The notes under the pieces: generated by a model
Database searches by the model: none
What the model was told of the DNA's origin: nothing
What the model saw: only the letters and a program-made list of their open reading frames with translations
Program-made: the position numbers and the translations under genes
Virus record (IMG/VR): IMGVR_UViG_3300029214_000123
Reading direction: 5' to 3' (one strand)
Length of the DNA: 21,450 bases
Source of the DNA: a virus
Taxonomy: Duplodnaviria > Heunggongvirae > Uroviricota > Caudoviricetes
Part shown: piece after piece, positions 1 through 21,450 of the stretch
Position numbering within the stretch: position 1 is the first letter of the stretch
Layout of the letters: each line of letters begins with the position of its first letter

Positions 1-93
1 CCCCCTGTTCGGGGTCCATCCCTCTTCTCCCTGCGCGCTACTTAAGTATTTTTGATTCTATTCCGGCACCGTCCAGAACTTCAAACGCGTTGA

Positions 94-123
94 AAATAAA
101 AACAAAAACCCGCCGAAGCGGGT
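94..123 (-). terminator. Rho-independent terminator at the end of the relB-relE-hokD operon
   Basis: Perfect 6-bp stem acccgc/gcgggt (108-113 / 118-123) with cgaa loop; on the minus strand the hairpin is followed by a U-run (plus-strand A-run 94-107), just downstream of hokD. Confidence 0.6.
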
Positions 124-192
124 TAAGTGCGGGTGCGTTGAGGATGCCTGACACATCAGAGGTGGCGAGGGATTTCTCCCCCGCCAGGTCTC

Positions 193-348
193 TTACTCCT
201 CAGGTTCGTAAGCTGTGAAGACAGCGACCTCCGTCTGGCCGGTTCGGATTCGTACCTCGCAGAGGTCTTTCCTCGTTACCAGTGCCGTCACTATGACGGT
301 TAAACAGATGACGATCAGGGCGATTAACATCGCCTTTTGCTGCTTCAT
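193..348 (-). CDS. hokD: Hok-family type I toxin (HokD/RelF), 51 aa
   Basis: Hand translation of the minus strand gives MKQQKAMLIALIVICLTVIVTALVTRKDLCEVRIRTGQTEVAVFTAYEPEE, which matches my memory of HokD; stop TAA at 193-195; sits just downstream of relE as in the K-12 Qin prophage. Below the 60-aa ORF track threshold. Confidence 0.9.
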   Translation of the reverse strand: MKQQKAMLIALIVICLTVIVTALVTRKDLCEVRIRTGQTEVAVFTAYEPEE

Positions 349-419
349 AGCCTGCTTCTCCTGTCAACGCAAAGCAGAAGTGTCACCTTCGGTGCGAAAC
401 AGAGATGTCATGCTTTGGT

Positions 420-707
420 TCAGAGAATGCGTTTGACCGCCTCGCTATATACTTCCGAGCGTTCTCTTTTCCCAACAGAAATCACGAAAACGACAACTTT
501 CTCGTCTATAACCTGGTATACAAGGCGATAGCCTGAAGACCGGAGCTTAATCTTGTAACAATCAGGCATACCACGGAGCTTGTTTGCTTCAATCCGGGGT
601 GACTCAAGTACTTCAACCAGCTTCTTTTTCAACTGTTCACGTACCGTCGAGCCCAGCTTTCGCCATTCCTTTAGTGCCCGCTCGTCAAAATCCAGAAAAT
701 ACGCCAT
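420..707 (-). CDS. relE: RelE mRNA interferase toxin (type II TA)
   Basis: 95-aa ORF MAYFLDFDERALKEWRKLG... matches RelE as I recall it; its ATG overlaps the relB stop (ATGA overlap at 705-709). Confidence 0.95.
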   Translation of the reverse strand: MAYFLDFDERALKEWRKLGSTVREQLKKKLVEVLESPRIEANKLRGMPDCYKIKLRSSGYRLVYQVIDEKVVVFVISVGKRERSEVYSEAVKRIL

Positions 708-946
708 CAGAGTTCATCCAGCGTCACACGTACTGGCTTAGGATTACGAAGCCGTTCTTTCACTATCTCCACAAGTTCAGCATCTTCATCACTCAGGAGT
801 GTCTGTTTGAACGGCAAGCGTTCATTGTCAGCGATATACTCGAGCATGAGACGAAGCGCTTCAGAAGGAGTTACACCCATTTTTTCAAGCGCGGCGTAAG
901 AACGCGCTTTAAGTTCATCGTCAATACGCAGGTTAATGCTACCCAT
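707..946 (-). CDS. relB: RelB antitoxin
   Basis: 79-aa ORF MGSINLRIDDELKARSYA... matches RelB as I recall it; directly upstream of and translationally coupled to relE. Confidence 0.95.
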   Translation of the reverse strand: MGSINLRIDDELKARSYAALEKMGVTPSEALRLMLEYIADNERLPFKQTLLSDEDAELVEIVKERLRNPKPVRVTLDEL

Positions 947-957
947 GTCTTACACCT

Positions 958-983
958 CTTGTAATTACAAATGTCATTACAAG
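958..983. promoter_or_regulatory. relBE operator/promoter palindrome (relO-like)
   Basis: cttgtaattacaaatgtcattacaag: inverted hexad repeats (TTGTAAT / ATTACAA) about 12 bp upstream of the relB start codon, the expected place for RelB-RelE autorepression. Confidence 0.7.
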
Positions 984-1276
984 TATCGCACTACAACATG
1001 CTTAGGGCAAGTCACGAAGGAAGTCAGAAAGTAGTCGTAAGAACGGTGATCACTGTCCGCTTTGTGCCAGGAGCAGCCATTGCTAAGTCCATCCTGTATT
1101 GTGCAGGTCAGCTCGTTTTTAAAGAGTCCGGCCATCATCTTACTGGTACAGACACCATATACTTTGTGACGGTCAGGCTACATATGCACAACTCAACTTA
1201 TTCATCTATTTTTTGCTTTAGCATGTCAGTGTTGCTTTCTCGTCGGCGGGTGAGCGGTGACCTGACCTGTCGATAA
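971..1276 (+). CDS. ydfV: Hypothetical prophage ORF divergent from relB (ydfV-like by position and length)
   Basis: 101-aa ORF in the position and size I recall for K-12 ydfV; no clear SD and it starts inside the rel operator, so it may not be a real protein. Confidence 0.3.
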   Translation: MSLQVSHYNMLRASHEGSQKVVVRTVITVRFVPGAAIAKSILYCAGQLVFKESGHHLTGTDTIYFVTVRLHMHNSTYSSIFCFSMSVLLSRRRVSGDLTCR

Positions 1277-1428
1277 AGGAACGTAGCACGTTTTATGCAA
1301 CACCCGCATGCGGCAGAAAATTATTGCCGAACGTTTACCCCTGTCAACAAGCTTTACTTTCTGAGGCGCGCCAGCCCGCGAGGAAAACAATCTGAACATC
1401 AAACAATTAATGACACAAGAAATACGAT

Positions 1429-1455
1429 TAAAGATTTTTTTGTGCATGCCGATAG
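1429..1455 (+). promoter_or_regulatory. FliA (sigma-28) class promoter for flxA
   Basis: TAAAGATT (1429-1436), 11-bp spacer, GCCGATAG (1448-1455): near-perfect match to the sigma-28 consensus TAAAGTTT-N11-GCCGATAA, about 24 bp upstream of the flxA ATG. Confidence 0.7.
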
Positions 1456-1478
1456 TGCTTTTTTAAAAGGAGAAATCT

Positions 1479-1814
1479 ATGNNNNNNNNNNNNNNNNNNN
1501 NNNNNNNNNNAACCGTTATTTCAAACAACTCCGCCCCGGAAGGAACATCAGAAATAGCCAAAATCACAAGACAAATTCAGGTGCTGACTGAAAAGCTTGG
1601 GAAAATCTCATCGGAAGAGGGGATGACGACACAGCAGAAAAAAGAAATGGCTGCATTGGTACAGAAGCAAATTGAAAGCCTCAGGGCTCAACTGGAGCAG
1701 TTGTTAAGGCAGCAGGCAGAGAAAAAGAATAAAGACGCGACAGTTCAGCCTGATAAAAAAGAAGAGAAAAAAGACGATACAAATACCGCTGGCACCATTG
1801 ATATTTACGTCTAA
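1479..1814 (+). CDS. flxA: FlxA (FliA-regulated prophage protein); codons 2-11 masked by an N-run
   Basis: 111-aa ORF ...TVISNNSAPEGTSEIAKITRQIQVLTEKLGK... matches FlxA as I recall it; GGAG SD before the ATG at 1479; N-run 1482-1510 inside the gene. Confidence 0.8.
   Translation: MXXXXXXXXXXTVISNNSAPEGTSEIAKITRQIQVLTEKLGKISSEEGMTTQQKKEMAALVQKQIESLRAQLEQLLRQQAEKKNKDATVQPDKKEEKKDDTNTAGTIDIYV
1482..1510. other. Run of 29 N (assembly gap or masked bases) inside flxA
   Basis: Literal n characters in the sequence. Confidence 1.
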
Positions 1815-2250
1815 GTGACAGCCGTATTGTGGCCCTCATCGGGCCACTTTTCGCCATCAGCCTTTTCTTTAAAGACATATTATCTTTGTATCATTTCTGA
1901 TAGTTAACATTACAAGATATAAGTAATGGACGCACTCCCAATTAGTCTATTTAAATCGCCACGAGTTTAACTGACAACCCATGATCAATTATGAATTGCA
2001 ACTATTTCTGTAGTCACTTTTGTGGGGACAGTCCACAAAACTGCCAACTTCCGCTTCTTGCTCTTAGCGGACATTAGCATAGGCTATTTACCATAACGCC
2101 TCATTACGCGCACCGCCCAGACTGACTCAGCGCGTTTCTGGCATATCCCCGGTAAAACAAGTAACAAACCACCCGAAAATGAACACCAGAAACGCGACTT
2201 AAGAATCTACCCTATGAATGGATATGCACTCAACCGAATCGATCTTGGTT

Positions 2251-3601
2251 TCAATCTTTTTTATCGGGATCAGGCTTCTTTTTAGGTAACTTCGGGGGCT
2301 TAACTTGCTGATGACTTTGCGTTCGGCGCGTAAGCCAGGGATGGTCAGCTTTAGGTTTAACATAGTATTTTGAGCGTAAATCAATACGGGCATTATCCAC
2401 TCGTTCATGGACACTCTTTTCATCATCCAGTGGTATAGGCTCCGGGCCATCAACATACTTTTCCCAGCCCAGCGCTTTCCCGTCATACAGAACGTTAATT
2501 TCACCGTCAAAGTTCTCGCATACAGTAACAACCGAATGCCTAAGTCGATATCCCCGGCCCTCACTGCGTACCTGAAACGCACTGCTTTTGTACTGGAAAG
2601 TGAGATTTTTAGACAGAACGCGCTTCGCCTGTAGGCTGAAGATATAACCCAGTTCCTCTTCAGAATGGTGCACATCAAGATGAGCATTATCAGTAGTACG
2701 AGGCGACGTAGCGAACCGGTTGTTATAGGCTTCAATAAAGGTCGGCAACCATGCATTTGCTGTTTCAATATCACTGATATTCTGAAGCCGCATTTCTTTG
2801 ACCAGCCTGTCCTGTAGTGTCTGATTGGCGCGCTCTACCCGCCCTTTTGCCTGCGGGCTGTTGGCATGGATTGGCTCGATGCCCAGTGTCTTTATCGCAC
2901 GAGTGAACTGGGTCAGCTCACCTTCCCGCTCTGGGTTATTTACCCTGAATATACTGTGTCTATCAGAGTAGAGAGCGAGCGGTACGCCATGATCATTAAG
3001 GTAACCCCGGAGGGTTTCCATGTAAGCCCGGGTTGTTTCAGCAGGCACAAAACGCAACGCCATCAACGCACTGGTGGCATCATCAATGAAAACGATCAGT
3101 GTACATCTGGGGCCTCGATTTTCAAACCAGTCATGAGGTGAGCCATCAATCTGGATCAGTTCACCGTAAGATGGTCGTCGCATGCGGCGTTGATATATAC
3201 GGGCAATTTTACGACGGCGTTCACGCCATACCCCCCTCTTCTATCATCCACTTTCTGAGAGTTTCAACGGATAAAGATAAACCGTGTATCTCGCGCAATT
3301 TTTCGCACGCAAACGTAGGTCCAAAATCAGCGTAACGGCCTTTGAGGAGTAAAATTACTGTTGCTCTGAATTCAGTAGAAAAGGAATTATTAGGACGCTT
3401 TCCACGTCGGTGGGAAACCAGACCAGAAGGCCCTTCATTTCTATACCGTTGCNNNNNNNNNNNNNNNNNNNNNNNNNNNNNNNNNNNNNNNNNNNNNCGT
3501 GCCGCAGCTTGTTCCTGAGTAATATGTCGATTAATTGACTCCTGAATAATCTGAAGTCGGTGGAGTTCCTTATGACTCATCGTAACAGTTTCTTTGGTCA
3601 T
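2251..3601 (-). mobile_element. IS element transposase gene: N-terminal HTH plus DDE (rve-type) catalytic core, about 450 aa; disrupted by a 1-bp frameshift in a poly-G tract and by an N-run (pseudogene or sequencing error)
   Basis: ORFs 3221..3601 (HTH-like N-terminus) and 2251..3183 (D...D...E core: IDGSPHDWF, YSDRHSIF, GRVERANQTL) are offset by +1. They fuse into one reading frame if the C6 run at 3231-3236 (G6 on the coding strand) is shortened by one base. No A6G slippery heptamer. IS boundaries and inverted repeats were not resolved; family is uncertain (single-ORF IS481/ISNCY-like). Confidence 0.7.
3453..3497. other. Run of 45 N inside the transposase gene
   Basis: Literal n characters. 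Confidence 1.
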
Positions 3602-3935
3602 GAAAAATCCCCCAGAGAATTGTCTGGGGACATTTTAGAATGGTTCAAAGGGGACATTACAGCTTGGTGTTAACAATAGCCTGCTTCTCCTTGCCTTTCG
3701 GCACGTAAGAGGCTAACCTACATGTGTCTGGCATGAAATTGGCCTCAGATTAATGTTAAGCGTCTTGCAGGACGCGTAATGTTAACTGGGGCTTTTCTCT
3801 ACCTGCCGTTGGTGTTCGTGCCCGAGGCAGATAGCCTCAAGCACCCGCAGTCATTCTACTTAACTAAGATTTCCCCGCAAACCGTTTTTGTCCAGCACAG
3901 TAAATATCCAACTAAACCAATGGAGTTCGCTGTAT

Positions 3936-4154
3936 TTACCGCCAGTATTCAATGCACATGACCGCCATGAACACCCCTAAAAAAAGGGCATTTATATATC
4001 CAAATATTAATATCAAAACATCAACTTTTTCCATATACCTTGCTGTGAAGATGATGGGCATACATGATGCGAACAACCAGAACGCAACAAACAAAAACTG
4101 CAATGCGTTTTTCATTATTCCTCCTACAATCAATGTGCAATTACATTTAAACAC
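3936..4154 (-). CDS. Hypothetical small membrane protein (72 aa)
   Basis: ORF with two hydrophobic stretches (LQFLFVAFWLFASCMPIIF, LILIFGYINALFLGVFMAVM); AT-rich surroundings, no clear SD. Confidence 0.25.
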   Translation of the reverse strand: MFKCNCTLIVGGIMKNALQFLFVAFWLFASCMPIIFTARYMEKVDVLILIFGYINALFLGVFMAVMCIEYWR

Positions 4155-5269
4155 ACCTCAATTTGGCCGGACATATAAATATCTAAACCAGAAAAAATCA
4201 CTTACATAGCGTTACAAACTCTTTAGTCTAAAGGTTCATCGTAAAACATTCCCCATACTTATCAGTCCGTTCCGCGCCAGGTAGCTCATTGCCTTATCTG
4301 GCAACCTGTAATCAGGTTTCCGCTTTTTCAGTTGGCTGGTCGTTTAACCGACATAGTTAACCCATTAATCTAGTTGCCGGATGTTGGTGGATTTTCGCGT
4401 TTTAGTTGTTCATAAAAGTGCACAGCTTTAACCAATTCTTCTGATGTAACCGGGACTGGTGAGGCAGTGAATAAGGCCTGAATTTGATAGTTCGGCCTGT
4501 CGTTACAATCCTCTTTTTTCGGTACATATTTCCAGTCACCAGACCACTACTTCCCCTGAAAGTCCGTAACGCCTTTTTTTTCACGTAGCGATATCGCCAT
4601 GCCACTGTTTTTGCTTGCCCCGCCGTTTCATGCCCTTCCTGATAATTAACCTCGCTCATTCATCGCCCCACTCATCACAATATGCTTCGACCGGAGTTTT
4701 TCCCGCTTCATAGTCATCACGCTAGGATTCGACATCAGCAGCACTTCCACCGCGTAACTCACCATAGTCCATTAATAGTTCATCCCGCTCTTCAAAACTG
4801 ATGTTATATTTAGCTGAACAAAAATCAGCCACTTTGTTCTTCCTCATCGTCTTTTATTTCGTGGTATGAGTAATTGCAGTAGTTAAAGAAAATTTCTTAT
4901 GCTCCGTCATGAATTTCATCAGGTGTTGCGTCATCGTCCACTTCGAATACATCCTCAAAATCTCCACCAGCTATTCCCGTTTCAATAATAATTTTGAACT
5001 TTCGCATTTCACTACCGCCCTTTCGGGCGGCCTCCTGATGTTCTGAGGGTGCAGAAATCCATCCGGTTAAGGATTAAGTTTTATTTACAGAACTGAATTT
5101 AATTATTCAGATATACGTATCTGTAACCTTACGAATCTACTCACTGGATGCCTCTTTCATAAAAATAATCCAGTGGGTTTTATCGTTTTTTCCCTGTTCG
5201 TTGACAGATAACAGGCTTTCTATCTGTCAGTGCCAGAATCTGGCTTACCGGTATTTGCGTTTCATTCCA

Positions 5270-5626
5270 TTAAAAAATCAGAACGCCGTGCGGCCTCAAC
5301 ACCCGAAAAGCTTCTTTAAATCTCTGTCGCAAATCATCACGCCAGGCATCTTTATTCAGCCGTCCATATTTCTTTCCCATCCAGGCGTTATCACCAACAC
5401 GCTCAAGATGCGGAGGGTCTAATACAACCATCGAAAAAGATGCGTCTGCAAATGATAATGCACGAAAATCTGCGATAATGTCAGGGCTGATAATCAAGCG
5501 TCTCCCATTGCGTAATGTGTATCCTTCTTTTCTGATATCGCTAAATATCGCCCGTTCGTCAGACTTATCGAACCAGAACATGCGGCTGCCACAGCACATA
5601 TCAAGAATGGTTGCCGGTGCACTCAC
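5270..5626 (-). CDS. Prophage DNA methyltransferase-like protein (YfdM-like), possibly truncated
   Basis: 118-aa ORF with SAM-binding-like MCCGS motif and DPPH catalytic-like motif (VVLDPPHLE); short for a complete methyltransferase. Confidence 0.55.
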   Translation of the reverse strand: MSAPATILDMCCGSRMFWFDKSDERAIFSDIRKEGYTLRNGRRLIISPDIIADFRALSFADASFSMVVLDPPHLERVGDNAWMGKKYGRLNKDAWRDDLRQRFKEAFRVLRPHGVLIF

Positions 5627-6045
5627 TGCGCCACGTCCTGAAAATTACCCTGATAGAAAGCCAGTATGCGCTGCATAACTTCGCTCTTCCGGCACTCGCG
5701 ACAGATTATGTTTAGGCGACTGTCGTAGCGACGTATTTCTCCGTCAGGTGATGACCAGATAAGGTCCGGATCAACCACAGCAGGTTTCTTCACCTTTGCC
5801 CTCGAGAGTTTTTTGCGGGCGTTTTGCCAGTCCTTACGCGCCTGTTCAGAGGGGAATAACCCGTAGCCGGAGTTGTATACATCGCCACTGGCTACCAGCT
5901 CTCTGGCAAGAACGCTCATCAGATATCTAGTCGCACCTGTTTTAGCTTCCAGTTGCCGTAACGTCTCACGGCCGCTCTGGCGCACGAGTTCCACCACCTG
6001 CCATTTAATTTTTTCCCGCTCTTCTTGTGTAAAAACTTTTGCCAC
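5623..6045 (-). CDS. Hypothetical prophage protein (140 aa) in the leftward early/replication operon
   Basis: ORF co-oriented with and overlapping (ATGA-type) the downstream methyltransferase-like gene; basic C-terminus. Confidence 0.5.
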   Translation of the reverse strand: MAKVFTQEEREKIKWQVVELVRQSGRETLRQLEAKTGATRYLMSVLARELVASGDVYNSGYGLFPSEQARKDWQNARKKLSRAKVKKPAVVDPDLIWSSPDGEIRRYDSRLNIICRECRKSEVMQRILAFYQGNFQDVAQ

Positions 6046-6085
6046 AAGTCCCCCTTAAAATTACCTCATGACCTGAAATCAACAC

Positions 6086-7051
6086 TTATCCTCTGAAACC
6101 AGGCGGAATTTCTGTATCCGGTTCAGAAATATGATTAACACAACGCTGTACAGGTGAACGTCCCAGGCGGATGACCAGTTCGTCCCATTTTTCGCGGAGC
6201 TTTGACGGGCTCATGATGTTTTTTACCCAGAATGGATCTCGCTGAACCCGACCAAACATTTCGCAAATTTGTCTGTGGCTTCTGCCATCCAGCATCCGCA
6301 TTGTGCGCACGTCATTGGCCCAGGCAGTCCAGTTAGGCTCTTTTGGTCGCATGATCTCGCCATCATCACTGGCTGCCTGTTCGTAGAGACCCACGATCCG
6401 CCCCCAGATCCACTGCGCACACGCCAAATCCTCCCTGCTACCCCACTGGCGTTTTTTCGCACTAAACACAACCGCGTCGGAGTTCCGGGTTAAAAAATCC
6501 TGTTCAGTCGTCTGCGGGTCCGGTTGCGAAGCTTCCGGACGAAAAGTGTTTTTATTCTCTGTAGTAATCTCTGTTGTATTCTCTGTAAGATCATCAGGCC
6601 ATTTTGACCCGATGACATTGGGTCGTTTTGAATCAATGGAGCGTTTCATTTTGACCTCTTCCATCGTGTCATTTTGACCTGATGGAGCGGCGCATTTTGA
6701 ACCGATGGATTCGCTCAATTTGCCACCATCTAAAAGCTCGCTCCCATAGTTGATCGTGTAGAAATTGGTCATATCGCGCTTTGATTTATTGAGCTTTTCA
6801 CAACGCAAAAGCCCCAGCGTTTTCAGACTTGCAAACGCGCGCTTTAACGTTGACTCTGACCAGAATGGGAACTGTTCCAGCCATTGTTCCGTTGTGTTAT
6901 AAATCCAGCGAACACCATCACATTCCATGCCGGAGTTGGTATCTCTCAACCAGTAGTGCAGTTGTTGCAAAACAATGGCTTCGTTTAAGCCAATTTTCAT
7001 TGCCAGCTGCGTGTTTATAACCAGTGGGCGTTCAGCAAAAAGAAGGCTCAT
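6086..7051 (-). CDS. Putative phage replication initiation / replisome-organizer protein (lambda O-like position)
   Basis: Long ORF (track 6086..7105); internal ATG at 7051-7049 (MSLLFAERPL...) is the more likely start. Sits downstream of the cro-like dicC in the leftward operon where lambdoid replication genes are found. Functional call is by position and general resemblance only. Confidence 0.5.
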   Translation of the reverse strand: MSLLFAERPLVINTQLAMKIGLNEAIVLQQLHYWLRDTNSGMECDGVRWIYNTTEQWLEQFPFWSESTLKRAFASLKTLGLLRCEKLNKSKRDMTNFYTINYGSELLDGGKLSESIGSKCAAPSGQNDTMEEVKMKRSIDSKRPNVIGSKWPDDLTENTTEITTENKNTFRPEASQPDPQTTEQDFLTRNSDAVVFSAKKRQWGSREDLACAQWIWGRIVGLYEQAASDDGEIMRPKEPNWTAWANDVRTMRMLDGRSHRQICEMFGRVQRDPFWVKNIMSPSKLREKWDELVIRLGRSPVQRCVNHISEPDTEIPPGFRG

Positions 7052-7553
7052 AATTCCATCCAGCTTTTTGTTGGTATTGCTGTCGATACGCAAGCTTGAA
7101 AGCAATTGCTTTTTCTATAAGTTCGTCAGTTTCACGATCCACTACGGCAGGATCAGCAAAAAGCAGTCCGGACTCCACCACATCGCCATATTCTTTGTTT
7201 AACCCGGCGATCATGCACGTGATGCTTTTTCCGTCAGTAATTTCACGATACAACCTGAAATCACTAATCCGGATAGCCTCCATAATCGCAGGCACTAGCG
7301 CCGTGAACTTTTCACGCTTATCCCTGGTGTCGATAGCCTTCCAGCGTTCGAATATCTTCACTCGATTAACACCAAGCGCTCGCTGATCAACCGCGCCACC
7401 TTCATCTGTGACACGCTGAACATCGATGTTCGGGCGCTCTTTCAAAGCCCAGAATGCTTCAGTGATTAATATCGTCGCCTGCTCCTGTGTCATTCCTGGT
7501 CGACATATCCAGGCATCCAGAGCCTCACGAGCCTGTTCAGGAGTGATTTTCAT
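7032..7553 (-). CDS. Hypothetical prophage protein (173 aa) immediately downstream of dicC
   Basis: ORF overlaps the dicC 3' end by 17 nt and the next gene by about 20 nt (compact operon organisation); function unknown. Confidence 0.45.
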   Translation of the reverse strand: MKITPEQAREALDAWICRPGMTQEQATILITEAFWALKERPNIDVQRVTDEGGAVDQRALGVNRVKIFERWKAIDTRDKREKFTALVPAIMEAIRISDFRLYREITDGKSITCMIAGLNKEYGDVVESGLLFADPAVVDRETDELIEKAIAFKLAYRQQYQQKAGWNYEPSFC

Positions 7554-7764
7554 TGTTCAACCGCCCCGCCCGCTTCGTCTTACGATATTCATCATAAACT
7601 TTGGGATCATACTGAAGCTCCCCGCCAGATGCCTCCTGTAGACGCATCGCGCGACCTTCAGGAACCAGTATCCCCCAAGCAGCAACACTTGCCAGCCTCA
7701 CTCCTGCGGCATTGGCAAGCTTTGTTTTGCTGCCAAAAAAAGTAATTGCGTCAACTTTAAGCAT
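7537..7764 (-). CDS. dicC: DicC, Cro-like repressor of division inhibition
   Basis: ORF ...FGSKTKLANAAGVRLASVAAWGILVPEGRAMRLQEASGGELQYDPKVYDEYRKTKRAGRLNNENHS matches DicC as I recall it; the track ORF begins at a TTG (7767), the first ATG is at 7764; divergent from dicA. Confidence 0.85.
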   Translation of the reverse strand: MLKVDAITFFGSKTKLANAAGVRLASVAAWGILVPEGRAMRLQEASGGELQYDPKVYDEYRKTKRAGRLNNENHS

Positions 7765-7778
7765 CAAATCCCCCTCTT

Positions 7779-7794
7779 GTTAGAGTTTTCTAAC
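7779..7794. promoter_or_regulatory. Operator-like palindrome in the dicC-dicA divergent promoter region
   Basis: gTTAGAgttttTCTAAc inverted repeat between the dicC and dicA start codons. Confidence 0.55.
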
Positions 7795-7844
7795 ATTATT
7801 GTGCGCGGGATACCTAAGTCAAGAAAAATTAGAATTACCTAACT

Positions 7845-8252
7845 ATGGATACAAGAACCCTGGGCCAGCGAGTTCTGGCGCGACGAAAAGAATTACGCTT
7901 AACACAACGAGAAGCCGCGCGCCTCGCTGGAGTTGCTCACGTCACAATTTCACAATGGGAAAGAGACGAAACCCAGCCAGTCGGAAAACGATTGTTTGCT
8001 TTAGCGGATGCTCTGAAGTGCTCACCTACATGGCTAATGTTTGGTGACGAAGACAAGGCACCAGTGCCTGCACAAGAACTTCATGTGGAAACAGAGCTAA
8101 CTCCCAACCACAAAGAATTGATCGAATTATTCGATGCTCTTCCATCTTCCGAGCAGGAAGCCTTGCTGTCTGAAATGCGCGCAAGAGTAGAAAACTTCAA
8201 CAAACTCTTCGAAGAAATGCTTAAAGCGCGTAAAAATAAATCAATAAAATAA
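7845..8252 (+). CDS. dicA: DicA, XRE-family HTH repressor (CI-like)
   Basis: 135-aa ORF with HTH (LTQREAARLAGVAHVTISQWERDETQP) and C-terminus ...EMRARVENFNKLFEEMLKARKN matching DicA as I recall it. Confidence 0.9.
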   Translation: MDTRTLGQRVLARRKELRLTQREAARLAGVAHVTISQWERDETQPVGKRLFALADALKCSPTWLMFGDEDKAPVPAQELHVETELTPNHKELIELFDALPSSEQEALLSEMRARVENFNKLFEEMLKARKNKSIK

Positions 8253-8287
8253 CATTCTTTTCAAGTGATTAGTTGCGCCCACCCTTT

Positions 8288-8307
8288 TTGTTAGATCAAT
8301 CTAACAA
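8288..8307. promoter_or_regulatory. Second DicA-type operator palindrome upstream of ydfA
   Basis: ttGTTAGATcaATCTAACaa: same TTAGA/TCTAA half-sites as the 7779-7794 palindrome, placed at the start of the rightward ydfABC-dicF operon. Confidence 0.55.
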
Positions 8308-8420
8308 AAAACACTTGCCTCTCATGTTAGGTTATTCTAAATTATTTTCCATCAAGACACCGCACGGTGTTCTCAGCAAACAGTTCCGCTACCCCGGCGT
8401 TAAGGGGAAATGAGGTCAGC

Positions 8421-8576
8421 ATGGATACTATCGATCTTGGCAACAACGAATCTCTGGTGTACGGCGTGTTTCCAAACCAGGACGGCACGTTCACCGCAAT
8501 GACGTATACCAAAAGCAAAACGTTTAAAACCGAATCTGGAGCGCGTCGCTGGCTGGAAAGAAATTCAGGTGGGTGA
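8421..8576 (+). CDS. ydfA: YdfA (small prophage protein, 51 aa)
   Basis: MDTIDLGNNESLVYGVFPNQDGTFTAMTYTKSKTFKTESGARRWLERNSGG from the ATG at 8421 (track ORF starts upstream at a GTG); SD-like aggggaaatgagg upstream. Confidence 0.8.
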   Translation: MDTIDLGNNESLVYGVFPNQDGTFTAMTYTKSKTFKTESGARRWLERNSGG

Positions 8577-8577
8577 T

Positions 8578-8706
8578 ATGGATTTCGACACAATCATGGA
8601 AAAGGCTTACGAAGAATACTTCGAAGGCCTTGCCGAAGGCGAAGAAGCTCTCAGCTTCAGCGAATTTAAACAGGCGCTTGCCAGTTCGGCAAAATCTAAC
8701 GGCTGA
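8578..8706 (+). CDS. ydfB: YdfB (42 aa)
   Basis: Hand translation MDFDTIMEKAYEEYFEGLAEGEEALSFSEFKQALASSAKSNG; starts 2 nt after the ydfA stop; below the ORF track threshold. Confidence 0.75.
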   Translation: MDFDTIMEKAYEEYFEGLAEGEEALSFSEFKQALASSAKSNG

Positions 8707-8735
8707 TAAGCGAAACAGCACCGCAAGGAATCAGT

Positions 8736-8954
8736 ATGCAGAAACGAGAACCCGTTATCATCGCGCCAGACTATACCGATGATGAACTTTATGAGTGGAT
8801 GCACCAGAAAATTAATGCAGCGCAGGATCTGAAATGGGCTAATGAAGCCAGGGCTAAGCAGGCTGAAAATCTGTTCTCTCTGGAGCAGGATATCACCAAT
8901 CTGGAAAAAGCAGCGGCATTAAGCATTGCCAGAATGATTACATACCCGCGTTAA
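8736..8954 (+). CDS. ydfC: YdfC (72 aa)
   Basis: ORF MQKREPVIIAPDYTDDELYEWMHQKINAAQ... in the conserved ydfABC order. Confidence 0.8.
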   Translation: MQKREPVIIAPDYTDDELYEWMHQKINAAQDLKWANEARAKQAENLFSLEQDITNLEKAAALSIARMITYPR

Positions 8955-9294
8955 TAGCTAACCAACGAAGCTAAGGTTGGTAATTAAGGAGTTCTCCACG
9001 GGTGAGGTGGAGTGCGTGCGCCGGACACGGGTGAGCATCCGGCACTGACAGTTTACTGAAAGGATATTTCCCTGAAAAGTCAGACCATAACGCGAAAGCG
9101 CACGGCGAGGTAGCTGGTTCATAGATAGCCTGTCGTTAAATTTTCGTCGACCGTGCGCTTCCGGTTGTGGCAACCCGCGAAATGGCGCGGCGGTAAGTAT
9201 GGCGGGGTTATTCCTTCCCCGTTGAGGACACCGGGTTGTCAGGTTGACCATACGCTTAAGTGACAACCCCGCTGCAACGCCCTCTGTTATCAAT

Positions 9295-9352
9295 TTTCTG
9301 GTGACGTTTGGCGGTATCAGTTTTACTCCGTGACTGCTCTGCCGCCCTTTTT
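9295..9352 (+). ncRNA. dicF: DicF small RNA (antisense inhibitor of ftsZ translation) with intrinsic terminator
   Basis: tttctggtgacgtttggcggtatcagttttactccgtgactgctctgccgccc followed by ttttt matches DicF as I recall it; GC hairpin plus T-run at the 3' end. Confidence 0.85.
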
Positions 9353-9376
9353 AAAGTGAATTTTGTGATGCGGTGA

Positions 9377-9649
9377 ATGCGGCTAAGCGCACGCGGAACA
9401 GTTAAAACCAAAAACAGTGTTATGGGTGGATTCTCTGTATCCGAAGAGCAGTTAATTGCGCTGAAAGGAATAAAAAAAGGTACGTTAAAAAAGGCCCGGG
9501 AAAAATCGTTTATGGAAGGAAGGGAATATAAGCATGTCGCTCATGACGGTATGCCATGGGATAACAGTCCATGCTTTTACAACCTGGAAGAAATTGATCG
9601 CTGGATTGAGCGCCAGGCATCAGCAAGACCAAGACGTCATCTTACTTGA
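9377..9649 (+). CDS. Putative excisionase (lambda Xis-like); start codon uncertain
   Basis: ORF immediately upstream of int; segment EGREYKHVAHDGMPWD resembles the lambda Xis DGREYLFHESAVKVD region. No clear SD at any candidate start (9377, 9422, 9512). K-12 has dicB at this position, and no DicB-like protein is present here. Confidence 0.45.
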   Translation: MRLSARGTVKTKNSVMGGFSVSEEQLIALKGIKKGTLKKAREKSFMEGREYKHVAHDGMPWDNSPCFYNLEEIDRWIERQASARPRRHLT

Positions 9650-9683
9650 CTAAAAGCCACACTAACTAATGAGAGAAGTTGAA

Positions 9684-10964
9684 ATGAAATATCCGACAGG
9701 CGTGGAAAACCATGGAGGGAAATTACGTATCTGGTTTGTTTATAAAGGCGTAAGAGTCAGGGAAAACCTGGGGGTTCCTGACACAGCAAAAAACAGGCGC
9801 GTTGCAGGTGAGCTACGCGCCTCTGTTTGTTACGCAATAAAAACTGGTGTTTTCGACTATGCAAAACAGTTTCCCTCCTCACGCAATCTGGAAAAATTTG
9901 GTGAGACTCGACAAGATTTAACCATAAAAGAACTGGCTGAAAAATTTCTGGCACTGAAAGAAACTGAAGTCGCAAAAACATCACTCAACACATACCGTGC
10001 CGTCATCAAAAATATCCTGAGCATAATCGGTGAAAAAAATCTTGCCTCATCGATTAATAAAGAAAAATTACTGGAGGTTCGTAAAGAGCTACTGACTGGA
10101 TACCAGATCCCCAAAAGTAACTATATTGTTACACAACCAGGGAGATCGGCTGTAACTGTAAATAATTACATGACAAATCTTAACGCCGTGTTCCAGTTTG
10201 GTGTTGATAACGGTTACCTGGCAGATAACCCGTTTAAGGGGATCTCGCCATTAAAGGAATCAAGAACCATTCCGGATCCTCTTTCGCGGGAGGAATTCAT
10301 CCGTCTTATCGATGCGTGCAGAAATCAGCAAGCCAAAAATTTATGGTGTGTTTCTGTTTATACTGGCGTTCGCCCTGGTGAGCTGTGTGCACTTGGATGG
10401 GAGGACATAGATCTGAAAAATGGAACAATGATGATCAGGAGAAATTTAGCAAAAGACCGTTTCACGGTACCAAAAACACAGGCGGGAACCAATCGGGTCA
10501 TTCATCTTATTAAGCCAGCAATCGACGCTCTCCGGAGTCAGATGACATTAACGAGACTGAGCAAAGAGCATATCATTGATGTTCACCTCAGAGAGTATGG
10601 CAGAACAGAAAAACATAAATGCACCTTTGTTTTTCAACCTGAAGTGTCAGCGAGAGTAAAAAATTATGGTGACCATTTTACCGTTGACTCAATAAGGCAG
10701 ATGTGGGACGCAGCGATAAAACGTGCCGGACTCCGCCATCGAAAATCATATCAGTCGAGACATACTTATGCCTGCTGGTCGCTGACAGCTGGTGCTAATC
10801 CGGCATTTATAGCAAACCAGATGGGCCATGCAGATGCGCAAATGGTATTTCAGGTATACGGAAAATGGATGTCTGAAAACAATAATGCACAGGTAGCTTT
10901 GTTAAATACACAGTTAAGCGAGTTTGCCCCAACCATGCCCCATAACGAAGCAATGAAAAATTAA
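9684..10964 (+). CDS. Phage integrase (tyrosine recombinase), apparently intact
   Basis: 426-aa reading from the ATG at 9684 (track ORF 9669) with a C-terminal catalytic region carrying conserved R...HxxR...Y residues (...RHTYACW..., ...VYGKWM); last prophage gene before the chromosomal rspB. Confidence 0.85.
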   Translation: MKYPTGVENHGGKLRIWFVYKGVRVRENLGVPDTAKNRRVAGELRASVCYAIKTGVFDYAKQFPSSRNLEKFGETRQDLTIKELAEKFLALKETEVAKTSLNTYRAVIKNILSIIGEKNLASSINKEKLLEVRKELLTGYQIPKSNYIVTQPGRSAVTVNNYMTNLNAVFQFGVDNGYLADNPFKGISPLKESRTIPDPLSREEFIRLIDACRNQQAKNLWCVSVYTGVRPGELCALGWEDIDLKNGTMMIRRNLAKDRFTVPKTQAGTNRVIHLIKPAIDALRSQMTLTRLSKEHIIDVHLREYGRTEKHKCTFVFQPEVSARVKNYGDHFTVDSIRQMWDAAIKRAGLRHRKSYQSRHTYACWSLTAGANPAFIANQMGHADAQMVFQVYGKWMSENNNAQVALLNTQLSEFAPTMPHNEAMKN

Positions 10965-11151
10965 TTTAATATTTATCAAATAGTTGACACGTATGACTCT
11001 TGAAATCCATAAATTCAAGCGCAGTGCCCAGCCATCCCGATACTGCTGCTTTCACCAAATCCTTAGTGCTTCTTTCGTGTTTTTCTATTGTCATAATGGT
11101 TATCTCTAAAAAAGAGGTAAGATGCGTACTACTTACTCGCCGTTATTGGTA

Positions 11152-12171
11152 TTATTCAGAAAAAGTGAGTAAGACTTTGCAGCAATGTTTTTGATCCTGT
11201 TCAAATAAACTAATGGCATCAGCAACATGCTGGAAATCAAACGTATGGGTAATTAATTTTTCTGGTTTAATTAACCCTTTACTTAACCAGTCGATAACAA
11301 CCGGAAATTTATTTGCATTTAAGCGTGAAGAGAAAATAGAGAGTTCTTTTCCGGTAATTCCTTGCTGAATCACTTCAGACGGTTCACTGGAGAAGCCCAT
11401 CAATACAATACGTGCCGCTGGAGAAGCCAGCGTTACGGCCTCTTTCAGGATAGAAGGATGACAAGCCGCATCGATAATTAATGTCGGCTTGATGCCTTTT
11501 TCAGCGAAAATCTCGCCAAGCGGTGTCTGGCTGTTATTAATCGCCCAGTCTGCCCCGCTCTCTTTCGCTTTTTCCAGTCGTTCATCAATGCGATCGGCAA
11601 CAATCACATTTTTAACGTTATAGACGCCTTTTAATACCTGAACGATCGTCAGGCCGATTGGACCGGCACCATAAACCAGAACGGTATCATTTTCAGTCGG
11701 TTGACCATGACCGGTAACGTTAGCCGCAATGGTAAAAGGTTCGATCATCACCGCATATTGATCGGCCACTGCTTCAGGAATTTTCCACGCATTTTTTGCC
11801 GGAACCACGGCATATTCACTGAAACCACCGTCAGCGTGCACACCTAATACAGCAAGTGTCGTACAAACGTTCGGCTTACCTATAGAGCACGGATAGCAAT
11901 GCCCACAGCTGACCACCGGATCGACAGCAACGCGTTCACCGACTCTGGCGCTTTCCACACCTTCACCCACCGCATCAATGACGCCAAAGAATTCATGACC
12001 AATGACGCGCGGATATTTCGCAAAAGGATTATGCCCACGGTAAATATGGCTATCTGAACCACAAATTCCGGCAAGTTTCACTTTTACTCGTACTTCACCC
12101 GCTGACGGGGTGGGTATTTCACGTTCGATAATCGACAGTTGATTCGGTTTTTCAATTAAAATGCTTTTCAT
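11152..12171 (-). CDS. rspB: Starvation-sensing protein RspB (Zn-dependent alcohol dehydrogenase family)
   Basis: ORF matches RspB as I recall it from MKSILIEKPNQ... (ATG at 12171); GHE/Cys Zn-ligand motifs and GxGxxG NAD fold. Confidence 0.95.
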   Translation of the reverse strand: MKSILIEKPNQLSIIEREIPTPSAGEVRVKVKLAGICGSDSHIYRGHNPFAKYPRVIGHEFFGVIDAVGEGVESARVGERVAVDPVVSCGHCYPCSIGKPNVCTTLAVLGVHADGGFSEYAVVPAKNAWKIPEAVADQYAVMIEPFTIAANVTGHGQPTENDTVLVYGAGPIGLTIVQVLKGVYNVKNVIVADRIDERLEKAKESGADWAINNSQTPLGEIFAEKGIKPTLIIDAACHPSILKEAVTLASPAARIVLMGFSSEPSEVIQQGITGKELSIFSSRLNANKFPVVIDWLSKGLIKPEKLITHTFDFQHVADAISLFEQDQKHCCKVLLTFSE

Positions 12172-12182
12172 TACCTTACTCC

Positions 12183-13397
12183 TTACCAGTTCCACAGCGT
12201 GCCATCTTCCAGACGTGCGACTGGCAGATAAGCAGGTTCATAGGGATATTTCGCCGCCAGCTTTTCATCGAATTCGATGCCAAGACCCGGTTTGTCTCCC
12301 GGATGCATATAGCCGTTATCGAAAGTCCAGTTGTGCGGGAAGACTTCGAGCATTTGTTCGGAATAACCCATGTACTCCTGGACACCGAAATTGGGGACCC
12401 ACAGATCAAAGTGCAGCGCCGCAGCCATGCAGACTGGTGACAAATCGGAAGGACCGTGTGAGCCAGTACGTACCTGATACAGCGAAGCAAAATCGGCAAT
12501 CCGGCGCATACCGGTAATTCCGCCTGCATGGGTCAGCGTGGTGCGGATATAATCGATGAGTTGCTCTTCAATCAGTTGTTTGCAGTCCCAGATGCTGTTG
12601 AAGACTTCACCCACTGCGATGGGTGTGACGGTATGTTGGCGAATGAGACGGAAGCATTCCTGGTTTTCCGCAGGCGTCGGGTCTTCCATCCAGAACATGC
12701 GATAATCTTCAATGCTTTTACCAAAGCGCGCCGCTTCAATAGGCGTTAAGCGATGGTGCATGTCATGCAGCAAATGTTCATTAAAACCAAACTTGTTACG
12801 TACCGCGTCAAACAATTTCGGCATGAAATCGAGGTATTTCTCCGTCGACCACAGCTGCTCTTCCGGCCACTGTCCTTTGGTTGCGGGTTCATAAGCCAGA
12901 CCTTTACCTTTCGACATGCCGTAGGTGGTTTTCATACCAGGGATTCCGCACTGCACGCGGATGGCTTTGAATCCCAGCTCCTGATGACGGGCATAATCAT
13001 CCAGAGCTTCATCAATACTGTGACCGGTGGTATGGCAATAAACCATCACCCCTTCACGAGACGCGCCGCCGAGTAACTGGTAAAGCGGCATGTTGGCAGC
13101 TTTGGCTTTAATATCCCACAGCGCCATATCAACCGCTGAAATGGCCGACATCGTAACCGGACCGCGACGCCAGTAAGCACCTTTATAGAAAAACTGCCAG
13201 ATATCTTCGATACGGTGCGCATCGCGACCAATAAGCTGCGGACAAAGGTGATCCTGCAAATAAGAGGCCACGGAAAGCTCACGTCCATTGAGGGTGGCAT
13301 CCCCAAGGCCCGTAATACCGTCCTCAGTGGTGATTTTTAATGTGACGAAATTACGCCCCGGACAGGTAACAAAAACTTCAGCCTTTACGATCTTCAT
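12183..13397 (-). CDS. rspA: Starvation-sensing protein RspA (mannonate dehydratase / enolase superfamily)
   Basis: ORF matches RspA as I recall it from [17 protein letters not shown]... (ATG at 13397; the track ORF extends further upstream to 13430). Confidence 0.95.
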
Positions 13398-13602
13398 GTT
13401 CGATTCCTTGCATCGCTTGTCGTGATGCATGAAATCTACGCAACTGAGCTACTACCATACAAGTATGAAGATCGAAAAAAGCCGGAGTGATCACAAAAAA
13501 AGGCGTATATTTGCGCTGTGAATGGTTGACAAAAGATGAAATAGAATACCTTTTGTCAGCTGACACTTCCTCTTATCTTATTGATAAAATGGATTTATGT
13601 TC

Positions 13603-13929
13603 CTACGTGCGCCCCCAGCCCGCAACAATGATCAACATGCCGCAAAGCGCAATCAACGCACCCGTCCAGTCATAAAGAGTCAGTTTCACGCCATCCACAA
13701 CGCGCAGCCACATCAACGCCGTGCAGACATAAACGCCACCATAAGCCGCGTAAACACGCCCACTCGCCGCTGGATGCAACGTTAACAACCAGACAAACAG
13801 CGCCAGTGAAATCCCCGCCGGAAGCAACAGCCAGATACTGGCGTTTCGTTTTAACCACAACCAGGGCAGAAAGCATCCAATAATTTCACACAGCGCAGTA
13901 GCAAAAAATAGTAACGTTGTTTTAATCAT
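13603..13929 (-). CDS. ynfA: YnfA, UPF0060 family inner-membrane protein
   Basis: Multi-[31 protein letters not shown]... from the ATG at 13929. Confidence 0.9.
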
Positions 13930-14063
13930 CTTTGTCACTTATTGACATCATGTATAGTTATAGGGCGACATAATATCATCAATATAAACACCCTCCTGGT
14001 ACGTTTTGCGTTCGCAGTGGATGGTGTAGAATCTCCTTTAATCATTCATACAGGGAATGAATT

Positions 14064-14405
14064 ATGAAAATCACTCTCAGCAAACGAATCGGCCTGCTCG
14101 CTTTTCTGCTGCCTTGCGCACTGGCACTGAGCACAACTGTTCATGCCGAAACTAACAAACTGGTGATTGAGTCTGGCGACAGTGCACAAAGCCGCCAGCA
14201 CGCCGCTATGGAAAAAGAGCAATGGAATGACACGCGCAATCTGCGTCAGAAAGTGAATAAACGCACTGAAAAAGAGTGGGATAAAGCCGACGCCGCTTTT
14301 GATAACCGCGATAAATGTGAGCAAAGCGCCAACATCAATGCCTACTGGGAGCCAAATACTTTGCGCTGCCTGGACCGTCGAACTGGCCGCGTTATTACCC
14401 CCTAA
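14064..14405 (+). CDS. ynfB: YnfB, UPF0482 family secreted protein
   Basis: 113-aa ORF with an N-terminal signal peptide ([28 protein letters not shown]). Confidence 0.9.
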
Positions 14406-14439
14406 CCTGTTATTGATTTAAGGAATGTAAGGACACGTT

Positions 14440-15000
14440 ATGCCAAGCGCCCACAGTGTTAAGCTACGCCCGCTGGAGCGTGAAGATTTACGCTATGTAC
14501 ATCAACTCGACAATAACGCCAGTGTGATGCGTTACTGGTTTGAGGAACCCTACGAAGCCTTTGTTGAACTCTCTGATCTGTATGATAAGCATATTCACGA
14601 TCAGAGCGAACGGCGCTTTGTGGTGGAATGTGACGGCGAAAAAGCCGGTCTGGTGGAGCTGGTGGAAATTAACCATGTACATCGCCGGGCAGAATTTCAG
14701 ATAATTATCTCCCCGGAGTATCAGGGGAAAGGTCTGGCAACCCGTGCCGCCAAATTAGCAATGGACTATGGCTTTACCGTTCTCAATCTCTATAAGCTGT
14801 ATCTGATCGTTGATAAAGAGAATGAAAAAGCGATTCACATTTACCGCAAGCTTGGCTTTTCGGTTGAAGGTGAATTGATGCACGAGTTCTTTATTAATGG
14901 TCAATATCGTAATGCCATTCGCATGTGTATATTCCAGCATCAGTATCTGGCAGAGCACAAAACACCGGGTCAGACTCTCCTGAAGCCGACCGCACAATAG
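14440..15000 (+). CDS. speG: Spermidine N1-acetyltransferase SpeG (GNAT family)
   Basis: 186-aa [44 protein letters not shown]... matches SpeG as I recall it. Confidence 0.95.
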
Positions 15001-15002
15001 CA

Positions 15003-15713
15003 TTAATAATAATCGATCGTATTTTTGATGGTGTAAACCCGTTCGACGGCGGGTTTTACTCCTTCATCAACAATGATTAGCTGACAGTCCACCGGATTAG
15101 CGTGACTGTCATATTCACAGCTCTGTTTTACATTACCAACCCGTTGATTATTCAGTAAAGTAACCGCTGTGTAATCTAATTTTTTGATCGGATCCGTTGA
15201 TGGCGTGGCGCTGACAGATAATGTTTTGTCGTTACTTTTCGTGGTTTTACCCAGCGGATAACCCTGATCATCATAGCGATATTCCATCTGCATTTGTTTG
15301 CTGCTGGCTTTAATCACGAAGCCATTATCATCGGTTTCCCAACTCACCCCGGCAGAAGGTAATTCTGCTAGCTGGCATTTTCCCTGTAAACGTACTCTCT
15401 TCTCCAGCGTCTCGGCATCACGGTAATAATTGGCGTCCAGTACCAGAGCGACCACGGTATTATTTTCCAGATCCAGTAATTCGAGTGAATCAAAACAGCC
15501 TTCTTCCGACAAAGTCCCAGAAACACGTTTCGTCACTTCACCTTGCTCATCCATTAATGTCTGAGTGAAATCTTTTACCGGACCACGCAGCGGATCAAAA
15601 TCGAATTCATTAGAGAAACTGGCCATCTCAGGGGTAAATGAAAGTGTTACCTCTGTGCGGTCACATCCTGTGAGGAATATCGCGAGTAAGCATGGTAGTA
15701 ATTTGTATTTCAC
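15003..15713 (-). CDS. ynfC: YnfC, UPF0257 family lipoprotein; GTG start
   Basis: Sequence from (V/M)KYKLLPCLLAIFLTGC (lipobox LTGC) matches YnfC as I recall it; that position is a GTG at 15713-15711, and the track ORF extends upstream to an ATG at 15749. Confidence 0.85.
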   Translation of the reverse strand: MKYKLLPCLLAIFLTGCDRTEVTLSFTPEMASFSNEFDFDPLRGPVKDFTQTLMDEQGEVTKRVSGTLSEEGCFDSLELLDLENNTVVALVLDANYYRDAETLEKRVRLQGKCQLAELPSAGVSWETDDNGFVIKASSKQMQMEYRYDDQGYPLGKTTKSNDKTLSVSATPSTDPIKKLDYTAVTLLNNQRVGNVKQSCEYDSHANPVDCQLIIVDEGVKPAVERVYTIKNTIDYY

Positions 15714-15820
15714 AACAGTCACCAGAGAGTAGAGATGATTCTCAATCATAGTAGCAAATACAGTACTTTACACGTTAAATGCTATGCTTAAAGAAGTTAT
15801 CTTCGCGTAAGGAGCTTATG

Positions 15821-16126
15821 ATGAAACTCTCAACCTGCTGTGCCGCGCTTCTGCTCGCCCTCGCCTCACCCGCGGTACTCGCCGCGCCGGGATCCTGTGA
15901 GCGCATACAGAGCGATATATCACAGCGCATTATCAATAATGGCGTACCCGAAAGCAGCTTCACGTTAAGTATTGTACCCAATGACCAGGTTGATCAGCCT
16001 GATTCCCAGGTCGTCGGGCATTGTGCTAATGATACGCATAAAATTCTCTACACCCGCACCACCAGCGGTAACGTCTCTGCTCCCGCGCAGTCTACCCAGG
16101 ATGGCGCGCCTGCCGAACCGCAGTAA
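15821..16126 (+). CDS. ynfD: YnfD, secreted DUF1161-like protein
   Basis: MKLSTCCAALLLALASPAVLA signal peptide; the ATG at 15821 is 6 nt after an aaggag SD (track ORF starts upstream at 15779). Confidence 0.85.
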   Translation: MKLSTCCAALLLALASPAVLAAPGSCERIQSDISQRIINNGVPESSFTLSIVPNDQVDQPDSQVVGHCANDTHKILYTRTTSGNVSAPAQSTQDGAPAEPQ

Positions 16127-16142
16127 TACATTATCGACTGAA

Positions 16143-16165
16143 CGCCGGATACGACACATCCGGCG
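16143..16165. repeat. REP-like GC-rich hairpin downstream of ynfD
   Basis: cgccggat-acgacac-atccggcg stem-loop resembling enterobacterial REP/PU elements; no T-run follows. Confidence 0.4.
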
Positions 16166-16324
16166 ATTTGAACATACAACATAATCCCACCTTATTACTC
16201 ATACCCTTCTATTGATATGGATTAATAATTCTTAACCCAAAATGGGTAGACTCCCTCTATTGTTAGCGCGCTAAATATTCAATATATAAACATTTATATA
16301 ACGATAAAGAACAGGGAGTGAGTT

Positions 16325-17734
16325 ATGTCCAAAAATGACCGAATGGTGGGCATCAGCCGCAGAACACTCGTTAAATCAACCGCGATAGGTTCTCTGGCGC
16401 TGGCTGCAGGCGGTTTTTCTTTACCGTTCACCCTGCGCAGTGCAGCGGCAGCGGTACAACAGGCCAGCGAAAAAGTGATCTGGGGTGCCTGTTCCGTCAA
16501 CTGTGGTAGCCGCTGTGCACTTCGTCTACATGTTAAAGATAATGAAGTCACCTGGGTGGAAACTGACAACACCGGCAGCGACGAGTATGGCAATCATCAA
16601 GTACGCGCCTGTTTGCGTGGTCGATCCATCCGCCGGCGTATTAATCATCCCGATCGCTTGAATTACCCAATGAAACGCGTGGGTACACGCGGTGAAGGCA
16701 AATTCGAACGGATTAGCTGGGATGAAGCCCTGGATACTATCGCCAGTAGCCTGAAAAAAACCGTCGAACAATATGGCAATGAGGCTGTATATATTCAGTA
16801 CTCTTCGGGGATTGTTGGCGGCAATATGACCCGCTCTTCGCCATCAGCCTCGGCGGTCAAACGCCTGATGAACTGCTACGGCGGTTCACTCAATCAGTAT
16901 GGCTCCTACAGCACCGCGCAAATTTCCTGTGCCATGCCCTACACCTACGGCAGTAATGATGGCAACAGCACCACGGATATTGAAAACAGCAAGCTGGTCG
17001 TGATGTTTGGTAACAACCCGGCAGAAACCCGCATGAGCGGCGGTGGCATCACTTATCTTCTTGAAAAAGCGCGCGAGAAATCGAACGCCAAAATGATTGT
17101 TATCGATCCGCGATATACCGATACGGCTGCCGGTCGTGAAGACGAATGGCTCCCTATTCGCCCGGGCACCGATGCCGCGCTGGTTGCGGGTATTGCCTGG
17201 GTATTGATTAACGAAAATCTCGTTGATCAACCTTTTCTCGATAAATACTGCGTCGGCTATGACGAAAAAACCTTACCCGCAGATGCACCCAAAAATGGTC
17301 ACTATAAAGCCTATATTCTTGGTGAAGGTGACGATAAAACAGCGAAAACGCCGCAGTGGGCTTCGCAAATTACCGGTATCCCGGAGGACCGTATCATCAA
17401 ACTGGCGCGTGAAATTGGCACAGCAAAACCCGCTTATATCTGCCAGGGCTGGGGGCCGCAACGCCAGGCAAACGGCGAACTGACTGCACGCGCTATTGCT
17501 ATGTTACCTATTTTGACGGGCAATGTCGGCATCAGCGGCGGAAATAGTGGCGCGCGTGAATCGACCTATACCATTACCATAGAACGCCTGCCGGTGCTGG
17601 ATAATCCGGTCAAAACGTCAATCTCCTGCTTCAGCTGGACAGATGCTATCGATCATGGTCCGCAAATGACGGCAATCCGCGACGGCGTCCGCGGCAAAGA
17701 TAAACTGGATGTGCCCATTAAGTTCATCTGGAAC
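16325..17734 (+). pseudogene. ynfE: ynfE 5' fragment (Tat-exported DMSO/selenate reductase-family molybdoenzyme catalytic subunit), cut after codon ~470 by foreign DNA
   Basis: Tat signal (SRRTLVKSTAIGSLALAAG), 4Fe-4S Cys motif (CSVNCGSRCALR), YnfE/DmsA-like sequence up to ...DVPIKFIWN. The remaining ORF tail (FKDLKRTLSRPEVLH, stop at 17782) does not continue as YnfE/DmsA, and the full protein should be roughly 800 aa. Confidence 0.85.
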
Positions 17735-17790
17735 TTCAAGGACTTGAAGCGGACCCTTAGTAGGCCTGAGGTCCTGCATTGAGTCAAGGA

Positions 17791-17824
17791 CTTTGTGTCA
17801 GGCTTTGTGTCAGCCTTGTGTCAT
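17791..17824. repeat. Three tandem copies of an ~11-bp repeat (ctttgtgtcag variants) in the foreign-segment terminal region
   Basis: ctttgtgtcagg / ctttgtgtcagc / cttgtgtcat in direct tandem; followed by a tagacgg ... tagacgg direct repeat (17825-17844). Confidence 0.6.
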
Positions 17825-17976
17825 TAGACGGGATGTCTAGACGGCTGGTCAGGACCCCCGGTGGCCTCGGTCTGGACTTGAGGCGGGGCTATGGGGGGAA
17901 GTCTGCTGGCTTAATGTATTAGATGGTCATTCACATTTTTCTGTCAGAAACCATCGGTCCCACTGTGAGTCCAAAC

Positions 17977-18132
17977 CTAAGGACCTAGAAGTCCACCCAC
18001 AGCCTTAGACAGAGTGTCGAACACATCCACACCGAGTCGACCAGAGAGGACCATATAGAGACCCACAGAGAGGAACACGAGTTTATAGACCAGAGTCAGG
18101 AGGGACCTTAGGTCTGCGGAAGTCATAGACAT
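17977..18132 (-). CDS. Small (51 aa) membrane protein, holin-like or phage small membrane protein; missed by the ORF track (<60 aa)
   Basis: Hand translation MSMTSADLRSLLTLVYKLVFLSVGLYMVLSGRLGVDVFDTLSKAVGGLLGP; strong SD GAAGGAGG 5 nt upstream of the ATG at 18132; one predicted TM helix; same strand as the neighbouring phage-like genes. Confidence 0.55.
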   Translation of the reverse strand: MSMTSADLRSLLTLVYKLVFLSVGLYMVLSGRLGVDVFDTLSKAVGGLLGP

Positions 18133-18276
18133 TGGGTCCTCCTTCGCCTGTATACTACCATACCAGTAATAAGGCCCAGACCATTGGTCCAGACCATAGT
18201 TAGTTAATCACAGTGATAGCCCACCACCTGAAGTCCTGCTGATATTCAGTCCAGACTTACCTCTTACCCATTGGTC

Positions 18277-19266
18277 TTACGCTTCGGTCTTGGTGAACTT
18301 CAGGCGTTTGACTACAGGCAGGACGGCAGTAGCTGAGCCAGTGCCCATCTTGACGGTCGTAGCAGCTTCAGCGACAACGAACACTTTACCGAGGATTTCC
18401 AGAGAGTGAGACTGAGAGTCACCATCACGGGACAGGACCACCGTAATGTTTTCGCCATCGTGGCGGAAGCAACCGAAGCTCAGAGCCGTAAAACGCTTAG
18501 CCATCATGAACACGCCACGGTCTTCACCGTTGTAATACGCAATATCAGTCCCCAGCATATCGACGATAGCGTCTTCACCACCGAAGCCCTGCTTAGCAGC
18601 CAGACGGGAGAGAGCCTTGAGGTGTGACTCATGGGCGATGATACCGTAATCAGTAACCTCAGAACCGAAAGAAGATTCGGTGTTGTCATACAGAGCGTCC
18701 ATGATAGTGTCTGCCTTAGCGGTCAGGCTGCCAGTCAGGACCGGAAGCTCTACGGTCTTCAACAGTTTGGAGGACTCCAGAACGTCAACCATGCGAGCGT
18801 TGATGGTACGGACCACATTCTCACAGATGTTCATAGCGTCCTGCTGAAGTGTGCCCTGAGTGAATCCGGTGGATGACTTGGCGTCCCAGAGCTTGGTCTG
18901 CTCAGAGATGAGAATAGCCTGCTCGATTGGTTCGACCACGATTTCTTGTCCAGACGGAACGGTCACGACTTCAGGTCGCTTACCACCACGGACAGGAACG
19001 ACCACAGAGCGATCAGCCAGAGTGTGAGCAATGATTGGAGTAGGCAGGCTATTGCGGGTCGGCAGGACTTCTACAGGGAACGGGATGTTATCTTGAGCGT
19101 CTTTAAGTACACCGTTCAGCATAGCCTTAACAGTCTTAGCTAACTGGAGGGCATAGACCTGAGGGTCGGCGTTAGTCGGAAGGCCCTCATTAACCTGAAG
19201 GTTGTCGTTGTCGGTGATATGAACAGGCTCAATGCCAAACTGGAAAGCGTTTTTAGTCATATTCAT
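18277..19266 (-). CDS. Phage-like abundant structural protein, tentatively a major capsid protein (329 aa)
   Basis: Long ORF with strongly biased high-expression codon usage (CTG, GGT, CGT, GCT, ATC, GAC). Translation initiation region CAAGGAGATTAATTATA-ATG resembles the T7 gene 10 RBS (AAGGAGATATACAT-ATG). 9-bp hairpin immediately upstream. Few Cys, Ala/Val/Thr/Gly-rich. The capsid assignment is inference, not a recognised homolog. Confidence 0.45.
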   Translation of the reverse strand: MNMTKNAFQFGIEPVHITDNDNLQVNEGLPTNADPQVYALQLAKTVKAMLNGVLKDAQDNIPFPVEVLPTRNSLPTPIIAHTLADRSVVVPVRGGKRPEVVTVPSGQEIVVEPIEQAILISEQTKLWDAKSSTGFTQGTLQQDAMNICENVVRTINARMVDVLESSKLLKTVELPVLTGSLTAKADTIMDALYDNTESSFGSEVTDYGIIAHESHLKALSRLAAKQGFGGEDAIVDMLGTDIAYYNGEDRGVFMMAKRFTALSFGCFRHDGENITVVLSRDGDSQSHSLEILGKVFVVAEAATTVKMGTGSATAVLPVVKRLKFTKTEA

Positions 19267-19298
19267 TATAATTAATCTCCTTGAGTCAAATACTTGAA

Positions 19299-19321
19299 GT
19301 CCCTAACAGGCAGTCAGGGAC
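19299..19321 (-). promoter_or_regulatory. Stable RNA hairpin in the leader of the capsid-like gene (candidate RNase III / mRNA-stability element)
   Basis: On the minus strand GUCCCUGAC-UGCCU-GUUAGGGAC: 9-bp stem with one G-U pair; no U-tract after it, so it is unlikely to be an intrinsic terminator. Confidence 0.4.
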
Positions 19322-19349
19322 CGTGTGTTCTCAGATGAGGGACGCTTGC

Positions 19350-19841
19350 TTACAGGCTGTCCATCCAGTTACCGCCTGACTCAATGTCAGCGACGATAGC
19401 GGCACGGGAGCGACCAGCGGAATGGGTAGCACTGCGGAGGTTCTCACCATAGGTCCGGCGTTCAGCTTTGACCTGTTCGCGGCGCTGTAGCTCTTTCTGC
19501 CACTCTGCATCAGTCATGTTCTCTTCACGCATACGCTCAGCCTGAATGCGCTGCTCTTTAGCAATACGCTCAGCTTCGGCTCGCTTGTTCTGCTGGCGGC
19601 GACCATAGGCGGTCATCAGGTCATTACTGAAGAAGTTGCCAATGGTCACGCCAGCTTCAGCCAGAGCTTCCAGTAACTCCATCGCCTCGCGGCTGGTGGA
19701 CGGTAAGCCTGACAGGTAGCCCGGAATCAGGGTCTTAATCGCCAGAGACAGCGGATAGGACTGACCGTCCAGACTCACAGTATTTTCATAGGGATTGATG
19801 TCGGTGACTGATAGTTTCCAGTCGTTGTTGTTGAATAACAT
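19350..19841 (-). CDS. Phage-like protein (163 aa) with a charged coiled-coil C-terminal half, scaffolding-like
   Basis: ORF with SD AGGAGTACTACCTT-ATG; C-terminal half RRQQNKRAEAERIAKEQRIQAERMREENMTDAEWQKELQRREQVKAERR is Arg/Glu/Gln-rich helical; immediately precedes the capsid-like gene. The scaffold role is inference. Confidence 0.4.
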   Translation of the reverse strand: MLFNNNDWKLSVTDINPYENTVSLDGQSYPLSLAIKTLIPGYLSGLPSTSREAMELLEALAEAGVTIGNFFSNDLMTAYGRRQQNKRAEAERIAKEQRIQAERMREENMTDAEWQKELQRREQVKAERRTYGENLRSATHSAGRSRAAIVADIESGGNWMDSL

Positions 19842-20055
19842 AAGGTAGTACTCCTATTGAGAAGGTGAGAACTATCGGTATCGCAGACACAGTTATGCCT
19901 ACGGGTCTCCCCGCATCGGTCATTCTCAAAAGGTTTTAAAATTAGGTATTAAGTAGGTGAGCTGCTAACGGTTAGGCGCTAGCTTGCTAGCTGACGGCAG
20001 TTTCATAGCGACCAGTTGCGCTATCAGCTCGTCTCGGGATTGGTGCTGGCGGGTC

Positions 20056-20157
20056 TCATCTTNNNNNNNNNNGACCAAGCTCTCTGAGGAGGACTTCAGT
20101 CCGGTAGCCACGGTAACGGAGAGTCATGCGACCCTCAGGTGTGCGCGGGTCAATCAT
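20056..20157 (-). CDS. Possible small basic protein (~33 aa) translationally coupled to the upstream 237-aa gene; spans an N-run
   Basis: ATG at 20157-20155 is preceded by GGAGGG (8 nt upstream) lying in the last codons of the upstream gene; translation MIDPRTPEGRMTLRYRGYRTEVLLRELG... The length depends on the true size of the 10-N gap. Confidence 0.2.
   Translation of the reverse strand: MIDPRTPEGRMTLRYRGYRTEVLLRELGXXXXR
20063..20072. other. Run of 10 N inside the foreign segment
   Basis: Literal n characters. Confidence 1.
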
Positions 20158-20158
20158 C

Positions 20159-20872
20159 TTAGAGTCCCTCCAGCTTGCCGGATTGGGCCTGCTTCAGGAG
20201 GTGCTCTTGCTTCTGCTGGTCGGTGCCAGTGAAGGCAATAAGGATGCCTCGCATCTTGTCAACCATCTCAGGCTTACCGAAGACCTCCAGTCCCTTAGCA
20301 TTGAACCGGAAGTTATAACCACCTGCTGAGAACTTCTGGTCTGACGGCTTAATGATACGAAAGCAGTCGGAATACTTCGGATTTACAGACCACTCGTTAC
20401 TGATTGGATTCTTACGAAAGAGACCACGATGCTGAAGAAGTGCGGTCATTAGCTTCTGAGCGGGTAGACCATAGGTTTTGCAGTAGTCGCCCCAAGTCAC
20501 GCCTCGACGGTTAGCGGACTGAATTGATGCTCGCTTCTTCTGGTCTTCCAGTAACTGCTTGTCCTTCTCAATTCGTCGGATGTATTCAAGGACTTTGCGA
20601 CGCACAGCTTTAGACTCACGCATACCGACTAGTAACAATTGGTCTCCGGTCAGCGTGATTGATTCCATCTGACGACCACCGCCTGTAGGTGTAATCAGAA
20701 CGGTCGCAAAAGTTTTGCAATCGTCCAGCTCATCGCGGACACGGGCTAAGAATTGGTCATTACGGACCGGAGCCTCGCCAGCTTCTGAACGAGCAGGATT
20801 GATAACAGTCGTCAGAAACTCATAGGAAGGCATAGAGAATTCATTGTTAAAGATGACTACTTGTTGAGACAT
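20159..20872 (-). CDS. Phage-like protein of unknown function (237 aa); possibly regulatory/antirepressor-like (weak)
   Basis: Long ORF with SD AAAAGGAGTACAACGAT-ATG, the same AGGAGTAC-type initiation region as the 163-aa gene; codon usage like the neighbouring genes. The segment ESITLTGDQLLLVGMRESKAVRRKVLEYI vaguely recalls Rha/antirepressor-type proteins, which I cannot verify. Confidence 0.5.
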   Translation of the reverse strand: MSQQVVIFNNEFSMPSYEFLTTVINPARSEAGEAPVRNDQFLARVRDELDDCKTFATVLITPTGGGRQMESITLTGDQLLLVGMRESKAVRRKVLEYIRRIEKDKQLLEDQKKRASIQSANRRGVTWGDYCKTYGLPAQKLMTALLQHRGLFRKNPISNEWSVNPKYSDCFRIIKPSDQKFSAGGYNFRFNAKGLEVFGKPEMVDKMRGILIAFTGTDQQKQEHLLKQAQSGKLEGL

Positions 20873-21450
20873 ATCGTTGTACTCCTTTTGTTATGTCTCC
20901 TGAAGTCACACCCTGAAAGCCTACTCAAGCCCCCAACGATAGGGAGACTCACAGGCAACAGGAGACATACAGAAAGACTTGAGGATTGATGAGGTCGTGT
21001 GAAGACCAGAGATGACCATAGCGGCTAATAAAAGGAAATTTTCCTCTTTTGAGGACTGCTCAGTTTTGAGCGCGTTAAGTTCTTCGACCATAGAGACGAA
21101 GGTTGCAGGCCGCATGTCAGGACGAGCTGTAAGGACCCCAGATGGTGAGCGGTGATAGACTTAAGCCAATGTAGTGAGTAGACGAGCTACTAACTGAGAT
21201 GACTGAAGAACGCTAACGAGCTGGAGGTCGATACACGAGGTCTGACAGGGGCGGTCTTCCTACCAGTGATAGTTAAGTCTCTACACTGGTCATACATACC
21301 CAACCTCAAGCAACGACCCAATGTATACAGGGTCCCGATGCTTTGAGCTGGAGACTGACGGAGCTATCGTCGACCCCATGGTTGAGGAAGACACATAGAA
21401 GGAATGAGGTCTGACTTAAGTCTGGACTATAGGTCTTATATTAATCTTCA

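What the first reader, a model, noticed from the sequence alone, without database searches (positions are those of the whole stretch)
2251..3601. IS transposase split by a +1 shift in a G6 homopolymer
The HTH part (3221..3601) and the DDE part (2251..3183) are in frames offset by +1. They become one ~450-aa transposase if the G6 run (plus-strand C6 at 3231-3236) loses one base. There is no IS3-style A6G slippery site, so this looks like a single-ORF IS481/ISNCY-like transposase with either a real inactivating indel or a homopolymer sequencing error. A 45-N run also sits in the gene. The IS lies between flxA and the replication module, where K-12, as far as I recall, has only short pseudogene remnants.
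Basis: partly seen in the sequence, partly recalled or inferred. Interest (0 to 1): 0.5.

Follow-up and report, generated by a model that had tools for sequence, protein, structure and literature searches.

The report
Frameshifted ISEsa1-type transposase in Qin prophage
This is a dead copy of a known insertion sequence (ISEsa1 type, IS1202 family) in the E. coli Qin prophage, its single transposase gene broken by one extra G; the break is ordinary, but this kind of element carries a plasmid-type Xer (cer-like) recombination site and repeatedly sits on the start site of hok toxin genes.

Summary
ORFs 3221-3601(-) and 2251-3183(-) are the HTH and DDE halves of one transposase, offset by one base at a C6/G6 run (3231-3236). 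Removing one G gives a 446-aa protein that matches NCBIfam NF033594 (ISNCY/IS1202-type) in one stretch at 462 bits (cutoff 250). IS481 and IS3 models fall below cutoff. Natural alleles show the path: GGGGTTA (intact) to GGGGGTA (intact, Leu>Val) to GGGGGGTA (window, frameshift). The G6 allele is identical in 50 complete E. coli records (IAI1 and others) and 10 metagenome/viral contigs, so it is most likely an inherited mutation, not an assembly error or programmed frameshift. The 45-N run is a mask over 36 in-frame bases. K-12 keeps only the last 185 nt (ydfW) after a 4.8-kb deletion. RefSeq already annotates all this, so the finding is ordinary. Beyond the finding: the enterobacterial clade of this element carries a complete cer-like XerCD site (core 2086-2114) instead of a recognisable right inverted repeat. 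Its left end abuts the hok ribosome-binding site/start codon in many different hok/sok loci, without target duplications. I did not find this described in the two IS1202-family papers I read.

The parts
2050..3675 (-). ISEsa1-type (IS1202-family) element, conservative extent: left inverted repeat, split transposase gene, cer-like site, terminal hairpin
   Evidence: The right boundary 3675 is set two ways: six sequence contexts diverge there and hokW/sok homology starts at 3676. The left boundary is 2050-2060: contexts diverge after ..GCTAAGAGC or after the hairpin. The unit from the left repeat to AAGAGC is 1606 bp when intact and 1607 bp with G6.
3221..3601 (-). N-terminal HTH fragment of the transposase (126 aa as read with the N mask; 123 aa in IAI1), ending at a premature TGA three codons after the G-run
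   Evidence: RefSeq annotates it as 'helix-turn-helix domain-containing protein' WP_021511900.1.
3231..3236 (-). G6 run (C6 on + strand) carrying the +1 insertion; natural alleles are G4-TTA, G5-TA and G6-TA
3453..3497 (.). 45-N mask; the closest genome has 36 nt here, in frame, encoding part of the HTH (..RIGISIRQVKRLV..)
2251..3183 (-). DDE catalytic and C-terminal part of the transposase in the +1 frame. It contains QIDGS, FIDDATS, YSDRHS and VERANQTLQ (Q at E+7). The last 49 codons (2251-2400) are what RefSeq calls ydfW.
   Evidence: family signature taken from preprint 10.1101/2022.12.17.520857.
3650..3675 (-). Left inverted repeat (IRL): TGTTAACACCAAGCTGTAATGTCCCC read from the outside, with a 5'-TGT tip
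   Evidence: It is nearly identical to the IRL of a canonical Hahella relative, TGTTAGCCCAAAGCTGTAATGTCCCC.
3626..3644 (-). Subterminal repeat of the inner part of IRL (79% identical, 24-nt spacing); presumed second transposase-binding site
   Evidence: family D3. The same two-site layout is seen in the Hahella relative and described for the family.
2086..2114 (-). Xer core site GGTGCGCGTAA-TGAGGCG-TTATGGTAAAT (XerC arm 2104-2114, 7-nt spacer, XerD arm 2086-2096)
   Evidence: The XerD arm is identical to ColE1 cer, and the XerC arm is 1 mismatch from E. coli dif (table in PMC2410131).
2115..2245 (-). cer-type accessory region (about 130 nt) between the transposase stop codon and the XerC arm, with an ARG-box-like sequence at 2214-2229
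   Evidence: About 75% identity to the region next to exc2 of ColRNAI plasmids. It diverges in step with the transposase gene across lineages.
2050..2085 (-). Tail after the XerD arm: AGCCTATGCTAATGTCCGCTAAGAGC (2060-2085), plus a hairpin whose arms are 2050-2055 and 2066-2071; the arm at 2066-2071 lies inside that conserved tail. It contains a third TAATGTCC(G)C motif, in direct orientation relative to IRL.
   Evidence: The DNA fold of the intact version gives a 7-8-bp stem with z = -3.1.
3675..3846 (-). sok antisense RNA / hok mRNA leader with no hok coding sequence; the element's left end sits at the position of the hok start codon
   Evidence: Rfam RF01794, 99.8 bits, model 1-157/157. Alignment to 933W hokW/mokW/sokW. 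No Hok CDS within 2.5 kb except the distant hokD.

Best explanation
The window holds a resident, inactivated copy of an ISEsa1-type insertion sequence (IS1202 family, ISfinder category ISNCY) in the Qin cryptic prophage of an IAI1-like E. coli. The transposase is normally a single 446-aa protein: an N-terminal HTH DNA-binding part followed by a DDE catalytic core. In this lineage a T>G substitution first lengthened a G4 run to G5 (Leu121Val, still intact). Replication slippage then added a G, giving G6. That shifts the frame and stops translation three codons later. The result is an HTH-only peptide and a DDE ORF with no obvious ribosome-binding site, so the copy cannot make transposase (inferred) unless the run slips back. 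It is one of several decay states of the same Qin-borne copy: G6 frameshift, an in-frame 27-nt deletion, and the K-12 4.8-kb deletion that leaves ydfW. Shown here: the sequence states, their distribution and the family assignment. Inferred: the order of mutations and the loss of activity.
For: Family and single ORF: (NF033594 at 462.5 bits in one stretch after repair; IS481 and IS3 below cutoff). RefSeq names it 'IS1202-like element ISEsa1 family transposase'. Allele series G4/G5/G6: the G4 and G5 alleles carry intact 446-aa ORFs, and the window differs from the natural G5 allele only by I2T and S81L. Real mutation: the exact 81-mer is in 50 of 789 E. coli records, and the other 739 are one base shorter. 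The 1607-bp form is in 10 metagenome/viral contigs, and window 1511-3452 is 100% identical to IAI1. Other decay states: the 27-nt deletion between TCCTGARTAAT repeats is in 525 of 798 records; the K-12 deletion spans window 2436-7273. Family signatures read directly from the sequence: DD between D1 and D2, and Q at E+7 (sequence).
Against: Reads for this assembly could not be examined, so an error here that happens to mimic a real allele is not strictly excluded. A GGG_GGU run could in principle allow rare +1 ribosomal slippage that regenerates the G5-type protein, so 'dead' may mean 'very low'. No transposition assay exists for this element. Even intact copies lack a recognisable right inverted repeat and target duplication, so it is unclear how mobile the intact form is.
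Confidence: 0.9

Rival explanations
1. Homopolymer sequencing or assembly error: the real genome has G5 and an intact gene.
For: Homopolymer miscounts are common, and an intact G5 allele exists in nature.
Against: The identical G6 81-mer is in 50 complete genomes from many laboratories (IAI1 and NCTC11129 among the 100% matches) and in 10 metagenome/viral contigs. The G6 haplotype also carries two private amino-acid changes (I2T, S81L), so it is a distinct lineage allele.
Confidence: 0.04
2. Programmed +1 ribosomal frameshift (or transcriptional slippage) that makes an HTH regulator and a fused transposase, as IS3/IS1 elements do with -1 shifts.
For: A truncated HTH protein resembles the OrfA/InsA-type regulators of other IS. 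tRNA-Gly could re-pair +1 on GGG_GGU (inference from the sequence).
Against: About 94% of E. coli copies (739 of 789 records) and all plasmid copies examined are one base shorter at this site, and every G4/G5 copy translated here reads through it. There is no slippery heptamer, no stimulatory stop or rare codon directly after the run, and no A6G at the junction. The family is described as single-ORF. G6 is a derived minority allele.
Confidence: 0.03
3. Reversible on/off switch: the G-run acts as a contingency tract that toggles transposase expression.
For: Three run lengths (G4, G5, G6) coexist in the population.
Against: G4 to G5 is a substitution, not a slip. Only one out-of-frame length is seen. 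Six G is short for phase variation. The Qin copy shows other irreversible decay (27-nt deletion, 4.8-kb deletion).
Confidence: 0.03
4. Two-ORF IS3-family or IS481-family element.
For: The HTH_32/rve_3 domain mix is shared with IS481 and IS3. Weak hits to both models.
Against: IS481 scores 130.8 against a cutoff of 224, and IS3 30.8 against 160, while ISNCY_2 scores 462.5 against 250. Ends and subterminal repeats match an IS1202-family relative.
Confidence: 0.01

Closest known systems
ISEsa1 (ISfinder; IS1202 group of ISNCY, proposed IS1202 family; Harmer, Pong & Hall 2023, PMC10132070)
   Same: RefSeq names the protein 'IS1202-like element ISEsa1 family transposase'. Size is comparable: 1606-1617 bp against 1609 bp, and 446 aa against 439 aa. 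No target-site duplication is detectable, as reported for ISEsa1.
   Different: ISfinder could not be queried, so identity to ISEsa1 itself is untested. The window copy is frameshifted. The cer-like site and the hok association seen here do not appear in the passages I retrieved from the paper, which states that no target was found for this subgroup.
Canonical relatives with long target duplications (ISTde1 subgroup of Siguier et al., 15-17 bp; here a 1449-bp element in Hahella sp. SMD15-11, 10 copies)
   Same: 62% identical transposase; almost the same left inverted repeat; two subterminal ..AATGTCCCC sites per end; TGT/ACA tips.
   Different: The Hahella element has a clear right inverted repeat, 15-16-bp duplications and no Xer site. 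The enterobacterial clade has a cer-like site and hairpin where the right repeat should be, and no duplications.
ISAba32/ISAjo2 subgroup of the IS1202 family (xrs/dif 'hunters')
   Same: Same family, and also physically associated with XerCD sites.
   Different: Those insert with the left end 5-6 bp from the XerC arm and make 5-bp duplications; the Xer site is a target outside the element. Here the Xer site lies downstream of the transposase gene, 136-146 nt from the stop codon, with full cer-type accessory sequence. It diverges together with the transposase gene, so it is carried by the element.
E. coli K-12 ydfW (b1567), Qin prophage
   Same: ydfW is the last 49 codons of this transposase ORF, and K-12 also keeps the cer-like site and hairpin.
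   Different: K-12 lost window 2436-7273: most of the transposase gene, the left repeat, the sok leader and replication genes.
ColE1 cer and related plasmid multimer-resolution sites
   Same: The XerD arm is identical. The 80%-identity lineage of the element has both arms identical to ColE1 cer with an 8-nt spacer. About 130 nt of accessory sequence is about 75% identical to ColRNAI plasmids.
   Different: It sits inside a transposable-element unit in a prophage or large plasmid, not in a small multicopy plasmid. Function is untested.
IS3/IS1-type two-ORF transposases with programmed -1 frameshifting
   Same: Superficially the same picture: an HTH ORF followed by an out-of-frame DDE ORF.
   Different: +1 offset, no slippery motif, and intact single-ORF alleles predominate.

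Membership tests
IS1202 family (ISNCY, IS1202 group) | Transposase matches the curated family model above its cutoff | tested here: met
   NF033594 at 462.5 bits against a cutoff of 250, as one stretch, after removing one G. The two halves hit complementary model parts.
IS1202 family (ISNCY, IS1202 group) | DDE triad with two extra conserved D between D1 and D2, and Q (not K/R) seven residues after E (Siguier et al. preprint) | tested here: met
   Read from the sequence: QIDGS ... FIDDATS ... YSDRHS ... GRVERANQTLQ, with Q at E+7.
IS1202 family (ISNCY, IS1202 group) | Terminal inverted repeats of 22-29 bp with 5'-TGT / ACA-3' tips | tested here: inconclusive
   The left repeat is present with a TGT tip (3650-3675). 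No significant inverted copy is found in 2000-2449. The other end is a cer-like site plus hairpin.
IS1202 family (ISNCY, IS1202 group) | Second, subterminal copy of the inner part of the repeat | tested here: met
   3626-3644 against 3650-3668, 79% identical; same layout in the Hahella relative. Seen at the left end only.
IS1202 family, long-duplication (ISTde1-like) subgroup | 15-17-bp target-site duplication | tested here: not met
   No duplication in the window or in any of 44 distinct flank pairs. The Hahella relative does make 15-16-bp duplications. ISEsa1 is reported to lack them.
IS481 family | Transposase matches the IS481 model above its cutoff | tested here: not met
   NF033577 at 130.8 bits against a cutoff of 224.
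IS3 family | Two ORFs joined by a -1 frameshift at an A6G-type motif; IS3 transposase model | tested here: not met
   The offset is +1, there is no slippery motif at the junction, and NF033516 scores 30.8 against 160.
cer-type XerCD site | 11-nt XerC and XerD arms around a 6-8-nt spacer | tested here: met
   GGTGCGCGTAA-TGAGGCG-TTATGGTAAAT at 2086-2114; arms compared with the ColE1 cer / dif table.
cer-type XerCD site | About 150-200 bp of accessory sequence on the XerC side (ArgR/PepA-dependent; requirement stated from my own knowledge) | tested here: met
   Window 2115-2245 aligns to the cer region of ColRNAI plasmids at about 75%. Protein binding was not tested.
cer-type XerCD site | Supports Xer-mediated recombination | not testable with these tools
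   Indirect only: in L012/L034 a 1.14-kb segment sits between two Xer cores exactly at this site.
hok/sok type I toxin-antitoxin locus | sok RNA / hok leader plus hok CDS | tested here: not met
   The sok model hits full length, but no hok CDS adjoins the element. It is a truncated locus.

The most novel reading that the evidence does not exclude
The enterobacterial ISEsa1 clade is a structural variant of IS1202-family elements. (i) It has incorporated a complete cer-type XerCD/ArgR/PepA site where the right inverted repeat should be. (ii) It forms new junctions only through its left end, with strong preference for a point 15-17 nt past the GGAG of hok translation-initiation regions, which removes the toxin gene. 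A testable mechanism follows. The TnsB-like transposase has no TnsA partner and may transpose replicatively, with the built-in cer-like site letting host XerCD resolve cointegrates, as res sites do in Tn3-family transposons. This would address the 'no duplication, no target' puzzle noted for ISEsa1 in 2023.
Probability: 0.35. Interest if true: 0.6.

Novelty: already known. Interest (0 to 1): 0.25.

Why it matters
The frameshift itself matters little. It documents one more decay state of a prophage-borne IS, and it shows that K-12 'YdfW' and the IAI1 'helix-turn-helix protein' are fragments of one transposase, which is useful for annotation clean-up. The side observations may matter more to people who study mobile elements. 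They give ISEsa1-type elements a candidate target (the hok start region) and a candidate host-dependent resolution site (cer-like). They also link IS1202-family biology to Xer recombination in a second, different way from the known dif-hunting subgroup. hok/sok loci stabilise plasmids and prophages, so an element that repeatedly deletes the toxin gene could influence plasmid and prophage maintenance.

Tried and rejected
1. I looked for a right inverted repeat. Local alignment of the last 60 nt (both orientations) against 2000-2449 gave scores within the shuffle range. By-eye candidates beyond the hairpin are not conserved between contexts.

2. I looked for target duplications of 3-30 nt in every flank pair and found none. 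One 9-mer in L037 looks like chance.

3. I looked for an empty site by joining the two flanks. No E. coli genome covers the joint. The one partial hit (strain H10) turned out to carry a relic of the hairpin and a degenerate cer, not an empty site.

4. I tested whether downstream flanks are the missing hok halves. There is no similarity by blastn or tblastn.

5. I tested whether the cer-like site is merely a flank. This is rejected because its position and divergence track the transposase gene across lineages that are 71-98% identical in DNA.

6. A PDB sequence search with the repaired protein gave no hits.

7. The supplement of PMC10132070 and a ydfW/intK literature search gave nothing useful.

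8. A quick hairpin-covariation script mis-registered most variants and is not used as evidence.

9. No structure prediction or billion-protein search was run, because the family assignment was already unambiguous.

Full report
**Where the window comes from.** Window 1800-3900 is 100% identical to E. coli IAI1 and many other strains. It lies in the Qin cryptic prophage, in the order rem-hokD-relE-relB-ydfV-flxA, then the element, then pseudogenes, a DUF977 gene and a replication gene. Window 1511-3452 has no mismatch to IAI1, while neighbouring segments differ slightly, so the source is an IAI1-like strain.

**Checking the observation.** Pfam finds HTH_32 in the upstream ORF and rve_3 in the downstream one. 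NCBIfam NF033594 ('ISNCY family transposase') matches the HTH ORF over model positions 1-104 and the DDE ORF over 122-365 of 368. I filled the N-run from IAI1 and deleted one G. The resulting 446-aa protein matches that model as one stretch at 462.5 bits against a cutoff of 250. IS481 (130.8 against 224) and IS3 (30.8 against 160) both fail. The N-run is a mask: IAI1 has 36 in-frame bases there, and a second N-run of 29 stands for 26 bases.

**What the intact gene looks like.**
- Plasmid copies (for example pBK30661) and many E. coli Qin copies are one base shorter at this site.
- Three natural alleles exist:
  - GGGGTTATGG (EEGLW): an intact 446-aa ORF on the plasmids. In the one E. coli G4 copy translated (88-3493) the ORF is 437 aa, because that copy also carries the 27-nt deletion described below.
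  - GGGGGTATGG (EEGVW): intact 446 aa, in E. coli GPEC1446 and on a Salmonella IncI plasmid that carries the flxA-to-element segment.
  - GGGGGGTATGG: the window and IAI1, frameshifted, with a TGA three codons later.
- The simplest path is a T>G substitution that lengthened the run, followed by a +G slip. This order is inferred.
- The repaired window protein differs from the natural G5 allele only by I2T and S81L.

**Real mutation or error?** An 81-nt probe across the run is matched exactly in 50 of 789 E. coli records; the other 739 have the 80-nt versions. The 1607-bp (+1) form also occurs in 10 metagenome/viral contigs. That spread, together with the two private substitutions, makes an assembly artefact unlikely, although I could not look at reads.

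**Programmed frameshifting is unlikely.** Single-ORF alleles predominate. There is no slippery heptamer or A6G at the junction, and the family is described as single-ORF.

**Other decay states of the same copy.**
- An in-frame 27-nt deletion between TCCTGARTAAT repeats is present in 525 of 798 records.
- In K-12, window 1511-2435 is joined directly to 7274. This leaves ydfW (the last 49 codons), the cer-like site and the hairpin.
- RefSeq already annotates the IAI1 state as an HTH protein, a transposase pseudogene and ydfW. The finding is correct but already known and ordinary.

**Anatomy of the element.**
- *Left end.* The end upstream of the gene is sharp at 3675. Six contexts diverge there, and hokW/sok homology starts at 3676.
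- *Left inverted repeat.* It reads TGTTAACACCAAGCTGTAATGTCCCC, with a subterminal repeat of its inner part.
- *A canonical relative.* An element in Hahella sp. (62% aa identity, 10 copies) is 1449 bp. It has almost the same left repeat, a clear right repeat, two sites per end and 15-16-bp target duplications.
- *The other end of the window element.* There is no significant inverted copy of the left repeat. Directly after the stop codon comes about 130 nt that is about 75% identical to the cer region of ColRNAI plasmids (next to exc2). This is followed by the core GGTGCGCGTAA-TGAGGCG-TTATGGTAAAT (2086-2114). The XerD arm equals that of ColE1 cer.
- *Tail and hairpin.* After the core comes a conserved 26-nt tail containing TAATGTCCGC, then a hairpin.

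**The Xer site is part of the unit.** A Xer core lies 140-146 nt past the stop codon in most enterobacterial relatives with 79-100% aa identity; in a few it is displaced by 0.7-1.7 kb or was not found. The roughly 80%-identity lineage has both arms identical to ColE1 cer. The cer region diverges in step with the transposase gene. Non-enterobacterial relatives lack a Xer core. In two loci a 1.14-kb segment sits between two Xer cores exactly at this site, as expected from Xer-mediated module integration; that reading is inferred.

**Flanks.**
- Rfam sok (RF01794) ends exactly at the left repeat in the window and in 11 related loci, representing about 9 different leaders.
- Aligned to phage 933W, window 3676 falls on the hokW start codon.
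- Of 56 distinct 40-nt left-end flanks collected from genomes, metagenomes and viral contigs, 39 are hok leader plus ribosome-binding site. They end 15-17 nt after GGAG, and at least 12 are clearly different leaders. One (L034) has the hok CDS side instead.
- The differences reach right up to the junction while the elements themselves are 92-100% identical in DNA. Independent joining events are therefore more likely than co-divergence (inference).
- No hok CDS is ever found at the other end, and there is no target duplication.
- The same downstream flank is combined with many different left-end flanks: 44 flank pairs come from about 10 downstream contexts. New junctions therefore seem to arise only at the left end. 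Flank reassortment between copies also occurs.

**Comparison with the literature.** Harmer et al. 2023 list ISEsa1 (1609 bp, repeats 15/22, 439 aa) as having no duplication and no identifiable target. Siguier et al. report that only the 5-bp-duplication subgroup targets Xer sites, with the left end 5-6 bp from the XerC arm. The arrangement here differs: the Xer site is inside the unit, on the other side of the gene, and has full accessory sequence. I found no mention of it or of the hok association in the passages I retrieved from those papers, but I cannot exclude prior description elsewhere (for example TnPedia or ISfinder notes).

**Mechanism.** For the given finding: loss of transposase by a +1 homopolymer slip, confidence about 0.9. 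For the element class, a hypothesis only: a TnsB-like transposase without a TnsA partner may transpose replicatively, or cause adjacent deletions from its left end into hok start regions, and the built-in cer-like site would let host XerCD/ArgR/PepA resolve cointegrates. The missing right repeat and the one-sided junctions remain unexplained.

**Verdict.** Observation confirmed. Interpretation supported: IS1202/ISNCY family, single ORF, real indel. Novelty of the finding itself: already known. Interest is low, raised slightly by the cer-like site and the hok association.

Noticed in passing
window 2086-2245: A complete cer-type Xer site (core plus about 130 nt of accessory sequence, about 75% identical to ColRNAI plasmid cer regions) lies between the transposase stop codon and the element's end. 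It is conserved at the same offset in most enterobacterial relatives and absent from non-enterobacterial ones.
   Followed up: yes
window 3675-3846 and loci L005, L008, L011, L012, L020, L024, L027, L036, L038, L053: The element's left end abuts a sok / hok-leader at the hok start codon. 39 of 56 distinct left-end flanks are hok start regions, the hok CDS is missing, and there is no target duplication.
   Followed up: yes
window 2050-2085: A conserved tail after the XerD arm contains a third TAATGTCC(G)C motif in direct, not inverted, orientation relative to the left repeat, together with a 7-bp hairpin. Contexts diverge inside the loop or right after the stem. Its role is unknown.
   Followed up: partly
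window 1482-1510, 3453-3497, 20063-20072: The N-runs are masks whose lengths do not equal the hidden sequence (29 N for 26 nt; 45 N for 36 nt in IAI1), so coordinates and ORF lengths across them are slightly inflated.
   Followed up: yes
window 2436-7273 compared with K-12 (L015): K-12 MG1655 lacks this 4.8-kb stretch. Its 'protein YdfW' is the C-terminal 49 aa of the transposase, and K-12 still carries the cer-like site and hairpin downstream of flxA.
   Followed up: yes
L003 3713-3793 (window about 3500-3545): A 27-nt in-frame deletion between TCCTGARTAAT direct repeats removes SINRHITQE from the HTH region. It is the commonest state of the Qin copy, in 525 of 798 E. coli records.
   Followed up: partly
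L012 and L034 (C. freundii and C. portucalensis plasmid contigs): A 1.14-kb segment (small hypothetical ORFs and a DUF2158 gene) sits between two Xer cores at the element's cer-like site. The second XerC arm is GGTTCCCGTTA. It looks like a dif-module-type insertion.
   Followed up: partly
L011, L021, L022, L024-L027 (IncHI2-type plasmids and others): An IS110-family element (annotated as ISEsa2 family in L011) appears to interrupt the hairpin loop at the same point (GAGCGAGA|TATAGTC) in several contexts. Another sequence starting TGTGAGTTCAAC abuts ..AAGAGC in others. These may be site-specific insertions into the element's end.
   Followed up: no
L004, L007, L009 (Klebsiella and E. coli plasmids): ISKpn38 (IS3 family) is inserted inside the left repeat region (after ..GGTTCAAAGG or ..AAAGGGG), in two orientations, disrupting otherwise intact plasmid copies.
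   Followed up: no
L016 (E. coli H10, P2-like prophage): The flxA-downstream segment, including the hairpin and a degenerate cer-like relic but no transposase gene, is found next to tail genes of another prophage.
   Followed up: partly
window 9296-9347: DicF sRNA (Rfam RF00039, 76.7 bits), as expected for Qin. relBE-hokD lies at 193-946.
   Followed up: no
L039-L049, L065 (Hahella sp. SMD15-11): At least 10 near-identical copies of a 1449-bp relative with 15-16-bp target duplications; one tandem pair is separated by 11 bp (L040). This is a good reference for the canonical architecture of this subgroup.
   Followed up: partly

What the first reader, a model, noticed from the sequence alone, without database searches (positions are those of the whole stretch)
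5270..10964. Qin-like prophage arm with intact integrase, Xis-like gene and replication module; no dicB
Relative to what I recall of K-12 Qin, this prophage keeps a full-length tyrosine integrase with an Xis-like ORF directly upstream, plus a leftward cro(dicC)-to-replication-to-methyltransferase operon. The division inhibitor dicB that normally follows dicF is absent. The element may therefore still be excision-competent, with dicF as the only division-inhibitory output.
Basis: partly seen in the sequence, partly recalled or inferred. Interest (0 to 1): 0.5.

Follow-up and report, generated by a model that had tools for sequence, protein, structure and literature searches.

The report
Qin-type prophage arm with deletion scar
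This is the regulatory, replication and integration end of an ordinary Qin-type (phage mEp460-like) E. coli prophage; dicB is missing because a 3.1-kb deletion removed dicB, ydfD, an exonuclease gene and the start of the excisionase gene, so excision is probably impaired, not preserved.

Summary
They form the right arm of a Qin-type lambdoid prophage inserted in ydfJ next to rspB.

- **Integrase:** the 426-aa protein is full length. It is identical to that of a 48-kb dicB-positive prophage and 424/426 identical to that of phage mEp460_ev081.
- **DicF:** 53/53 identical to K-12.
- **Immunity and replication genes:** intact.
- **Missing dicB:** this is a scar, not an architecture. The closest genomes (99.9% identical) carry 3,131 bp more between dicF and xis. 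The deletion lies between two 7-bp GTATCCG repeats. It removed dicB, ydfD, an 823-aa exonuclease gene and the first 13 codons of xis.
- **"Xis-like ORF":** an in-frame chimera that lacks the family's conserved N-terminal I/V..PGxW segment.
- **"Methyltransferase":** a pseudogene with an internal stop and a frameshift.
- **att sites:** only one lies in the window (core GAAATCCATAA, 11002-11012).

Excision competence is therefore doubtful. The junction is real: about 77 E. coli contigs carry it, on two haplotype backgrounds, but none of 5,426 complete genomes does. This is ordinary prophage decay and of low interest.

The parts
5135..5626 (-). SAM-dependent DNA methyltransferase pseudogene. The open part is 5270-5626 (118 aa); the remainder runs to about 5146 in another frame.
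   Evidence: tblastn with a 160-aa Klebsiella phage homologue shows an in-frame stop (LIF*WNETQ) and a frameshift near the C-terminus. The ORF covers positions 52-165 of the 229-position PHROG 954 profile. RefSeq marks the H1 orthologue 'frameshifted; internal stop'.
5623..6045 (-). DUF977 / LygF / Ren-like protein (140 aa)
   Evidence: Pfam PF06163, E 5e-29. PHROG 142. 129/133 identical to mEp460 LygF.
6086..7051 (-). O-like replication initiation protein (321 aa)
   Evidence: PHROG 391 'replication initiation O-like', E 8.6e-92. 314/321 identical to the mEp460 protein. Same length as annotated in H1 and PhiR42_1.
7032..7553 (-). YdaT-family / CII-like protein (173 aa). K-12 ydfX is its truncated remnant.
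   Evidence: Pfam PF06254. PHROG 163 'CII-like', E 2.6e-40. 91/93 identical to K-12 YdfX over the part K-12 keeps.
7537..7764 (-). Cro/DicC-like regulator (75 aa)
   Evidence: Pfam P22_Cro, E 5e-12. 65/76 identical to K-12 DicC.
7778..7844 (.). Two operator-like palindromes between the divergent cro-like and repressor genes: TGTTAGAGTTTTCTAACA at 7778-7795 and a degenerate copy at 7827-7844.
   Evidence: Repeat families D1, I1, I2 and I4. Pattern scan: perfect copies of TGTTAG-N6-CTAACA occur only at 7778 and 8289 in the 21-kb window; K-12 has variants at the equivalent places.
7845..8252 (+). DicA-like repressor (135 aa), an immunity type different from K-12 and mEp460
   Evidence: Pfam HTH_3, E 1.5e-14. 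75/132 identical to K-12 DicA and 68/130 to the mEp460 repressor.
8289..8342 (.). Two operator-like palindromes upstream of ydfA, at the position of dicBp: TGTTAGATCAATCTAACA at 8289-8306 and TGTTAGGTTATTCTAAAT at 8325-8342.
   Evidence: Position by analogy with K-12 dicBp (10.1101/2023.04.14.536235).
8421..8954 (+). ydfA (8421-8576), ydfB (8578-8706), ydfC (8736-8954)
   Evidence: Coordinates transferred from the RefSeq annotation of H1. Pfam DUF1391 for ydfA.
9295..9347 (+). DicF small RNA gene
   Evidence: Rfam RF00039, 76.7 bits (gathering score 48), full model. Exact 53-nt match to K-12 dicF.
9437..9443 (.). Deletion junction: the single remaining copy of the 7-bp microhomology GTATCCG. 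3,131 bp are missing here (dicB, ydfD, the 823-aa exonuclease gene and xis codons 1-13).
   Evidence: Window against L001: 3498-9443 matches 4231-10174 and 9437-16964 matches 13306-20833. Sequences read directly. L001 annotation.
9422..9649 (+). Chimeric xis' ORF: 75 aa from the ATG at 9422, or 90 aa from the ATG at 9377. Residues from VSEEQ onward are native Xis; the residues before that come from the dicF-dicB spacer.
   Evidence: The Pfam DUF1233 match starts at profile position 10 of 70. Alignment A1: G11 is invariant and W13 nearly invariant in the family; W13 is lost here. The motif is shared with Rac XisR and PDB 2kvv.
9684..10964 (+). Full-length tyrosine integrase (426 aa), IntQ type
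   Evidence: Pfam Arm-DNA-bind_2 plus Phage_integrase. Identical to the H1 Int and 424/426 identical to the mEp460_ev081 Int. Active-site positions R230, K264, Y356, R359, H382, Y392, from the alignment to Tn1549 Int.
11002..11012 (.). att core GAAATCCATAA, the int-proximal prophage/chromosome junction. The ydfJ 5' fragment follows it.
   Evidence: The same 11 bp sit at both ends of K-12 Qin and of the H1 prophage, and in mEp460 attP. Similarity to the phage ends at 11017. Integration in the ydfJ 5' end is described in PMC6379469.

Best explanation
Window 5135-11012 is the early and integration arm of a Qin-type lambdoid prophage inserted in the 5' end of ydfJ. Its closest free-phage relative is mEp460.

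How it most likely works:
- A DicA-like repressor is inferred to bind four TGTTAGA-N4-TCTAACA operators (by analogy with K-12; binding not tested).
- Through them it would hold two transcription units off. One runs leftward: cro/dicC-like, ydaT/cII-like, O-like initiator, DUF977, dead methyltransferase. The other runs rightward: ydfA, ydfB, ydfC, dicF.
- A 3,131-bp deletion between two GTATCCG heptamers joined the spacer just downstream of dicF to codon 14 of xis. It removed dicB, ydfD and the RecE-like exonuclease gene. This is shown directly by the sequence comparison.
- After derepression the rightward unit can still yield DicF, which blocks ftsZ translation in K-12. It can no longer yield DicB or YdfD.
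- Int is intact and should be catalytically competent.
- Xis is now an in-frame chimera without its native start region and without the conserved N-terminal I/V..PGxW segment. Directed excision is therefore most likely strongly reduced, and the prophage is on its way to being locked in (inferred).
For: - **Deletion mapped to the base:** comparison with a 99.9%-identical complete genome.
- **Real, not an assembly error:** the exact chimeric ORF occurs on about 44 + 33 contigs of independent E. coli assemblies. All ten fetched loci carry the same junction.
- **Canonical order:** dicF, dicB, ydfD, exonuclease, xis (83 aa), int (426 aa) in mEp460, PhiR42_1, H1 and several of the prophage loci fetched.
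- **Int:** identical to the dicB-positive relative and 99.5% identical to the mEp460 protein.
- **Xis N-terminal motif:** conserved across the family, including Rac XisR and PDB 2kvv, and lost here. Rac XisR is an experimentally shown excisionase (PMC4632033).
- **att logic:** attP, both K-12 ends and the H1 far end share the 11-bp core.
- **DicF:** identical to K-12. [quoted passage not shown] DicF represses ftsZ (PMC5069750).
- **Independent decay of the same arm elsewhere:** K-12 has IS2E, no xis and a 5'-truncated intQ. BL21 has an exonuclease-to-xis deletion and a frameshifted int.
Against: - The chimera is in frame, has ATG codons, and keeps everything from the predicted first strand onward. 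AlphaFold predicts the same strand/helix pattern for the native and the chimeric protein. Residual Xis activity therefore cannot be excluded.
- Deleting xisR in Rac lowered excision only about 9- to 14-fold (PMC4632033). Low-level excision driven by Int may persist.
- No expression data exist.
- Operator assignment is by sequence pattern only.
- The far att site and the rest of the prophage are outside the window.
Confidence: 0.8

Rival explanations
1. One reading: the arm keeps a working int-xis pair, so the prophage can still excise, and DicF is its only division inhibitor.
For: - Int is full length and essentially the same as that of an isolated phage.
- The att core is present.
- xis' is in frame and keeps the predicted winged-helix core.
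- Rac lacking xisR still excises at roughly 10% of the normal rate (PMC4632033).
Against: - xis lost 13 codons, its start codon, the sequence upstream of it, and the conserved PGxW segment.
- No Shine-Dalgarno-like sequence is evident before either candidate ATG (read).
- The same junction persists in prophage remnants with further large deletions (L005, L009, L010, L011), as expected for a trapped element.
- The second att site is not in the window.
- A YdaT-family gene, hokD and relE are also present, and other dicB copies in the genome cannot be excluded.
Confidence: 0.2
2. The identical junction arose more than once, as a deletion hotspot at the GTATCCG heptamers, rather than once followed by spread.
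For: - The junction sits on two haplotype families on both sides. The window matches L001/K-12-type sequence. L005, L007 and L012 match BL21/mEp460-type sequence: 94% identity to the window on the left side and 14-18 differences in 1,574 nt on the right.
- Patchy extra similarity flanks the heptamers (ATGGGT... GTATCCG... GTTAATTG).
Against: The window carries the two B-type bases (C at 9371, A at 9385) just left of the junction, inside an otherwise A-type flank. That fits one origin followed by transfer on a short recombination tract of about 70-280 nt. Seven bases of homology is weak for exact recurrence.
Confidence: 0.25
3. The missing 3.1 kb is an assembly artefact of the source genome.
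For: None of 5,426 complete RefSeq E. coli genomes has the junction, and the species-representative genome scan found none.
Against: The same junction is present in about 77 contigs from independent NCBI, ENA, JGI and Logan assemblies, including contigs over 400 kb. The join is clean, in frame and at a microhomology.
Confidence: 0.02

Closest known systems
Cryptic prophage Qin of E. coli K-12 (dicA/dicC-dicBF locus, intQ)
   Same: - Same insertion site (ydfJ 5' end, next to rspB) and the same 11-bp att core.
- Same order: hokD-relBE-flxA ... dicC, dicA, ydfABC, dicF.
- DicF is identical.
- int is 381/385 identical over the part K-12 retains.
   Different: - K-12 lacks window 2436-7273 (most of ydaT, the O-like gene, DUF977 and the dead methyltransferase), lacks xis, and has an IS2E-truncated intQ.
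- K-12 keeps dicB, ydfD and part of ydfE.
- The DicA repressor here is only 57% identical, and the inner bases of the operators differ.
- K-12 Qin does not excise (PMC3105296).
Phage mEp460_ev081 (LR597641), with PhiR42_1, HannyBb and Tritos
   Same: - Same Int (99.1-99.5% identical across the four phages) and the same attP core. For mEp460_ev081, the same replication proteins: O-like 314/321, YdaT 170/173, DUF977 129/133.
- Same early-left order ending in xis-int.
   Different: - The phages carry ydfD, the 823-aa exonuclease gene and a complete 83-aa xis; mEp460_ev081 also has an annotated dicB.
- The window has the 3,131-bp deletion.
- The immunity region (repressor and cro N-terminus) is a different type.
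48-kb Qin-type prophage of E. coli 07-4299 (NZ_CP027462; H1)
   Same: 99.9% identical over the arm. Int is identical and the methyltransferase pseudogene and ISEsa1 remnant are the same.
   Different: - It has dicB, ydfD, the exonuclease gene and native xis.
- It has a full head and tail gene set and both att cores.
- Its chromosomal flank differs from the window by 0.8% although the phage part is identical.
Rac prophage IntR/XisR module
   Same: An excisionase of the same Pfam family (DUF1233) next to an Arm-type tyrosine integrase, and the same N-terminal VIF..W motif. XisR is shown to bind att and to stimulate excision (PMC4632033).
   Different: Only 24% identity to Qin-type Xis. The att site is different (ttcA). 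The window's protein lacks the motif.

Membership tests
Qin-type (mEp460-like) prophage at ydfJ | Integration in the ydfJ 5' end with core GAAATCCATAA, next to rspB | tested here: met
   Core at 11002-11012, identical to the K-12 Qin end repeats and to mEp460 attP. rspB and rspA follow.
Qin-type (mEp460-like) prophage at ydfJ | Immunity and early-left synteny: dicC-like, dicA-like, ydfA, ydfB, ydfC, dicF | tested here: met
Qin-type (mEp460-like) prophage at ydfJ | dicB-ydfD-exonuclease downstream of dicF | tested here: not met
   Removed by the 3,131-bp deletion. No tblastn hit in the window. This is a derived loss, so it does not argue against common descent.
Tyrosine recombinase (phage integrase) | Catalytic domain with R-K-(H)-R-H-Y and an N-terminal arm-binding domain, full length compared with a functional homologue | tested here: met
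   Pfam PF00589 plus PF12167. R230, K264, R359, H382 and Y392 are present. The first His position holds Tyr356. Only residues 75 and 301 differ from the mEp460 integrase, so Tyr356 is shared with the phage.
DUF1233 / XisR-type excisionase | Pfam PF06806 match above the gathering score | tested here: met
   93.6 bits against a cutoff of 22, but covering only profile positions 10-69 of 70.
DUF1233 / XisR-type excisionase | Conserved N-terminal hydrophobic segment with PGxW or the equivalent Trp | tested here: not met
   Replaced by MGGFS. W13 is at least 90% conserved in A1 and present in Rac XisR and 2kvv.
DUF1233 / XisR-type excisionase | Binds the att arm and stimulates Int-mediated excision | not testable with these tools
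   Needs EMSA and an excision assay.
DicF sRNA | Rfam RF00039 covariance model above the gathering score, with the ftsZ-pairing sequence intact | tested here: met
   76.7 bits against 48. 53/53 identical to K-12.
Excision-competent prophage | Two att sites in direct orientation, plus active Int, plus active and expressed Xis | tested here: inconclusive
   One att core and an intact Int are seen. The far att is outside the window and Xis is a truncated chimera.

The most novel reading that the evidence does not exclude
The dicB-to-xis deletion allele arose once. It has since been moved between divergent Qin-type prophages by short-tract homologous recombination. It is retained because a single event removes two host-toxic genes (dicB, ydfD) and cripples excision, while DicF stays under DicA control. 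That would make it a selected domestication step rather than neutral decay.
Probability: 0.15. Interest if true: 0.3.

Novelty: new member of a known kind. Interest (0 to 1): 0.12.

Why it matters
It matters little beyond annotation hygiene.
- An ORF that passes a Pfam excisionase test and sits next to an intact integrase can still be a deletion chimera. Excision competence should not be inferred from gene presence alone.
- It adds one more independent way in which the int-proximal arm of Qin-type prophages decays. K-12 has IS2 and a truncated int. BL21 has an exonuclease-to-xis deletion and a frameshifted int. Here the deletion runs from dicB into xis.
- Strains with this allele are natural DicF-positive, DicB-negative variants. 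They could serve to separate the two division inhibitors physiologically.

Tried and rejected
- **Junction scan of one genome per species:** no match, so the source genome and the far prophage end were not recovered.
- **hokD look-up with 10-kb flanks:** meant to reach further left in a junction-bearing contig. All ten places returned have dicB annotated, so none carries the deletion. They were useful only to show the canonical order.
- **AlphaFold of native against chimeric Xis:** both give the same secondary-structure pattern at mean pLDDT about 74. With an alignment made of native sequences this cannot discriminate function.
- **Foldseek of the native model:** it recovers only 2kvv (and weakly P2 Cox, 4lhf), confirming the excisionase fold but nothing about the N-terminus.
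- **Consensus promoter and terminator scan of 7500-11200:** no more sites than in shuffled sequence, and it missed the DicF terminator. Not used.
- **Codon differences in int among junction alleles:** 3-6 nonsynonymous against 7-8 synonymous. Too few to show selection.
- **Assembly artefact:** rejected, see rivals.
- **PADLOC and Pfam on the three ORFs of the ynfE island:** no hits.


Full report
**What is in the window**

The window is E. coli chromosome. From 11152 rightward lie rspB, rspA, ynfA, ynfB, speG, ynfC, ynfD and ynfE. To the left of about 11012 lies a lambdoid prophage carrying hokD, relBE, ydfV and flxA, an IS remnant, and then the region of the finding.

Megablast of 5270-10964 against 5,426 complete E. 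coli genomes finds 717 genomes with a place covering at least 80% of the query. The best are 99.9% identical. Every one of the top hits is split into two pieces that span about 8.8 kb in the record for 5.7 kb of query.

**Gene inventory (observation check)**

On the minus strand:
- Cro/DicC-like protein, 7537-7764 (P22_Cro).
- YdaT-family / CII-like protein, 7032-7553.
- O-like replication initiator, 321 aa, 6086-7051 (PHROG 391, E 8.6e-92).
- DUF977 / Ren-like protein, 5623-6045.
- A 118-aa methyltransferase ORF, 5270-5626.

On the plus strand:
- DicA-like HTH repressor, 7845-8252.
- ydfA, ydfB and ydfC, 8421-8954.
- DicF, 9295-9347 (Rfam 76.7 bits; 53/53 identical to K-12).
- A DUF1233 excisionase-family ORF, 9377 or 9422 to 9649.
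- A 426-aa integrase, 9684-10964 (Arm-DNA-bind_2 plus Phage_integrase).

tblastn with DicB (K-12, H1 and mEp460 versions), YdfD and the 823-aa exonuclease finds nothing in the window.

Compared with K-12 Qin:
- Window 2436-7273 is absent from K-12.
- K-12 ydfX is the truncated N-terminal part of the YdaT-family gene.
- K-12 has no xis.
- K-12 intQ starts after IS2E and lacks the first 41 codons.

**Why dicB is absent**

Alignment with the closest complete genome (NZ_CP027462, locus L001) gives window 3498-9443 = L001 4231-10174 and window 9437-16964 = L001 13306-20833. The two blocks overlap by 7 bases. L001 has GTATCCG at 10168-10174 and again at 13306-13312, and the window has one copy at 9437-9443.

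The 3,131 bp missing from the window contain:
- dicB (L001 10253-10441).
- ydfD (10438-10629).
- An 823-aa exonuclease gene (10723-13194).
- The first 39 nt of the excisionase gene (13267-13518).

The order dicF, dicB, ydfD, exonuclease, xis (83 aa), int (426 aa) is the rule in mEp460_ev081 and H1. It recurs in several of the unrelated prophage loci fetched, and PhiR42_1 shows the same row without an annotated dicB. The window therefore carries a deletion. The relatives do not carry an insertion.

**The 'Xis-like ORF' is a chimera**

Native Xis reads MSEVIMIVSPGKW|VSEEQLIALKG... The window reads (MRLSARGTVKTKNSV)MGGFS|VSEEQLIALKG... The join is in frame. The first 13 native residues are replaced by residues translated from the dicF-dicB spacer.

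- The Pfam match begins at profile position 10 of 70.
- In an alignment of 18 family members plus the window protein, G11 is invariant and W13 is at least 90% conserved. The window protein is one of the few without W13.
- The hydrophobic-stretch-plus-Trp motif is also present in Rac XisR (MAQVIFNEEWMVE...) and in the solved structure 2kvv (IIFNEEWMVE...), at only about 24-26% overall identity.
- XisR has been shown to bind att and to stimulate Rac excision. Its deletion lowers excision 9- to 14-fold (PMC4632033).
- AlphaFold places the first strand at residues 13-15 and models residues 1-10 with low confidence. The chimera is predicted with the same strand/helix pattern. The core fold is probably kept and only the N-terminal element is lost.
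- By eye, no Shine-Dalgarno-like sequence precedes either candidate ATG (sequence).

My estimate is about a 70% chance that Xis function is lost or strongly reduced. This is an inference, not a measurement.

**Integrase and att**

- Int is identical to that of the dicB-positive H1 prophage.
- It is 424/426 identical to the integrase of phage mEp460_ev081 and 99.1% identical to those of HannyBb, PhiR42_1 and Tritos.
- Alignment to Tn1549 Int identifies R230, K264, R359, H382 and Y392. The first His position is Tyr356. Only residues 75 and 301 differ from the mEp460 Int, so Tyr356 is shared with the phage.
- The 11-bp core GAAATCCATAA lies at 11002-11012. The same core is at both annotated ends of K-12 Qin, at the far end of the H1 prophage and in mEp460 attP.
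- The window equals the phage to the left of the core and equals ydfJ 5' sequence to the right of it.
- Qin integration into the ydfJ 5' end is described in PMC6379469.
- Only this one att junction is in the window.

**Methyltransferase**

Compared with a 160-aa Klebsiella phage homologue, the gene has an in-frame stop after residue 118 and a frameshift near the end. RefSeq annotates the orthologue as a pseudogene. The leftward operon therefore ends in a dead gene.

**Immunity switch**

- Perfect copies of TGTTAG-N6-CTAACA occur only twice in the 21-kb window. One is at 7778, between the divergent cro-like and repressor genes. The other is at 8289, upstream of ydfA.
- Each has a degenerate partner, at 7827 and 8325.
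- K-12 has the same arrangement with different inner bases. Its DicA is only 57% identical. This fits a different immunity specificity.
[quoted passage not shown] DicF represses ftsZ (PMC5069750).
- The 96 nt downstream of dicF are retained and almost identical to the relatives: two differences from L001, at 9371 and 9385. DicF production should therefore be unaffected (inference).

**Is the junction real, and how common is it?**

- None of the 5,426 complete genomes has it, and neither does the one-genome-per-species collection.
- The exact chimeric ORF is on record on 44 contigs (90-aa call) plus 33 contigs (75-aa call), all E. coli.
- All ten loci fetched carry the identical junction.
- Some are window-like (L003, L004, L006, L008). 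L010 has a further deletion of window 4568-7274. L005, L009 and L011 have lost everything between ydfA and the Q-region. L007 and L012 have other immunity or cargo genes.

**One origin or several?**

- On both sides of the junction the alleles fall into two haplotype families. The window groups with L001, K-12 and L024. L005, L007 and L012 group with BL21, mEp460, L020 and L021.
- The window nevertheless carries the two B-type bases at 9371 and 9385, directly left of the junction.
- This suggests the junction was moved into an A-type prophage on a short recombination tract of about 70-280 nt, rather than arising twice. It rests on two sites only.
- The phage part of the window right of the junction is identical to H1 (0 differences in 1,574 nt), while the adjacent chromosome differs at 19 of 2,413 sites.
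- BL21 shows a separate deletion from the exonuclease gene into the xis 5' end, plus a frameshifted int.
- This arm decays repeatedly and in different ways.

**Verdict**

- The anatomy is ordinary and is explained by known biology: a Qin-type, mEp460-like prophage in an intermediate state of decay.
It loses its main support, because xis is damaged by the very event that removed dicB.
- K-12 Qin itself does not excise (PMC3105296). Whether this variant does is an experimental question.
- 'DicF as the only division inhibitor' can be said only for the dicBF locus of this arm.

Noticed in passing
window 17735-21450: ynfE is interrupted: the ORF 16325-17782 is 485 aa instead of 808. Similarity to all related loci stops at 17735. 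Beyond that lie three minus-strand ORFs (329, 163 and 237 aa) with no Pfam or PADLOC hit. Only 10 of 5,426 complete genomes cover at least 80% of this stretch, the best at 95% identity. In NZ_AP022095 the same block continues with an HNH endonuclease and a 528-aa site-specific integrase before the rest of ynfE. It is therefore a rare small integrative island inserted in ynfE.
   Followed up: partly
window 3675-3846 (-) and 193-348 (-): A full-length Rfam sok hit (99.8 bits) lies 3.3 kb from hokD. In mEp460 the matching sequence sits directly beside the hok gene (window 3676-3866 = L014 2174-2364). The relBE-ydfV-flxA-ydfW-IS block therefore appears to have been inserted into an ancestral hok/sok locus, separating the toxin gene from its antisense and leader region. 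K-12 lacks the sok part. PMC6379469 mentions relBE integration at hokD.
   Followed up: partly
window 2251-3601 (-): Remnant of an IS1202-like ISEsa1 transposase (a 310-aa ORF with a weak rve_3 hit, plus a 126-aa HTH ORF), annotated as partial in the closest genome. An equivalent mobile-element protein plus transposase pair lies at the same position in the deposited phage PhiR42_1.
   Followed up: no
loci L012, L017, L020, L021 (between the DUF977/methyltransferase genes and hokD); window equivalent about 2436-5270: In related Qin-type prophages this slot holds varied cargo: AIPR, a Cap4-nuclease/AAA_22/SEC-C protein, DUF7380/EMARD_N, and a RelA_SpoT-domain protein. It looks like a defence or cargo hotspot. 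The window has only IS debris and pseudogenes there.
   Followed up: no
window 9444-13430 compared with L001: The prophage part is identical to E. coli 07-4299 (0 differences in 1,574 nt), but the adjoining rspB-rspA chromosome differs at 19 of 2,413 sites. This suggests the prophage, or this end of it, reached the two lineages recently and independently of the flank.
   Followed up: partly
L028 (BL21(DE3) 1595891-1597905): The BL21 Qin-type prophage has its own deletion from the exonuclease gene into the xis 5' end (a 64-aa xisR call) and a frameshifted integrase. This is an independent inactivation of the same module.
   Followed up: no

What the first reader, a model, noticed from the sequence alone, without database searches (positions are those of the whole stretch)
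17735..21450. Foreign phage-like segment interrupts ynfE and runs off the window
The ynfE reading frame matches the DmsA/YnfE family up to ...IKFIWN (17734). From 17735 the sequence has no YnfE continuity and changes character: genes switch to the minus strand, are tightly packed with strong AAGGAG-type ribosome-binding sites, and use high-expression codons. The segment holds a capsid-like gene, a coiled-coil scaffold-like gene, a 237-aa gene, an unlisted 51-aa membrane-protein gene and repeat-rich non-coding DNA. That combination is typical of a virulent-phage late region, not of a lambdoid prophage, a transposon or a core gene. A lytic-type module in a core anaerobic-respiration gene is unexpected; it may be a new integrated element, a phage satellite, or an assembly chimera.
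Basis: partly seen in the sequence, partly recalled or inferred. Interest (0 to 1): 0.9.

Follow-up and report, generated by a model that had tools for sequence, protein, structure and literature searches.

The report
T7-type phage satellite island in ynfE
The foreign DNA that splits the E. coli gene ynfE is a real 6.5-kb integrated island that carries promoters and a genome-end look-alike copied from T7-like virulent phages plus its own capsid gene, so it is most likely a parasite ("satellite") of those phages, from an island class first noticed in 2006 but never explained.

Summary
ynfE is cut after codon 470 at window 17734/17735, and everything from there to 21450 is foreign, minus-strand and tightly packed.

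It is not an assembly artefact. The same junction occurs in at least 31 complete E. coli genomes. A public metagenome contig that is 99.8% identical to the window carries the sequence on to the other end.

The whole element is 6,472 bp and flanked by a CATCTGGAAC repeat. It encodes:
- a tyrosine integrase and an HNH endonuclease, both beyond the window;
- an Ant-like protein, a 63-aa protein and a 163-aa protein;
- a 329-aa protein with an HK97 capsid fold (AlphaFold pLDDT 83; all top fold hits are capsids or encapsulins);
- a 51-aa membrane protein.

Evidence linking the family to T7-like phages:
- Relatives carry exact promoters of T7-like phages. In 51 of 54 loci there is at least one, and all 69 sites point the same way as the capsid gene.
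- Promoter type changes with the likely helper genus (Kayfunavirus or Caroctavirus).
- Non-coding DNA next to attL aligns with the terminal-repeat boundary of a helper genome.
- Some relatives carry the anti-T7 defence gene RAZR.

Best reading: a satellite of T7-like virulent phages. The island class was reported by Chen and Schneider in 2006; I saw only the title. Mobilisation is untested.

The parts
16325..17734 (+). 5' part of ynfE (codons 1-470), cut by the insertion
   Evidence: It matches K-12 ynfE up to the attB core. It is annotated as a truncated DMSO/selenate reductase A subunit in genomes with the same insertion.
17725..17734 (.). attL core CATCTGGAAC, the direct repeat found at both ends of the element
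   Evidence: The same 10 nt (up to 16 nt in some copies) is present at attL, at attR and in empty K-12 ynfE.
17791..17824 (.). Three tandem CTTTGTGTCAG-type repeats, probably arm-type integrase binding sites
   Evidence: Read directly from the sequence. Two further copies lie near attR and inside the 5' end of int. A distant relative, L014, has the same repeat type at the same place. Function is inferred.
17869..17956 (-). Look-alike of the helper phage genome end: the junction between the unique right end and the start of the terminal repeat. Candidate packaging or terminase recognition site.
   Evidence: It aligns to EcoDS1 39042-39128, which spans the first base of the terminal repeat at 39075. 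Score is z=12 against shuffles; for relative L004, z=19 and blastn E=7e-7. A multiple alignment includes EcoDS1 and CR8. It is more conserved across loci (96.6%) than the capsid gene (89.4%).
17977..18132 (-). 51-aa single-pass membrane protein gene. It occupies the same position as gp19.5 of T7-like phages, the last gene before the terminal repeat.
   Evidence: ORF with an AAGGAG site. It is conserved in relatives. It has no sequence similarity to EcoDS1 gp19.5, so the parallel is positional only.
18173..18195 (-). RNA hairpin (10 bp) followed by a U-rich tail, downstream of the capsid gene. Candidate terminator or processing site.
   Evidence: Terminator-like hit. Fold energy -16.2 kcal/mol, z=-2.9. 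T7-like phages have a terminator just after gene 10 (EcoDS1 annotation). Function is inferred.
18208..18271 (-). Remnant of a gp7.3-like gene, destroyed by a 176-nt internal deletion
   Evidence: The intact 79-aa gene in L001 is 38% identical to EcoDS1 gp7.3 (E=2e-12 against that proteome) and hits phrog_1320. An alignment shows the deletion in the window, L007 and L008.
18277..19266 (-). 329-aa major capsid protein with an HK97 fold
   Evidence: No sequence-family hit. AlphaFold2 with 39 homologues gave pLDDT 83. All top Foldseek hits are capsid proteins or encapsulins, probability 1.0, best E=7e-10 (PDB) and 1.3e-10 (viral).
19350..19841 (-). 163-aa protein with a charged helical C-terminal half. 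It always sits directly upstream of the capsid gene. Candidate scaffold or internal protein.
   Evidence: It is paired with the capsid gene in 310 complete E. coli genomes and at 33-42% capsid identity. It has only weak similarity to T7 gp14 (Pfam E=0.011; EcoDS1 gp14 E=0.002 in a 53-protein search). Its role is not established.
19965..20157 (-). 63-aa ORF of unknown function, interrupted in the window by a run of 10 N (20064-20073) that stands for 9 real bases
   Evidence: The ORF is intact in L001 and in the near-identical contig L034.
20159..20872 (-). 237-aa Ant-like (KilAC-type) protein in a variable slot. Relatives have Rha, KilA-N or small ORFs here.
   Evidence: phrog_10324 'anti-repressor Ant' at 1.8e-31; Pfam ANT hit is weak. 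Slot variability. This module is present in only about 9 of 80 loci.
20880..20995 (-). Conserved leader before the first gene of the operon; it folds into a long hairpin
   Evidence: Conserved across element types. Fold energy -39.5 kcal/mol, z=-2.7. It contains a weak look-alike (AAGTCTTTCTGTATG) of the helper's concatemer-junction motif, seen by eye only.
21256..21278 (-). Degenerate copy of the helper's phiOR promoter: ACTTAACTATCACTGGTAGGAAG
   Evidence: It is the best hit in the whole window to a matrix built from 11 annotated EcoDS1 promoters: 17.6 bits, against at most 11.3 elsewhere, while real promoters score 29-35. It matches EcoDS1 phiOR plus flanks at 26 of 30 positions. Relatives have a perfect promoter at this position.
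21356..21391 (-). Block similar to EcoDS1 left-end region 413-448 (ACCATGGGGnCGACGATAGCTC)
   Evidence: blastn 80.6% over 36 nt, E=0.002 against the EcoDS1 genome. Smith-Waterman z=7.6. Function unknown.
21420..21450 (-). Start of a 70-80% A+T stretch that continues beyond the window. It lies about 85 nt downstream of a 23-bit promoter-like site. Candidate T7-type replication origin.
   Evidence: Sequence of L001 and L034 beyond the window end. The origin role is inferred from my knowledge of the T7 primary origin (promoter followed by an AT-rich region).

Best explanation
Window 17735-21450 is the left 3.7 kb of a 6,472-bp integrative island inserted by a tyrosine integrase into a 10-bp site in ynfE. 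The island belongs to a family of 5-7 kb elements found across Enterobacteriaceae. These elements are built to be switched on and, most probably, mobilised by virulent T7-like phages (Studiervirinae; for E. coli copies, the Kayfunavirus promoter type).

Proposed mechanism:
1. In an uninfected cell the structural operon is silent. No sigma-70-like promoter was found in it.
2. When a matching T7-like phage infects, its single-subunit RNA polymerase recognises the island's phage-type promoters. These lie between int and the HNH gene and in the non-coding region. It transcribes, in one direction, the HNH gene, the Ant-like gene, the 63-aa and 163-aa genes, the capsid gene and the 51-aa gene.
3. 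The island excises through int. It is probably copied by the helper's replication machinery from a promoter-plus-AT-rich origin.
4. Its DNA is recognised by the helper terminase through a copy of the helper's genome-end region next to attL.
5. The DNA is packaged into capsids built from the island's own HK97-fold protein, presumably small ones, assembled on the helper's portal and completed with helper tails.
6. A cargo slot next to int carries anti-phage genes: the HNH endonuclease in this copy, RAZR/PD-T7-4 in relatives.

Shown here: the insertion, its ends, the gene content, the capsid fold, the promoters with their orientation and helper-matched specificity, the genome-end similarity, and spread between genera.

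Inferred, not shown: induction, excision, replication, packaging, capsid size, transfer, and the roles of the 163-, 237-, 63- and 51-aa proteins.
For: 1. Real, precise insertion.
- The same junction occurs in at least 31 complete genomes.
- The full element lies between the two ynfE halves.
- The attB, attL and attR cores match.
- Contig L034 is 99.8% identical to the window and completes this copy with HNH, int and attR.

2. Family and spread.
- The capsid + 163-aa gene pair is in 310 of 5,426 complete E. coli genomes. It is always chromosomal and sits at two or more sites, ynfE and tRNA-Gly.
- It is also in Shigella, Leclercia, Citrobacter, Buttiauxella and Enterobacter.
- The Leclercia copy is 89% identical in the element core, while the host flank is 73.5% identical.
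- Metagenome contigs show occupied and empty alleles in the same samples.

3. Capsid fold.

4. Promoters.
- Element sites score 31-35 bits with a matrix of EcoDS1's own promoters, which score 29-35. Host DNA scores at most 13.
- 51 of 54 loci have at least one such site upstream of the capsid gene.
- All 69 sites point the same way as the capsid gene. Only 3 sites occur in 376 kb outside the elements.
- A 32-mer from one element hits 217 T7-like phage genomes at 6-10 places each, and those places are annotated 'promoter' in EcoDS1 and CR44b.

5. Promoter type changes with the helper. A relative with a 42%-identical capsid carries 30 nt identical to the phi10 promoter of Citrobacter phage CR8, consensus AAGGAAGGTACACTATAGG.

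6. Genome-end look-alike. It is more conserved than the coding DNA.

7. A gp7.3 homologue is present in relatives.

8. Cargo. The gene overlapping int in tRNA-Gly copies is PD-T7-4 (E=1e-102). This is RAZR, an RNase activated by the T7 and T3 portal proteins (PMC13017515). Its first describers noted that it 'often overlaps an integrase gene' (PMC9519451).

9. No sigma-70-like promoter was found in 17700-21450, where 2.8 are expected.

10. The element has no RNA polymerase, DNA polymerase, portal, terminase or tail genes.
Against: - No circular or attP-containing contig was found. No virome-derived copy was found either. Every contig of about 6.5 kb that I examined was an integrated copy.
- Within the window itself the only promoter-like site is degenerate (17.6 bits). 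In this copy the two sites nearest the structural genes score 23.0 and 17.6, below the range of real promoters. Expression of the capsid operon would therefore depend on read-through from the one good promoter upstream of the HNH gene.
- No deposited phage matches those two variant sites.
- The genome-end similarity is short (about 90 nt, 64-68% identity). It is detectable only in a targeted comparison, not in a database-wide search.
- A right-hand boundary of a terminal repeat was not found consistently. A junction-like motif exists in ynfE-type int genes but not in tRNA-Gly types.
- An element with a capsid gene but no portal, protease or small terminase has no characterised precedent, so the capsid protein might serve interference rather than transfer.
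- Many copies carry IS insertions, and this copy has lost the gp7.3-like gene. Some copies may therefore be decaying.
- RAZR kills cells when it senses T7-type portals. That fits awkwardly with dependence on such a portal, unless true helpers escape it.
Confidence: 0.68

Rival explanations
1. A phage-triggered defence island that is not itself transduced. The phage-type promoters make the invading phage's own RNA polymerase switch on island genes that abort or sabotage the infection. The capsid-fold protein and the 163-aa protein would poison helper head assembly. The genome-end copy would act as a decoy for the terminase. The HNH nuclease or RAZR would destroy nucleic acids. Spread would occur by other routes, such as generalised transduction or recombination.
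For: - The cargo slot holds a validated anti-T7 abortive-infection gene in relatives and a homing-endonuclease-like HNH in this copy.
- No packaged or circular form was seen.
- The island lacks portal and terminase genes.
Against: - A complete integrase with att sites and arm repeats is conserved across the family.
- The island core is much more similar between genera than the host backbone. It is found at the same att site in different genera, which argues for efficient self-transfer.
- Keeping a full-length, conserved capsid gene in hundreds of genomes is more than a decoy would seem to need.
- Known satellites (P4, PICI, PLE) combine defence and transfer, so the two readings are not exclusive.
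Confidence: 0.2
2. A decayed remnant of a temperate T7-like prophage that once carried an integrase. What remains would be int, a few late genes and some promoters.
For: T7-like phages with integrases exist, for example LUZ100 and marine T7-like cyanophages (titles and abstracts listed). Many copies carry IS elements.
Against: - The same compact 5-7 kb gene order (int, cargo, promoters, regulator, 163 aa, capsid, small ORFs, att) is kept in hundreds of genomes, down to 33% capsid identity.
- ORFs are intact.
- The capsid protein has no detectable sequence similarity to gp10 of the phages that share its promoters.
- There are no fragments of other T7 genes.
Confidence: 0.05
3. An encapsulin-type nanocompartment operon carried on a mobile island. 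The HK97-fold protein would build a metabolic shell, not a virus head.
For: Encapsulins are among the top fold matches.
Against: - There is no cargo enzyme.
- The neighbours are phage-type: Ant-like, gp7.3-like, T7 promoters and a genome-end copy.
- One distant family member has a C-terminal Ig-like domain, as many phage capsid proteins do.
Confidence: 0.03
4. An assembly chimera that joins ynfE to unrelated phage DNA.
For: The window contains a run of N, and the foreign segment runs off its end.
Against: - An identical junction is present in at least 31 closed genomes from many countries and hosts.
- There is a target-site repeat, and the missing ynfE half lies at the other end.
- The run of N sits inside a gene whose sequence is otherwise colinear with relatives.
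Confidence: 0.01

Closest known systems
Islands with tandem T7-like promoters in enterobacterial genomes (Chen & Schneider, Nucleic Acids Res 2006;34:1133, PMC1380254)
   Same: The title describes what was found here: small genetic islands in enterobacterial genomes that carry clustered T7-like promoters. As I recall the abstract (my own memory, not verified), the islands were 4-13 kb, had a tyrosine integrase upstream of two or three promoters, had direct repeats at the ends, and lacked an RNA polymerase gene. All of these hold for this element.
   Different: I could not read the paper; I saw it only in reference lists.
- the HK97 capsid fold;
- the gp7.3 homologue;
- the copy of the helper genome end;
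- promoter matches to named phage genera (Kayfunavirus, Caroctavirus);
- the RAZR cargo;
- prevalence figures.
Capsid-forming PICIs (cf-PICIs)
   Same: Integrated satellites that encode their own HK97-type capsid protein rather than remodelling the helper's. They depend on helper tails.
   Different: By my knowledge of the family, cf-PICIs are about 10-15 kb. They also encode portal, protease/scaffold, head-tail connectors, small terminase, AlpA and a primase-replicase, and they exploit temperate phages. None of those genes is present here. Here expression depends on a phage RNA polymerase, and the presumed helpers are virulent.
PICMIs, minimalist satellites of virulent vibriophages (PMC10803314)
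   Same: Very small integrative elements that depend on virulent helper phages and have minimal gene content.
   Different: According to their abstract, PICMIs encode no capsid-remodelling genes and package as concatemers into helper capsids. This element encodes a capsid protein and carries helper-type promoters.
PLE of Vibrio cholerae (helper: virulent phage ICP1)
   Same: A satellite of a strictly virulent phage that combines parasitism with defence, including nucleases directed at the helper (abstracts).
   Different: PLE is about 18 kb, remodels helper coat proteins and encodes its own replication initiator. There is no homology to it and no reliance on a phage RNA polymerase.
Laboratory T7 transducing plasmids (Chung & Hinkle 1990, from my own knowledge)
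   Same: Plasmids that carry a T7 origin (phage promoter plus AT-rich DNA) and the T7 concatemer junction are replicated and packaged by T7. The island appears to carry natural versions of both kinds of site.
   Different: Those are artificial constructs packaged as long concatemers into full-size T7 heads. The island adds an integrase, a capsid gene and cargo.

Membership tests
Islands with tandem T7-like promoters (Chen & Schneider 2006) | Two or more T7-group promoters clustered in a short non-coding stretch | tested here: met
   In the completed copy (L034/L001) there is a 31.6-bit site between int and HNH, plus 23.0- and 17.6-bit sites. Relatives have two or three sites of 31-35 bits. Across the family, 51 of 54 loci have such sites. 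Inside the window only the 17.6-bit site is present.
Islands with tandem T7-like promoters (Chen & Schneider 2006) | Tyrosine integrase upstream of the promoters, direct repeats at both ends, and no RNA polymerase gene (features recalled from the abstract, not verified) | tested here: met
   The integrase has PF00589 at 1.6e-13. The CATCTGGAAC repeat is at both ends. There is no polymerase gene among the ORFs.
Phage satellite (general definition) | Lacks the genes for autonomous virion production and replication | tested here: met
   Only a capsid-fold protein is present. There are no portal, terminase, tail, DNA polymerase or primase genes.
Phage satellite (general definition) | Induced, packaged and transferred by a helper phage | not testable with these tools
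   Support is indirect only: helper-type promoters, a genome-end copy and spread between genera. No packaged form was found in public contigs.
cf-PICI | Own portal, protease/scaffold, head-tail connectors and small terminase in addition to the capsid protein | tested here: not met
   No such ORFs or family hits in the 6.5-kb element.
PICI / P4-like | AlpA plus primase-replicase (PICI); Psu, Delta, Sid, Alpha (P4) | tested here: not met
   Pfam and PHROG scans of all ORFs found none of these.
HK97-fold major capsid protein | HK97 fold (N-arm, E-loop, spine helix, P and A domains) | tested here: met
   Model pLDDT 83. Foldseek probability 1.0 to phi29, T5, T7 (3j7w), Kp9 and other capsids. Individual sub-domains were not inspected.
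HK97-fold major capsid protein | Assembles into an icosahedral shell that holds DNA | not testable with these tools
   Needs particle purification, electron microscopy and mass spectrometry.
T7-group (Kayfunavirus-type) promoter | 23-nt site scoring in the range of the phage's own promoters (29-35 bits) | tested here: inconclusive
   Met for the site upstream of the HNH gene in the completed copy (31.6 bits). That site lies beyond the window. The only site inside the window scores 17.6 bits and has a changed initiation region.
RAZR / PD-T7-4 defence gene carrier | DUF4145/HEPN zinc-finger gene overlapping int | tested here: not met
   It is present in tRNA-Gly-type relatives (E=1e-102). This copy has an HNH endonuclease in that slot instead.

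The most novel reading that the evidence does not exclude
This island family would be the first natural satellite system of T7-like virulent coliphages, with a design not seen in any characterised satellite. Its defining features would be:
- It is silent until the helper's own single-subunit RNA polymerase reads helper-specific promoters.
- It is replicated and packaged through copies of the helper's origin and genome end.
- It builds its own, probably miniature, capsid from a single island-encoded HK97 protein on a stolen portal.
- It is the natural vehicle of the portal-sensing defence RAZR.

Promoter swapping between island lineages would then be the way the islands change helper genus.
Probability: 0.5. 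Interest if true: 0.85.

Novelty: new member of a known kind. Interest (0 to 1): 0.7.

Why it matters
T7 and its relatives are the best-studied virulent phages and are common candidates for phage therapy. Yet none of the modern satellite literature I could search mentions a satellite of them.

If these islands are such satellites, several things follow:
- They are present in about 6% of complete E. coli genomes, and also in Shigella, Citrobacter, Enterobacter and, for the 163-aa family, Salmonella. They could therefore reduce the yield of therapeutic T7-like phages and move DNA between genera.
- They would show a new hijacking logic. Expression would be gated by the helper's own RNA polymerase, and packaging would work through a copy of the helper's genome end.
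- They would give a natural context for the defence gene RAZR, which has been studied without its mobile element.
- At 6.5 kb, with a single capsid gene, the island would be among the smallest known systems that specify a capsid. That makes it attractive for studying how capsid size is set, and as a delivery chassis.

The work also connects a 2006 bioinformatic observation with current satellite and defence biology.

Tried and rejected
- **DNA and protein searches against deposited phages.** Megablast of the segment, distant blastn of both non-coding regions, and tblastn of the 329-, 163- and 79-aa proteins all found nothing meaningful. The element is not a piece of any deposited phage.
- **First structure prediction.** With only close homologues it failed (pLDDT 35). 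It was rescued by adding distant relatives from the exhaustive profile search.
- **Sequence-family searches for the capsid protein and its distant relatives.** Pfam, PHROGs and PDB sequence searches gave no capsid annotation.
- **My first promoter reading at 21420-21445.** I read 'TAATATAAGACCTATAG' on the gene strand, or 'GACTATAGG' on the opposite strand, as a promoter. I dropped this. The motif is palindromic, scores low with the promoter matrix and matches no phage.
- **A concatemer-junction-like motif.** GGGTCTCCCTATCTGTAT lies 61 nt into ynfE-type int genes. It would place a roughly 325-bp terminal repeat across attP. It is absent from tRNA-Gly-type integrases and could reflect coding constraint (SPYLY), so I left it as unresolved.
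- **Search for excised circles.** Contigs of 6.2-6.9 kb looked promising. All carry about 55 nt of ynfE or tRNA-Gly at both ends and no terminal overlap. IMG/VR hits are chromosomal segments.
- **Promoter class of distant relative L014.** TAAACCCCGACTATAGAGAG has no match among deposited phages.
- **Rfam.** No family matched.
- **The 163-aa protein.** Only weak gp14, DUF6971 and coiled-coil hits were found, so its role is unresolved.
- **Chen & Schneider 2006.** The paper could not be read because it is not held.

Full report
**1. What is in the window**

Upstream of the finding lie ordinary E. coli genes: ynfB, speG, ynfC, ynfD, then ynfE starting at 16325. The ynfE frame follows K-12 ynfE up to codon 470 (…IKFIWN) and leaves it after base 17734.

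From 17735 to the window end, all credible genes are on the minus strand. Each is preceded by an AAGGAG or AGGAG site:
- 51 aa, 17977-18132
- 329 aa, 18277-19266
- 163 aa, 19350-19841
- 63 aa, 19965-20157
- 237 aa, 20159-20872

The run of ten N at 20064-20073 stands for nine real bases. This makes the 63-aa gene look frameshifted when it is not. There is no GC-content step at the junction.

**2. It is a real insertion with both ends known**

The stretch 16300-21450 is found contiguous, at 92-96% identity, in at least 31 complete E. coli genomes. In strain WP4-S18-ESBL-08 (locus L001) the foreign DNA is 6,650 bp. It lies between the two halves of ynfE and ends with an HNH endonuclease gene and a 528-aa tyrosine integrase gene.

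The empty site in K-12 reads AAGTTCATCTGGAACTACGCG. The occupied site has CATCTGGAAC at both ends.

A public metagenome contig (L034) is 99.8% identical to window 14000-21450; most of the mismatches are the N positions. It continues through HNH and int to the rest of ynfE, which gives 6,472 bp for this very copy.

The assembly-chimera reading is therefore excluded. The TIGER survey already listed ynfE as a gene split by integrative elements (PMC7192596).

**3. The family**

The capsid and 163-aa gene pair occurs in 310 of 5,426 complete E. coli genomes. It is always chromosomal, and one or two copies are present.

A second common site is tRNA-Gly, next to the ETT2 secretion island. A third site appears in a metagenome contig.

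The gene order is constant: int, one variable cargo gene, 0.7-0.9 kb of non-coding DNA, a variable regulator-like gene (Ant, Rha, KilA-N or small ORFs), the 163-aa gene, the 329-aa gene, small ORFs, then att. The same order is kept in relatives whose 329-aa protein is only 42% or 33% identical.

Close copies (capsid protein 80-95% identical) occur in Shigella flexneri, Leclercia, Citrobacter, Buttiauxella and Enterobacter. The 163-aa family extends to Salmonella, Yersinia, Serratia, Kluyvera and Photorhabdus.

The Leclercia copy sits in that species' ynfE. Its element core is 89% identical to the window's, while the neighbouring host genes are 73.5% identical. This indicates transfer between genera.

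In several metagenomes the element assembles as a separate contig of about 6.5 kb flanked by roughly 55 nt of ynfE or tRNA-Gly. That is the signature of occupied and empty alleles in one sample.

**4. The 329-aa protein is a capsid protein by fold**

No sequence library recognises it.

An exhaustive profile search found 66 relatives, about 30 of them full-length at 20-42% identity. None is annotated, and one has a C-terminal Ig-like domain.

With these sequences in the alignment, AlphaFold2 gave pLDDT 83 and pTM 0.77. Foldseek returned 210 PDB matches and 200 viral-protein matches at E<=1e-3. The top 50 in each search are capsid proteins of tailed phages (phi29, T5, Kp9, HRP29, PhiM1, T7) and encapsulins.

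**5. Promoters of T7-like phages**

The non-coding region of relatives contains sequences such as ACTAAACTATCACTATAGGGGAG.

A 32-mer from one of these hits 217 phage genomes at 6-10 places each. Almost all are roughly 40-kb T7-like phages of E. coli, Salmonella, Citrobacter and Enterobacter, including the genus Kayfunavirus. In EcoDS1 and CR44b those places are annotated as promoters.

I built a weight matrix from the 11 annotated EcoDS1 promoters, which themselves score 29-35 bits.
- Every element has top sites of 31-35 bits on the gene strand, while host flanks reach at most 13 bits.
- Of 54 loci with enough upstream sequence, 51 have at least one site of 25 bits or more within 5.2 kb upstream of the capsid gene.
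- All 69 such sites point the same way as that gene. Only 3 sites occur in 376 kb outside the elements.

The promoter type changes with the element lineage. The ynfE-inserted relative with a 42%-identical capsid carries TTTAAGGAAGGTACACTATAGGGAGAGACA. This is identical over 30 nt to the phi10 promoter of Citrobacter phage CR8 (genus Caroctavirus), whose 11 promoters share AAGGAAGGTACACTATAGG. A more distant relative has a third type with no known phage match.

In the window's own copy, the one fully convincing promoter (31.6 bits) lies between int and HNH, beyond the window. A 23.0-bit site follows HNH. The window holds only a degenerate copy of the helper's phiOR promoter at 21256-21278 (17.6 bits; 26 of 30 positions match when flanks are included).

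No sigma-70-type promoter was found in 17700-21450, where shuffles give 2.8.

**6. A copy of the helper's genome end**

Window 17869-17956 lies between the 51-aa gene and attL. It aligns with EcoDS1 39042-39128, which spans the last unique bases and the first bases of the terminal repeat, that is, the physical left end TCTCACAGT….

The score is 12 standard deviations above shuffles for the window and 19 for a tRNA-Gly-type copy, where blastn gives E=7e-7 against the phage genome. EcoDS1, CR8 and five element copies share the pattern GAcGATGrGTTTT…AAAArTkTGA…CATCTmAyA…CCCCATAGsCC…AGTCcAGACC.

Across about 50-80 loci this non-coding stretch is more conserved (median 96.6%) than the capsid gene (89.4%).

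Two further short similarities to the EcoDS1 left end were seen:
- Window 21356-21391 resembles EcoDS1 413-448 (z=7.6).
- A junction-like motif lies inside ynfE-type int genes, but it is absent from tRNA-Gly types, so I treat it as unresolved.

**7. Other links to T7-like phages**

- L001 has an intact 79-aa gene after the capsid gene. It is 38% identical to EcoDS1 gp7.3, a small virion protein (E=2e-12 against that proteome; phrog_1320). In the window it is destroyed by a 176-nt deletion.
- A hairpin follows the capsid gene, as a terminator follows gene 10 in the phages.
- The last gene before the genome-end copy encodes a small membrane protein, as gp19.5 does in the phages. This parallel is positional only.
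- After the 23-bit site there is a stretch of 70-80% A+T that straddles the window end. A promoter followed by AT-rich DNA is the layout of the T7 primary origin (my own knowledge).

**8. Cargo**

In tRNA-Gly-type copies the gene that overlaps int is PD-T7-4 (E=1e-102).

Vassallo et al. found it in a selection for resistance to T7 and noted that it 'often overlaps an integrase gene' (PMC9519451). It has since been renamed RAZR and shown to be an RNase that is activated by assembling around the portal rings of T7 and T3 (PMC13017515). That paper contains no mention of an integrase, a satellite or a mobile element.

In the window's copy the slot holds an HNH (HNH_3) endonuclease downstream of the strong phage promoter.

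**9. Interpretation**

The element cannot make a virion or replicate on its own. It lacks RNA and DNA polymerases, portal, terminase and tail genes. Yet it keeps an integrase, a capsid gene, helper-specific promoters all aimed at that gene, and a conserved copy of the site where the helper genome is cut.

The simplest reading is a satellite of T7-like virulent phages. It would be expressed by the helper's RNA polymerase, packaged by the helper's terminase, and housed in capsids made of its own protein. It also carries defence cargo.

Induction, excision, replication, packaging, capsid size and transfer are all inferred. I found no excised or packaged form in public contigs.

The main rival is a defence island that uses the same promoters to sense infection and uses the capsid protein and genome-end copy as decoys. 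The two readings are not exclusive.

A decayed T7-like prophage, an encapsulin operon and an assembly artefact are each unlikely, for the reasons given under the rivals.

**10. What is known**

[quoted passage not shown] I could not open the paper. Its title, and my recollection of its abstract, fit this family. The class of island is therefore not new, and this copy is one more member.

My full-text searches for a satellite of T7-like, Autographiviridae or Kayfunavirus phages found nothing. The element also fails the defining gene sets of PICI, cf-PICI and P4.

- the capsid fold;
- the gp7.3 homologue;
- the genome-end copy;
- the matching of promoter types to named phage genera;
- the tie to RAZR;
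- the prevalence and host range.

**11. Verdict**

The object is a member of a known but neglected island class. It has a well-supported but untested mechanism as a satellite of T7-like phages. Interest 0.7.

Noticed in passing
window 20064-20073: The run of 10 N replaces 9 real bases. It creates an apparent frameshift in the 63-aa ORF. The ORF is intact in L001 and in the near-identical contig L034.
   Followed up: yes
window 18208-18271 (compare L001 21907-22146): The gp7.3-like gene has a 176-nt internal deletion between short GGTAAG repeats in the window, L007 and L008, but is intact in L001 and L029. It is therefore dispensable or decaying in many copies.
   Followed up: partly
L004 14216-14238 and L005 11531-11553 (minus strand): About 30 nt upstream of a Kayfunavirus-type promoter lies a second promoter-like site of another type (AAACCCACACTATAGGGG / AAACCCTCACTATAGGGG, resembling T3 and T7 promoters). 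Tandem promoters of two specificities might let one island use two helper genera.
   Followed up: no
L014 (GCA_052218625.1 contig), about 5760-5800 and 9590-9620: A distant family member (capsid 33% identical) has two or three promoters of the type TAAACCCCGACTATAGAGAG. They match no deposited phage, which points to an unsampled T7-like helper.
   Followed up: partly
L004 14235-14894, L005 11549-12208, L028 1765-2418: tRNA-Gly-type islands carry RAZR (PD-T7-4) overlapping the 3' end of int. The published RAZR work I could read does not mention this mobile element.
   Followed up: partly
L001 about 27940-27960 (61 nt into int), also L003, L007, L008, L029: GGGTCTCCCTATCTGTAT, inside the 5' end of ynfE-type integrase genes, resembles the EcoDS1 concatemer junction (GAGTCTCTATCTGTATAACC). 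After excision it would lie about 325 bp downstream of the genome-end copy, across attP. It is absent from tRNA-Gly-type integrases.
   Followed up: partly
L003, L004, L006, L009, and hits H3, H4, H10: Many copies are interrupted by IS elements (IS3, IS21, IS66 and IS100 families), often in or near the non-coding or regulator region.
   Followed up: no
metagenome contigs L044, L047, L050, L054, L071 and others: The whole island is assembled as a separate contig with about 55 nt of ynfE on each side. Occupied and empty ynfE alleles therefore coexist in single gut or food samples.
   Followed up: partly
window 17700-21450: No sigma-70-like promoter match was found on either strand in 3.75 kb, where shuffles give 2.8 +/- 1.8. 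This suggests host promoters are avoided in the structural operon.
   Followed up: no
L001 28060-28085 (attR side): The island supplies ATGGAGTCC in frame just before the att core (…MESIWNYAGN…). The 3' part of ynfE could therefore be translated as a separate C-terminal fragment. ynfF, a paralogue, lies immediately downstream.
   Followed up: no

What the first reader, a model, noticed from the sequence alone, without database searches (positions are those of the whole stretch)
17735..17976. Repeat-rich non-coding terminus resembling T7-group genome ends, abutting host DNA
These 242 bp have no plausible ORF but are full of short reiterated motifs: three tandem ~11-bp repeats (17791-17824), tagacgg direct repeats, a gaccattggtc-type palindrome nearby, and on the minus strand CTCACAGTG (17961-17969) and CCCCCCATAGCCCC. 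These recall the TCTCACAGTG start and CCCCCATAG motifs of T7/T3 terminal repeats. If 17961-17969 marks the start of a terminal repeat, about 235 bp would separate it from the host junction, a T3-like repeat length. A physical linear-genome end joined directly to ynfE would suggest either a chimeric assembly or an unusual end-mediated integration.
Basis: partly seen in the sequence, partly recalled or inferred. Interest (0 to 1): 0.7.

Follow-up and report, generated by a model that had tools for sequence, protein, structure and literature searches.

The report
Integrated satellite mimicking T7-like phage ends
The repeat-rich stretch is one end of a 6.5-kb mobile island in the E. coli gene ynfE that copies the promoters and genome-end cutting site of T7-like phages and encodes its own capsid protein, so it is most likely an undescribed parasite ("satellite") of these well-studied virulent phages.

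Summary
Window 17725-17735 is the att core (CATCTGGAACT) of a ~6.5-kb integrase-borne island in ynfE. The junction occurs in 152 complete E. coli genomes and the island in 312 of 5426, so it is not a chimera or a physical DNA end. The 11-bp tandem repeats recur beside the integrase gene at the far end, so they are probably integrase arm sites. A 115-nt block (17867-17981, minus strand) is the only non-coding sequence conserved across all lineages. A profile built from satellites alone hits the 40-kb Kayfunavirus IMM-002 genome once (E=1.5e-8), exactly across the start of its terminal repeat. The phage CA|TCTCACAG aligns with CA|TCTAATACA (17915-17923), not with CTCACAGTG. The islands also carry Kayfunavirus-type phage RNA-polymerase promoters co-oriented with their genes. 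They encode an HK97-fold capsid protein under purifying selection and keep a size of 6.3-6.8 kb. Distant relatives keep this architecture with other promoter types. Best reading: a new family of capsid-encoding satellites of T7-like phages. Helper dependence is inferred, not shown. No description was found in the literature searched.

The parts
16325..17735 (+). 5' part of host gene ynfE, truncated by the insertion
   Evidence: 97% identical to E. coli ynfE and annotated as a partial DMSO/selenate reductase A subunit in relatives. The ORF runs into the element and stops at 17782.
17725..17735 (.). att core CATCTGGAACT (attL); boundary between host and element
   Evidence: The same 11-mer flanks the element 6,496 bp away in L001 and 6,321-6,764 bp away in other copies. 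The two ynfE halves rejoin in frame across it.
17777..17787 (-). Core-proximal repeat TTGACTCAATG (element strand), also present on the other side of the core
   Evidence: Repeat family D5 in L001 has copies near both ends. The motif is conserved in L014, L018 and L058. Its function is unknown; it could be an integrase or accessory-protein site, or a -35-like element.
17791..17823 (-). Three tandem 11-bp repeats (CTGACACAAAG on the element strand): candidate integrase arm-type binding sites
   Evidence: Tandem Repeats Finder: period 11, 2.9 copies. An identical 20-mer lies next to the integrase gene at the far end in L001 (D10). GACACAAGG repeats lie on both sides of the core in L058. Subfamily B, with a different integrase, has TGTAACC repeats on both sides instead.
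17826..17845 (.). Two TAGACGG direct repeats
   Evidence: Read directly from the sequence. Conserved in subfamily A copies. Function not determined.
17867..17981 (-). Concatemer-junction-like block. The predicted left-end cleavage position lies between 17924 and 17923 (CCA|TCTAATACA), and CCCCCCATAG lies 28 nt downstream.
   Evidence: It is colinear with the right-unique/terminal-repeat boundary of Kayfunavirus and other T7-like phages. A satellite-only profile hits the phage junctions with E from 1.5e-8 to 2.4e-11. It is the only non-coding similarity between subfamilies A and B. It is also present in distant islands L056 and L058.
17977..18132 (-). Small ORF of 51 aa, hydrophobic, with a GAAGGAGGA ribosome-binding site
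   Evidence: Translation. A comparable small hydrophobic ORF occurs at this position in other lineages. Its position mirrors gene 19.5 of T7-like phages, just before the right repeat.
18173..18195 (-). Terminator-like hairpin (GGTCTGGACC AAT GGTCTGGGCC) downstream of the capsid gene
   Evidence: The equivalent site in L001 was called terminator-like, with 10 pairs followed by a T-run. The T-run is weaker in the window copy.
18277..19266 (-). HK97-fold major capsid protein gene (329 aa)
   Evidence: AlphaFold2 model with pLDDT 83 and pTM 0.79. Foldseek gave 196 PDB hits at E<=1e-3, the top hits all phage capsids or encapsulins, probability 1.0. dN/dS is 0.08-0.2 and the gene is intact in 11 copies. 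No Pfam or PHROG match.
19350..19841 (-). 163-aa charged, helical protein: scaffold candidate (inferred)
   Evidence: A 155-165-aa gene lies immediately upstream of the capsid gene in every lineage. Only sub-threshold family hits were found.
20159..20872 (-). 237-aa Rha/ANT-like protein
   Evidence: Weak match to the ANT/KilAC domain. Relatives are annotated as Rha family or KilA-N proteins.
20921..21115 (-). 64-aa ORF of unknown function
   Evidence: Listed; no family match.
21257..21279 (-). Kayfunavirus-type phage RNA-polymerase promoter-like site with a degenerate core (GACTTAACTATCACTGGTAGGAA)
   Evidence: It scores 17.6-18.5 bits against a matrix of IMM-002 promoters. It resembles the IMM-002 promoter at 39305 beyond the core. 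Stronger sites (24-37 bits) lie further upstream in relatives, beyond the window end.

Best explanation
The finding is the attL end of a ~6.5-kb integrative element that is most likely a satellite of T7-like (Kayfunavirus-type) virulent podophages.

Shown by computation:
- A tyrosine integrase inserted the element into ynfE at an 11-bp core, and the 11-bp tandem repeats behave like arm-type integrase sites.
- Between the capsid gene and att lies a conserved copy of the helper-type concatemer junction: about 37 nt of right-unique sequence followed by the first ~55 nt of the terminal repeat.
- The element's genes are preceded by promoters that match the helper phage's own single-subunit RNA polymerase promoters.
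- The element encodes an HK97-fold capsid protein.

Inferred mechanism:
1. The element is silent until a matching T7-like phage infects the cell and supplies its RNA polymerase, which transcribes the element.
2. The element excises to a circle. There the junction block, attP and a right-boundary/ATCTGTA pause-like motif would together form a ~320-bp terminal-repeat equivalent.
3. The phage machinery replicates the circle from phage-promoter origins, as it does T7 phagemids.
4. The helper terminase cuts at CCA|TCTAATACA and packages the DNA. Packaging could be as unit-length genomes into small shells built from the element's own capsid and scaffold proteins on helper portal and tail parts, or as ~6-mers in helper-size heads.
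5. After injection, the integrase gene is the first gene behind the entering end and reinserts the element.
For: Integration:
- The same junction is present in 152 complete E. coli genomes and the element in 312 of 5426.
- An 11-bp direct repeat flanks the element and an integrase with the Phage_integrase domain lies at the far end.
- Arm repeats lie on both sides of the core and co-vary with integrase type.
- Subfamily B sits at tRNA-Gly(CCC).

Junction mimic:
- Alignments are colinear with the phage junctions.
- A satellite-only profile gives one significant hit in the whole IMM-002 genome, at the repeat start (E=1.5e-8), and hits four other T7-like phages at the same place.
- The block is the only non-coding sequence conserved between subfamilies.
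- It is retained in islands whose capsid protein is only 36-44% identical.
- Weak blastn hits in a 2.3-Gb phage database fall almost only in Autographiviridae termini.

Promoters:
- 26 of 27 matrix hits in 298 kb lie 1.9-3.8 kb upstream of the capsid gene on the coding strand.
- One site is identical over 23 nt to an IMM-002 promoter, and another shares 26 nt including flanks.
- Other lineages carry other phage-promoter types.

Other links to the phage group:
- An exact 28-32-nt hairpin is shared with the gene 19-19.5 spacer of Kayfunavirus.
- An HNH gene is 48% identical to the one next to the phiYIO1-1 terminase gene.

Capsid.

Size: 6.32-6.76 kb in 9 copies of three lineages despite mosaic gene content.

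Precedent: T7 replicates, packages and transduces circular plasmids that carry a T7 origin, a pac site and a terminal repeat (PMC13236587, citing Chung & Hinkle 1990).
Against: - There is no direct evidence of excision, replication, packaging or transfer.
- No free, circular or virion-derived copy was found. The IMG/VR hits are integrated copies, and element-sized contigs were chromosomal fragments.
- No database phage carries the satellite-type TCTAATA junction, so terminase recognition is unproven.
- The right-boundary/ATCTGTA motif is statistically marginal (E 0.07-0.09 in subfamily A, 2.5 in L058). It was not convincingly found in subfamily B and lies inside the annotated 5' end of the integrase ORF.
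- The only promoter site visible in the window itself has a degenerate core (GGTAGG instead of ATAGGG).
- The capsid protein shows no sequence similarity to the helper-type capsid, so compatibility with helper portal and tail is conjecture.
- No excisionase or replication gene was recognised.
Confidence: 0.7

Rival explanations
1. The element is an anti-phage defence or decoy island that is not itself transferred. Helper-type promoters would act as infection sensors switching on toxic or interfering genes. The junction copy would titrate or misdirect the phage terminase, and the capsid-like protein would poison phage head assembly.
For: Phage-polymerase promoters make expression strictly infection-dependent. 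The accessory genes are variable (Rha/ANT-like, KilA-N, HNH, orphans). Known satellites commonly interfere with their helpers (background knowledge, not tested here).
Against: No PADLOC defence family matched apart from a homing-endonuclease model. The tightly conserved element size, the integrase, the spread across genera with 92-95% identical capsid genes and the purifying selection on a complete HK97-fold protein all fit a packaged mobile genome better. The two readings are not exclusive.
Confidence: 0.15
2. The element is the decayed remnant of a temperate T7-like prophage that kept its integrase, capsid gene and genome-end region by chance.
For: Some T7-like phages carry integrases (for example LUZ100, PMC10134795). 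The promoters and end sequences are of Autographiviridae type.
Against: The same compact 6.3-6.8-kb architecture recurs in three or more deeply diverged lineages, at three or more integration sites and in several genera. ORFs are intact and capsid dN/dS is 0.08-0.2. No RNA polymerase, DNA polymerase, portal, tail or terminase remnants were found. The capsid is not the T7-type capsid at the sequence level.
Confidence: 0.07
3. This is the first reader's view: a physical linear phage genome end fused directly to ynfE through mis-assembly or an end-mediated integration event.
For: There is T7-like end vocabulary next to host DNA, and the window contains a 10-N gap elsewhere in the element.
Against: An identical junction is present in 152 independent complete genomes. 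An att core duplication and an integrase are present. The homologous cleavage position is 189 bp inside the element.
Confidence: 0.01

Closest known systems
T7 phagemids / transducing plasmids (Chung & Hinkle 1990; used in PMC13236587)
   Same: A small circular DNA carrying phage-polymerase promoter/origin sequences plus the concatemer junction (pac site and terminal repeat) is replicated, packaged and transduced by T7. The element carries natural counterparts of these cis elements.
   Different: Phagemids are laboratory constructs. This is a natural, integrase-borne chromosomal element with its own capsid gene. Its junction has TCTAATA instead of TCTCACAG.
Capsid-forming PICIs (cf-PICIs)
   Same: Both are integrated satellites of Enterobacteria that encode their own HK97-fold capsid protein rather than only remodelling the helper's capsid.
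   Different: cf-PICIs encode capsid, portal, protease, head-tail adaptors, HNH and terminases, and take only tails from the helper (definition as given in PMC13230959). This element is half their size and has only the capsid plus a scaffold candidate, with no portal, protease or terminase. Its capsid matches no Pfam capsid family. Its wiring uses helper RNA-polymerase promoters.
PICMIs (phage-inducible chromosomal minimalist islands, Vibrionaceae; PMC10803314)
   Same: Both are very small (~6 kb) integrative satellites of virulent phages with a minimal gene set.
   Different: According to that abstract, PICMIs encode no capsid-remodelling genes and package their DNA as a concatemer. This element encodes a capsid protein, occurs in Enterobacteriaceae, and mimics T7-type promoters and genome ends.
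PLE of Vibrio cholerae (helper ICP1)
   Same: Both are satellites of a strictly virulent phage that are activated only on infection and depend on helper replication and packaging.
   Different: PLE is ~18 kb, with its own replication initiator and capsid-remodelling factor and a different helper family. It is not known to use helper-polymerase promoters or a terminal-repeat mimic.
Direct terminal repeats / concatemer junction of Studiervirinae (T7, T3, K1F-like Kayfunavirus)
   Same: The block GACGATGAGTTTTG..AAAA.T.TGAG..CA|TCT.A.A...CCCCATAG is shared in the same order and spacing. A candidate ..CTCTG.GTC.C.T|ATCTGTA right boundary is also present.
   Different: There is a single internal copy rather than a duplicated terminal repeat. 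The first bases are TCTAATA rather than TCTCAC/TAG. The repeat-equivalent is interrupted by attP and integrase arm sites.

Membership tests
Autographiviridae genome terminus (direct terminal repeat of a linear phage genome) | The sequence is homologous to the terminal repeat / concatemer junction | tested here: met
   A satellite-only profile hits the repeat start of IMM-002, PE3-1, BHUENT8, JA10 and N30 (E from 1.5e-8 to 2.4e-11). The alignments are colinear.
Autographiviridae genome terminus (direct terminal repeat of a linear phage genome) | The same repeat is present at both ends of the genome | tested here: not met
   No long direct repeat links the two ends of the full element in L001; only 11-22-mers are shared.
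Autographiviridae genome terminus (direct terminal repeat of a linear phage genome) | It belongs to a genome encoding a single-subunit RNA polymerase, T7-type replication genes, portal, tail and terminase | tested here: not met
   Pfam and PHROG scans of all element ORFs find only an integrase, an HNH and weak ANT hits. tblastn of element proteins against IMM-002 gives nothing.
Site-specific integrative element (tyrosine recombinase type) | A tyrosine integrase gene lies at one end | tested here: met
   PF00589 at E=1.7e-13 and phrog_1 at E=7e-42. The gene lies outside the window, in relatives L001 and L012.
Site-specific integrative element (tyrosine recombinase type) | Short direct repeats (att core) flank the insert, and empty sites exist in related genomes | tested here: met
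   The 11-bp CATCTGGAACT flanks the insert. The ynfE region matches 5314 genomes, of which only 152 carry the junction. ynfE is listed as a gene interrupted by an integrative element in PMC7192596.
Phage satellite (generic) | It lacks a full set of virion, packaging and lysis genes | tested here: met
Phage satellite (generic) | It carries cis or trans elements that redirect a specific helper's machinery | tested here: met
   Helper-type promoters, the junction mimic and the shared hairpin. These are sequence-level results only.
Phage satellite (generic) | Induction, packaging and transfer depend on a helper phage | not testable with these tools
   This needs infection experiments. No virion-derived copy was found in the IMG/VR or phage collections.
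cf-PICI | It encodes capsid plus portal, protease, head-tail adaptors and terminases | tested here: not met
   Only the capsid protein is present (by fold), plus a scaffold candidate.
PICMI | Minimal island without capsid genes, found in Vibrionaceae and packaged as a concatemer | tested here: not met
   It encodes an HK97-fold capsid protein and its hosts are Enterobacteriaceae. The packaging form is unknown.
HK97-fold major capsid proteins | HK97 fold | tested here: met
   Foldseek probability 1.0 to phi29, T5, PhiM1, Kp9 and other capsids and to encapsulins. TM-scores are only 0.3-0.45. A distant relative has a C-terminal Big_2 Ig-like domain.
HK97-fold major capsid proteins | It assembles into an icosahedral shell that holds DNA | not testable with these tools
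   This needs expression and electron microscopy.

The most novel reading that the evidence does not exclude
T7-like virulent coliphages, among the best-studied viruses, have a widespread and so far unrecognised family of 6.5-kb chromosomal satellites, present in about 6% of complete E. coli genomes and in several Enterobacteriaceae genera. These would be transcribed by the helper's own single-subunit RNA polymerase from lineage-matched promoters. They would be cut and packaged at a mimic of the helper's concatemer junction whose repeat-equivalent spans attP. They would build their own small HK97-fold capsid on helper portal and tail parts.
Probability: 0.55. Interest if true: 0.9.

Novelty: new variant of a known kind. 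Interest (0 to 1): 0.8.

Why it matters
No satellite of a T7-like phage turned up in nine full-text searches covering PMC and bioRxiv to mid-2026.

- **A new wiring principle.** If confirmed, this would add a satellite that borrows the helper's private RNA polymerase through matched promoters and copies its genome-end processing site. It would do so with one of the smallest gene sets that still includes a capsid gene.
- **Practical relevance.** T7-like phages are used in phage therapy (including K1F-type phages), phage display and directed evolution. About 6% of sequenced E. coli would carry an element able to interfere with them or be mobilised by them.
- **A natural experiment on T7 packaging.** The conserved block pinpoints which bases around the T7-type cleavage site are under selection. 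What the T7 terminase recognises is an old and incompletely answered question.
- **Host phenotype.** The insertion splits ynfE, linking a selenate/DMSO-reductase paralogue to a mobile element.

Tried and rejected
1. Megablast of the element against 50,697 phage records gave no match, so this is not a known phage fragment.
2. Smith-Waterman alignment of the non-coding end to the IMM-002 junction was no better than shuffles. It was superseded by the multi-phage and profile comparisons.
3. Two collection scans used a mis-spaced pattern (7 or 5 N instead of 6). The corrected viral scan re-found only the four integrated IMG/VR copies.
4. Contigs of 6.4-7.3 kb carrying the capsid gene looked like free forms but were chromosomal fragments.
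5. The 7.4-kb faecal virome record MT837217 shares a 20-mer by chance and is unrelated. PQ520054 is a mislabelled fragment of a T7-like phage.
6. The first AlphaFold run on a shallow alignment failed (pLDDT 36). It succeeded only after adding distant homologues.
7. Comparing the capsid family profile with the T7-type capsid and with PDB sequences gave no sequence-level relation.
8. PADLOC found no defence system, and Rfam found no known RNA in the element.
9. A sigma-70 promoter and terminator scan was no better than shuffles. The three 83-bp TTGACA repeats in L001 could not be assigned as early promoters.
10. The right-boundary motif is marginal in subfamily A and not credible in subfamily B, where the hit lies mid-integrase.
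11. DNA-level similarity between the L012 HNH region and phiYIO1-1 was not found.

Full report
**1. The observation**

The listed motifs are all present.
- The 11-bp tandem array is at 17791-17823, with 2.9 copies.
- TAGACGG occurs twice.
- CTCACAGTG lies on the minus strand at 17961-17969.
- CCCCCATAG lies on the minus strand at 17889-17897.

The two 'T7-like' 9-mers are not significant alone: they appear in 17 and 9 of 100 shuffles. The range 17735-17976 has no ORF, but a 51-aa hydrophobic ORF with a strong ribosome-binding site ends at 17977.

**2. What the host junction is**

The 3-kb stretch across the junction is present in 152 complete E. coli genomes, and the inserted DNA in 312 of 5426. 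In a full copy (L001, strain 30EVA1) the insert splits ynfE and is flanked by the 11-bp direct repeat CATCTGGAACT, 6,496 bp apart. A tyrosine integrase gene sits at the far end, and all genes are on the minus strand. In the window the core is 17725-17735. This excludes a chimeric assembly or a physical DNA end. ynfE has been listed as a gene interrupted by an integrative element (PMC7192596), but that paper's main text does not characterise the element further.

**3. The tandem repeats**

The 20-mer TTTGTGTCAGCCTTGTGTCA recurs, identical, beside the integrase gene at the other end. A distant relative (L058) has GACACAAGG repeats on both sides of its own core. Subfamily B has a different integrase and target, tRNA-Gly(CCC), and carries TGTAACC repeats on both sides instead. 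Repeats that flank the core on both arms and co-vary with the integrase are what arm-type integrase sites look like. This is an inference from the λ-type paradigm.

**4. The T7-like resemblance is real but differently anchored**

Sensitive blastn against 2.3 Gb of phage DNA gave only weak hits. Nearly all were in 38-41-kb Autographiviridae, and mostly in unannotated DNA near the record ends. Local alignments are colinear with the concatemer junction of PE3-1, BHUENT8, JA10 and N30.

Every copy of the element keeps one block:

CGATGAGTTTTGAC.GAAAAATGTGAG…CA|TCTAATA…(27-28 nt)…CCCCATAG

The Kayfunavirus equivalent is:

GACGATGAGTTTTGGACCAAAAGTTYGAGA…CA|TCTCACAGTTCAAG…CCCCATAG

A profile built only from 11 satellite blocks finds a single significant hit in the entire 40,060-bp IMM-002 genome. 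It lies at 39835-39924 (E=1.5e-8), straddling the start of the 189-bp right terminal repeat at 39872. The profile hits the same place in four other phages (E from 2.4e-11 to 2.7e-6). Between subfamilies A and B this block is the only significant similarity in the whole non-coding stretch.

The phage left end aligns with TCTAATACA (window 17915-17923), 189 bp from the att core.

**5. The rest of the element points to the same phage group**

*Promoters.* IMM-002 has about 13 promoters with the consensus CT(A/T)AACTATCACTATAGG(G/A)A. A matrix of these was scanned over 16 loci (298 kb) and gave 27 hits of at least 14 bits. Twenty-six of them lie 1.9-3.8 kb upstream of the 329-aa gene on the coding strand. 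One is identical over 23 nt to an IMM-002 promoter, and another shares 26 nt including flanks. The window shows one such site (21257-21279) with a degenerate core; the stronger sites lie beyond the window end.

*Other shared sequence.* A 28-32-nt hairpin (GGAGGGTGATAATAATCATAATCCCTCC) is identical to one in the spacer between genes 19 and 19.5 of Kayfunavirus phages. The HNH gene of the window's closest relative is 48% identical to the HNH next to the phiYIO1-1 terminase gene.

**6. The 329-aa protein is a capsid protein**

It has no Pfam or PHROG match and only close homologues in the indexed search. An exhaustive phmmer search found full-length relatives at 21-44% identity. With these, AlphaFold2 gave pLDDT 83 and pTM 0.79. 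Foldseek returned 196 PDB hits at E<=1e-3, and the top hits are all HK97-fold capsids or encapsulins. The gene is intact in 11 copies, with dN/dS of 0.08-0.2. A 155-165-aa charged helical protein always precedes it, which makes it a scaffold candidate by position, as in the T7 gene 9-10 order. That assignment is an inference.

**7. Family properties**

The element occurs in Escherichia, Shigella (two copies at two sites in one genome), Citrobacter, Leclercia, Enterobacter, Buttiauxella and Rouxiella. Att-to-att length is 6,321-6,764 bp in nine copies from three lineages. Two copies are about 7.6-7.7 kb, and at least one of them carries an IS insertion.

Islands with capsids only 44% and 36% identical (L056, L058) keep the same order: integrase, small genes, 155-165-aa gene, capsid gene, junction block, att. 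They use other phage-type promoters: ATTTAAGGAAGGTACACTATAGGGAGAGA in L056 and CTAAACCCCGACTATAGAGAG in L058. A Buttiauxella copy has a T3-like site. Constant architecture with lineage-specific promoter specificity argues for adaptation to different T7-like helpers.

**8. A repeat-equivalent that spans attP (suggestive only)**

Reconstructing the excised circle shows, 126 nt beyond the core on the integrase side in subfamily A, TTCTCTGGGTCTCCCT|ATCTGTATC. L058 has GCCTCT|ATCTGTAAG at +93. These resemble the right boundary of the phage repeats, which is followed by the ATCTGT(T/A) motif:
- IMM-002: CCTCTGAGTCTCT|ATCTGTATC
- PE3-1: TTCTCTGAGTCTCT|ATCTGTAAT
- JA10: CTCTCTGTGTCCCT|ATCTGTTAG

[quoted passage not shown] The implied repeat-equivalent is 321-358 bp and would be split by integration. 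On this reading the window holds its left ~190 bp.

The statistics are marginal: E is 0.07-0.09 over 207 kb in subfamily A and weaker elsewhere. Subfamily B has no convincing counterpart, and the motif lies inside the annotated 5' end of the integrase ORF.

**9. Mechanism**

T7 replicates, packages and transduces circular plasmids that carry a T7 origin, a pac site and a terminal repeat (PMC13236587, citing Chung & Hinkle 1990). The element carries natural counterparts of these cis elements, plus an integrase and a capsid gene. The most likely reading is a satellite that works as follows:
- it is transcribed by the helper's RNA polymerase;
- it excises and is replicated by the helper machinery;
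- it is cut at CCA|TCTAATACA and packaged.

Its own capsid gene and constant 6.5-kb size suggest small dedicated capsids. Six units would also roughly equal one helper genome, so multimer packaging is not excluded. In the circle the integrase gene is the first gene behind the predicted entering end.

None of these steps is shown. No free or virion-derived copy was found, and no database phage has a TCTAATA-type end.

**10. Rivals**

They are weighed in the rival section. The last is refuted.

**11. Novelty**

Nine completed full-text searches found no description of such an element. They combined satellite, T7-like, Kayfunavirus, Autographiviridae, helper, capsid-forming and ynfE. The element fails the gene-content definitions of cf-PICI and PICMI. 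I rate it a new variant (a new family) of a known kind, the phage satellite. The limits of the searched library and the absence of experimental evidence both apply.

Noticed in passing
window 20063-20072: A run of 10 N interrupts a small ORF inside the element (homologue of the 74-aa ORF of L001). It is probably a scaffold gap or a masked stretch in the source assembly.
   Followed up: no
window 17977-18132 (minus): A 51-aa hydrophobic ORF with a GAAGGAGGA ribosome-binding site lies just upstream of the junction block. This is the position gene 19.5 occupies in T7-like phages. Other lineages have a different small hydrophobic ORF at the same place (MDLHKVYLVVFLLKL…).
   Followed up: partly
L001 25865-26064 (outside the window; between the integrase and the first promoter): Three ~83-bp tandem repeats lie here. 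Each has TTGACAT, an AT-rich TTTATAT segment and, on the opposite strand, GACTCACAG(G/T)T, which resembles the phage left-end sequence TCTCACAGTT. They could be an origin, iterons or early-promoter mimics, but remain unassigned.
   Followed up: partly
L001 26166-26197; IMM-002 39437-39464; phiYIO1-1 40046-40077: An exact 28-32-nt hairpin (GGAGGG-16 nt-CCCTCC) is shared between the element and the gene 19-19.5 spacer of Kayfunavirus phages. L058 has a similar hairpin (GAGGGTGATTGTAATCAATAACAACCCTC). Its function is unknown.
   Followed up: partly
L001 27611-27856 / L012 equivalent (5' end of the annotated integrase ORF): The first ~82 codons of the 525-aa integrase annotation overlap arm repeats and the ATCTGTA motif. 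Distant relatives have 429-444-aa integrases. The true start may therefore be the downstream ATGCGTCAGAGAGAG.
   Followed up: no
window 3675-3846 and 9296-10964: The left part of the window is a Qin-like cryptic prophage remnant. It has the sok antitoxin RNA (3675-3846, minus strand), DicF RNA (9296-9347), an excisionase (9377-9649) and an integrase (9669-10964). It is followed by rspB, rspA and ynfA-D.
   Followed up: partly
L022 5788-7020; L056 4009-6321: In several copies, IS elements (IS3 and IS66 family) have inserted at or next to the phage-type promoters. In L022 the insertion truncates a promoter (GACTAAACTATCACTAT|GAAG…). This may reflect inactivation of the element.
   Followed up: no
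L023 7024: A Buttiauxella copy carries AATTAAACCTCACTATAGGGAC, which is closer to the T3 promoter type as I recall it than to the Kayfunavirus type. This hints at promoter swapping between helper specificities.
   Followed up: no
PQ520054.1 (L007) and OR786095.1: Two records labelled Enterococcus phage IME_EF3 (partial, unverified) and Staphylococcus phage MBBL139 carry T7-like coliphage-type junction sequence. The first matches Enterobacter phage BHUENT8 identically over the aligned stretch. They look mislabelled or contaminated.
   Followed up: no

What the first reader, a model, noticed from the sequence alone, without database searches (positions are those of the whole stretch)
17977..18150. 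Unlisted 51-aa membrane protein gene with a near-consensus Shine-Dalgarno
Translating the minus strand by hand gives a 51-aa protein with one hydrophobic helix, preceded by GAAGGAGG at ideal spacing. It lies between the capsid-like gene and the repeat-rich terminus. Small membrane proteins of this size in phage late regions are often holins or lysis and superinfection-exclusion factors. It was invisible in the supplied ORF track because of the 60-aa cutoff.
Basis: seen in the sequence. Interest (0 to 1): 0.65.

Follow-up and report, generated by a model that had tools for sequence, protein, structure and literature searches.

The report
Small membrane-peptide gene ending a mini-satellite
The 51-codon reading frame is a real, conserved gene for a small membrane peptide, the last gene of a 6.7-kb capsid-encoding mobile element inserted in the E. 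coli ynfE gene; its function is untested and it belongs to no known holin or toxin family.

Summary
A 51-aa ORF lies at 17977-18132 (-), with GAAGGAGG 5 nt before the ATG. AAGGAGG-N5-ATG occurs once in the window, against 0.01 expected.

ORF length alone means nothing: 49% of random 541-nt sequences carry one as long. Comparison shows it is a gene:
- It is intact in 20 of 21 copies examined, from E. coli, Shigella, Leclercia, Citrobacter and metagenomes.
- dN/dS is mostly 0.06-0.3, and variable sites fall mainly on third codon positions.
- The 60 nt upstream are scrambled, yet 13 of 15 leader variants keep a purine-rich ribosome-binding box.
- Residues 11-29 are hydrophobic enough for one membrane helix.

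The family is an orphan with no Pfam, PHROG, PADLOC or NCBIfam match. RefSeq omits the gene; GenBank lists it as "uncharacterised protein".

It is the terminal gene of a ~6.7-kb integrase element in ynfE. The 329-aa neighbour is predicted to have an HK97 capsid fold. Sibling elements carry other 26-54-aa, mostly hydrophobic ORFs in the same slot.

My best guess at function, unproven, is a membrane-perturbing lysis or killing peptide. The features that define holins were tested and not met, and no antisense antitoxin RNA was found.

The parts
17977..18132 (-). Coding sequence of the 51-aa peptide. Predicted membrane helix at about residues 11-29, with an invariant Lys17. Conserved amphipathic C-terminal segment VFDTLSKAVGGLLG.
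   Evidence: ORF list and sequence. Intact in 20 of 21 copies. dN/dS mostly 0.06-0.3. Variable sites by codon position 10/8/19. 43 database homologues of 73-100% identity. Hydropathy.
18138..18145 (-). Shine-Dalgarno sequence GAAGGAGG, 5 nt upstream of the ATG.
   Evidence: unique in the window, 0.01 expected. A purine-rich box at the same spacing is kept in 13 of 15 different leader variants although the surrounding 60 nt are scrambled.
18173..18195 (-). Intrinsic-terminator-like hairpin (10-bp stem, 3-nt loop, tail UUAUUACUGG) separating the small gene from the upstream structural genes.
   Evidence: A hairpin at the same place in relatives keeps its pairing with different arm sequences; this was read by eye from the sequences.
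17981..17994 (-). Weak hairpin (5-bp stem, then TTAGGTTTGG) overlapping the stop codon; a possible weak terminator.
18208..18271 (-). Context: remnant (MGKR*) of a 79-aa ORF resembling T7 gp7.3, destroyed in this window by a 176-bp deletion.
   Evidence: Full-length ORF in L027, L028, L034, L037 and L039. PHROG_1320 'host range and adsorption protein' E=1.8e-11 and Pfam VirionAssem_T7 E=0.006. Two-piece hits with +176 bp.
18277..19266 (-). Context: 329-aa protein with a predicted HK97 capsid fold, immediately upstream in the same orientation.
17918..17947 (-). Context: conserved box CTGACA-N18-TCTAAT downstream of the small gene, pointing out of the element. It could be a promoter or a protein-binding site.
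   Evidence: Lenient scan. Conserved in distant elements L025, L030, L033 and L036.
17725..17823 (.). Context: end of the element. The 11-bp att core CATCTGGAACT is at 17725-17735, and 3-4 tandem CTTTGTGTCA repeats (probable integrase arm sites) are at 17790-17823.
   Evidence: The core is duplicated at both ends of the element in L001. Repeats.

Best explanation
The ORF is a real, translated gene, which I put at about 0.9. It encodes a 51-aa single-pass inner-membrane peptide, about 0.75. The helix covers roughly residues 11-29 and carries an invariant Lys17. A conserved amphipathic C-terminal segment follows.

It is the last gene of a ~6.7-kb tyrosine-integrase element inserted in ynfE. That element carries an integrase, a KilA-N/antirepressor-like gene, a 163-aa coiled-coil protein and an HK97-fold capsid-like protein. 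Fuller copies also carry a protein resembling T7 gp7.3.

The small gene follows a terminator-like hairpin and has its own consensus ribosome-binding site. I infer that it is made at a lower level, or separately, from the capsid-like gene.

Proposed mechanism, inferred and not shown: when the element's structural genes are expressed, the peptide inserts into the cytoplasmic membrane and perturbs it. This would resemble a single-gene lysis protein, a minimal holin or a type I toxin. It would kill or lyse the cell, either to release particles or to abort a helper infection.

Sibling elements fill the same terminal slot with other 26-54-aa ORFs, most of them hydrophobic. This suggests the slot needs only a short membrane-active helix.

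The confidence of 0.4 given for this explanation refers to the functional claim.
For: Gene reality:
- The SD-plus-ATG pattern is unique in the window, 0.01 expected.
- The ORF is intact in 20 of 21 copies.
- Nei-Gojobori dN/dS is mostly 0.06-0.3 among 10 alleles.
- Variable sites by codon position are 10/8/19, P=0.018.
- A metagenomic relative at 78% nucleotide identity keeps the frame, differs from the window protein in length only by whole codons at the two ends, and has AAGGAGG at the same spacing.
- The upstream 60 nt have pi=0.34 against 0.07 in the ORF, yet a purine-rich box is kept.
- 43 database homologues exist; the largest clusters (121 and 85 members) are intact 51-aa proteins.

Membrane: Kyte-Doolittle mean 2.09 over residues 11-29, and an amphipathic segment at 31-48.

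Context:
- Synteny integrase ... capsid-fold gene - small ORF - att holds across E. coli, Shigella, Citrobacter, Leclercia, Buttiauxella, Pantoea, Lonsdalea and Tatumella.
- The neighbour has an HK97 fold.
- A terminator hairpin lies upstream.
- The slot is filled by 26/29-aa peptides (KD 2.4-2.8) or by 28-54-aa ORFs with strong SDs in siblings whose flanks are homologous.

Compatible with a costly product, but not proof: SD G-tract lengths vary from 4 to 8, the SD is deleted in two lineages, and occasional frameshifts or in-frame helix deletions occur.
Against: - There is no functional evidence of any kind.
- No similarity was found to any holin, Hok/Gef, Sgl or other family in Pfam, PHROGs, PADLOC or NCBIfam.
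- A profile search of 1.84 billion representative proteins finds only the tight family itself.
- No endolysin or spanin lies nearby.
- The C-terminus is not highly charged.
- The predicted SD-occluding hairpin, which would have fitted a toxic product, is no stronger than in synonymous recodings of the same peptide (fraction >= observed 0.41-0.55). It is not evidence.
- Several of the positional analogues (Pantoea, Lonsdalea, Tatumella, L042) are only weakly hydrophobic, KD 1.2-1.4 over 19 residues.
- hhalign does not show that they are homologous to the 51-aa family.
- A satellite normally relies on its helper for lysis.
Confidence: 0.4

Rival explanations
1. Moron-like conversion gene. The peptide is made from the integrated element under its own weak promoter and acts at the inner membrane to block DNA entry or development of other phages (superinfection exclusion or defence), without killing the host.
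For: It is set off by a terminator-like hairpin upstream and a weak hairpin downstream. Extended -10-like motifs (TGnTAGTAT, TGnTATGGT) lie between the hairpin and the SD. The cassette is swapped between otherwise homologous flanks in sibling elements, as morons and defence cargo are. It sits at the element's edge.
Against: No sigma-70 promoter passes the consensus scan, and the -10-like motifs are not conserved among leader classes. There is no PADLOC hit. A small hydrophobic ORF occupies the slot in nearly every lineage, which looks more like a core function than optional cargo.
Confidence: 0.2
2. Virion- or assembly-associated small protein, co-expressed with the capsid-fold and gp7.3-like proteins. 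For example, a membrane tether for particle assembly, or an ejected protein that helps DNA cross the envelope.
For: It is co-oriented with, and directly downstream of, the structural genes. The neighbouring 79-aa ORF matches the T7 gp7.3 family of small virion proteins, and the 163-aa protein weakly matches T7 gp14.
Against: A terminator-like hairpin separates it from those genes. It has no homologue in 50,697 phage genomes. The slot can hold peptides as short as 26 aa that are almost entirely membrane helix.
Confidence: 0.12
3. Type I toxin of a toxin-antitoxin (addiction) module that stabilises the element in the chromosome.
For: Size, a single hydrophobic helix, a strong SD predicted to be base-paired, and location on a mobile element all resemble Hok, TisB, Ldr, BsrG and related toxins (from my own knowledge of those families).
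Against: No antisense promoter or terminator reads into the ORF. There is no Rfam sRNA hit and no Hok/Gef or other toxin Pfam hit. SD occlusion is not above the synonymous-recoding expectation.
Confidence: 0.1
4. Not a functional protein gene. The frame stays open because the DNA is conserved as part of the attachment-site arm or another cis-acting site.
For: ORF length is not beyond chance. The 100 nt downstream, which are non-coding, are almost as conserved (pi 0.082) as the ORF (0.069). RefSeq PGAP does not call the ORF.
Against: Third-position bias and low dN/dS. The frame and the SD are kept at 78% nucleotide identity. The SD is retained next to a scrambled leader. Non-homologous small ORFs with strong SDs sit in the same slot elsewhere.
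Confidence: 0.06

Closest known systems
Single-gene lysis proteins and small prophage lysis peptides (e.g. MS2 L, phiX174 E, Qin prophage YdfD); from my own knowledge of these proteins
   Same: Very small proteins with one membrane helix, encoded by minimal capsid-encoding genomes or by prophages, with no partner endolysin.
   Different: No sequence similarity was detected. No lytic activity has been shown. The element is integrative and probably depends on a helper.
Holins (lambda S, phage 21 S68 pinholin, T7 gp17.5)
   Same: A small membrane protein encoded beside late or structural genes.
   Different: One helix rather than the usual 2-3. It is 51 aa, against roughly 60-150. There is no charged C-terminal tail, no neighbouring endolysin or spanin, no conserved dual start (the relative L017 starts GTG-Ser-Thr) and no holin family hit.
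Type I toxins (Hok/Gef, TisB, Ldr, ShoB, Zor, BsrG)
   Same: Under 60 aa, one hydrophobic helix, a strong but structurally occluded SD, carried on a mobile element.
   Different: No antisense RNA was found, there is no family hit, and there is no evidence that the occluding structure is selected.
Morons of lambdoid phages (Hendrix/Juhala definition; e.g. the HK97 gp15 membrane exclusion protein)
   Same: A short gene bracketed by hairpins, swapped between otherwise homologous flanks, at the edge of the structural region.
   Different: An independent promoter is not demonstrated. The slot is occupied in almost all lineages.
Small 'twilight-zone' HK97-fold genomes of 5-11.6 kb (bioRxiv 10.1101/2025.06.18.659913), and the 7-8-kb ynfE islands mapped by TIGER (PMC7192596: Eco892.7.ynfE, Sfl13.8.ynfE)
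   Same: This concerns the host element, not the ORF: ~7 kb, an integrase plus an HK97-fold protein, no portal, terminase or tail genes, and inactivation of ynfE on insertion.
   Different: Those papers do not describe this small ORF. Whether this element belongs to the clades they describe was not tested.

Membership tests
Holin (classes I-III, pinholin) | At least one membrane helix, usually 2-3 | tested here: inconclusive
   One hydrophobic segment only, residues 11-29, KD 2.09. That is compatible only with atypical single-helix holins.
Holin (classes I-III, pinholin) | Highly charged, hydrophilic C-terminal domain | tested here: not met
   The C-terminal 20 residues hold 2 basic and 2 acidic residues (net 0) and end in GGLLGP.
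Holin (classes I-III, pinholin) | Encoded next to an endolysin or spanin (lysis cassette) | tested here: not met
   No lysozyme, amidase or spanin family was found in any gene of the element searched, nor in the gene lists of the loci.
Holin (classes I-III, pinholin) | Match to a holin sequence family | tested here: not met
   No PHROG hit and no holin Pfam hit. The only Pfam hit is DUF6131 at 14.1 bits, against a cut-off of 25.
Type I toxin-antitoxin toxin | Hydrophobic peptide under 60 aa with one membrane helix | tested here: met
   51 aa; KD 2.09 over 19 residues.
Type I toxin-antitoxin toxin | Antisense or overlapping antitoxin small RNA | tested here: not met
   No promoter or terminator on the opposite strand reads into the ORF. 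No Rfam hit. Consensus scans can miss weak promoters.
Type I toxin-antitoxin toxin | Toxic when overexpressed | not testable with these tools
   Needs cloning under a tightly repressed promoter.
Type I toxin-antitoxin toxin | Selected mRNA structure that blocks translation | tested here: inconclusive
   The SD pairs with codons 9-12 in the minimum-free-energy fold, with pairing probability 0.56-0.87 in 13 of 13 SD-bearing variants. This is no stronger than in synonymous recodings.
Moron | Own promoter and terminator; present in some relatives and not in others, between conserved flanks | tested here: inconclusive
   Upstream hairpin and weak downstream hairpin. Only extended -10-like motifs. 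The cassette differs between homologous flanks, but the slot is rarely empty.
Pfam DUF6131 | Score above the gathering threshold | tested here: not met
   14.1 bits against 25; E=0.058.
HK97-fold capsid protein (the 329-aa neighbour) | HK97 fold | tested here: met

The most novel reading that the evidence does not exclude
The peptide is the dedicated lysis or killing effector of a previously uncharacterised class of ~6-7-kb capsid-encoding integrative satellites of Enterobacterales. These may parasitise T7-like phages, given the gp7.3-like gene. The 'terminal small hydrophobic peptide' slot would then be a conserved functional module filled by interchangeable 26-54-aa membrane peptides.
Probability: 0.2. 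Interest if true: 0.65.

Novelty: new member of a known kind. Interest (0 to 1): 0.38.

Why it matters
By itself this is one more small membrane-peptide gene that RefSeq annotation misses. It is useful for small-protein catalogues but not surprising.

The host element gives it more weight. That element is a 6.7-kb integrase element that inactivates ynfE in about 3% of complete E. coli genomes (171 of 5426). It encodes an HK97-fold protein with no sequence-family hit, and nearly all lineages end with a short hydrophobic ORF.

If that peptide controls lysis, killing or exclusion, it would be a very small, testable effector. It would also give a handle on how minimal capsid-encoding elements complete their cycle.

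Tried and rejected
1. The SD-sequestering hairpin as evidence of a toxic product. It is predicted robustly, but a synonymous-recoding control shows it is the expected by-product of a purine-rich SD next to Leu/Ser codons. I rejected it as evidence.
2. ORF length as evidence. It is not significant.
3. Homology between the 51-aa family and the 26-aa and 28-48-aa peptides in the same slot. hhalign probability is about 1%, so I treat them only as positional analogues.
4. Known families. Pfam, PHROGs, PADLOC and NCBIfam found nothing for the 51-aa protein, and Rfam found nothing.
5. Distant relatives. A profile search over 1.84 billion representative proteins returned only the tight family and two low-complexity false positives.
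6. Phage homologues. tblastn of the 51-, 329-, 163- and 79-aa proteins against 50,697 phage genomes found nothing.
7. The first AF2 model of the 329-aa protein, built on a shallow alignment, was unusable (pLDDT 35). A deeper alignment was needed.
8. A 14-nt inverted repeat between codons 6-10 and the stop region, reminiscent of hok fold-back. It does not appear conserved among alleles on inspection, so I dropped it.
9. A conserved dual start (Met1-Ser2-Met3). L016 and L017 lack Met3.
10. IMG/VR hits. I assumed from the contig names that these are prophage predictions in isolate genomes. If so, they say nothing about packaging.

Full report
**1. The observation**

The minus strand of 17977-18132 holds an ATG-initiated 51-codon ORF, MSMTSADLRSLLTLVYKLVFLSVGLYMVLSGRLGVDVFDTLSKAVGGLLGP. 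GAAGGAGG lies at 18138-18145, 5 nt before the ATG. The pattern AAGGAGG-N5-ATG occurs only here in the window, against 0.01 expected from shuffles.

ORF length alone means nothing. 49% of random 541-nt sequences of the same composition hold an ATG ORF of at least 51 aa.

Residues 11-29 (LLTLVYKLVFLSVGLYMVL) have a Kyte-Doolittle mean of 2.09. An unweighted Hessa sum of +0.66 kcal/mol is borderline, because of Lys17. Residues 31-48 are strongly amphipathic.

**2. Where it sits**

The window is E. coli or Shigella chromosome. The DMSO/selenate-reductase gene ynfE is cut by an integrated element.

In the complete relative L001, the 11-bp core CATCTGGAACT is duplicated at both ends. In the window it lies at 17725-17735. 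Without an IS66 insertion the element is ~6.7 kb.

All the element's annotated genes in L001 run in one direction, from the integrase end: integrase, two unknown proteins, a KilA-N/antirepressor-like protein, a 163-aa coiled-coil protein, a 329-aa protein, then the small ORF, then ~240 bp of att arm. The arm holds 3-4 tandem CTTTGTGTCA repeats.

The TIGER study had already mapped 7-8-kb islands in ynfE (Eco892.7.ynfE, Sfl13.8.ynfE) as a case of gene inactivation (PMC7192596).

**3. Is the ORF a gene?**

171 of 5426 complete E. coli genomes carry this region, at 80-98% identity. I examined 21 copies from E. coli, Shigella, Leclercia, Citrobacter and metagenomes.

- The ORF is intact in 20. L008 has a +1 G frameshift near the C-terminus.
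- Nei-Gojobori dN/dS among 10 alleles is mostly 0.06-0.3.
- Over 12 alleles, variable sites fall 10/8/19 on codon positions 1/2/3 (P=0.018).
- A metagenomic relative (L016) at 78% nucleotide identity keeps the frame. It differs from the window protein in length only by whole codons at the two ends, has 16 of 31 differences at third positions, and has AAGGAGG at the same spacing.
- The 60 nt upstream are replaced or full of indels (pi 0.34 against 0.07 in the ORF). Even so, 13 of 15 leader variants keep a purine-rich box 4-6 nt before the start.
- Gene callers have produced 43 protein clusters at 73-100% identity. The largest, with 121 and 85 members, are intact 51-mers.
- The identical protein is in GenBank as 'Uncharacterised protein', on 443 contigs. 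RefSeq PGAP never calls it.

I conclude it is a real gene under purifying selection.

One caveat: the non-coding 100 nt downstream are nearly as conserved (pi 0.082). Conservation level alone is therefore not the argument. The codon pattern and the ribosome-binding site are.

**4. Family**

The family is an orphan. Pfam, PHROGs, PADLOC and NCBIfam give no significant hit; DUF6131 scores 14 bits against a cut-off of 25. A profile search of 1.84 billion representative proteins returns only the same tight family, plus one slightly more divergent 51-mer. Nothing is found in 50,697 phage genomes.

Invariant positions include K17, the LSVGLYM core and FDTLS.

**5. Local anatomy**

A terminator-like hairpin (10-bp stem, 18195-18173) lies between the upstream genes and the SD. 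A weak 5-bp hairpin overlaps the stop codon.

The same hairpin position in relatives keeps its pairing with different arm sequences, such as GGUCAGAC/GUCUGGCC in L030. I read this by eye from the sequences.

No consensus sigma-70 promoter is found. Only extended -10-like motifs lie between the hairpin and the SD, and they are not conserved among leader classes. Expression could come from a weak promoter of its own or from read-through. This is unresolved.

**6. A lead that failed**

The SD is complementary to codons 9-12 (GGUCCCUCCU). The pairing is in the minimum-free-energy fold, with probability 0.56-0.87 in all 13 SD-bearing variants, and also in the 26-aa analogue. That looked like the translational lock of a toxic gene.

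Synonymous recodings of the same peptide occlude the SD about as well (fraction >= observed 0.41-0.55 for the window). Shuffle z-scores are modest. The hairpin may still damp translation, but it is not evidence of selection.

**7. The slot is conserved; the peptide is not**

The slot is occupied as follows:

| Elements | Loci | ORF in the slot | SD |
|---|---|---|---|
| Siblings with a 92-93% identical capsid-fold gene, several at other att sites | L029-L033, L035, L038 | 26 aa, MDLHKVYLVVFLLKLGLVVWLWAIRR | strong |
| Sibling with an 81% identical capsid-fold gene | L040 | 29-aa version of the same peptide | strong |
| Pantoea, Lonsdalea, Tatumella | L021, L023, L025 | 28-40 aa | SD-like; strong in two |
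| Pseudescherichia | L036 | 48 aa | none clear |
| A GC-rich relative | L042 | 54 aa | present |

In the 26-aa siblings the flanks are homologous to the window's.

The 26/29-aa peptides are very hydrophobic (KD 2.4-2.8). Some of the others are only moderately so, at 1.2-1.4. hhalign gives no support for homology among the types.

**8. Function**

Nothing computed here shows function. I commit to a membrane-perturbing lysis or killing peptide made with the element's structural genes, at about 0.4. The reasons are:
- the size and the single helix;
- the terminal position after the capsid-fold gene, behind an attenuating hairpin;
- the interchangeability with other short hydrophobic peptides;
- signs of down-tuning in some lineages: SD G-tracts of 4-8, the SD deleted in L013 and L028, and occasional frameshifts or helix deletions.

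The holin criteria (charged tail, endolysin neighbour, family hit) are not met. The type I toxin criterion of an antisense RNA is not met.

The rivals are an exclusion moron (0.2), a virion or assembly protein (0.12), an addiction toxin (0.1) and a non-functional ORF (0.06).

**9. Verdict**

The ORF is a new orphan member of the familiar class of small membrane peptides encoded by mobile elements. Interest is moderate.

The more unusual object is the host element: a ~6.7-kb integrase element with an HK97-fold gene and a gp7.3-like gene, and no portal or terminase. It falls in the size class of the 'twilight' HK97 genomes described in bioRxiv 10.1101/2025.06.18.659913.

Noticed in passing
window 18277-19266 (-): The 329-aa protein has no sequence-family hit but a predicted HK97 capsid/encapsulin fold. 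Its family is restricted to Enterobacterales and is annotated everywhere as 'hypothetical'. The element shows no recognisable portal, terminase or tail gene.
   Followed up: partly
window 18208-18271 (-); full-length copy at L027:8996-9235: A 79-aa Gly/Pro-rich ORF downstream of the capsid-fold gene matches PHROG_1320 'host range and adsorption protein' (E=1.8e-11) and, weakly, Pfam VirionAssem_T7 (gp7.3). In the window a 176-bp deletion reduces it to MGKR*. Together with a weak T7_gp14 hit of the 163-aa protein (19350-19841), this hints at a T7-like helper phage.
   Followed up: partly
window 17918-17947 (-), with a second copy at 17823-17852 (-): A box CTGACA-N18-TCTAAT points out of the element and is conserved in distant relatives (L025, L030, L033, L036). 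After excision and circularisation it would face the integrase gene across attP. It could be a promoter or a recombinase/IHF-type binding site.
   Followed up: no
window 16325-17782 (+) and 17725-17735: ynfE is truncated by the insertion, and the reading frame runs 16 codons into element DNA. The att core is CATCTGGAACT. The same site is listed by TIGER (PMC7192596) as a gene whose integrity an integrative element controls.
   Followed up: partly
leader of the small ORF: window 18133-18172 and loci L005-L013, L027, L028, L034: The ribosome-binding region is highly polymorphic. G-tracts run from 4 to 8 G, there are three unrelated leader sequence classes, and a short deletion removes the SD altogether in L013 and L028 while the ORF stays intact.
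   Followed up: partly
L027 and L032 (both Shigella flexneri SFBU1023, CP182556.1): One genome carries two related elements at different sites. One has the 51-aa ORF and the other has the 26-aa ORF.
   Followed up: no
L028:9232-9390 and L037 (same position): Some relatives have an extra 52-aa ORF (VIKTSIQPVEGGRYQATIWMTRR...) inserted between the gp7.3-like ORF and the small membrane ORF. It has no family hit.
   Followed up: no
L017:4216-4524 (-): A more divergent ynfE-integrated element encodes a 102-aa ORF with several hydrophobic stretches, so probably a multi-pass membrane protein, on the opposite strand in the middle of the element. It is absent from the E. coli version.
   Followed up: no
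window ~9377-10964 (+): By synteny with L001, the window upstream of rspB carries the excisionase and integrase end of a lambdoid (Qin/Rac-like) prophage. The 431-aa integrase ORF is uninterrupted here but split by IS66 in L001. That prophage in L001 also encodes DicB and the small lysis protein YdfD.
   Followed up: no
L001, L002, L007, L008, L012, L013: Many copies of the ynfE element are hit by insertion sequences (IS66, IS21, IS3 family) inside or next to the capsid-fold gene. A large share of copies are therefore probably defective.
   Followed up: no

What the first reader, a model, noticed from the sequence alone, without database searches (positions are those of the whole stretch)
18277..19321. 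Capsid-like gene with a T7 gene-10-style initiation region and leader hairpin
The 329-aa ORF starts behind CAAGGAGATTAATTATA-ATG, very close to the classic T7 gene 10 leader, and is preceded by a 9-bp hairpin (19299-19321). Its codon usage is the most biased in the window. These are hallmarks of a massively expressed late structural gene of a T7-supergroup phage, yet the protein does not obviously match T7 gp10 by eye, so it may be a diverged or novel capsid-type protein.
Basis: partly seen in the sequence, partly recalled or inferred. Interest (0 to 1): 0.75.

Follow-up and report, generated by a model that had tools for sequence, protein, structure and literature searches.

The report
Capsid gene in T7-wired chromosomal island
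The gene encodes a real capsid-fold (HK97) protein, but it sits in a small, undescribed mobile island found in about 6% of E. coli genomes and wired with T7-like phage promoters, so it looks like a parasite of T7-type phages rather than a phage gene.

Summary
A 329-aa ORF (18277-19266, minus strand) follows a strong T7-gene-10-like Shine-Dalgarno and a conserved 10-bp hairpin, and it has the highest CAI in the window.

The gene is not in a phage. It lies in a ~6.6 kb integrative island that splits ynfE (att core at 17725-17735). The family gene order is integrase, variable cargo, phage-RNAP promoters, Ant/Rha-type regulator, 63-aa gene, 163-aa DUF6971-like gene, HK97-fold gene, T7 gp7.3-like gene, 51-aa membrane ORF.

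Island copies carry near-perfect promoters of T7-like coliphages (Kayfunavirus type, 30-35.6 bits, like the phage's own). These are often paired with a second T7-like specificity (GW1/SH4 group). They always lie upstream of the operon, on its strand.

The family occurs in 310 of 5426 complete E. coli genomes and in other Enterobacteriaceae, under purifying selection. No description was found in the literature searched.

Best reading: an undescribed satellite or parasite of T7-like phages that is switched on by the helper's RNA polymerase and makes its own capsid shell. Packaging and transfer are inferred, not shown. In the window the promoter is degenerate or off-window, and the gp7.3-like gene is broken.

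The parts
17725..17735 (.). att core (CATCTGGAACT) at the junction between the 5' fragment of ynfE and the island. The island runs from about 17736 to beyond the window end (21450).
   Evidence: The same 11-mer is found at the other island end in the complete copy L001, where the 3' part of ynfE resumes. ynfE is listed as a gene split by an integrative element in PMC7192596.
17977..18132 (-). 51-aa ORF with a predicted membrane helix, the last gene of the operon. Function unknown.
   Evidence: Conserved at 82-100% in L001, L010, L021 and L025 at the same position. No family hit.
18173..18195 (-). Hairpin downstream of the capsid-like and gp7.3-like genes. A weak terminator candidate.
   Evidence: Pattern scan. 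It folds at -16.2 kcal/mol but lacks the U-run of the T7 and Ro45lw T-phi terminators.
18208..18271 (-). Remnant of a T7 gp7.3-like gene. A 176-nt internal deletion between GGTAAG repeats leaves MGKR-stop.
   Evidence: The intact 79/80-aa gene in L001 and L010 hits PHROG 1320 (E = 1.8e-11 and 2.2e-10) and T7 gp7.3 by BLASTP (34% over 56 aa, E = 4e-6). The deletion was mapped.
18277..19266 (-). 329-aa HK97-fold shell (capsid-like) protein gene, the subject of the finding.
19277..19282 (-). Shine-Dalgarno AAGGAG, within a T7 gene-10-like initiation region.
   Evidence: AGGAGAT is invariant in 7 island copies.
19298..19322 (-). Conserved leader hairpin (10-bp stem, 5-nt loop), preceded by a conserved ACACAC motif at 19323-19330.
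19350..19841 (-). 163-aa DUF6971-like protein with an N-terminal globular domain, a charged helical segment and a C-terminal tail. Proposed scaffold or partner of the shell protein.
   Evidence: Always immediately upstream of the HK97-fold gene, even in distant islands. hhalign against DUF6971-type members gives probability 98.9%, E = 1.7e-17. Strong codon bias. dN/dS 0.06-0.36.
19946..19969 (-). Copy b of a conserved 24-nt motif (GTTAGCAGCTCACCTACTTAATAC). Function unknown.
19965..20157 (-). 63-aa ORF, interrupted in the window by a masked N-run. Conserved small gene of the operon.
   Evidence: No family hit.
20159..20872 (-). 237-aa Ant/KilA-type regulator-like protein, the first gene of the operon.
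   Evidence: PHROG 10324 anti-repressor, E = 1.8e-31. Replaced by Rha, KilA-N or Bro-N-type genes in other copies.
21171..21194 (-). Copy a of the 24-nt motif (GTTAGTAGCTCGTCTACTCACTAC). Identical in islands whose capsid-like protein is only 43% identical.
   Evidence: Absent from phage contigs.
21254..21280 (-). Degenerate T7-like (Kayfunavirus-type) promoter, AGACTTAACTATCACTGGTAGGAAGAC, with a 1-nt insertion. It is the positional homolog of promoter cluster 2 of the family.
   Evidence: PWM 20.4 bits against 31-35.8 for the phage's own promoters. It sits at -2014 from the capsid-like gene, where other copies have 26.8-35.6-bit sites.

Best explanation
The 329-aa ORF encodes an HK97-fold shell protein that belongs to a small (~6.6 kb) integrative island inserted in ynfE. 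It is not part of a phage genome.

The island family is built as integrase, variable cargo, one or two clusters of T7-like phage RNA-polymerase promoters, an Ant/Rha/KilA-type regulator, a 63-aa gene, a DUF6971-like 163-aa gene, the HK97-fold gene, a T7 gp7.3-like gene, a 51-aa membrane ORF, and att.

Proposed mechanism: the operon is silent in the uninfected cell. It is transcribed only when a T7-like phage infects (Kayfunavirus type, GW1/SH4 type, or T7 type in other lineages) and supplies its RNA polymerase. The T7-style leader, strong SD and optimised codons then give massive synthesis of the 163-aa protein and the shell protein, mirroring T7 scaffold gp9 and capsid gp10. These two proteins assemble a small capsid-like shell.

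The island is most likely a satellite (molecular parasite) of T7-like phages. In that reading it uses its own shell together with helper parts (portal, tail, terminase) to spread, and it interferes with the helper while doing so.

Shown here: the fold, the island and its att junction, the gene order, the promoters in family copies, the T7-derived accessory genes, the prevalence, and purifying selection.

Inferred, not shown: helper-RNAP-dependent expression, the scaffold role of the 163-aa protein, shell assembly, excision and replication, packaging, and transfer.

For: Island. ynfE is split, with integrase and att core repeats. A second copy type has 16-bp direct repeats. Other copies sit at tRNA-Gly.

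Promoters. A PWM was built from the 11 promoters of Kayfunavirus Ro45lw. Island copies carry sites of 30-35.6 bits (the phage's own score 31-35.8). All sites of 15 bits or more in the ~570 kb of fetched loci lie on the operon strand, and those mapped lie upstream of the operon. Shuffles give 0.4 hits at >= 12 bits per 21 kb. There is a 25/25-nt identity with Ro45lw phi10. A second promoter class, ACCCTCACTATAGGGA, is multi-copy in GW1/SH4-type T7-like phages. The distant island L020 carries ACGACTCACTATAGGGAGA, and L016 carries four copies of its own variant. The closest E. coli copy has a 34.1-bit site at -2440. No sigma-70-like promoter was found in 3.85 kb, against 2.6 expected.

T7-group gene pool. 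A gp7.3 homolog. The HNH cargo is closest to the Kayfunavirus HNH next to the terminase (47-50% identity, E = 1e-41 to 1e-46). A gp0.4-like domain in L016.

Expression design. The leader and SD are conserved and T7-like. CAI and Nc of the pair match T7 and Ro45lw capsid and scaffold genes.

Conserved two-gene module, DUF6971-like plus HK97.

Selection and spread. dN/dS 0.07-0.36. Present in 310 of 5426 E. coli genomes. Copies 92-95% identical occur in Shigella, Leclercia, Citrobacter and Buttiauxella.
Against: No portal, terminase, protease, pac-like or replication gene was found in the island.

Apart from the promoters, the island has no similarity to the Ro45lw genome ends or to any phage DNA.

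No copy was found in virome-derived contigs and no circular form was found. All IMG/VR hits are integrated copies in isolate genomes.

Structurally the protein is as close to encapsulins as to phage capsids.

Within the window itself the only promoter-like site is degenerate (20.4 bits, 1-nt insertion), and the gp7.3-like gene is broken. This particular copy may therefore be partly decayed, and its intact promoter, if it has one, lies beyond 21450.

Some distant islands (L003-L005, L007, L017) showed no recognisable T7-type promoter core.

There are no expression or particle data.
Confidence: 0.55

Rival explanations
1. Pure anti-phage defence element. On infection the phage RNAP transcribes the operon, and the HK97-fold protein plus its DUF6971-like partner form decoy or poison shells. 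These would co-assemble with or sequester helper portal, scaffold or terminase and so abort T7-like phage assembly. The island itself is not packaged or transferred by the phage.
For: Phage-RNAP promoters would make it an infection-triggered switch. No packaging or replication functions were found, and there is no virome evidence. A variable cargo slot next to the integrase holds HNH or DUF4145 genes, as in defence hotspots. SaPIbov5 Ccm, a capsid-protein homolog that interferes with helper assembly, is among the structural matches.
Against: No match to any PADLOC defence model other than a homing endonuclease. Near-identical copies in several genera and at several att sites imply efficient horizontal transfer of an element that has no conjugation genes. 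A gp7.3-type virion protein and a dedicated scaffold-like partner suggest that particles are built, not only blocked.
Confidence: 0.25
2. Decaying remnant of a temperate T7-like prophage. On this reading the capsid gene, promoters and gp7.3-like gene are leftovers with no present function.
For: T7-type promoters and T7-type small genes sit next to an integrase. In the window the gp7.3-like gene is deleted and the nearest promoter is degenerate. Some copies carry IS insertions or a fragmented integrase.
Against: The same compact gene order and size recur across genera, att sites and very distant family members. There is strong purifying selection on both genes. The shell protein is unrelated in sequence to T7-group capsid proteins. 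No other T7 structural or replication gene fragments are present.
Confidence: 0.07
3. Encapsulin-like nanocompartment. The HK97-fold protein would form a protein shell that encloses the DUF6971-like protein as cargo, for a host physiological function unrelated to phages.
Against: No encapsulin Pfam or NCBIfam hit. The gene always lies inside an integrase-bearing island with phage-type regulators, T7-like promoters and T7-derived genes. There is no recognisable enzyme cargo.
Confidence: 0.05
4. One reading: the major capsid gene of a T7-supergroup phage or prophage present in this window.
For: T7-style SD, hairpin and codon bias.
Against: The surrounding DNA is E. coli chromosome, and the element is only ~6.6 kb with no other phage structural or replication genes. 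There is no match in 50,697 phage records by DNA or protein. The protein is not related to gp10.
Confidence: 0.02

Closest known systems
Capsid-forming PICIs (cf-PICIs, e.g. EcCI2)
   Different: As described in the papers seen, cf-PICIs are larger, carry the full head and packaging set and steal only tails, and parasitise temperate phages. Here only a shell protein and a small partner are present in ~6.6 kb, and the wiring is to virulent T7-like phages through their RNAP promoters.
PICMI and PLE (satellites of virulent phages)
   Same: Small integrative islands that depend on a virulent helper. PICMI is similarly minimal in size.
   Different: [quoted passage not shown] PLE remodels hijacked ICP1 coat proteins into small capsids. 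Neither is reported to use promoters of a helper single-subunit RNAP. Their hosts are Vibrio, not Enterobacteriaceae.
SaPIbov5 Ccm (satellite-encoded capsid-protein homolog)
   Different: Ccm is a homolog of the helper's own capsid protein and co-assembles with it. The protein here shows no detectable sequence relationship to T7-group capsid proteins.
T7 gene 9 / gene 10 expression module
   Same: The same design: a phage-RNAP promoter upstream, a leader hairpin, an epsilon-like A/T-rich region plus strong SD, and a scaffold-then-capsid gene order with the two most codon-optimised genes.
   Different: The proteins are not homologous at sequence level to gp9 or gp10. The promoters lie ~2-2.6 kb upstream, before a regulator gene, rather than directly before the capsid gene.
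Encapsulins
   Same: The best structural matches, and a similar size.
   Different: No sequence-family membership and no enzyme cargo. The context is a mobile island with phage wiring.

Membership tests
HK97-fold shell proteins (structural superfamily) | An N-arm and helix, a long E-loop hairpin, a spine helix, a P-domain sheet and an A-domain, recognisable by fold comparison. | tested here: met
T7-group major capsid protein (gp10) | Detectable sequence or profile homology to T7 gp10 and its relatives. | tested here: not met
   BLASTP E = 1.9. hhalign of the 39-sequence family profile against T7 plus Ro45lw capsid proteins gives probability 0.15%. No Pfam or PHROG capsid family hit.
T7-group major capsid protein (gp10) | Location in a T7-like genome between the scaffold (gene 9) and the tail genes, downstream of the portal gene. 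| tested here: not met
   The gene lies in a 6.6 kb island in ynfE with no portal or tail genes.
Encapsulin | Membership of the encapsulin sequence families, and a cargo enzyme with a targeting peptide. | tested here: not met
   No Pfam or NCBIfam hit. The upstream partner has no enzyme domain. The structural similarity itself is high.
Phage satellite (general) | An integrative element with integrase and att repeats that lacks a complete phage gene set. | tested here: met
   Only a shell protein, a partner protein and small genes are present.
Phage satellite (general) | Gene expression or induction depends on a helper phage. | tested here: inconclusive
   Helper-type RNAP promoters lie upstream of the operon in family copies, and no sigma-70-like promoter was found. 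There are no expression data, and the site in the window is degenerate.
Phage satellite (general) | Packaging into helper-derived particles and transfer to new cells. | not testable with these tools
   No virome or circular copies were found. Near-identical copies across genera are indirect support only.
cf-PICI | A complete capsid and packaging module (capsid protein, protease or scaffold, portal, head-tail connectors, small terminase). | tested here: not met
   None of these other than the shell protein was detected in Pfam, PHROGs or NCBIfam.
PICMI | A minimal island without capsid genes, found in Vibrionaceae. | tested here: not met
   This island encodes an HK97-fold protein. Its hosts are Enterobacteriaceae.
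DUF6971 (PF22318), for the 163-aa partner | A match to the Pfam model above its gathering score. | tested here: inconclusive
   The window protein does not hit the model directly. Its family profile aligns to DUF6971-type members with probability 98.9%. One of those members scores 115 bits against a cut-off of 27.

The most novel reading that the evidence does not exclude
These islands are the first satellites of T7-like phages. They would be minimal elements that outsource transcription to the helper's single-subunit RNA polymerase, and perhaps replication too, through promoter-primed origins as at the T7 primary origin (recalled knowledge). They would carry arrays of promoters for several helper specificities to broaden their helper range. 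They would build their own small capsid (T=3 or T=4 would fit ~6.6 kb) from a private HK97 lineage plus a DUF6971 scaffold, on the helper's portal and tail.
Probability: 0.4. Interest if true: 0.9.

Novelty: new variant of a known kind. Interest (0 to 1): 0.8.

Why it matters
T7 and its relatives are among the best-studied phages and are widely used in therapy cocktails and biotechnology. I know of no satellite or dedicated chromosomal parasite of them, and eight full-text searches found none.

An island present in about 6% of complete E. coli genomes (including O26 and O103 EHEC, and Shigella) that is switched on by the invading phage's own RNA polymerase would be three things. It would be a new induction principle for satellites or defence islands. 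It would be a likely determinant of T7-like phage host range and therapy failure. It would also be a natural, compact, two-gene HK97 shell system.

The hypothesis is directly testable with available strains and phages.

The work also gives a function-linked context to DUF6971 and to a capsid lineage that has no Pfam or PHROG family.

Tried and rejected
1. Direct family and phage searches with the protein or DNA found nothing: Pfam, PHROGs, NCBIfam, PADLOC, PDB sequences, and phage DNA and tblastn.

2. The first AF2 run, with 14 close homologs, gave pLDDT 39.5 and was discarded. A 39-sequence alignment from the exhaustive profile search fixed this.

3. The 163-aa protein as T7 gp9 or gp14: only a weak Pfam T7_gp14 hit (E = 0.011, below cut-off) and no BLASTP similarity. 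Rejected.

4. A scan with T7, T3, SP6, K11, K1F and gh-1 promoter consensuses recalled from memory was at chance level. The promoters appeared only after a PWM was derived from a real Kayfunavirus genome.

5. The conserved 24-mer as a phage promoter: it shares only an 8-mer with the T7 promoter, lies on the opposite strand in L003-L005, and is absent from phage contigs. Its function remains unexplained.

6. Island-sized metagenome contigs as evidence of circular or excised forms: L009 is a chromosomal fragment, and L010 is an integrated copy bounded by 16-bp repeats.

7. Virome evidence: all IMG/VR hits are integrated copies in isolate genomes.

8. The search for related loci with the deep alignment failed for lack of a conserved stretch. 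AFDB50 was unavailable.

9. The precomputed label 'Phage_T7_GP04' for an L016 gene was not reproduced by hmmscan. BLASTP against T7 gp0.4 did support it.

10. Rfam found nothing meaningful in the island.
Full report
**1. The observation**

The window holds a 329-aa ORF on the minus strand (18277..19266). It is preceded by CAAGGAGATTAATTATA-ATG. AAGGAG is at 19282-19277, which resembles the T7 gene 10 initiation region AAGAAGGAGATATACATATG.

Upstream lies a hairpin with arms at 19322-19313 and 19307-19298. It has 10 pairs including two G-U. The leader alone does not fold significantly better than shuffles (z = -1.46). However, the hairpin is kept in seven diverged copies of the element, with one compensatory and several compatible changes. 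The layout of stop codon, ACACAC, hairpin and strong SD recurs in distant relatives. L003 has AGGAGATATACAC. L005 has AACTTTAAGGAGA, identical to the T7 gene 9/10 initiation region.

Codon bias is real. CAI is 0.457, the highest in the window, and the gene just upstream has 0.424, against 0.22-0.37 for the host and prophage genes (the weights were recalled from Sharp & Li). The reference-free Nc is 42.1 and 36.8 for these two genes, against 47-58 elsewhere. That is the range of T7 and Ro45lw capsid and scaffold genes.

**2. What the protein is**

It has no Pfam, PHROG, NCBIfam or PADLOC family. It has no relative in 50,697 phage records. Close homologs are confined to Enterobacteriaceae.

An exhaustive profile search of 1.8 billion representatives found 64 relatives, about 35 of them full length and down to ~20% identity. 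With that alignment AlphaFold gave a confident model (pLDDT 81.6, pTM 0.78).

Every significant structural match is an HK97-fold shell protein:
- PDB Foldseek gave 203 hits at E <= 1e-3.
- BFVD gave 201 hits, all capsid proteins.

It is not a diverged T7 gp10. BLASTP finds nothing, and profile-profile comparison with T7 and Ro45lw capsid proteins gives probability 0.15%. One family member carries an appended Big_2 Ig-like domain, a common decoration of virion surface proteins. dN/dS against eight other copies is 0.07-0.20.

**3. Where it is**

The window is E. coli-type chromosome: a Qin-like prophage remnant, then rspBA, ynfA-D and speG. The ynfE ORF is truncated at an 11-bp core (CATCTGGAACT, 17725-17735). 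That core is repeated at the far end of a ~6.6 kb insertion in the complete copy L001, after which ynfE resumes. ynfE was already listed as a gene split by an integrative element by the TIGER study, which did not describe the element's content (PMC7192596). The window ends (21450) inside the island.

Other copies sit next to tRNA-Gly near actS, or at another site bounded by 16-bp direct repeats.

The capsid-like gene plus its upstream neighbour occur in 310 of 5426 complete E. coli genomes. They are always chromosomal, at 77-97% identity, with up to two copies per genome. Copies 92-95% identical occur in Shigella, Leclercia, Citrobacter and Buttiauxella.

**4. Anatomy of the island**

In order:
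- An integrase.
- A variable cargo slot: an HNH homing-type endonuclease, DUF4145, or a 122-aa gene.
- Two promoter clusters (see section 5).
- An Ant/Rha/KilA-N-type gene. In the window this is the 237-aa gene at 20159-20872 (PHROG anti-repressor, E = 1.8e-31).
- A 63-aa gene.
- The 163-aa gene (19350-19841).
- The HK97-fold gene.
- A 79/80-aa gene.
- A 51-aa membrane ORF (17977-18132), then att.

The 79/80-aa gene is a homolog of T7 gp7.3, a virion protein needed for infectivity. It hits PHROG 1320 at E = 1.8e-11 and 2.2e-10, and BLASTP to T7 gp7.3 gives 34% over 56 aa, E = 4e-6. In the window it carries a 176-nt internal deletion and reads MGKR-stop (18208-18271).

The 163-aa protein aligns with the proteins encoded immediately upstream of the HK97-fold gene in distant islands. 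One of those is a clear member of Pfam DUF6971 (115 bits; weaker hits in two others), and the profile-profile probability is 98.9%, E = 1.7e-17. The conserved core of the whole family is therefore a two-gene module, DUF6971-like protein then HK97-fold protein, next to an integrase and a phage-type regulator.

**5. The link to T7-like phages**

The HNH cargo of L001 has its closest phage relatives only in ~39-40 kb T7-like coliphages of the genus Kayfunavirus (47-50% identity, E = 1e-41 to 1e-46). There the gene follows the large terminase.

I therefore derived the Kayfunavirus promoter empirically from the 11 promoters of phage Ro45lw (consensus ACTAAACTATCACTATAGGGAGA) and scanned all fetched loci.
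- Island copies carry one to three sites scoring 30-35.6 bits. The phage's own promoters score 31-35.8.
- All sites of 15 bits or more in ~570 kb of loci are on the strand of the capsid-like gene. In the 13 copies mapped, all sites of 18 bits or more lie upstream of the operon.
- Shuffled sequence gives 0.4 hits at >= 12 bits per 21 kb.
- L025 matches Ro45lw phi10 over 25 of 25 nt.
- The sites form two clusters, about 1.9-2.0 kb and (in copies without extra inserted DNA) about 2.3-2.6 kb upstream of the capsid-like gene, just before the regulator gene.
- Many are paired with a second promoter type...ACCCTCACTATAGGGA.... That type occurs in several copies, all on one strand, in 39.7-39.9 kb viral contigs of the Cronobacter GW1, Citrobacter SH4/SH5, E. 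coli Ro103C3lw and Enterobacter EP1 group of T7-like phages.

Distant islands have their own versions. L020 has two tandem promoters, one containing ACGACTCACTATAGGGAGA, the core of the T7 promoter. L016 has four copies of TTAATTCCTACCACTATAGGGAGAC. All are on the gene strand, against 0.085 expected per 10 kb. L016 also encodes a domain homologous to T7 gp0.4 (37% over 41 aa, E = 1e-8).

No sigma-70-like promoter is found in the 3.85 kb of island in the window (0 against 2.6 expected).

**6. What the window itself shows of this**

Only a degenerate copy is present, at 21280-21254 (20.4 bits, CACTGGTAGG in place of CACTGTAGG). It sits at exactly the position of promoter cluster 2 (-2014). By position, promoter cluster 1 would lie beyond the window end; the mapped copies all carry at least one stronger site upstream. 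The closest E. coli copy (strain 30EVA1, also in ynfE) has a 34.1-bit promoter at -2440, but its regulator region is mosaic relative to the window. Together with the broken gp7.3-like gene, this suggests the window's copy may be somewhat decayed, although the capsid-like gene and its partner are intact.

**7. Most likely mechanism**

The operon is probably silent until a T7-like phage infects and supplies its RNA polymerase. The T7-style leader, SD and codon usage then give very high output of the DUF6971-like protein and the shell protein, paralleling T7 scaffold gp9 and capsid gp10. The pair would assemble a shell.

I consider a satellite life style most likely (confidence 0.55 for the whole statement). 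Its fold and context layers are much more secure than its packaging layer. Four observations favour it:
- The element is integrative and moves between genera and att sites without conjugation genes.
- It carries virion-type genes.
- It exchanges genes with T7-like phages.
- It is wired to more than one helper RNAP specificity.

Against this, no portal, terminase, pac-like or replication function was found. No similarity to phage genome ends was found, and no virome or circular copies.

A possible replication route is priming by the phage RNAP at the tandem promoters, as at the T7 primary origin. That is recalled knowledge and is untested here.

Rivals:
- An infection-triggered decoy-capsid defence without transfer (0.25).
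- A decaying T7-like prophage remnant (0.07). Against it are the conserved architecture, the purifying selection and the non-T7 capsid lineage.
- An encapsulin-like compartment (0.05). Against it is the context.
- A capsid gene of a resident T7-like phage (0.02). The context refutes it.

**8. Comparison with what is known, and novelty**

The element works like a phage satellite but fits none of the described families.
- cf-PICIs carry a complete head and packaging module and parasitise temperate phages.
- PICMI is not described as encoding capsid genes, and PLE remodels the helper's coat proteins.
- P4 and SaPIs remodel helper capsids.

These family descriptions come from the papers seen.

Eight full-text searches found no description of a T7-associated satellite, of chromosomal islands with T7-like promoters, of DUF6971, or of these proteins. 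The library is incomplete, so a description elsewhere cannot be excluded.

I rate it a new variant of a known kind: a satellite or defence island with a new induction principle and a private capsid lineage. Interest is 0.8.

Noticed in passing
window 21171-21194 and 19946-19969 (minus strand); L003 11427-11450, L004 3877-3900, L005 11807-11830: A 24-nt motif (GTTAGTAGCTCGTCTACTCACTAC) is repeated in the island. It is perfectly conserved in islands whose proteins are only 43% identical, with unrelated flanks. L005 has a variant with a compensatory change in its small internal stem (AGTAG..CTACT becomes AGTTG..CAACT). In the distant islands it lies on the opposite strand, near the island end. 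It is absent from phage contigs. Function unknown; it could be a protein-binding, origin or packaging site.
   Followed up: partly
window 18208-18271 (minus strand): The T7 gp7.3-like gene, intact (79/80 aa) in other copies, has a 176-nt deletion between GGTAAG repeats in the window and reads MGKR-stop.
   Followed up: yes
window 21254-21280; L001 23827-23853; L014 8941-8967: The islands with the ynfE-type integrase share a promoter variant with a 1-nt insertion (CACTGGTAGG or CACTGTTAGG instead of CACTGTAGG). It is either a decayed promoter or one tuned to a different polymerase.
   Followed up: partly
window ~17790-17830 and ~17760-17790 (island end next to att): Tandem CTGACACAAAG repeats and a GCATTGAGTCAA motif, the latter also present near the other island end in L001. 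These are probably integrase arm-type binding sites.
   Followed up: no
L001 24240-24974; L011-L013, L020, L029, L031, L033 just after the integrase: A variable cargo slot lies between the integrase and the promoters. It holds an HNH homing-type endonuclease (closest to Kayfunavirus), DUF4145, or a 122-aa gene. It resembles the defence hotspots of other satellites.
   Followed up: partly
L016 4806-5240 and neighbours: A distant, larger (~10 kb) family member carries a domain homologous to T7 gp0.4 (an FtsZ inhibitor in T7, from memory), a ParE-like gene, an endonuclease VII-like gene and an HNH gene. The precomputed Pfam label Phage_T7_GP04 was not reproduced by my hmmscan, but BLASTP supports it.
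   Followed up: partly
window 17977-18132 (minus strand): A conserved 51-aa ORF with a hydrophobic helix at the end of the operon. It is unannotated in RefSeq copies and has no family hit.
   Followed up: no
E. coli RefSeq copies of the 163-aa gene: PGAP names some copies 'peptidase M16 family protein' or 'toprim domain-containing protein'. No Pfam or NCBIfam support for either name was found for the window protein, so these names look spurious.
   Followed up: partly
window 1-11000: A Qin-like prophage remnant lies next to rspB: integrase at 9669-10964, a cI-like HTH gene at 7845-8252, and replication or YdaT-like genes at 5600-7550. There is an IS-type transposase at 2251-3601. Several masked N-runs show as X in ORFs at 1479-1814 and 3221-3601, and there is an N-run near 20063-20072.
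   Followed up: no
L002 (NZ_CP126871.1, Enterobacter hormaechei 'plasmid' pEh5_2): This 58.7 kb record, typed as a plasmid, carries core chromosomal genes (lysS, prfB, recJ, xerD, cydAB) around the island. It looks like a chromosomal segment rather than a plasmid.
   Followed up: no

What the first reader, a model, noticed from the sequence alone, without database searches (positions are those of the whole stretch)
19350..20872. Two co-oriented genes of unknown function sharing an AGGAGTAC-type initiation region
The 237-aa and 163-aa genes both start behind AGGAGTAC(A/T)AC...ATG, suggesting common translational control. The 163-aa protein is half globular, half highly charged coiled coil (scaffold-like, or a DNA/RNA-binding tail). 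The 237-aa protein has no family I can name with confidence. Their order (X, small ORF, Y, capsid-like, membrane protein, terminus) does not match the canonical T7 gene order, so the module may be a rearranged or novel phage type.
Basis: partly seen in the sequence, partly recalled or inferred. Interest (0 to 1): 0.6.

Follow-up and report, generated by a model that had tools for sequence, protein, structure and literature searches.

The report
Mobile island wired to T7-like phages
The two genes belong to a 6.5-kb mobile island inserted in the E. coli gene ynfE; the island carries promoters of T7-like phage RNA polymerases in place of bacterial-type ones, so it looks like an undescribed parasite of, or defence against, T7-like phages.

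Summary
Two minus-strand genes (237 aa at 20159-20872, 163 aa at 19350-19841) both start behind AGGAGTAC(A/T)AC.

They are not part of a phage genome. They lie in a ~6.5-kb integrase-bearing island inserted in ynfE. Its gene order is integrase, cargo gene, ~0.8 kb non-coding, variable regulator (the 237-aa gene), a 63-aa ORF, the 163-aa gene, a 329-aa gene, then the att site. This architecture recurs across Enterobacterales.

- The 237-aa protein is an Ant/KilAC-type antirepressor-like protein. It sits in a swappable slot.
- The 163-aa protein is a conserved core gene. It is a distant relative of the solved trimer SF216 (PDB 5EUR, DUF6971), whose function is unknown.
- The shared TAC-AC beyond the Shine-Dalgarno sequence is not conserved in relatives.

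The island has no sigma-70-like promoter matches. It carries co-oriented T7-group phage promoters, which are the Kayfunavirus type in this lineage, although the only copies inside the window are mutated. Relatives also carry a phage gp7.3 homologue, a Kayfunavirus-like HNH gene and the anti-T7 gene PD-T7-4.

Best reading: an operon transcribed by the RNA polymerase of an infecting T7-like phage, in a minimal satellite or interference island. The roles of the 163-aa and 329-aa proteins remain inferred. I found no description of such an island in the searchable literature.

The parts
17725..17735 (.). att core CATCTGGAACT. This is the left junction of the island inside ynfE; the island begins at about 17736 and runs past the window end.
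   Evidence: The same 11-bp core flanks the island in L001 (20026 and 26676), and the ynfE reading frame resumes after the right copy. In L120 the cores lie 6472 bp apart.
17792..17823 (-). Three direct repeats of TGACACAA(A/G)G next to attL. They are probably integrase arm-type binding sites.
   Evidence: Read from the sequence. The same TGACACAAGGCTGACACAAA repeat occurs near both ends of other family members.
17977..18132 (-). 51-aa ORF with one hydrophobic helix and a good Shine-Dalgarno sequence (AAGGAGGACCCAATG).
   Evidence: It is conserved in L001, L109 and L111. No family hit was found.
18173..18195 (-). G+C-rich hairpin followed by a T-rich tail; terminator-like. Its position is conserved downstream of the 329/gp7.3 genes.
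18208..18271 (-). Frame-broken deletion remnant of a T7-group gp7.3-like virion protein gene.
   Evidence: The intact 79-aa ORF in L001 matches PHROG 1320 at E=1.8e-11. It is 40% identical to Kayfunavirus F gp7.3, E=1e-14. The window keeps only ATGGGTAAGAG joined to the 3' end.
18277..19266 (-).
   Evidence: dN/dS is 0.13-0.20. No Pfam, PHROG, PDB or phage homologue was found.
19299..19323 (-). Intergenic hairpin GTCCCTGAC-N-GTTAGGGAC between the 163-aa and 329-aa genes.
   Evidence: Present, with changes that keep the stem, in all islands aligned.
19350..19841 (-). 163-aa conserved core gene. The protein resembles SF216/DUF6971: three strands plus helices, then a long charged helix, with a conserved C-terminal NWMDSL.
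19842..19945 (-). Conserved 5' leader of the 163-aa gene, including the Shine-Dalgarno motif AGGAGTACTAC (19845-19855).
19946..19969 (-). 24-nt motif GTTAGCAGCTCACCTACTTAATAC, copy 1. It contains the palindrome AG(T/C)AG-N5-CTACT and looks like an operator.
   Evidence: Two copies in the window against 0.00 expected. Conserved upstream of the 163-aa gene in most islands. Absent from phage contigs.
19965..20157 (-). Conserved 63-aa ORF (MIDPRTPEGRMTLRYRGY...). Its start is coupled to the stop of the 237-aa gene (TAAGATG). In the window it is broken by 10 N at 20063-20072.
   Evidence: No family hit was found.
20159..20872 (-). 237-aa Ant/KilAC-type antirepressor-like protein. It occupies the variable 'slot 2' of the island.
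   Evidence: PHROG 10324 E=1.8e-31; Pfam ANT E=0.016, below the cut-off. tblastn matches Ant/KilA proteins of temperate phages. The slot holds Rha+KilAC or KilA-N-like proteins in relatives.
20873..20985 (-). Conserved ~110-nt leader forming a long irregular hairpin. Its 3' base pairs with part of the Shine-Dalgarno motif AGGAGTACAAC (20876-20886).
   Evidence: Alignment of 10 islands: 33 pairs, 99% of cells paired, 2 pairs with compensatory change. The inverted repeat is 20885-20902 / 20959-20976.
21042..21055 (-). Small hairpin followed by a T-rich tail; terminator-like.
21171..21194 (-). 24-nt motif GTTAGTAGCTCGTCTACTCACTAC, copy 2.
21250..21302 (-). Degenerate tandem pair of T7-group promoter look-alikes: GACCAGTGTAGAGAC and GACTTAACTATCACTGGTAGGAAGACC. 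The second resembles the Kayfunavirus rightmost (phiOR-position) promoter but has changes at -3..+1.
   Evidence: (local alignment score 39 against 22 +/- 2.3 for shuffles). Intact pairs lie at the homologous place in L105, L109 and others.

Best explanation
The 237-aa and 163-aa genes are the first and third cistrons of one co-directional module. Its order is 237 aa, 63 aa, 163 aa, 329 aa, a gp7.3 remnant, then a 51-aa membrane ORF.

The module lies in a ~6.5-kb tyrosine-integrase island inserted in ynfE. The island is depleted of bacterial sigma-70-type promoter matches. In their place it carries co-oriented promoters of T7-group phage RNA polymerases, of the Kayfunavirus (K1F) type in this lineage.

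The most likely mechanism runs as follows.
1. The module stays largely silent in the uninfected cell.
2. When a T7-like phage infects, the phage's own RNA polymerase transcribes the module from these promoters.
3. Strong Shine-Dalgarno sites, which sit at the foot of conserved leader hairpins, then give high translation.

The 237-aa protein is a swappable Ant/KilAC-type regulator or antirepressor-like protein. The 163-aa protein (an SF216-like coiled-coil oligomer) and the 329-aa protein are the conserved core payload of the island. They most probably act on the helper phage's virion assembly or DNA packaging. That action would either mobilise the island, making it a minimal satellite, or block the phage.

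Shown: the island context, the family architecture, the protein family assignments, the promoter matches, and the phage-derived HNH and gp7.3 genes in relatives.

Inferred: transcription by phage polymerase, satellite transfer, and the roles of the 163-aa and 329-aa proteins.
For: Island and boundaries.

The same architecture occurs in at least 4 integration sites and many genera. The core genes are under purifying selection.

Promoters:
- The motif CTATCACTRTAGGGA recurs several times per genome in ~40-kb phage contigs that are Kayfunavirus.
- Kayfunavirus F has 10 such promoters. Island promoter P1 is 25/26 identical to one of them and 18/18 identical to another.
- Across 69 island loci the promoter core occurs 114 times on the gene strand and 5 times on the other strand. 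Nine of the 114 lie inside the 329-aa coding sequence.
- Several specificity types occur, often as tandem pairs.
- The best phage match of the island promoter is the rightmost (phiOR-position) promoter.

There are no sigma-70-like matches in the island: 0 against 2.6 expected in the window part, and 0 against 5.4 +/- 2.7 in the whole island.

Phage-derived parts:
- The HNH protein is 47-50% identical to the Kayfunavirus HNH that sits beside phiOR.
- A gp7.3 homologue is present in relatives and survives as a remnant in the window.

The anti-T7 gene PD-T7-4 occupies slot 1 in relatives. PMC9519451 notes that it 'often overlaps an integrase gene'.

Protein assignments: 237 aa; 163 aa.
Against: - Inside the window the only promoter-like sites (21250-21302) are mutated at -3..+1. 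The intact promoters P1 and P2 lie beyond the window end. They are seen only in a 99.7%-identical contig and a ~95% relative, so expression of this copy would depend on read-through.
- No transcription data exist.
- No excised circle, concatemer or virion-derived copy was found. Island-length contigs are integrated copies with short flanks. The IMG/VR hits have isolate-genome-style identifiers, and I read them as prophage-region calls in bacterial genomes; this was not checked.
- No replication or terminase gene is present.
- The 163-aa and 329-aa proteins have no detectable similarity to any phage protein.
- The 329-aa structure prediction failed.
Confidence: 0.55

Rival explanations
1. Pure defence island. 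The 163-aa and 329-aa proteins are an abortive-infection or assembly-poisoning effector pair. Phage RNA polymerase switches them on as an infection sensor. The island spreads by other means and is never packaged.
For: - Slot 1 carries validated or candidate defence genes: PD-T7-4 at E=1.6e-94, HEPN-like proteins, and HNH.
- Phage-polymerase promoters would make an ideal infection trigger.
- No packaging or replication genes are present, and no packaged form was found.
Against: - PADLOC has no model that matches the 163-aa, 237-aa or 329-aa proteins.
- Genes kept in every member of a mobile-element family usually serve the element's own propagation.
- A gp7.3 virion-protein homologue and a phiOR-type promoter are easier to explain by virion hijacking.
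- The two readings are not exclusive, since satellites interfere with their helpers.
Confidence: 0.25
2. One reading: the module is part of a rearranged or novel T7-like phage or prophage, with capsid and scaffold genes in a new order.
For: - T7-group promoters, T7-style strong Shine-Dalgarno sites and intergenic hairpins.
- A small coiled-coil gene directly upstream of a ~330-aa gene mimics the scaffold-then-capsid order.
- Weak head-related hints for the 329-aa protein: PHROG 122 'head decoration' in 8 of 11 members with best E=0.044, and one Phage_cap_P2 hit at E=0.049.
Against: - The element is only ~6.5 kb between att cores. It holds integrase, HNH, an Ant-like gene, three small ORFs and two orphan genes.
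- It has no RNA polymerase, DNA polymerase, portal, terminase or tail genes.
- There is no DNA or protein match to any of 50,697 phage records for the core genes.
- The same compact architecture is conserved from Serratia to E. coli, so it is not a decaying remnant.
Confidence: 0.04
3. The shared AGGAGTAC(A/T)AC is a specific cis-element. It would be bound by one protein or RNA and would co-regulate translation of the two genes.
For: - There are two exact copies in the window against 0.01 expected.
- Both Shine-Dalgarno sites lie at the 3' foot of conserved, predicted long-range stems that pair with part of the site.
Against: - The bases after AGGAG(T/A)A differ between the two genes in the other islands examined.
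- The two leaders are otherwise unrelated in sequence and predicted fold.
- The stem of the 163-aa leader shows no covariation.
Confidence: 0.08
4. The promoter look-alikes are inert relics of past recombination with T7-like phages, and the module is expressed from unrecognised host promoters.
For: - The window's own copies are mutated.
- The sigma-70 scan is a crude consensus test.
Against: - The strand bias is strong (114 against 5) and the sites are intergenic.
- Several polymerase specificities are maintained as tandem pairs at two fixed positions across divergent islands. This argues for selection on the sites.
Confidence: 0.08

Closest known systems
PICMI (phage-inducible chromosomal minimalist islands of Vibrionaceae; PMC10803314)
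   Same: A very small integrase-bearing island with reduced gene content and no recognisable capsid-remodelling or replication genes, linked to virulent helper phages. By its abstract, PICMI packages its DNA as a concatemer. Six copies of this 6.47-kb island would equal about 38.8 kb, close to a Kayfunavirus genome (39-40.7 kb). That is arithmetic only, not evidence.
   Different: - No sequence relationship was found.
- This family carries T7-group phage-polymerase promoters, an Ant/Rha/KilA-N slot and two orphan core genes.
- The putative helpers are Autographiviridae of enterobacteria.
- Helper dependence and packaging are not shown here.
PICI / cf-PICI / P4-like satellites of Enterobacterales
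   Same: Integrase at one end, a defence-cargo hotspot, gene expression tied to a helper phage, and interference with the helper.
   Different: - These satellites are 10-15 kb and have AlpA/repressor, primase-replicase and packaging or capsid modules that profile searches recognise.
- None of those modules is present here.
- They parasitise temperate phages and are not wired to a phage RNA polymerase.
T7-group (Studiervirinae, Kayfunavirus) late transcription units
   Same: - The promoter sequences are almost identical: CTAAACTATCACT(A/G)TAGGGA.
- Strong Shine-Dalgarno sites and intergenic hairpins.
- In relatives, a gp7.3 homologue and an HNH gene next to a phiOR-type promoter.
   Different: - The element is not a phage genome and has no polymerase gene of its own.
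- The core proteins are unrelated in sequence to gp9, gp10, gp14 and the other late proteins.
SF216 of Shigella flexneri (PDB 5EUR) / Pfam DUF6971
   Same: - The 163-aa family profile hits SF216 at E=7.3e-5 over residues 19-123.
- Foldseek gives probability 1.0.
- The model has the same strand-strand-strand-helix build followed by a charged helix.
   Different: - Only ~21% identity, and the TM-score is modest (0.38 normalised by query, 0.53 by target).
- The window protein itself does not reach the Pfam DUF6971 cut-off.
- It has a longer C-terminal helix and a conserved NWMDSL tail.
- SF216's function is unknown. Its trimer state and reported weak RNase activity are recalled from the FEBS Lett 2017 paper, which I could not read.
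Phage antirepressors of the Ant/KilAC type (P22 Ant, P1 Ant1, Stx-phage antirepressors)
   Same: The N-terminal ~100 residues of the 237-aa protein are 35-47% identical to annotated Ant/KilA proteins. The C-terminal part matches PHROG 10324 'anti-repressor Ant' and, weakly, Pfam ANT.
   Different: - Here the gene lies in a T7-promoter-driven island, not in a temperate phage immunity region.
- Its target is unknown.
- In sister islands the same slot holds Rha+KilAC or KilA-N-like proteins.

Membership tests
T7-like phage (Autographiviridae) genome or prophage | Encodes its own single-subunit RNA polymerase, DNA polymerase, portal, major capsid protein gp10 and terminase gp19. | tested here: not met
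   The whole island (~6.5 kb; 6472 bp between att cores in L120) encodes only integrase, HNH, an Ant-like protein, small ORFs, and the 163-aa and 329-aa proteins. The core proteins have no tblastn match in phages. They also show no profile match to Kayfunavirus late proteins.
T7-like phage (Autographiviridae) genome or prophage | T7-group 23-nt promoters co-oriented with the genes. | tested here: met
   In the window itself only mutated copies are present (21250-21302). Intact copies are in the 99.7%-identical L120.
Phage satellite (general) | Integrated mobile element with its own integrase and att sites, polymorphic among strains. | tested here: met
   An 11-bp att core in ynfE, with other family members in a tRNA 3' end and after lysS. 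Only 7 of 5426 complete E. coli genomes hold at least 80% of the 17700-21450 query, while most match only its ynfE part.
Phage satellite (general) | Induced by, packaged by and transferred by a helper phage. | not testable with these tools
   The evidence is only indirect: helper-type promoters, a gp7.3 homologue and an HNH/phiOR-like module. No circular, concatemeric or virion-derived copy was found.
PICI / P4-like / cf-PICI | AlpA or repressor module, primase-replicase, and packaging (terS/Ppi/Sid/Psu) or capsid genes that profiles recognise. | tested here: not met
   Pfam, PHROGs and NCBIfam give none of these for any island protein.
Ant/KilAC antirepressor family (237 aa) | Sequence match to Ant-family profiles over both domains. 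| tested here: met
   PHROG 10324 E=1.8e-31 (residues 66-227). PHROGs 8235, 1726 and 63 'anti-repressor' cover the N-terminal and middle residues. tblastn reaches E=8e-14 against annotated antirepressors. Pfam ANT scores only E=0.016, below the gathering cut-off.
Ant/KilAC antirepressor family (237 aa) | Binds and inactivates a phage repressor. | not testable with these tools
DUF6971 / SF216 family (163 aa) | Profile-level sequence similarity and the same fold as PDB 5EUR. | tested here: inconclusive
   The family profile scores E=7.3e-5 against 5EUR. Foldseek gives probability 1.0, but at E~1e-2 and TM 0.38/0.53. Pfam DUF6971 reaches only E=2.8e-4 in one family member, below the cut-off, and gives no hit for the window protein. 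The protein is probably a distant member.
Phage scaffolding protein (163 aa) | Binds the capsid protein and directs shell assembly. | not tested
   Only circumstantial: a helical charged half, a conserved C-terminal motif, and a position directly upstream of the 329-aa gene. hhalign against Kayfunavirus gp9 found nothing.
HK97-fold major capsid protein (329 aa) | HK97 fold: N-arm, E-loop hairpin, spine helix, and P and A domains. | tested here: inconclusive
Known anti-phage defence systems (PADLOC) | Match to a defence-system protein model. | tested here: not met
   No hit for the 163-aa, 237-aa or 329-aa proteins. Only slot-1 cargo in relatives matches (PD-T7-4), plus a homing-endonuclease model for HNH.

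The most novel reading that the evidence does not exclude
This is the first satellite family of T7-like (Autographiviridae) virulent phages. It would be a ~6.5-kb 'minimalist' island that borrows the helper's RNA polymerase through sets of promoters tuned to several helper specificities. It would use a phiOR-type promoter region for packaging. Its two orphan core proteins would redirect virion assembly: the 163-aa protein as a scaffold-like trimer and the 329-aa protein as a capsid-like or assembly factor. Packaging would be either into small capsids or as six-copy concatemers of about 39 kb. The island would also carry anti-T7 defence cargo.
Probability: 0.3. Interest if true: 0.9.

Novelty: new variant of a known kind. 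Interest (0 to 1): 0.75.

Why it matters
T7-like phages are the textbook 'self-sufficient' virulent phages and are widely used in phage therapy and biotechnology. I know of no satellite or hitch-hiking element described for them, and ten searches of the paper library found none.

An island family that is transcriptionally wired to phage-encoded RNA polymerases would be a new way for a mobile element to sense and exploit infection. These islands carry promoters for several polymerase specificities, often side by side.

It would also do the following:
- Explain why the anti-T7 gene PD-T7-4 'often overlaps an integrase gene'.
- Give a genomic context and a testable role to the orphan structure SF216/DUF6971.
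- Add two conserved proteins of unknown fold and function as candidates for new assembly-hijacking or anti-phage mechanisms.
- Bear on host range and resistance to therapeutic Kayfunavirus and T7-like phages in E. coli, Shigella, Enterobacter, Citrobacter and Salmonella.

Tried and rejected
- Megablast of the island part against phages found no match.
- tblastn of the 163-aa protein, the 329-aa protein and SF216 against phages found nothing.
- hhalign of the 329-aa family against Kayfunavirus gp10, and of the 163-aa family against gp9, found nothing.
- hmmsearch of both family profiles against all late proteins of Kayfunavirus F gave bit scores of about 2 or less. The weak Pfam T7_gp14 hit of the 163-aa protein (E=0.011) is therefore treated as compositional.
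- Foldseek of the 163-aa model against viral structures found nothing.
- Rfam on the whole island returned only two chance microRNA hits.
- I tested whether the 24-nt motif GTTAGTAGCTC..CTACT is a promoter of another phage type. It occurs only in the islands, so an operator-like palindrome is more likely.
- I searched for circular or concatemeric island contigs. Island-length contigs are integrated copies with flanks of about 110 nt or less.
- I looked for homology between island non-coding DNA and Kayfunavirus terminal repeats or a pac region. Only promoters and a few short words match (CCTCAAGTC(T)TT; GAGTCTC(C)CT). This is suggestive but not significant.
- Literature searches for satellites of T7-like, Autographiviridae or Kayfunavirus phages, and for DUF6971, found nothing relevant. 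The SF216 paper is not in the library.
Full report
**1. Observation**

The two ORFs are on the minus strand: 163 aa at 19350-19841 and 237 aa at 20159-20872. Their start regions read CAATAGGAGTACTACCTTATG and CAAAAGGAGTACAACGATATG. AGGAGTACWAC occurs only at these two places in the window, against 0.01 expected.

The 163-aa protein has a poorly charged N-terminal half (15% charged) and a 44%-charged helical stretch at residues 73-135. Its AlphaFold2 model (pLDDT 72) shows three strands plus short helices, followed by long helices at 73-107 and 111-153.

The small ORF between the two genes is really 63 aa. It starts at 20157, coupled to the stop of the 237-aa gene (TAAGATG). It looks shorter in the window only because a masked run of 10 N (20063-20072) replaces 9 bases.

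**2. Context**

The left 17.7 kb of the window is ordinary E. coli chromosome: rspAB, ynfA-D, speG and ynfE. ynfE is cut at an 11-bp core, CATCTGGAACT (17725-17735). Everything to the right of it is an inserted island that runs off the window end.

Two sources show the whole element, which measures 6472 bp between att cores in L120. One is a complete genome with a ~95% identical copy (L001). The other is a metagenome contig 99.74% identical to window 10280-21450 (L120).

All genes lie on one strand, in this order:
- a 528-aa tyrosine integrase
- promoter P1
- a 244-aa HNH endonuclease
- promoter P2
- ~0.8 kb of non-coding DNA
- the 237-aa gene
- the 63-aa ORF
- the 163-aa gene
- the 329-aa gene
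- small ORFs
- attL

The paper that introduced TIGER lists ynfE among genes interrupted by integrative elements (PMC7192596).

**3. A conserved family**

The same architecture occurs in E. coli, Shigella, Enterobacter, Citrobacter, Buttiauxella, Leclercia, Serratia and others. At least four integration sites are used: ynfE, a tRNA 3' end with a 17-bp repeat, a site downstream of lysS, and one more.

Three parts are constant: the integrase, the 163-aa gene and the 328/329-aa gene. Two slots vary.
- Slot 1, next to the integrase, holds one of three things. It can be the HNH gene, or the validated anti-T7 defence gene PD-T7-4 (PADLOC E=1.6e-94), or a weakly HEPN-like protein.
- PMC9519451 remarks that PD-T7-4 'often overlaps an integrase gene'.
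- Slot 2 holds the 237-aa protein here. In other islands it holds Rha+KilAC or KilA-N-like proteins.
- All slot-2 proteins begin with MS (most with MSQQ) behind a conserved leader.

The core genes are under purifying selection, with dN/dS of 0.06-0.43.

**4. The two proteins**

The 237-aa protein matches PHROG 10324 'anti-repressor Ant' (E=1.8e-31, residues 66-227) and several other antirepressor PHROGs. Pfam ANT/KilAC is below its cut-off (E=0.016). Its N-terminal ~100 residues are 35-47% identical to annotated Ant/KilA antirepressors of Stx, P1-like, Pseudomonas and Vibrio phages. So it has a nameable family.

The 163-aa protein has relatives only in such islands. A search of 1.8 billion representative proteins gave 23 hits, including 134-165-aa proteins of the same build. 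The family profile hits one solved structure, SF216 of Shigella flexneri (PDB 5EUR), at E=7.3e-5, and Foldseek agrees (probability 1.0, TM 0.38/0.53). Some family members weakly match Pfam DUF6971. SF216 has no established function.

The 329-aa partner has no detectable relative outside the island family. Its model was unusable. 'Capsid-like' therefore remains an untested idea. The only support is weak head-related hints and a very strong ribosome-binding site.

**5. Expression signals**

The consensus scan finds no sigma-70-like promoter in the island. It reports 0 against 2.6 expected in the window part, and 0 against 5.4 +/- 2.7 over the whole island.

The island carries T7-group promoter sequences on the gene strand.
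- In L120, P1 is CCACACTAAACTATCACTGTAGGGACTTC (the same site is present in L001).
- P1 is 25/26 identical to one promoter of Kayfunavirus F and 18/18 identical to another.
- The core CTATCACTRTAGGGA recurs several times per genome in ~40-kb contigs that are Kayfunavirus.
- Over 69 island loci (626 kb with flanks) the promoter core occurs 114 times on the gene strand and 5 times on the other. Nine of the 114 are coding.
- Several specificity types occur. One is K1F-like (CTAAACTATCACTATAGGG). Another is T3-like (TTATACCCTCACTATAGGG / ATAACCCCTCACTATAGGGG). Others are CTTGATTATCACTATAGGGG, AATGAAACCCACACTATAGGGG and AATAAGCACTCACTATAGGGG.
- They are often tandem pairs of two types, at two fixed places: just after slot 1, and 330-450 nt upstream of slot 2.

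In the window itself only the second pair is present (21250-21302), and it is mutated: CAGTGTAGAG and CACTGGTAGG. It still aligns significantly with the rightmost (phiOR-position) promoter of Kayfunavirus F (score 39 against 22 +/- 2.3).

The leaders are conserved.
- The slot-2 leader forms a long irregular hairpin. It has 33 pairs, 99% of cells paired, and two compensatory pairs. Two of 500 shuffles reached the observed score. Its foot pairs with part of the Shine-Dalgarno site.
- The 163-aa leader has a predicted closing stem next to its Shine-Dalgarno site, but without covariation.
- A hairpin with stem-preserving changes lies between the 163-aa and 329-aa genes.

The bases after AGGAG(T/A)A differ between the two genes in the other islands examined. 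The AGGAGTAC(A/T)AC identity is therefore local and not a family feature.

**6. Further links to T7-like phages**

- The island HNH protein is 47-50% identical (E down to 4e-46) to the HNH endonucleases of Kayfunavirus. In Ro45lw that gene sits between terminase gene 19 and phiOR, near the right genome end. The island has the same order of HNH followed by a promoter.
- The best phage match of an island promoter region (35 nt, 94%) is that rightmost promoter in many Kayfunavirus and related genomes.
- In relatives, a 79-80-aa ORF right after the 329-aa gene is a homologue of virion protein gp7.3. It matches PHROG 1320 at E=1.8e-11 and is 40% identical to Kayfunavirus F gp7.3, E=1e-14. The window keeps only a frame-broken remnant at 18208-18271.

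**7. Mechanism**

The best-supported reading is that the 237 / 63 / 163 / 329 module is transcribed by the RNA polymerase of an infecting T7-like phage. In this island copy, transcription would mainly be read-through from P1 and P2, which lie just beyond the window. Translation would then proceed from strong Shine-Dalgarno sites.

The island is either a minimal satellite of T7-like phages or a phage-triggered interference element, and the two are compatible. The conserved 163-aa and 329-aa pair is the candidate for the hijacking or interference function, and the 237-aa Ant-like protein is an exchangeable regulator.

Evidence against or missing:
- There are no expression data.
- The promoters inside the window are mutated.
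- No excised or packaged form was found.
- No replication or terminase genes are present.

The match between six island copies (~38.8 kb) and Kayfunavirus genome length is arithmetic only. From memory, T7 packaging of plasmids was reported to need the concatemer junction with phiOR (Chung and Hinkle, J Mol Biol 1990). I could not check this.

**8. Comparison and novelty**

The closest known kinds are the small PICMI satellites of Vibrio (PMC10803314) and the PICI and P4-like satellites. None of their defining modules is present, and no satellite of Autographiviridae turned up in the literature searches.

I therefore rate the island family as a new variant of a known kind (phage-dependent mobile islands). 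The two proteins in the finding are one member of a known family (Ant-like) and one distant member of an uncharacterised family (SF216/DUF6971).

Noticed in passing
window 16325-17735 (ynfE 5' part) and 17725-17735: ynfE (DMSO/selenate-reductase family subunit) is interrupted by the island at the 11-bp core CATCTGGAACT. The 5' part is fused to 15 island-encoded codons (FKDLKRTLSRPEVLH, then stop), so the gene is inactivated, not restored.
   Followed up: yes
window 20063-20072 and about 1482: Runs of N (masked bases). The first replaces 9 bases (TAGACCCGG in the 99.7%-identical contig L120) with 10 N. This artificially breaks the conserved 63-aa ORF.
   Followed up: yes
window 18208-18271 (- strand); intact in L001 20507-20746 (-) and L111 5844-6086: A homologue of T7-group virion protein gp7.3 ('host range and adsorption protein') follows the 329-aa gene in sister islands. 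In the window it is reduced to a frame-shifted deletion remnant.
   Followed up: yes
window 19946-19969 and 21171-21194 (- strand): A 24-nt direct repeat, GTTAG(C/T)AGCTC(A/G)(C/T)CTACT(T/C)A(A/C)TAC, contains the palindrome AGTAG-N5-CTACT. One copy lies upstream of the 163-aa gene and one upstream of the 237-aa leader. It is found only in these islands and looks like an operator for an unknown regulator.
   Followed up: partly
L105 5088-5658, L003 5856-6456, L002 6489-6955 (related islands); replaced in the window/L001 lineage: About 570 nt of well-conserved DNA without a long ORF lies between the two sets of phage promoters. It could be a phage-polymerase-transcribed non-coding RNA, an origin or a packaging signal.
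   Followed up: no
L002 5240-5902, L105 4396-5055, L106 4353-5009, L107 4272-4931: In L002 the validated anti-T7 defence gene PD-T7-4 (HEPN plus zinc finger, DUF4145) sits in slot 1 of these islands, overlapping the integrase stop. Same-sized (218-219 aa) ORFs overlap the integrase stop in L105-L107 but were not scanned. This gives a mobile-element context to a remark in Vassallo et al. 2022.
   Followed up: partly
window 17875-17883 and 20976-20984 (- strand); L101 7534; Ro45lw terminal repeat (L181 3605-3794): The word CCTCAAGTC occurs twice in the window, both times in the island on the gene strand (0.15 expected). It also occurs in the terminal repeats of Kayfunavirus. The conserved slot-2 leader also carries GAGTCTCCCT, which resembles the phage right end ...GAGTCTCT. 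This is a possible mimic of phage end or packaging sequences, but it is not significant on its own.
   Followed up: partly
window 17792-17823 (- strand): Three tandem copies of TGACACAA(A/G)G lie next to attL. The same repeats occur near both ends of sister islands and are likely integrase arm sites.
   Followed up: partly
L122, L130, L131, L133, L134, L136, L139, L140, L151, L155, L157, L170, L111 (metagenome contigs of 6.2-6.9 kb): Many metagenome assemblies yield contigs that are just the island plus about 110 nt or less of chromosomal flank. The assembly graphs evidently branch at both att sites, which suggests occupied and empty sites coexist. No circular overlap was seen.
   Followed up: yes
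window 20921-21115 (- strand): The 64-aa ORF in the 237-aa leader has no Shine-Dalgarno site. It lies in a segment present only in some islands and contains a small terminator-like hairpin (21042-21055). It is probably non-coding.
   Followed up: partly

What the first reader, a model, noticed from the sequence alone, without database searches (positions are those of the whole stretch)
20873..21450. 578 bp with no convincing ORF upstream of the 237-aa gene
This stretch has the same flavour of short reiterated GAC/GTC/AGAC-rich motifs as the 17735-17976 terminus. The only listed ORF (64 aa, 20921..21115) lacks a Shine-Dalgarno. The region probably holds promoters, processing sites or very small genes. 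An ATAGGGAGA motif (20939-20947) sits on the plus strand, but the upstream part of a T7-type promoter is missing and the genes are on the other strand.
Basis: seen in the sequence. Interest (0 to 1): 0.45.

Follow-up and report, generated by a model that had tools for sequence, protein, structure and literature searches.

The report
Leader region of a T7-phage satellite
The gene-free stretch is the control region and folded RNA leader of a small mobile island in E. coli that appears to parasitise T7-like phages by carrying their RNA-polymerase promoters, a kind of element I could not find described.

Summary
Window 20873-21450 has no conserved ORF and is 2.7-fold enriched in GTC/GAC. It is the downstream 578 nt of a 790-nt non-coding region inside a ~6.6-kb integrative element inserted in ynfE. 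All genes lie on the minus strand: integrase, HNH, non-coding region, Ant-like gene, 163-aa gene, HK97-fold capsid protein. In relatives this non-coding region carries arrays of T7-group phage RNA-polymerase promoters on the gene strand. Exact CACTATAGG occurs 105 times against 6.5 expected, 99 of 100 placed ones being upstream of the operon. Classes match Kayfunavirus phages, and one element carries exact T7 and K11 consensus promoters. Two folded RNA domains follow. M2 (21108-21256) starts 81-87 nt after a promoter. M4 (20889-20971) abuts the Shine-Dalgarno. Both are supported by compensatory changes, and neither matches Rfam or the helper-type phages tested. In this copy the M2-proximal promoter (21253-21281) has four core substitutions; two one-mismatch promoters lie beyond the window. 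No σ70-like promoter was found. Best reading: a helper-polymerase-driven leader, perhaps with RNase III-type processing sites. No paper describing it was found.

The parts
20873..21450 (-). Downstream 578 nt of a 790-nt non-coding control region and 5' leader of the operon Ant-like gene, 163-aa gene, capsid gene. The remaining 212 nt lie beyond the window end.
   Evidence: No conserved ORF. No σ70-like promoter.
20889..20971 (-). M4, a folded leader RNA. Helix P1 is 20959-20971 with 20889-20902, P2 is 20949-20955 with 20912-20918, P3 is 20943-20948 with 20929-20934. The 3' arm of P1 ends 1 nt before the AAGGAG Shine-Dalgarno.
   Evidence: Found in about 40 loci. 98.3% of cells are paired, 5 pairs changed on both sides, and the covariation score is 0.263 against at most 0.059 for slid controls. 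G.U pairs occur only on this strand.
20939..20947 (+). It is the complement of UCUCCCUAU, the 5' arm and loop of M4 hairpin P3. It is not a promoter.
20882..20887 (-). Shine-Dalgarno AAGGAG of the first operon gene (ATG at 20872-20870).
   Evidence: Invariant in alignment A3; located.
21027..21055 (-). A/T-rich palindromic hairpin UCCUCAAAAGAGGAAAAUUUCCUUUUAUU. It is weakly terminator-like and is confined to this lineage.
21051..21095 (-). M3, a 45-nt block conserved in about 25 loci, lying between M2 and M4. Function unknown.
21108..21256 (-). M2, a ~150-nt rod-like RNA hairpin. Closing helices are GACCGC..UGUCAG with CUGACA..GCGGCC. It has an invariant unpaired GUCUAUCAC in an asymmetric internal loop.
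   Evidence: 28 pairs, 98.2% paired, 8 pairs changed on both sides (0 of 500 shuffles reach this), covariation 0.217 against at most 0.068 for slid controls. MFE -50.4 kcal/mol, z -3.76. Short variants replace one helix with GUGUGU/ACACAC.
21171..21194 (-). Optional 24-nt hairpin cassette GUUAGUAGCUCGUCUACUCACUAC inserted at the apex of M2.
   Evidence: Present or absent among otherwise identical M2 copies. It recurs at other intergenic sites.
21253..21281 (-). Degenerate T7-group promoter GAGACTTAACTATCACTGGTAGGAAGACC. It resembles the promoter that follows the terminase gene in Kayfunavirus vB_EcoP_F (GGACTTAACTATCACTATAGGGAAGACC), but has 4 substitutions at -3 to +1.
   Evidence: It scores below 8 bits with a matrix built from 42 distinct family promoters.
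21284..21450 (-). Upstream leader segment shared with only a few elements. It contains the near-palindrome GACCTATAGTCCAGACTTAAGTCAGACC and ends inside an A/T-rich inverted-repeat region.
20159..20872 (-). First operon gene, 237 aa, an Ant-like anti-repressor. This slot is variable among relatives (KilA-N, Rha and others).
   Evidence: phrog_10324, E 1.8e-31.
19946..19969 (-). Second, diverged copy of the 24-nt hairpin cassette, upstream of the 163-aa gene.
19350..19841 (-). 163-aa core gene of the element. Function unknown; a scaffold role is only a guess from its position.
18277..19266 (-). 329-aa core gene encoding an HK97-fold major capsid protein.
   Evidence: AlphaFold2 mean pLDDT 82. 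Foldseek against PDB gives E about 1e-9 to phi29, T5, Kp9 capsids and encapsulins.
17725..17735 (+). att core CATCTGGAACT at the ynfE/element junction. The element starts at about 17736.
   Evidence: The same repeat bounds the element in L001.

Best explanation
The stretch is the non-coding control region and 5' leader of the capsid operon of a ~6.6-kb integrative, satellite-like element inserted in ynfE.

Proposed mechanism:
- Without a phage the operon is silent, because no host-type promoter is present.
- When a T7-like phage (Kayfunavirus type) infects, its single-subunit RNA polymerase starts at T7-group promoters on the gene strand of this region.
- It then transcribes through two conserved folded RNA domains, M2 and then M4, into the Ant-like, 163-aa and capsid genes.
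- M2 and M4 are long irregular hairpins with asymmetric internal loops, and M4 ends at the ribosome-binding site. I infer they are processing or stability sites of the kind RNase III cuts behind T7 promoters, possibly coupling processing to translation.

In this particular copy the promoter next to M2 carries four core substitutions and is probably dead. Transcription would then have to come from two one-mismatch promoters, 125 nt and about 1 kb beyond the window end.

Shown: the absence of genes, the promoter arrays in relatives, their strand and fixed spacing to M2, the RNA structures, and the capsid fold.

Inferred: helper dependence, RNase III cleavage, and any role in replication.
For: - The window is E. 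coli chromosome and the element splits ynfE, bounded by the repeat CATCTGGAACT.
- L020 extends the window and gives the full 790-nt region.
- Exact CACTATAGG occurs 105 times in 0.85 Mb of related loci against 6.5 expected. Of the 100 that could be placed, 99 are on the gene strand within 3.5 kb upstream of the 163-aa gene.
- Promoter classes match real phages. CTAAACTATCACTATAGGGAGA is the promoter set of Kayfunavirus vB_EcoP_F. ATACCCTCACTATAGGGA matches Cronobacter phage GW1 and its relatives. Element L004 carries the exact T7 and K11 consensus promoters.
- In 27 of 40 loci with M2, a promoter start lies 81-87 nt upstream of M2.
- M2 and M4 structures are supported by compensatory changes and strand-specific G.U pairs.
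- A non-homologous alternative leader in other elements has the same architecture at the same place.
- No σ70-like promoter was found in 1.8 kb spanning the region: 0 against 1.3 expected.
- The 329-aa core protein has an HK97 capsid fold.
- The HNH cargo resembles T7 gp3.8 at 37% identity.
- GTC/GAC composition resembles that of T7-like phages.
Against: - Inside the window there is no intact promoter, only a site with four core mismatches. The lineage's other two promoters each carry a core mismatch (CACTGTAGG, CAGTATAGG). No enterobacterial phage using such cores was found. This copy may therefore be transcriptionally impaired.
- There is no expression, excision or transduction data.
- The RNase III role rests on shape and position only. 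Neither M2 nor M4 has a counterpart in T7, vB_EcoP_F or GW1-type genomes.
- M4 alone is not unusually stable (z -1.38).
- Sequence diversity is limited to about 4-6 clades, so covariation counts partly reflect shared ancestry.
Confidence: 0.68

Rival explanations
1. The region acts mainly at the DNA level, as a T7-type replication origin and/or packaging signal. In T7 the primary origin is a pair of phage promoters followed by an A/T-rich stretch, and packaging needs promoter-driven transcription at the concatemer junction. The satellite would copy this to be replicated and packaged by helper enzymes. This does not exclude the leader reading.
For: - The element has no replication gene.
- Tandem promoters are followed by an A/T-rich segment with inverted repeats: ATCTTCTTATGAAGAT at the window end, and ATTGTGnnnnCACAAT in L002 and L010.
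- The window's promoter remnant resembles the phage promoter that sits after the terminase gene.
- GTC, the T7 primase recognition triplet (established knowledge), is enriched 2.5-fold across the element.
- A motif like the T7 concatemer-junction pause signal, TCTCCCTATCTGTAT, occurs once per element. L004 copies 20 nt of the T7 terminal-repeat end and a T7 left-end repeat.
Against: - The A/T-rich inverted-repeat core lies almost entirely outside the window.
- M2 and M4 show G.U-tolerant, strand-specific covariation and fixed spacing downstream of promoters. This fits RNA better than duplex DNA sites.
- No direct evidence of replication or packaging exists. Element-sized metagenome contigs end in host flanks and are not circular.
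Confidence: 0.3
2. M2 is the precursor of a stable trans-acting small RNA that is cut from the leader. It would regulate the satellite or interfere with the helper, as the P4 CI and P1/P7 C4 RNAs are processed from leaders upstream of regulatory genes such as ant.
For: - M2 is a self-contained, strongly folded rod (z -3.76).
- It has an invariant unpaired 9-mer, GUCUAUCAC, which could be a pairing or protein-binding site.
- It lies upstream of an Ant-like gene, as C4 does (the C4 and CI biology is from established knowledge).
Against: - No match to the Rfam C4 family or to any other family, even at E up to 10.
- No complementary target sequences were identified.
- No terminator or processing signals have been defined.
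Confidence: 0.15
3. In this copy the region is decaying non-functional DNA. The element is a fixed remnant whose promoters have mutated.
For: All three promoter-like sites of the window lineage are off-consensus. The roughly 85-nt segment normally found between promoter and M2 is missing.
Against: - All element genes that can be read are intact in this lineage: the three operon genes in the window, and HNH and integrase in L001.
- M2, M3 and M4 are fully conserved.
- The same arrangement is kept at 93-99% identity in several independent genomes and metagenomes.
Confidence: 0.2
4. It is an ordinary host-polymerase promoter/operator region for the Ant-like gene, or it encodes small proteins.
For: - It is a long intergenic region upstream of a regulator-type gene.
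- There is a weak CTGACT-N17-TCTTAT match on the + strand near 21415-21445 (read by eye).
- A 64-aa ORF is present.
Against: - The consensus scan finds no σ70-like site on either strand.
- The 64-aa ORF and the shorter ones are broken by indels and replaced by unrelated sequence in relatives.
Confidence: 0.07

Closest known systems
Promoters of T7-group phage RNA polymerases (T7, T3, K11, K1F/Kayfunavirus), including T7 phiOR/phiOL and the phi1.1A/B primary origin
   Same: The family's non-coding regions carry 23-bp sites with the CACTATAGG core, in gene orientation. They are often in tandem pairs about 27 nt apart, and are identical or nearly identical to promoters of sequenced phages. The window site shares 25 of 29 positions with a vB_EcoP_F promoter, including the transcribed GAAGACC.
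   Different: They sit in a bacterial chromosomal island, not in a phage. Single elements combine different polymerase specificities, which no single phage does. The window's own site has the TATAG core replaced by TGGTA.
RNase III processing sites of T7 mRNAs (R0.3, R1.1, R1.3, R6.5 and others)
   Same: Irregular hairpins of 25 or more base pairs with an asymmetric internal loop, placed between a phage promoter and the next gene. M4 ends just before the ribosome-binding site.
   Different: There is no sequence or covariance-model similarity to T7 or Kayfunavirus genomes. M2 is about 150 nt, longer than T7 sites. Cleavage is untested.
PICMI, the ~6-kb minimalist satellites of virulent Vibrio phages (PMC10803314)
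   Same: Very small integrase-bearing islands that depend on a virulent helper. They are of similar size and have variable cargo.
   Different: PICMIs encode replication proteins and no capsid gene, integrate next to fis, and use a ~48-kb helper. Promoters of the helper's RNA polymerase are not described in the passages of that paper I searched. This element has a capsid gene, no replication gene, and T7-type promoters.
Capsid-forming PICIs (cf-PICI)
   Same: Satellites that encode their own HK97-fold capsid protein.
   Different: cf-PICIs are about 11-15 kb and carry a full head and packaging module: portal, protease, terminase and connectors. This element has only a capsid protein and one or two small partners.
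P4 CI RNA and P1/P7 C4 RNA (leader-derived immunity RNAs)
   Same: A structured RNA in the leader upstream of regulatory genes, including ant in P1, of a satellite or phage.
   Different: No Rfam C4 match, and no identified target repeats. Transcription here is apparently by a phage polymerase rather than a host promoter.

Membership tests
T7-group phage RNA-polymerase promoter (window site 21253-21281) | Conserved core -7 to +1 CACTATAG followed by G(G) | tested here: not met
   The window has CACTGGTAGG, with four substitutions at -3 to +1 relative to CACTATAGGG. It scores below 8 bits with the family matrix.
T7-group phage RNA-polymerase promoter (window site 21253-21281) | Upstream specificity region (-17 to -8) matching a known phage class | tested here: met
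   GACTTAACTATCAC is identical to vB_EcoP_F promoters at positions 6833 and 9726.
T7-group phage RNA-polymerase promoter (homologous region in relatives) | Full 23-bp consensus, in gene orientation, more frequent than chance | tested here: met
   105 exact cores against 6.5 expected, with 99 of 100 on the gene strand upstream of the operon. Exact T7 and K11 consensus sites in L004. Classes shared with sequenced phages.
T7-group phage RNA-polymerase promoter | Transcription initiation by the cognate polymerase | not testable with these tools
   Needs in vitro transcription or 5'-end mapping during infection.
T7-type RNase III processing site (M2, M4) | Irregular hairpin of at least about 20 bp with an internal loop, between promoter and gene | tested here: met
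   M4 has 25 pairs and M2 has 28, both covariation-supported. M2 lies 81-87 nt after a promoter start.
T7-type RNase III processing site (M2, M4) | Specific cleavage by RNase III | not testable with these tools
   No experimental data are available here.
T7-type RNase III processing site (M2, M4) | Homology to phage sites | tested here: not met
   Covariance models R1 and R2 find nothing in T7, vB_EcoP_F or GW1-like genomes.
Any Rfam family (including C4/CI antisense RNA) | Covariance-model score at or above the gathering threshold | tested here: not met
   Only sok, elsewhere in L001, reaches threshold. The best sub-threshold hits in the region are chance-level miRNA and snoRNA models.
Protein-coding gene (64-aa ORF 20921..21115) | Conserved reading frame and start codon in relatives | tested here: not met
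   The N-terminal two-thirds is replaced by unrelated sequence, and there are frame-shifting indels.
σ70 promoter region | -35/-10 hexamers with 16-18 nt spacing | tested here: not met
   0 sites against 1.3 expected in L020 5200-7000.
Phage satellite (general) | Small integrase-bearing element with att repeats, lacking a full virion and replication gene set | tested here: met
   About 6.6 kb, tyrosine integrase, 11-bp direct repeats. The only structural genes are a capsid protein and small partners.
Phage satellite (general) | Helper-dependent induction, packaging and transfer | not testable with these tools
   Indirect evidence only: helper-type promoters and T7-like junction motifs.
PICI / cf-PICI / P4-like / PLE / PICMI | Family-specific core genes (alpA plus pri-rep; full head module; Sid/Psu/alpha; PLE RepA; PICMI Prim-Pol next to fis) | tested here: not met
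   None of these were detected by Pfam or PHROGs in the element. The PICMI features are taken from PMC10803314.

The most novel reading that the evidence does not exclude
The region is the helper-sensing switch of an undescribed family of capsid-encoding mini-satellites of virulent T7-like phages in Enterobacteriaceae.
- The elements stay silent under the host polymerase.
- They carry arrays of promoters for several different phage RNA-polymerase specificities (Kayfunavirus classes, T7, K11), so that any of several helpers switches on a capsid operon.
- Expression passes through two new structured leader RNAs, M2 and M4.
- The same promoter/A+T-rich arrangement and T7-like junction motifs would let the helper's replication and packaging machinery act on the satellite.
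Probability: 0.5. Interest if true: 0.88.

Novelty: new variant of a known kind. Interest (0 to 1): 0.76.

Why it matters
T7 and its relatives are among the best-studied phages, and I know of no described satellite for them. If these islands, parts of whose control region occur in 387 of 5,426 complete E. coli genomes, are switched on by the infecting phage's own RNA polymerase, that would be a new and very direct way for a mobile element to sense a virulent helper.

It would also explain why the islands need no host promoter or replication gene. It would give two new RNA motifs to test, and it would bear on the use of T7-like phages for therapy, through satellite interference and gene transfer.

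The multi-specificity promoter arrays are directly testable with existing polymerases and phages.

Tried and rejected
- Rfam at gathering and at permissive thresholds found nothing relevant.
- The σ70 promoter scan found none. The two terminator-like hits are at chance level.
- blastn of the region and of the element against 50,697 phage records found no extended similarity. Similarity to phages is confined to promoters and short motifs.
- The 64-aa ORF was rejected as a gene.
- Many metagenome contigs of 6.2-6.9 kb suggested free circular copies. They end in ynfE or tRNA flanks and have no terminal overlap, so they are integrated copies cut out by assembly.
- The first AlphaFold run with 11 close homologues gave pLDDT 37 and was unusable. 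It was repeated with 38 diverse sequences.
- I looked for phages that use the window lineage's variant cores with 14-mer scans of viral contigs. Hits were single and at chance level. The few contigs with repeated CAGTATAGG are marine roseophage-like and irrelevant.
- Covariance models of M4 and M2 against T7, vB_EcoP_F and GW1-like genomes gave no hits.
- The resemblance of the + strand near 21415-21445 to the T7 A1 promoter was considered. It fails the promoter scan and the sequence is a near-palindrome, so I did not pursue it.
- Six literature searches found no description of a T7-like-phage satellite. Elements in ynfE are listed only as integrative elements that inactivate the gene (PMC7192596).

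Full report
**Context.** The window is E. coli chromosome. Positions 1-11017 are a Rac/Qin-type lambdoid prophage, followed by rspAB-ynfABCD. The ynfE gene (16325..17782) is cut short by an insertion. In the closest complete genome (NZ_AP022095, locus L001, about 95% identical) the insertion is 6.64 kb and is bounded by the direct repeat CATCTGGAACT (window copy at 17725-17735). All its genes lie on the window's minus strand. In order of transcription they are:
- a 528-aa tyrosine integrase;
- an HNH endonuclease;
- about 790 nt without genes;
- a 237-aa Ant-like protein, then a short ORF;
- a 163-aa protein and a 329-aa protein;
- about 500-700 nt of non-coding DNA, ending at att.

The window stops inside the 790-nt gap. 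A metagenome contig (L020) that is 99.85% identical to the window over 10,450 nt supplies the missing 212 nt. The coordinate conversion is window x = 27804 - L020 x.

**The observation.** Only one ORF of 60 aa or more overlaps 20873-21450. Its translation is conserved in relatives only over the last ~20 codons, and there the changes follow RNA pairing. The rest is replaced by unrelated sequence, and 1-nt indels are common. GTC+GAC density is 6.06 per 100 nt against 2.2 in the chromosome, and 0 of 500 dinucleotide shuffles reach the observed count. However, the whole element has 5.44 per 100 nt and a T7-like phage has 4.21, so this is composition rather than a local repeat array. ATAGGGAGA is at 20939-20947.

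**A family of elements.** Parts of the non-coding region occur in 387 of 5,426 complete E. coli genomes. Using the 329-aa protein as a handle I collected about 75 loci from E. coli, Shigella, Citrobacter, Leclercia, Enterobacter and gut or food metagenomes. The loci share the same order of parts. There are two integrase types (30% identical) with two target sites, ynfE and a tRNA-Gly gene. The cargo gene next to the integrase varies (HNH, DUF4145 and others), as do the regulator genes (Ant, KilA-N, Rha). With a deeper alignment the 329-aa protein models confidently (pLDDT 82) as an HK97-fold capsid protein. Elements in ynfE have been catalogued before only as integrative elements that inactivate the gene (PMC7192596).

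**What the non-coding region is in the family.** Read on the gene strand, the region in relatives contains unmistakable T7-group promoters.
- The exact 9-mer CACTATAGG occurs 105 times in 0.85 Mb of loci, against 6.5 expected. Of the 100 that can be placed, 99 lie on the gene strand within 3.5 kb upstream of the 163-aa gene.
- The commonest class, CTAAACTATCACTATAGGGAGA, is the promoter set of ~39-40-kb phages identified as Kayfunavirus (vB_EcoP_F and relatives).
- A second class, ATACCCTCACTATAGGGA, is that of Cronobacter phage GW1, Dev2 and Citrobacter SH4-type phages.
- The two classes often sit in tandem about 27 nt apart.
- Element L004 carries the exact T7 consensus TAATACGACTCACTATAGGGAGA and the exact K11 consensus.

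No single phage uses several specificities, so these are not relics of one prophage. The consensus scan finds no σ70-like promoter in the region.

**What lies inside the window.** Block-wise comparison splits the region into modules.

*M4 (window 20889-20971, minus strand).* M4 is present in about 40 loci, whatever gene follows. It folds into three helices, P1, P2 and P3. 98.3% of cells are paired and five pairs changed on both sides. The covariation score is 0.263 against at most 0.059 when partners are slid. Many G.U pairs would be A.C on the other strand. P1's 3' arm ends 1 nt before the AAGGAG ribosome-binding site. Elements that lack M4 have an unrelated leader with the same layout: a 12-bp basal stem, upper hairpins, a 7-9-nt unpaired 3' segment, then the ribosome-binding site.

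*M2 (window 21108-21256, minus strand).* M2 is a ~150-nt rod-like hairpin. It has 28 consensus pairs, 98.2% paired, and eight pairs changed on both sides (0 of 500 shuffles reach this). Covariation is 0.217 against at most 0.068 for slid controls. The single sequence folds at -50.4 kcal/mol, z -3.76. Short variants replace one helix by GUGUGU/ACACAC and keep an invariant unpaired GUCUAUCAC. In 27 of 40 loci a promoter start lies 81-87 nt upstream of M2, so M2 is part of the transcribed leader.

*Other pieces.* A 24-nt hairpin cassette (21171-21194) is optionally inserted at the M2 apex and recurs at other intergenic sites, including 19946-19969. Between M2 and M4 lie a conserved 45-nt block (M3) and an A/T-rich palindromic hairpin.

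**The promoter in this copy.** At 21253-21281 the window has GAGACTTAACTATCACTGGTAGGAAGACC. The vB_EcoP_F promoter that follows its terminase gene reads GGACTTAACTATCACTATAGGGAAGACC. The upstream recognition part and the transcribed part match, but ATAG at -3 to +1 has become GGTA. The usual ~85-nt spacer before M2 is also missing. The lineage's two other promoter-like sites each carry one core mismatch and lie beyond the window: GCTAAATTATCAGTATAGGGAAA at L020 6205 and ACTAAACTATCACTGTAGGGACT at L020 5283. I found no enterobacterial phage that uses such cores. This copy may therefore be weakly inducible or decaying, although the genes that can be read and M2, M3 and M4 are intact.

**Mechanism.** The best-supported reading is that this is a helper-polymerase-driven control region and leader. 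It would be silent with the host polymerase and switched on by an infecting T7-like phage, with the transcript passing through M2 and M4 into the capsid operon. In T7, RNase III sites are irregular hairpins placed just after promoters (established knowledge). M2 and M4 have that form and position, so processing, stabilisation and perhaps unmasking of the ribosome-binding site is my inference. Covariance models find no counterpart in the phages tested, and cleavage is untested.

A second, compatible role is a T7-type origin or packaging signal:
- the element has no replication gene;
- promoters are followed by an A/T-rich inverted-repeat segment at the window end;
- GTC, the T7 primase triplet, is enriched;
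- each element has one TCTCCCTATCTGTAT resembling the T7 concatemer-junction pause signal;
- L004 copies 20 nt of the T7 terminal-repeat end and a T7 left-end repeat.

**Known relatives and novelty.** No Rfam family matches. The element lacks the defining genes of PICI, cf-PICI, P4-like, PLE and PICMI satellites. Six full-text searches found no report of a satellite of T7-like phages or of chromosomal islands with T7-type promoter arrays. The library is incomplete, so prior description cannot be excluded. I class it as a new variant of a known kind: a phage satellite, phage promoters and leader hairpins in a new combination, with two new RNA motifs.

**Verdict.** The stretch is not ordinary intergenic DNA. 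It is the window's view of what looks like the helper-sensing region of an undescribed T7-like-phage satellite, although this particular copy has off-consensus promoters.

Noticed in passing
L004 (NZ_CP086342) about 6500-7100 and 8819, minus strand: An element of the same family at tRNA-Gly carries the exact T7 consensus promoter, two exact K11-type promoters and a fourth class. It also has a 20-nt exact copy of the end of the T7 terminal repeat (CTCTGTGTCCCTATCTGTTA) and the T7 left-end repeat ACCAGACCTAAAGA.
   Followed up: partly
L020 3729 and L001 26753 (beyond the window, near att and the integrase 5' end): TCTCCCTATCTGTAT resembles the T7 concatemer-junction (class II) pause signal. It occurs once per element on the gene strand in both integrase types, which are only 30% identical. 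This suggests a cis-acting signal overlapping the integrase ORF.
   Followed up: partly
window 21432-21450, continuing in L020 6280-6353: An A/T-rich segment with reiterated GACT(C)TAAGT motifs and an inverted repeat ATCTTC-TTAT-GAAGAT. Other elements have ATTGTG-nnnn-CACAAT at the same place. It could be an operator or origin-like feature.
   Followed up: partly
window 17736-21450 (whole element): GTC/GAC, GGTC/GACC and AGAC/GTCT are 2.5- to 4-fold denser than in the flanking chromosome, in coding and non-coding parts alike. The density exceeds even that of a T7-like phage. GTC is the T7 primase recognition triplet.
   Followed up: partly
L001 24340-25074 (gene next to the integrase, beyond the window): The cargo HNH endonuclease is 37% identical to T7 gene 3.8 (E 5e-19). 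The same slot holds DUF4145 or other genes in relatives, which looks like a variable cargo or defence hotspot.
   Followed up: partly
window 21171-21194, 19946-19969; L043; L013: A 24-nt hairpin cassette, GUUAGUAGC-loop-CUACUCAC, appears at several different intergenic positions in different elements, as if it were mobile. It is absent from T7 and vB_EcoP_F. Function unknown.
   Followed up: partly
window 20064-20073: A run of 10 N (an assembly gap or mask) lies between the Ant-like gene and the 163-aa gene, within the short ORF that relatives have there.
   Followed up: no
window 18261-18290 versus L001 20790-20936: Relative to L001 the window lacks about 147 nt just downstream of the capsid gene. 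In L001 this region appears to contain an unannotated small Gly/Pro-rich ORF.
   Followed up: no
window 1-11017: A Rac/Qin-type lambdoid prophage segment (exonuclease, integrase, replication O, cII, dicB region), 98.6% identical to phage PhiR42_1 over half the window.
   Followed up: no
window 16325-17782: ynfE (selenate/DMSO-type reductase subunit) is split by the element. Such insertions were listed earlier as candidate 'regulated gene integrity' cases (PMC7192596).
   Followed up: partly
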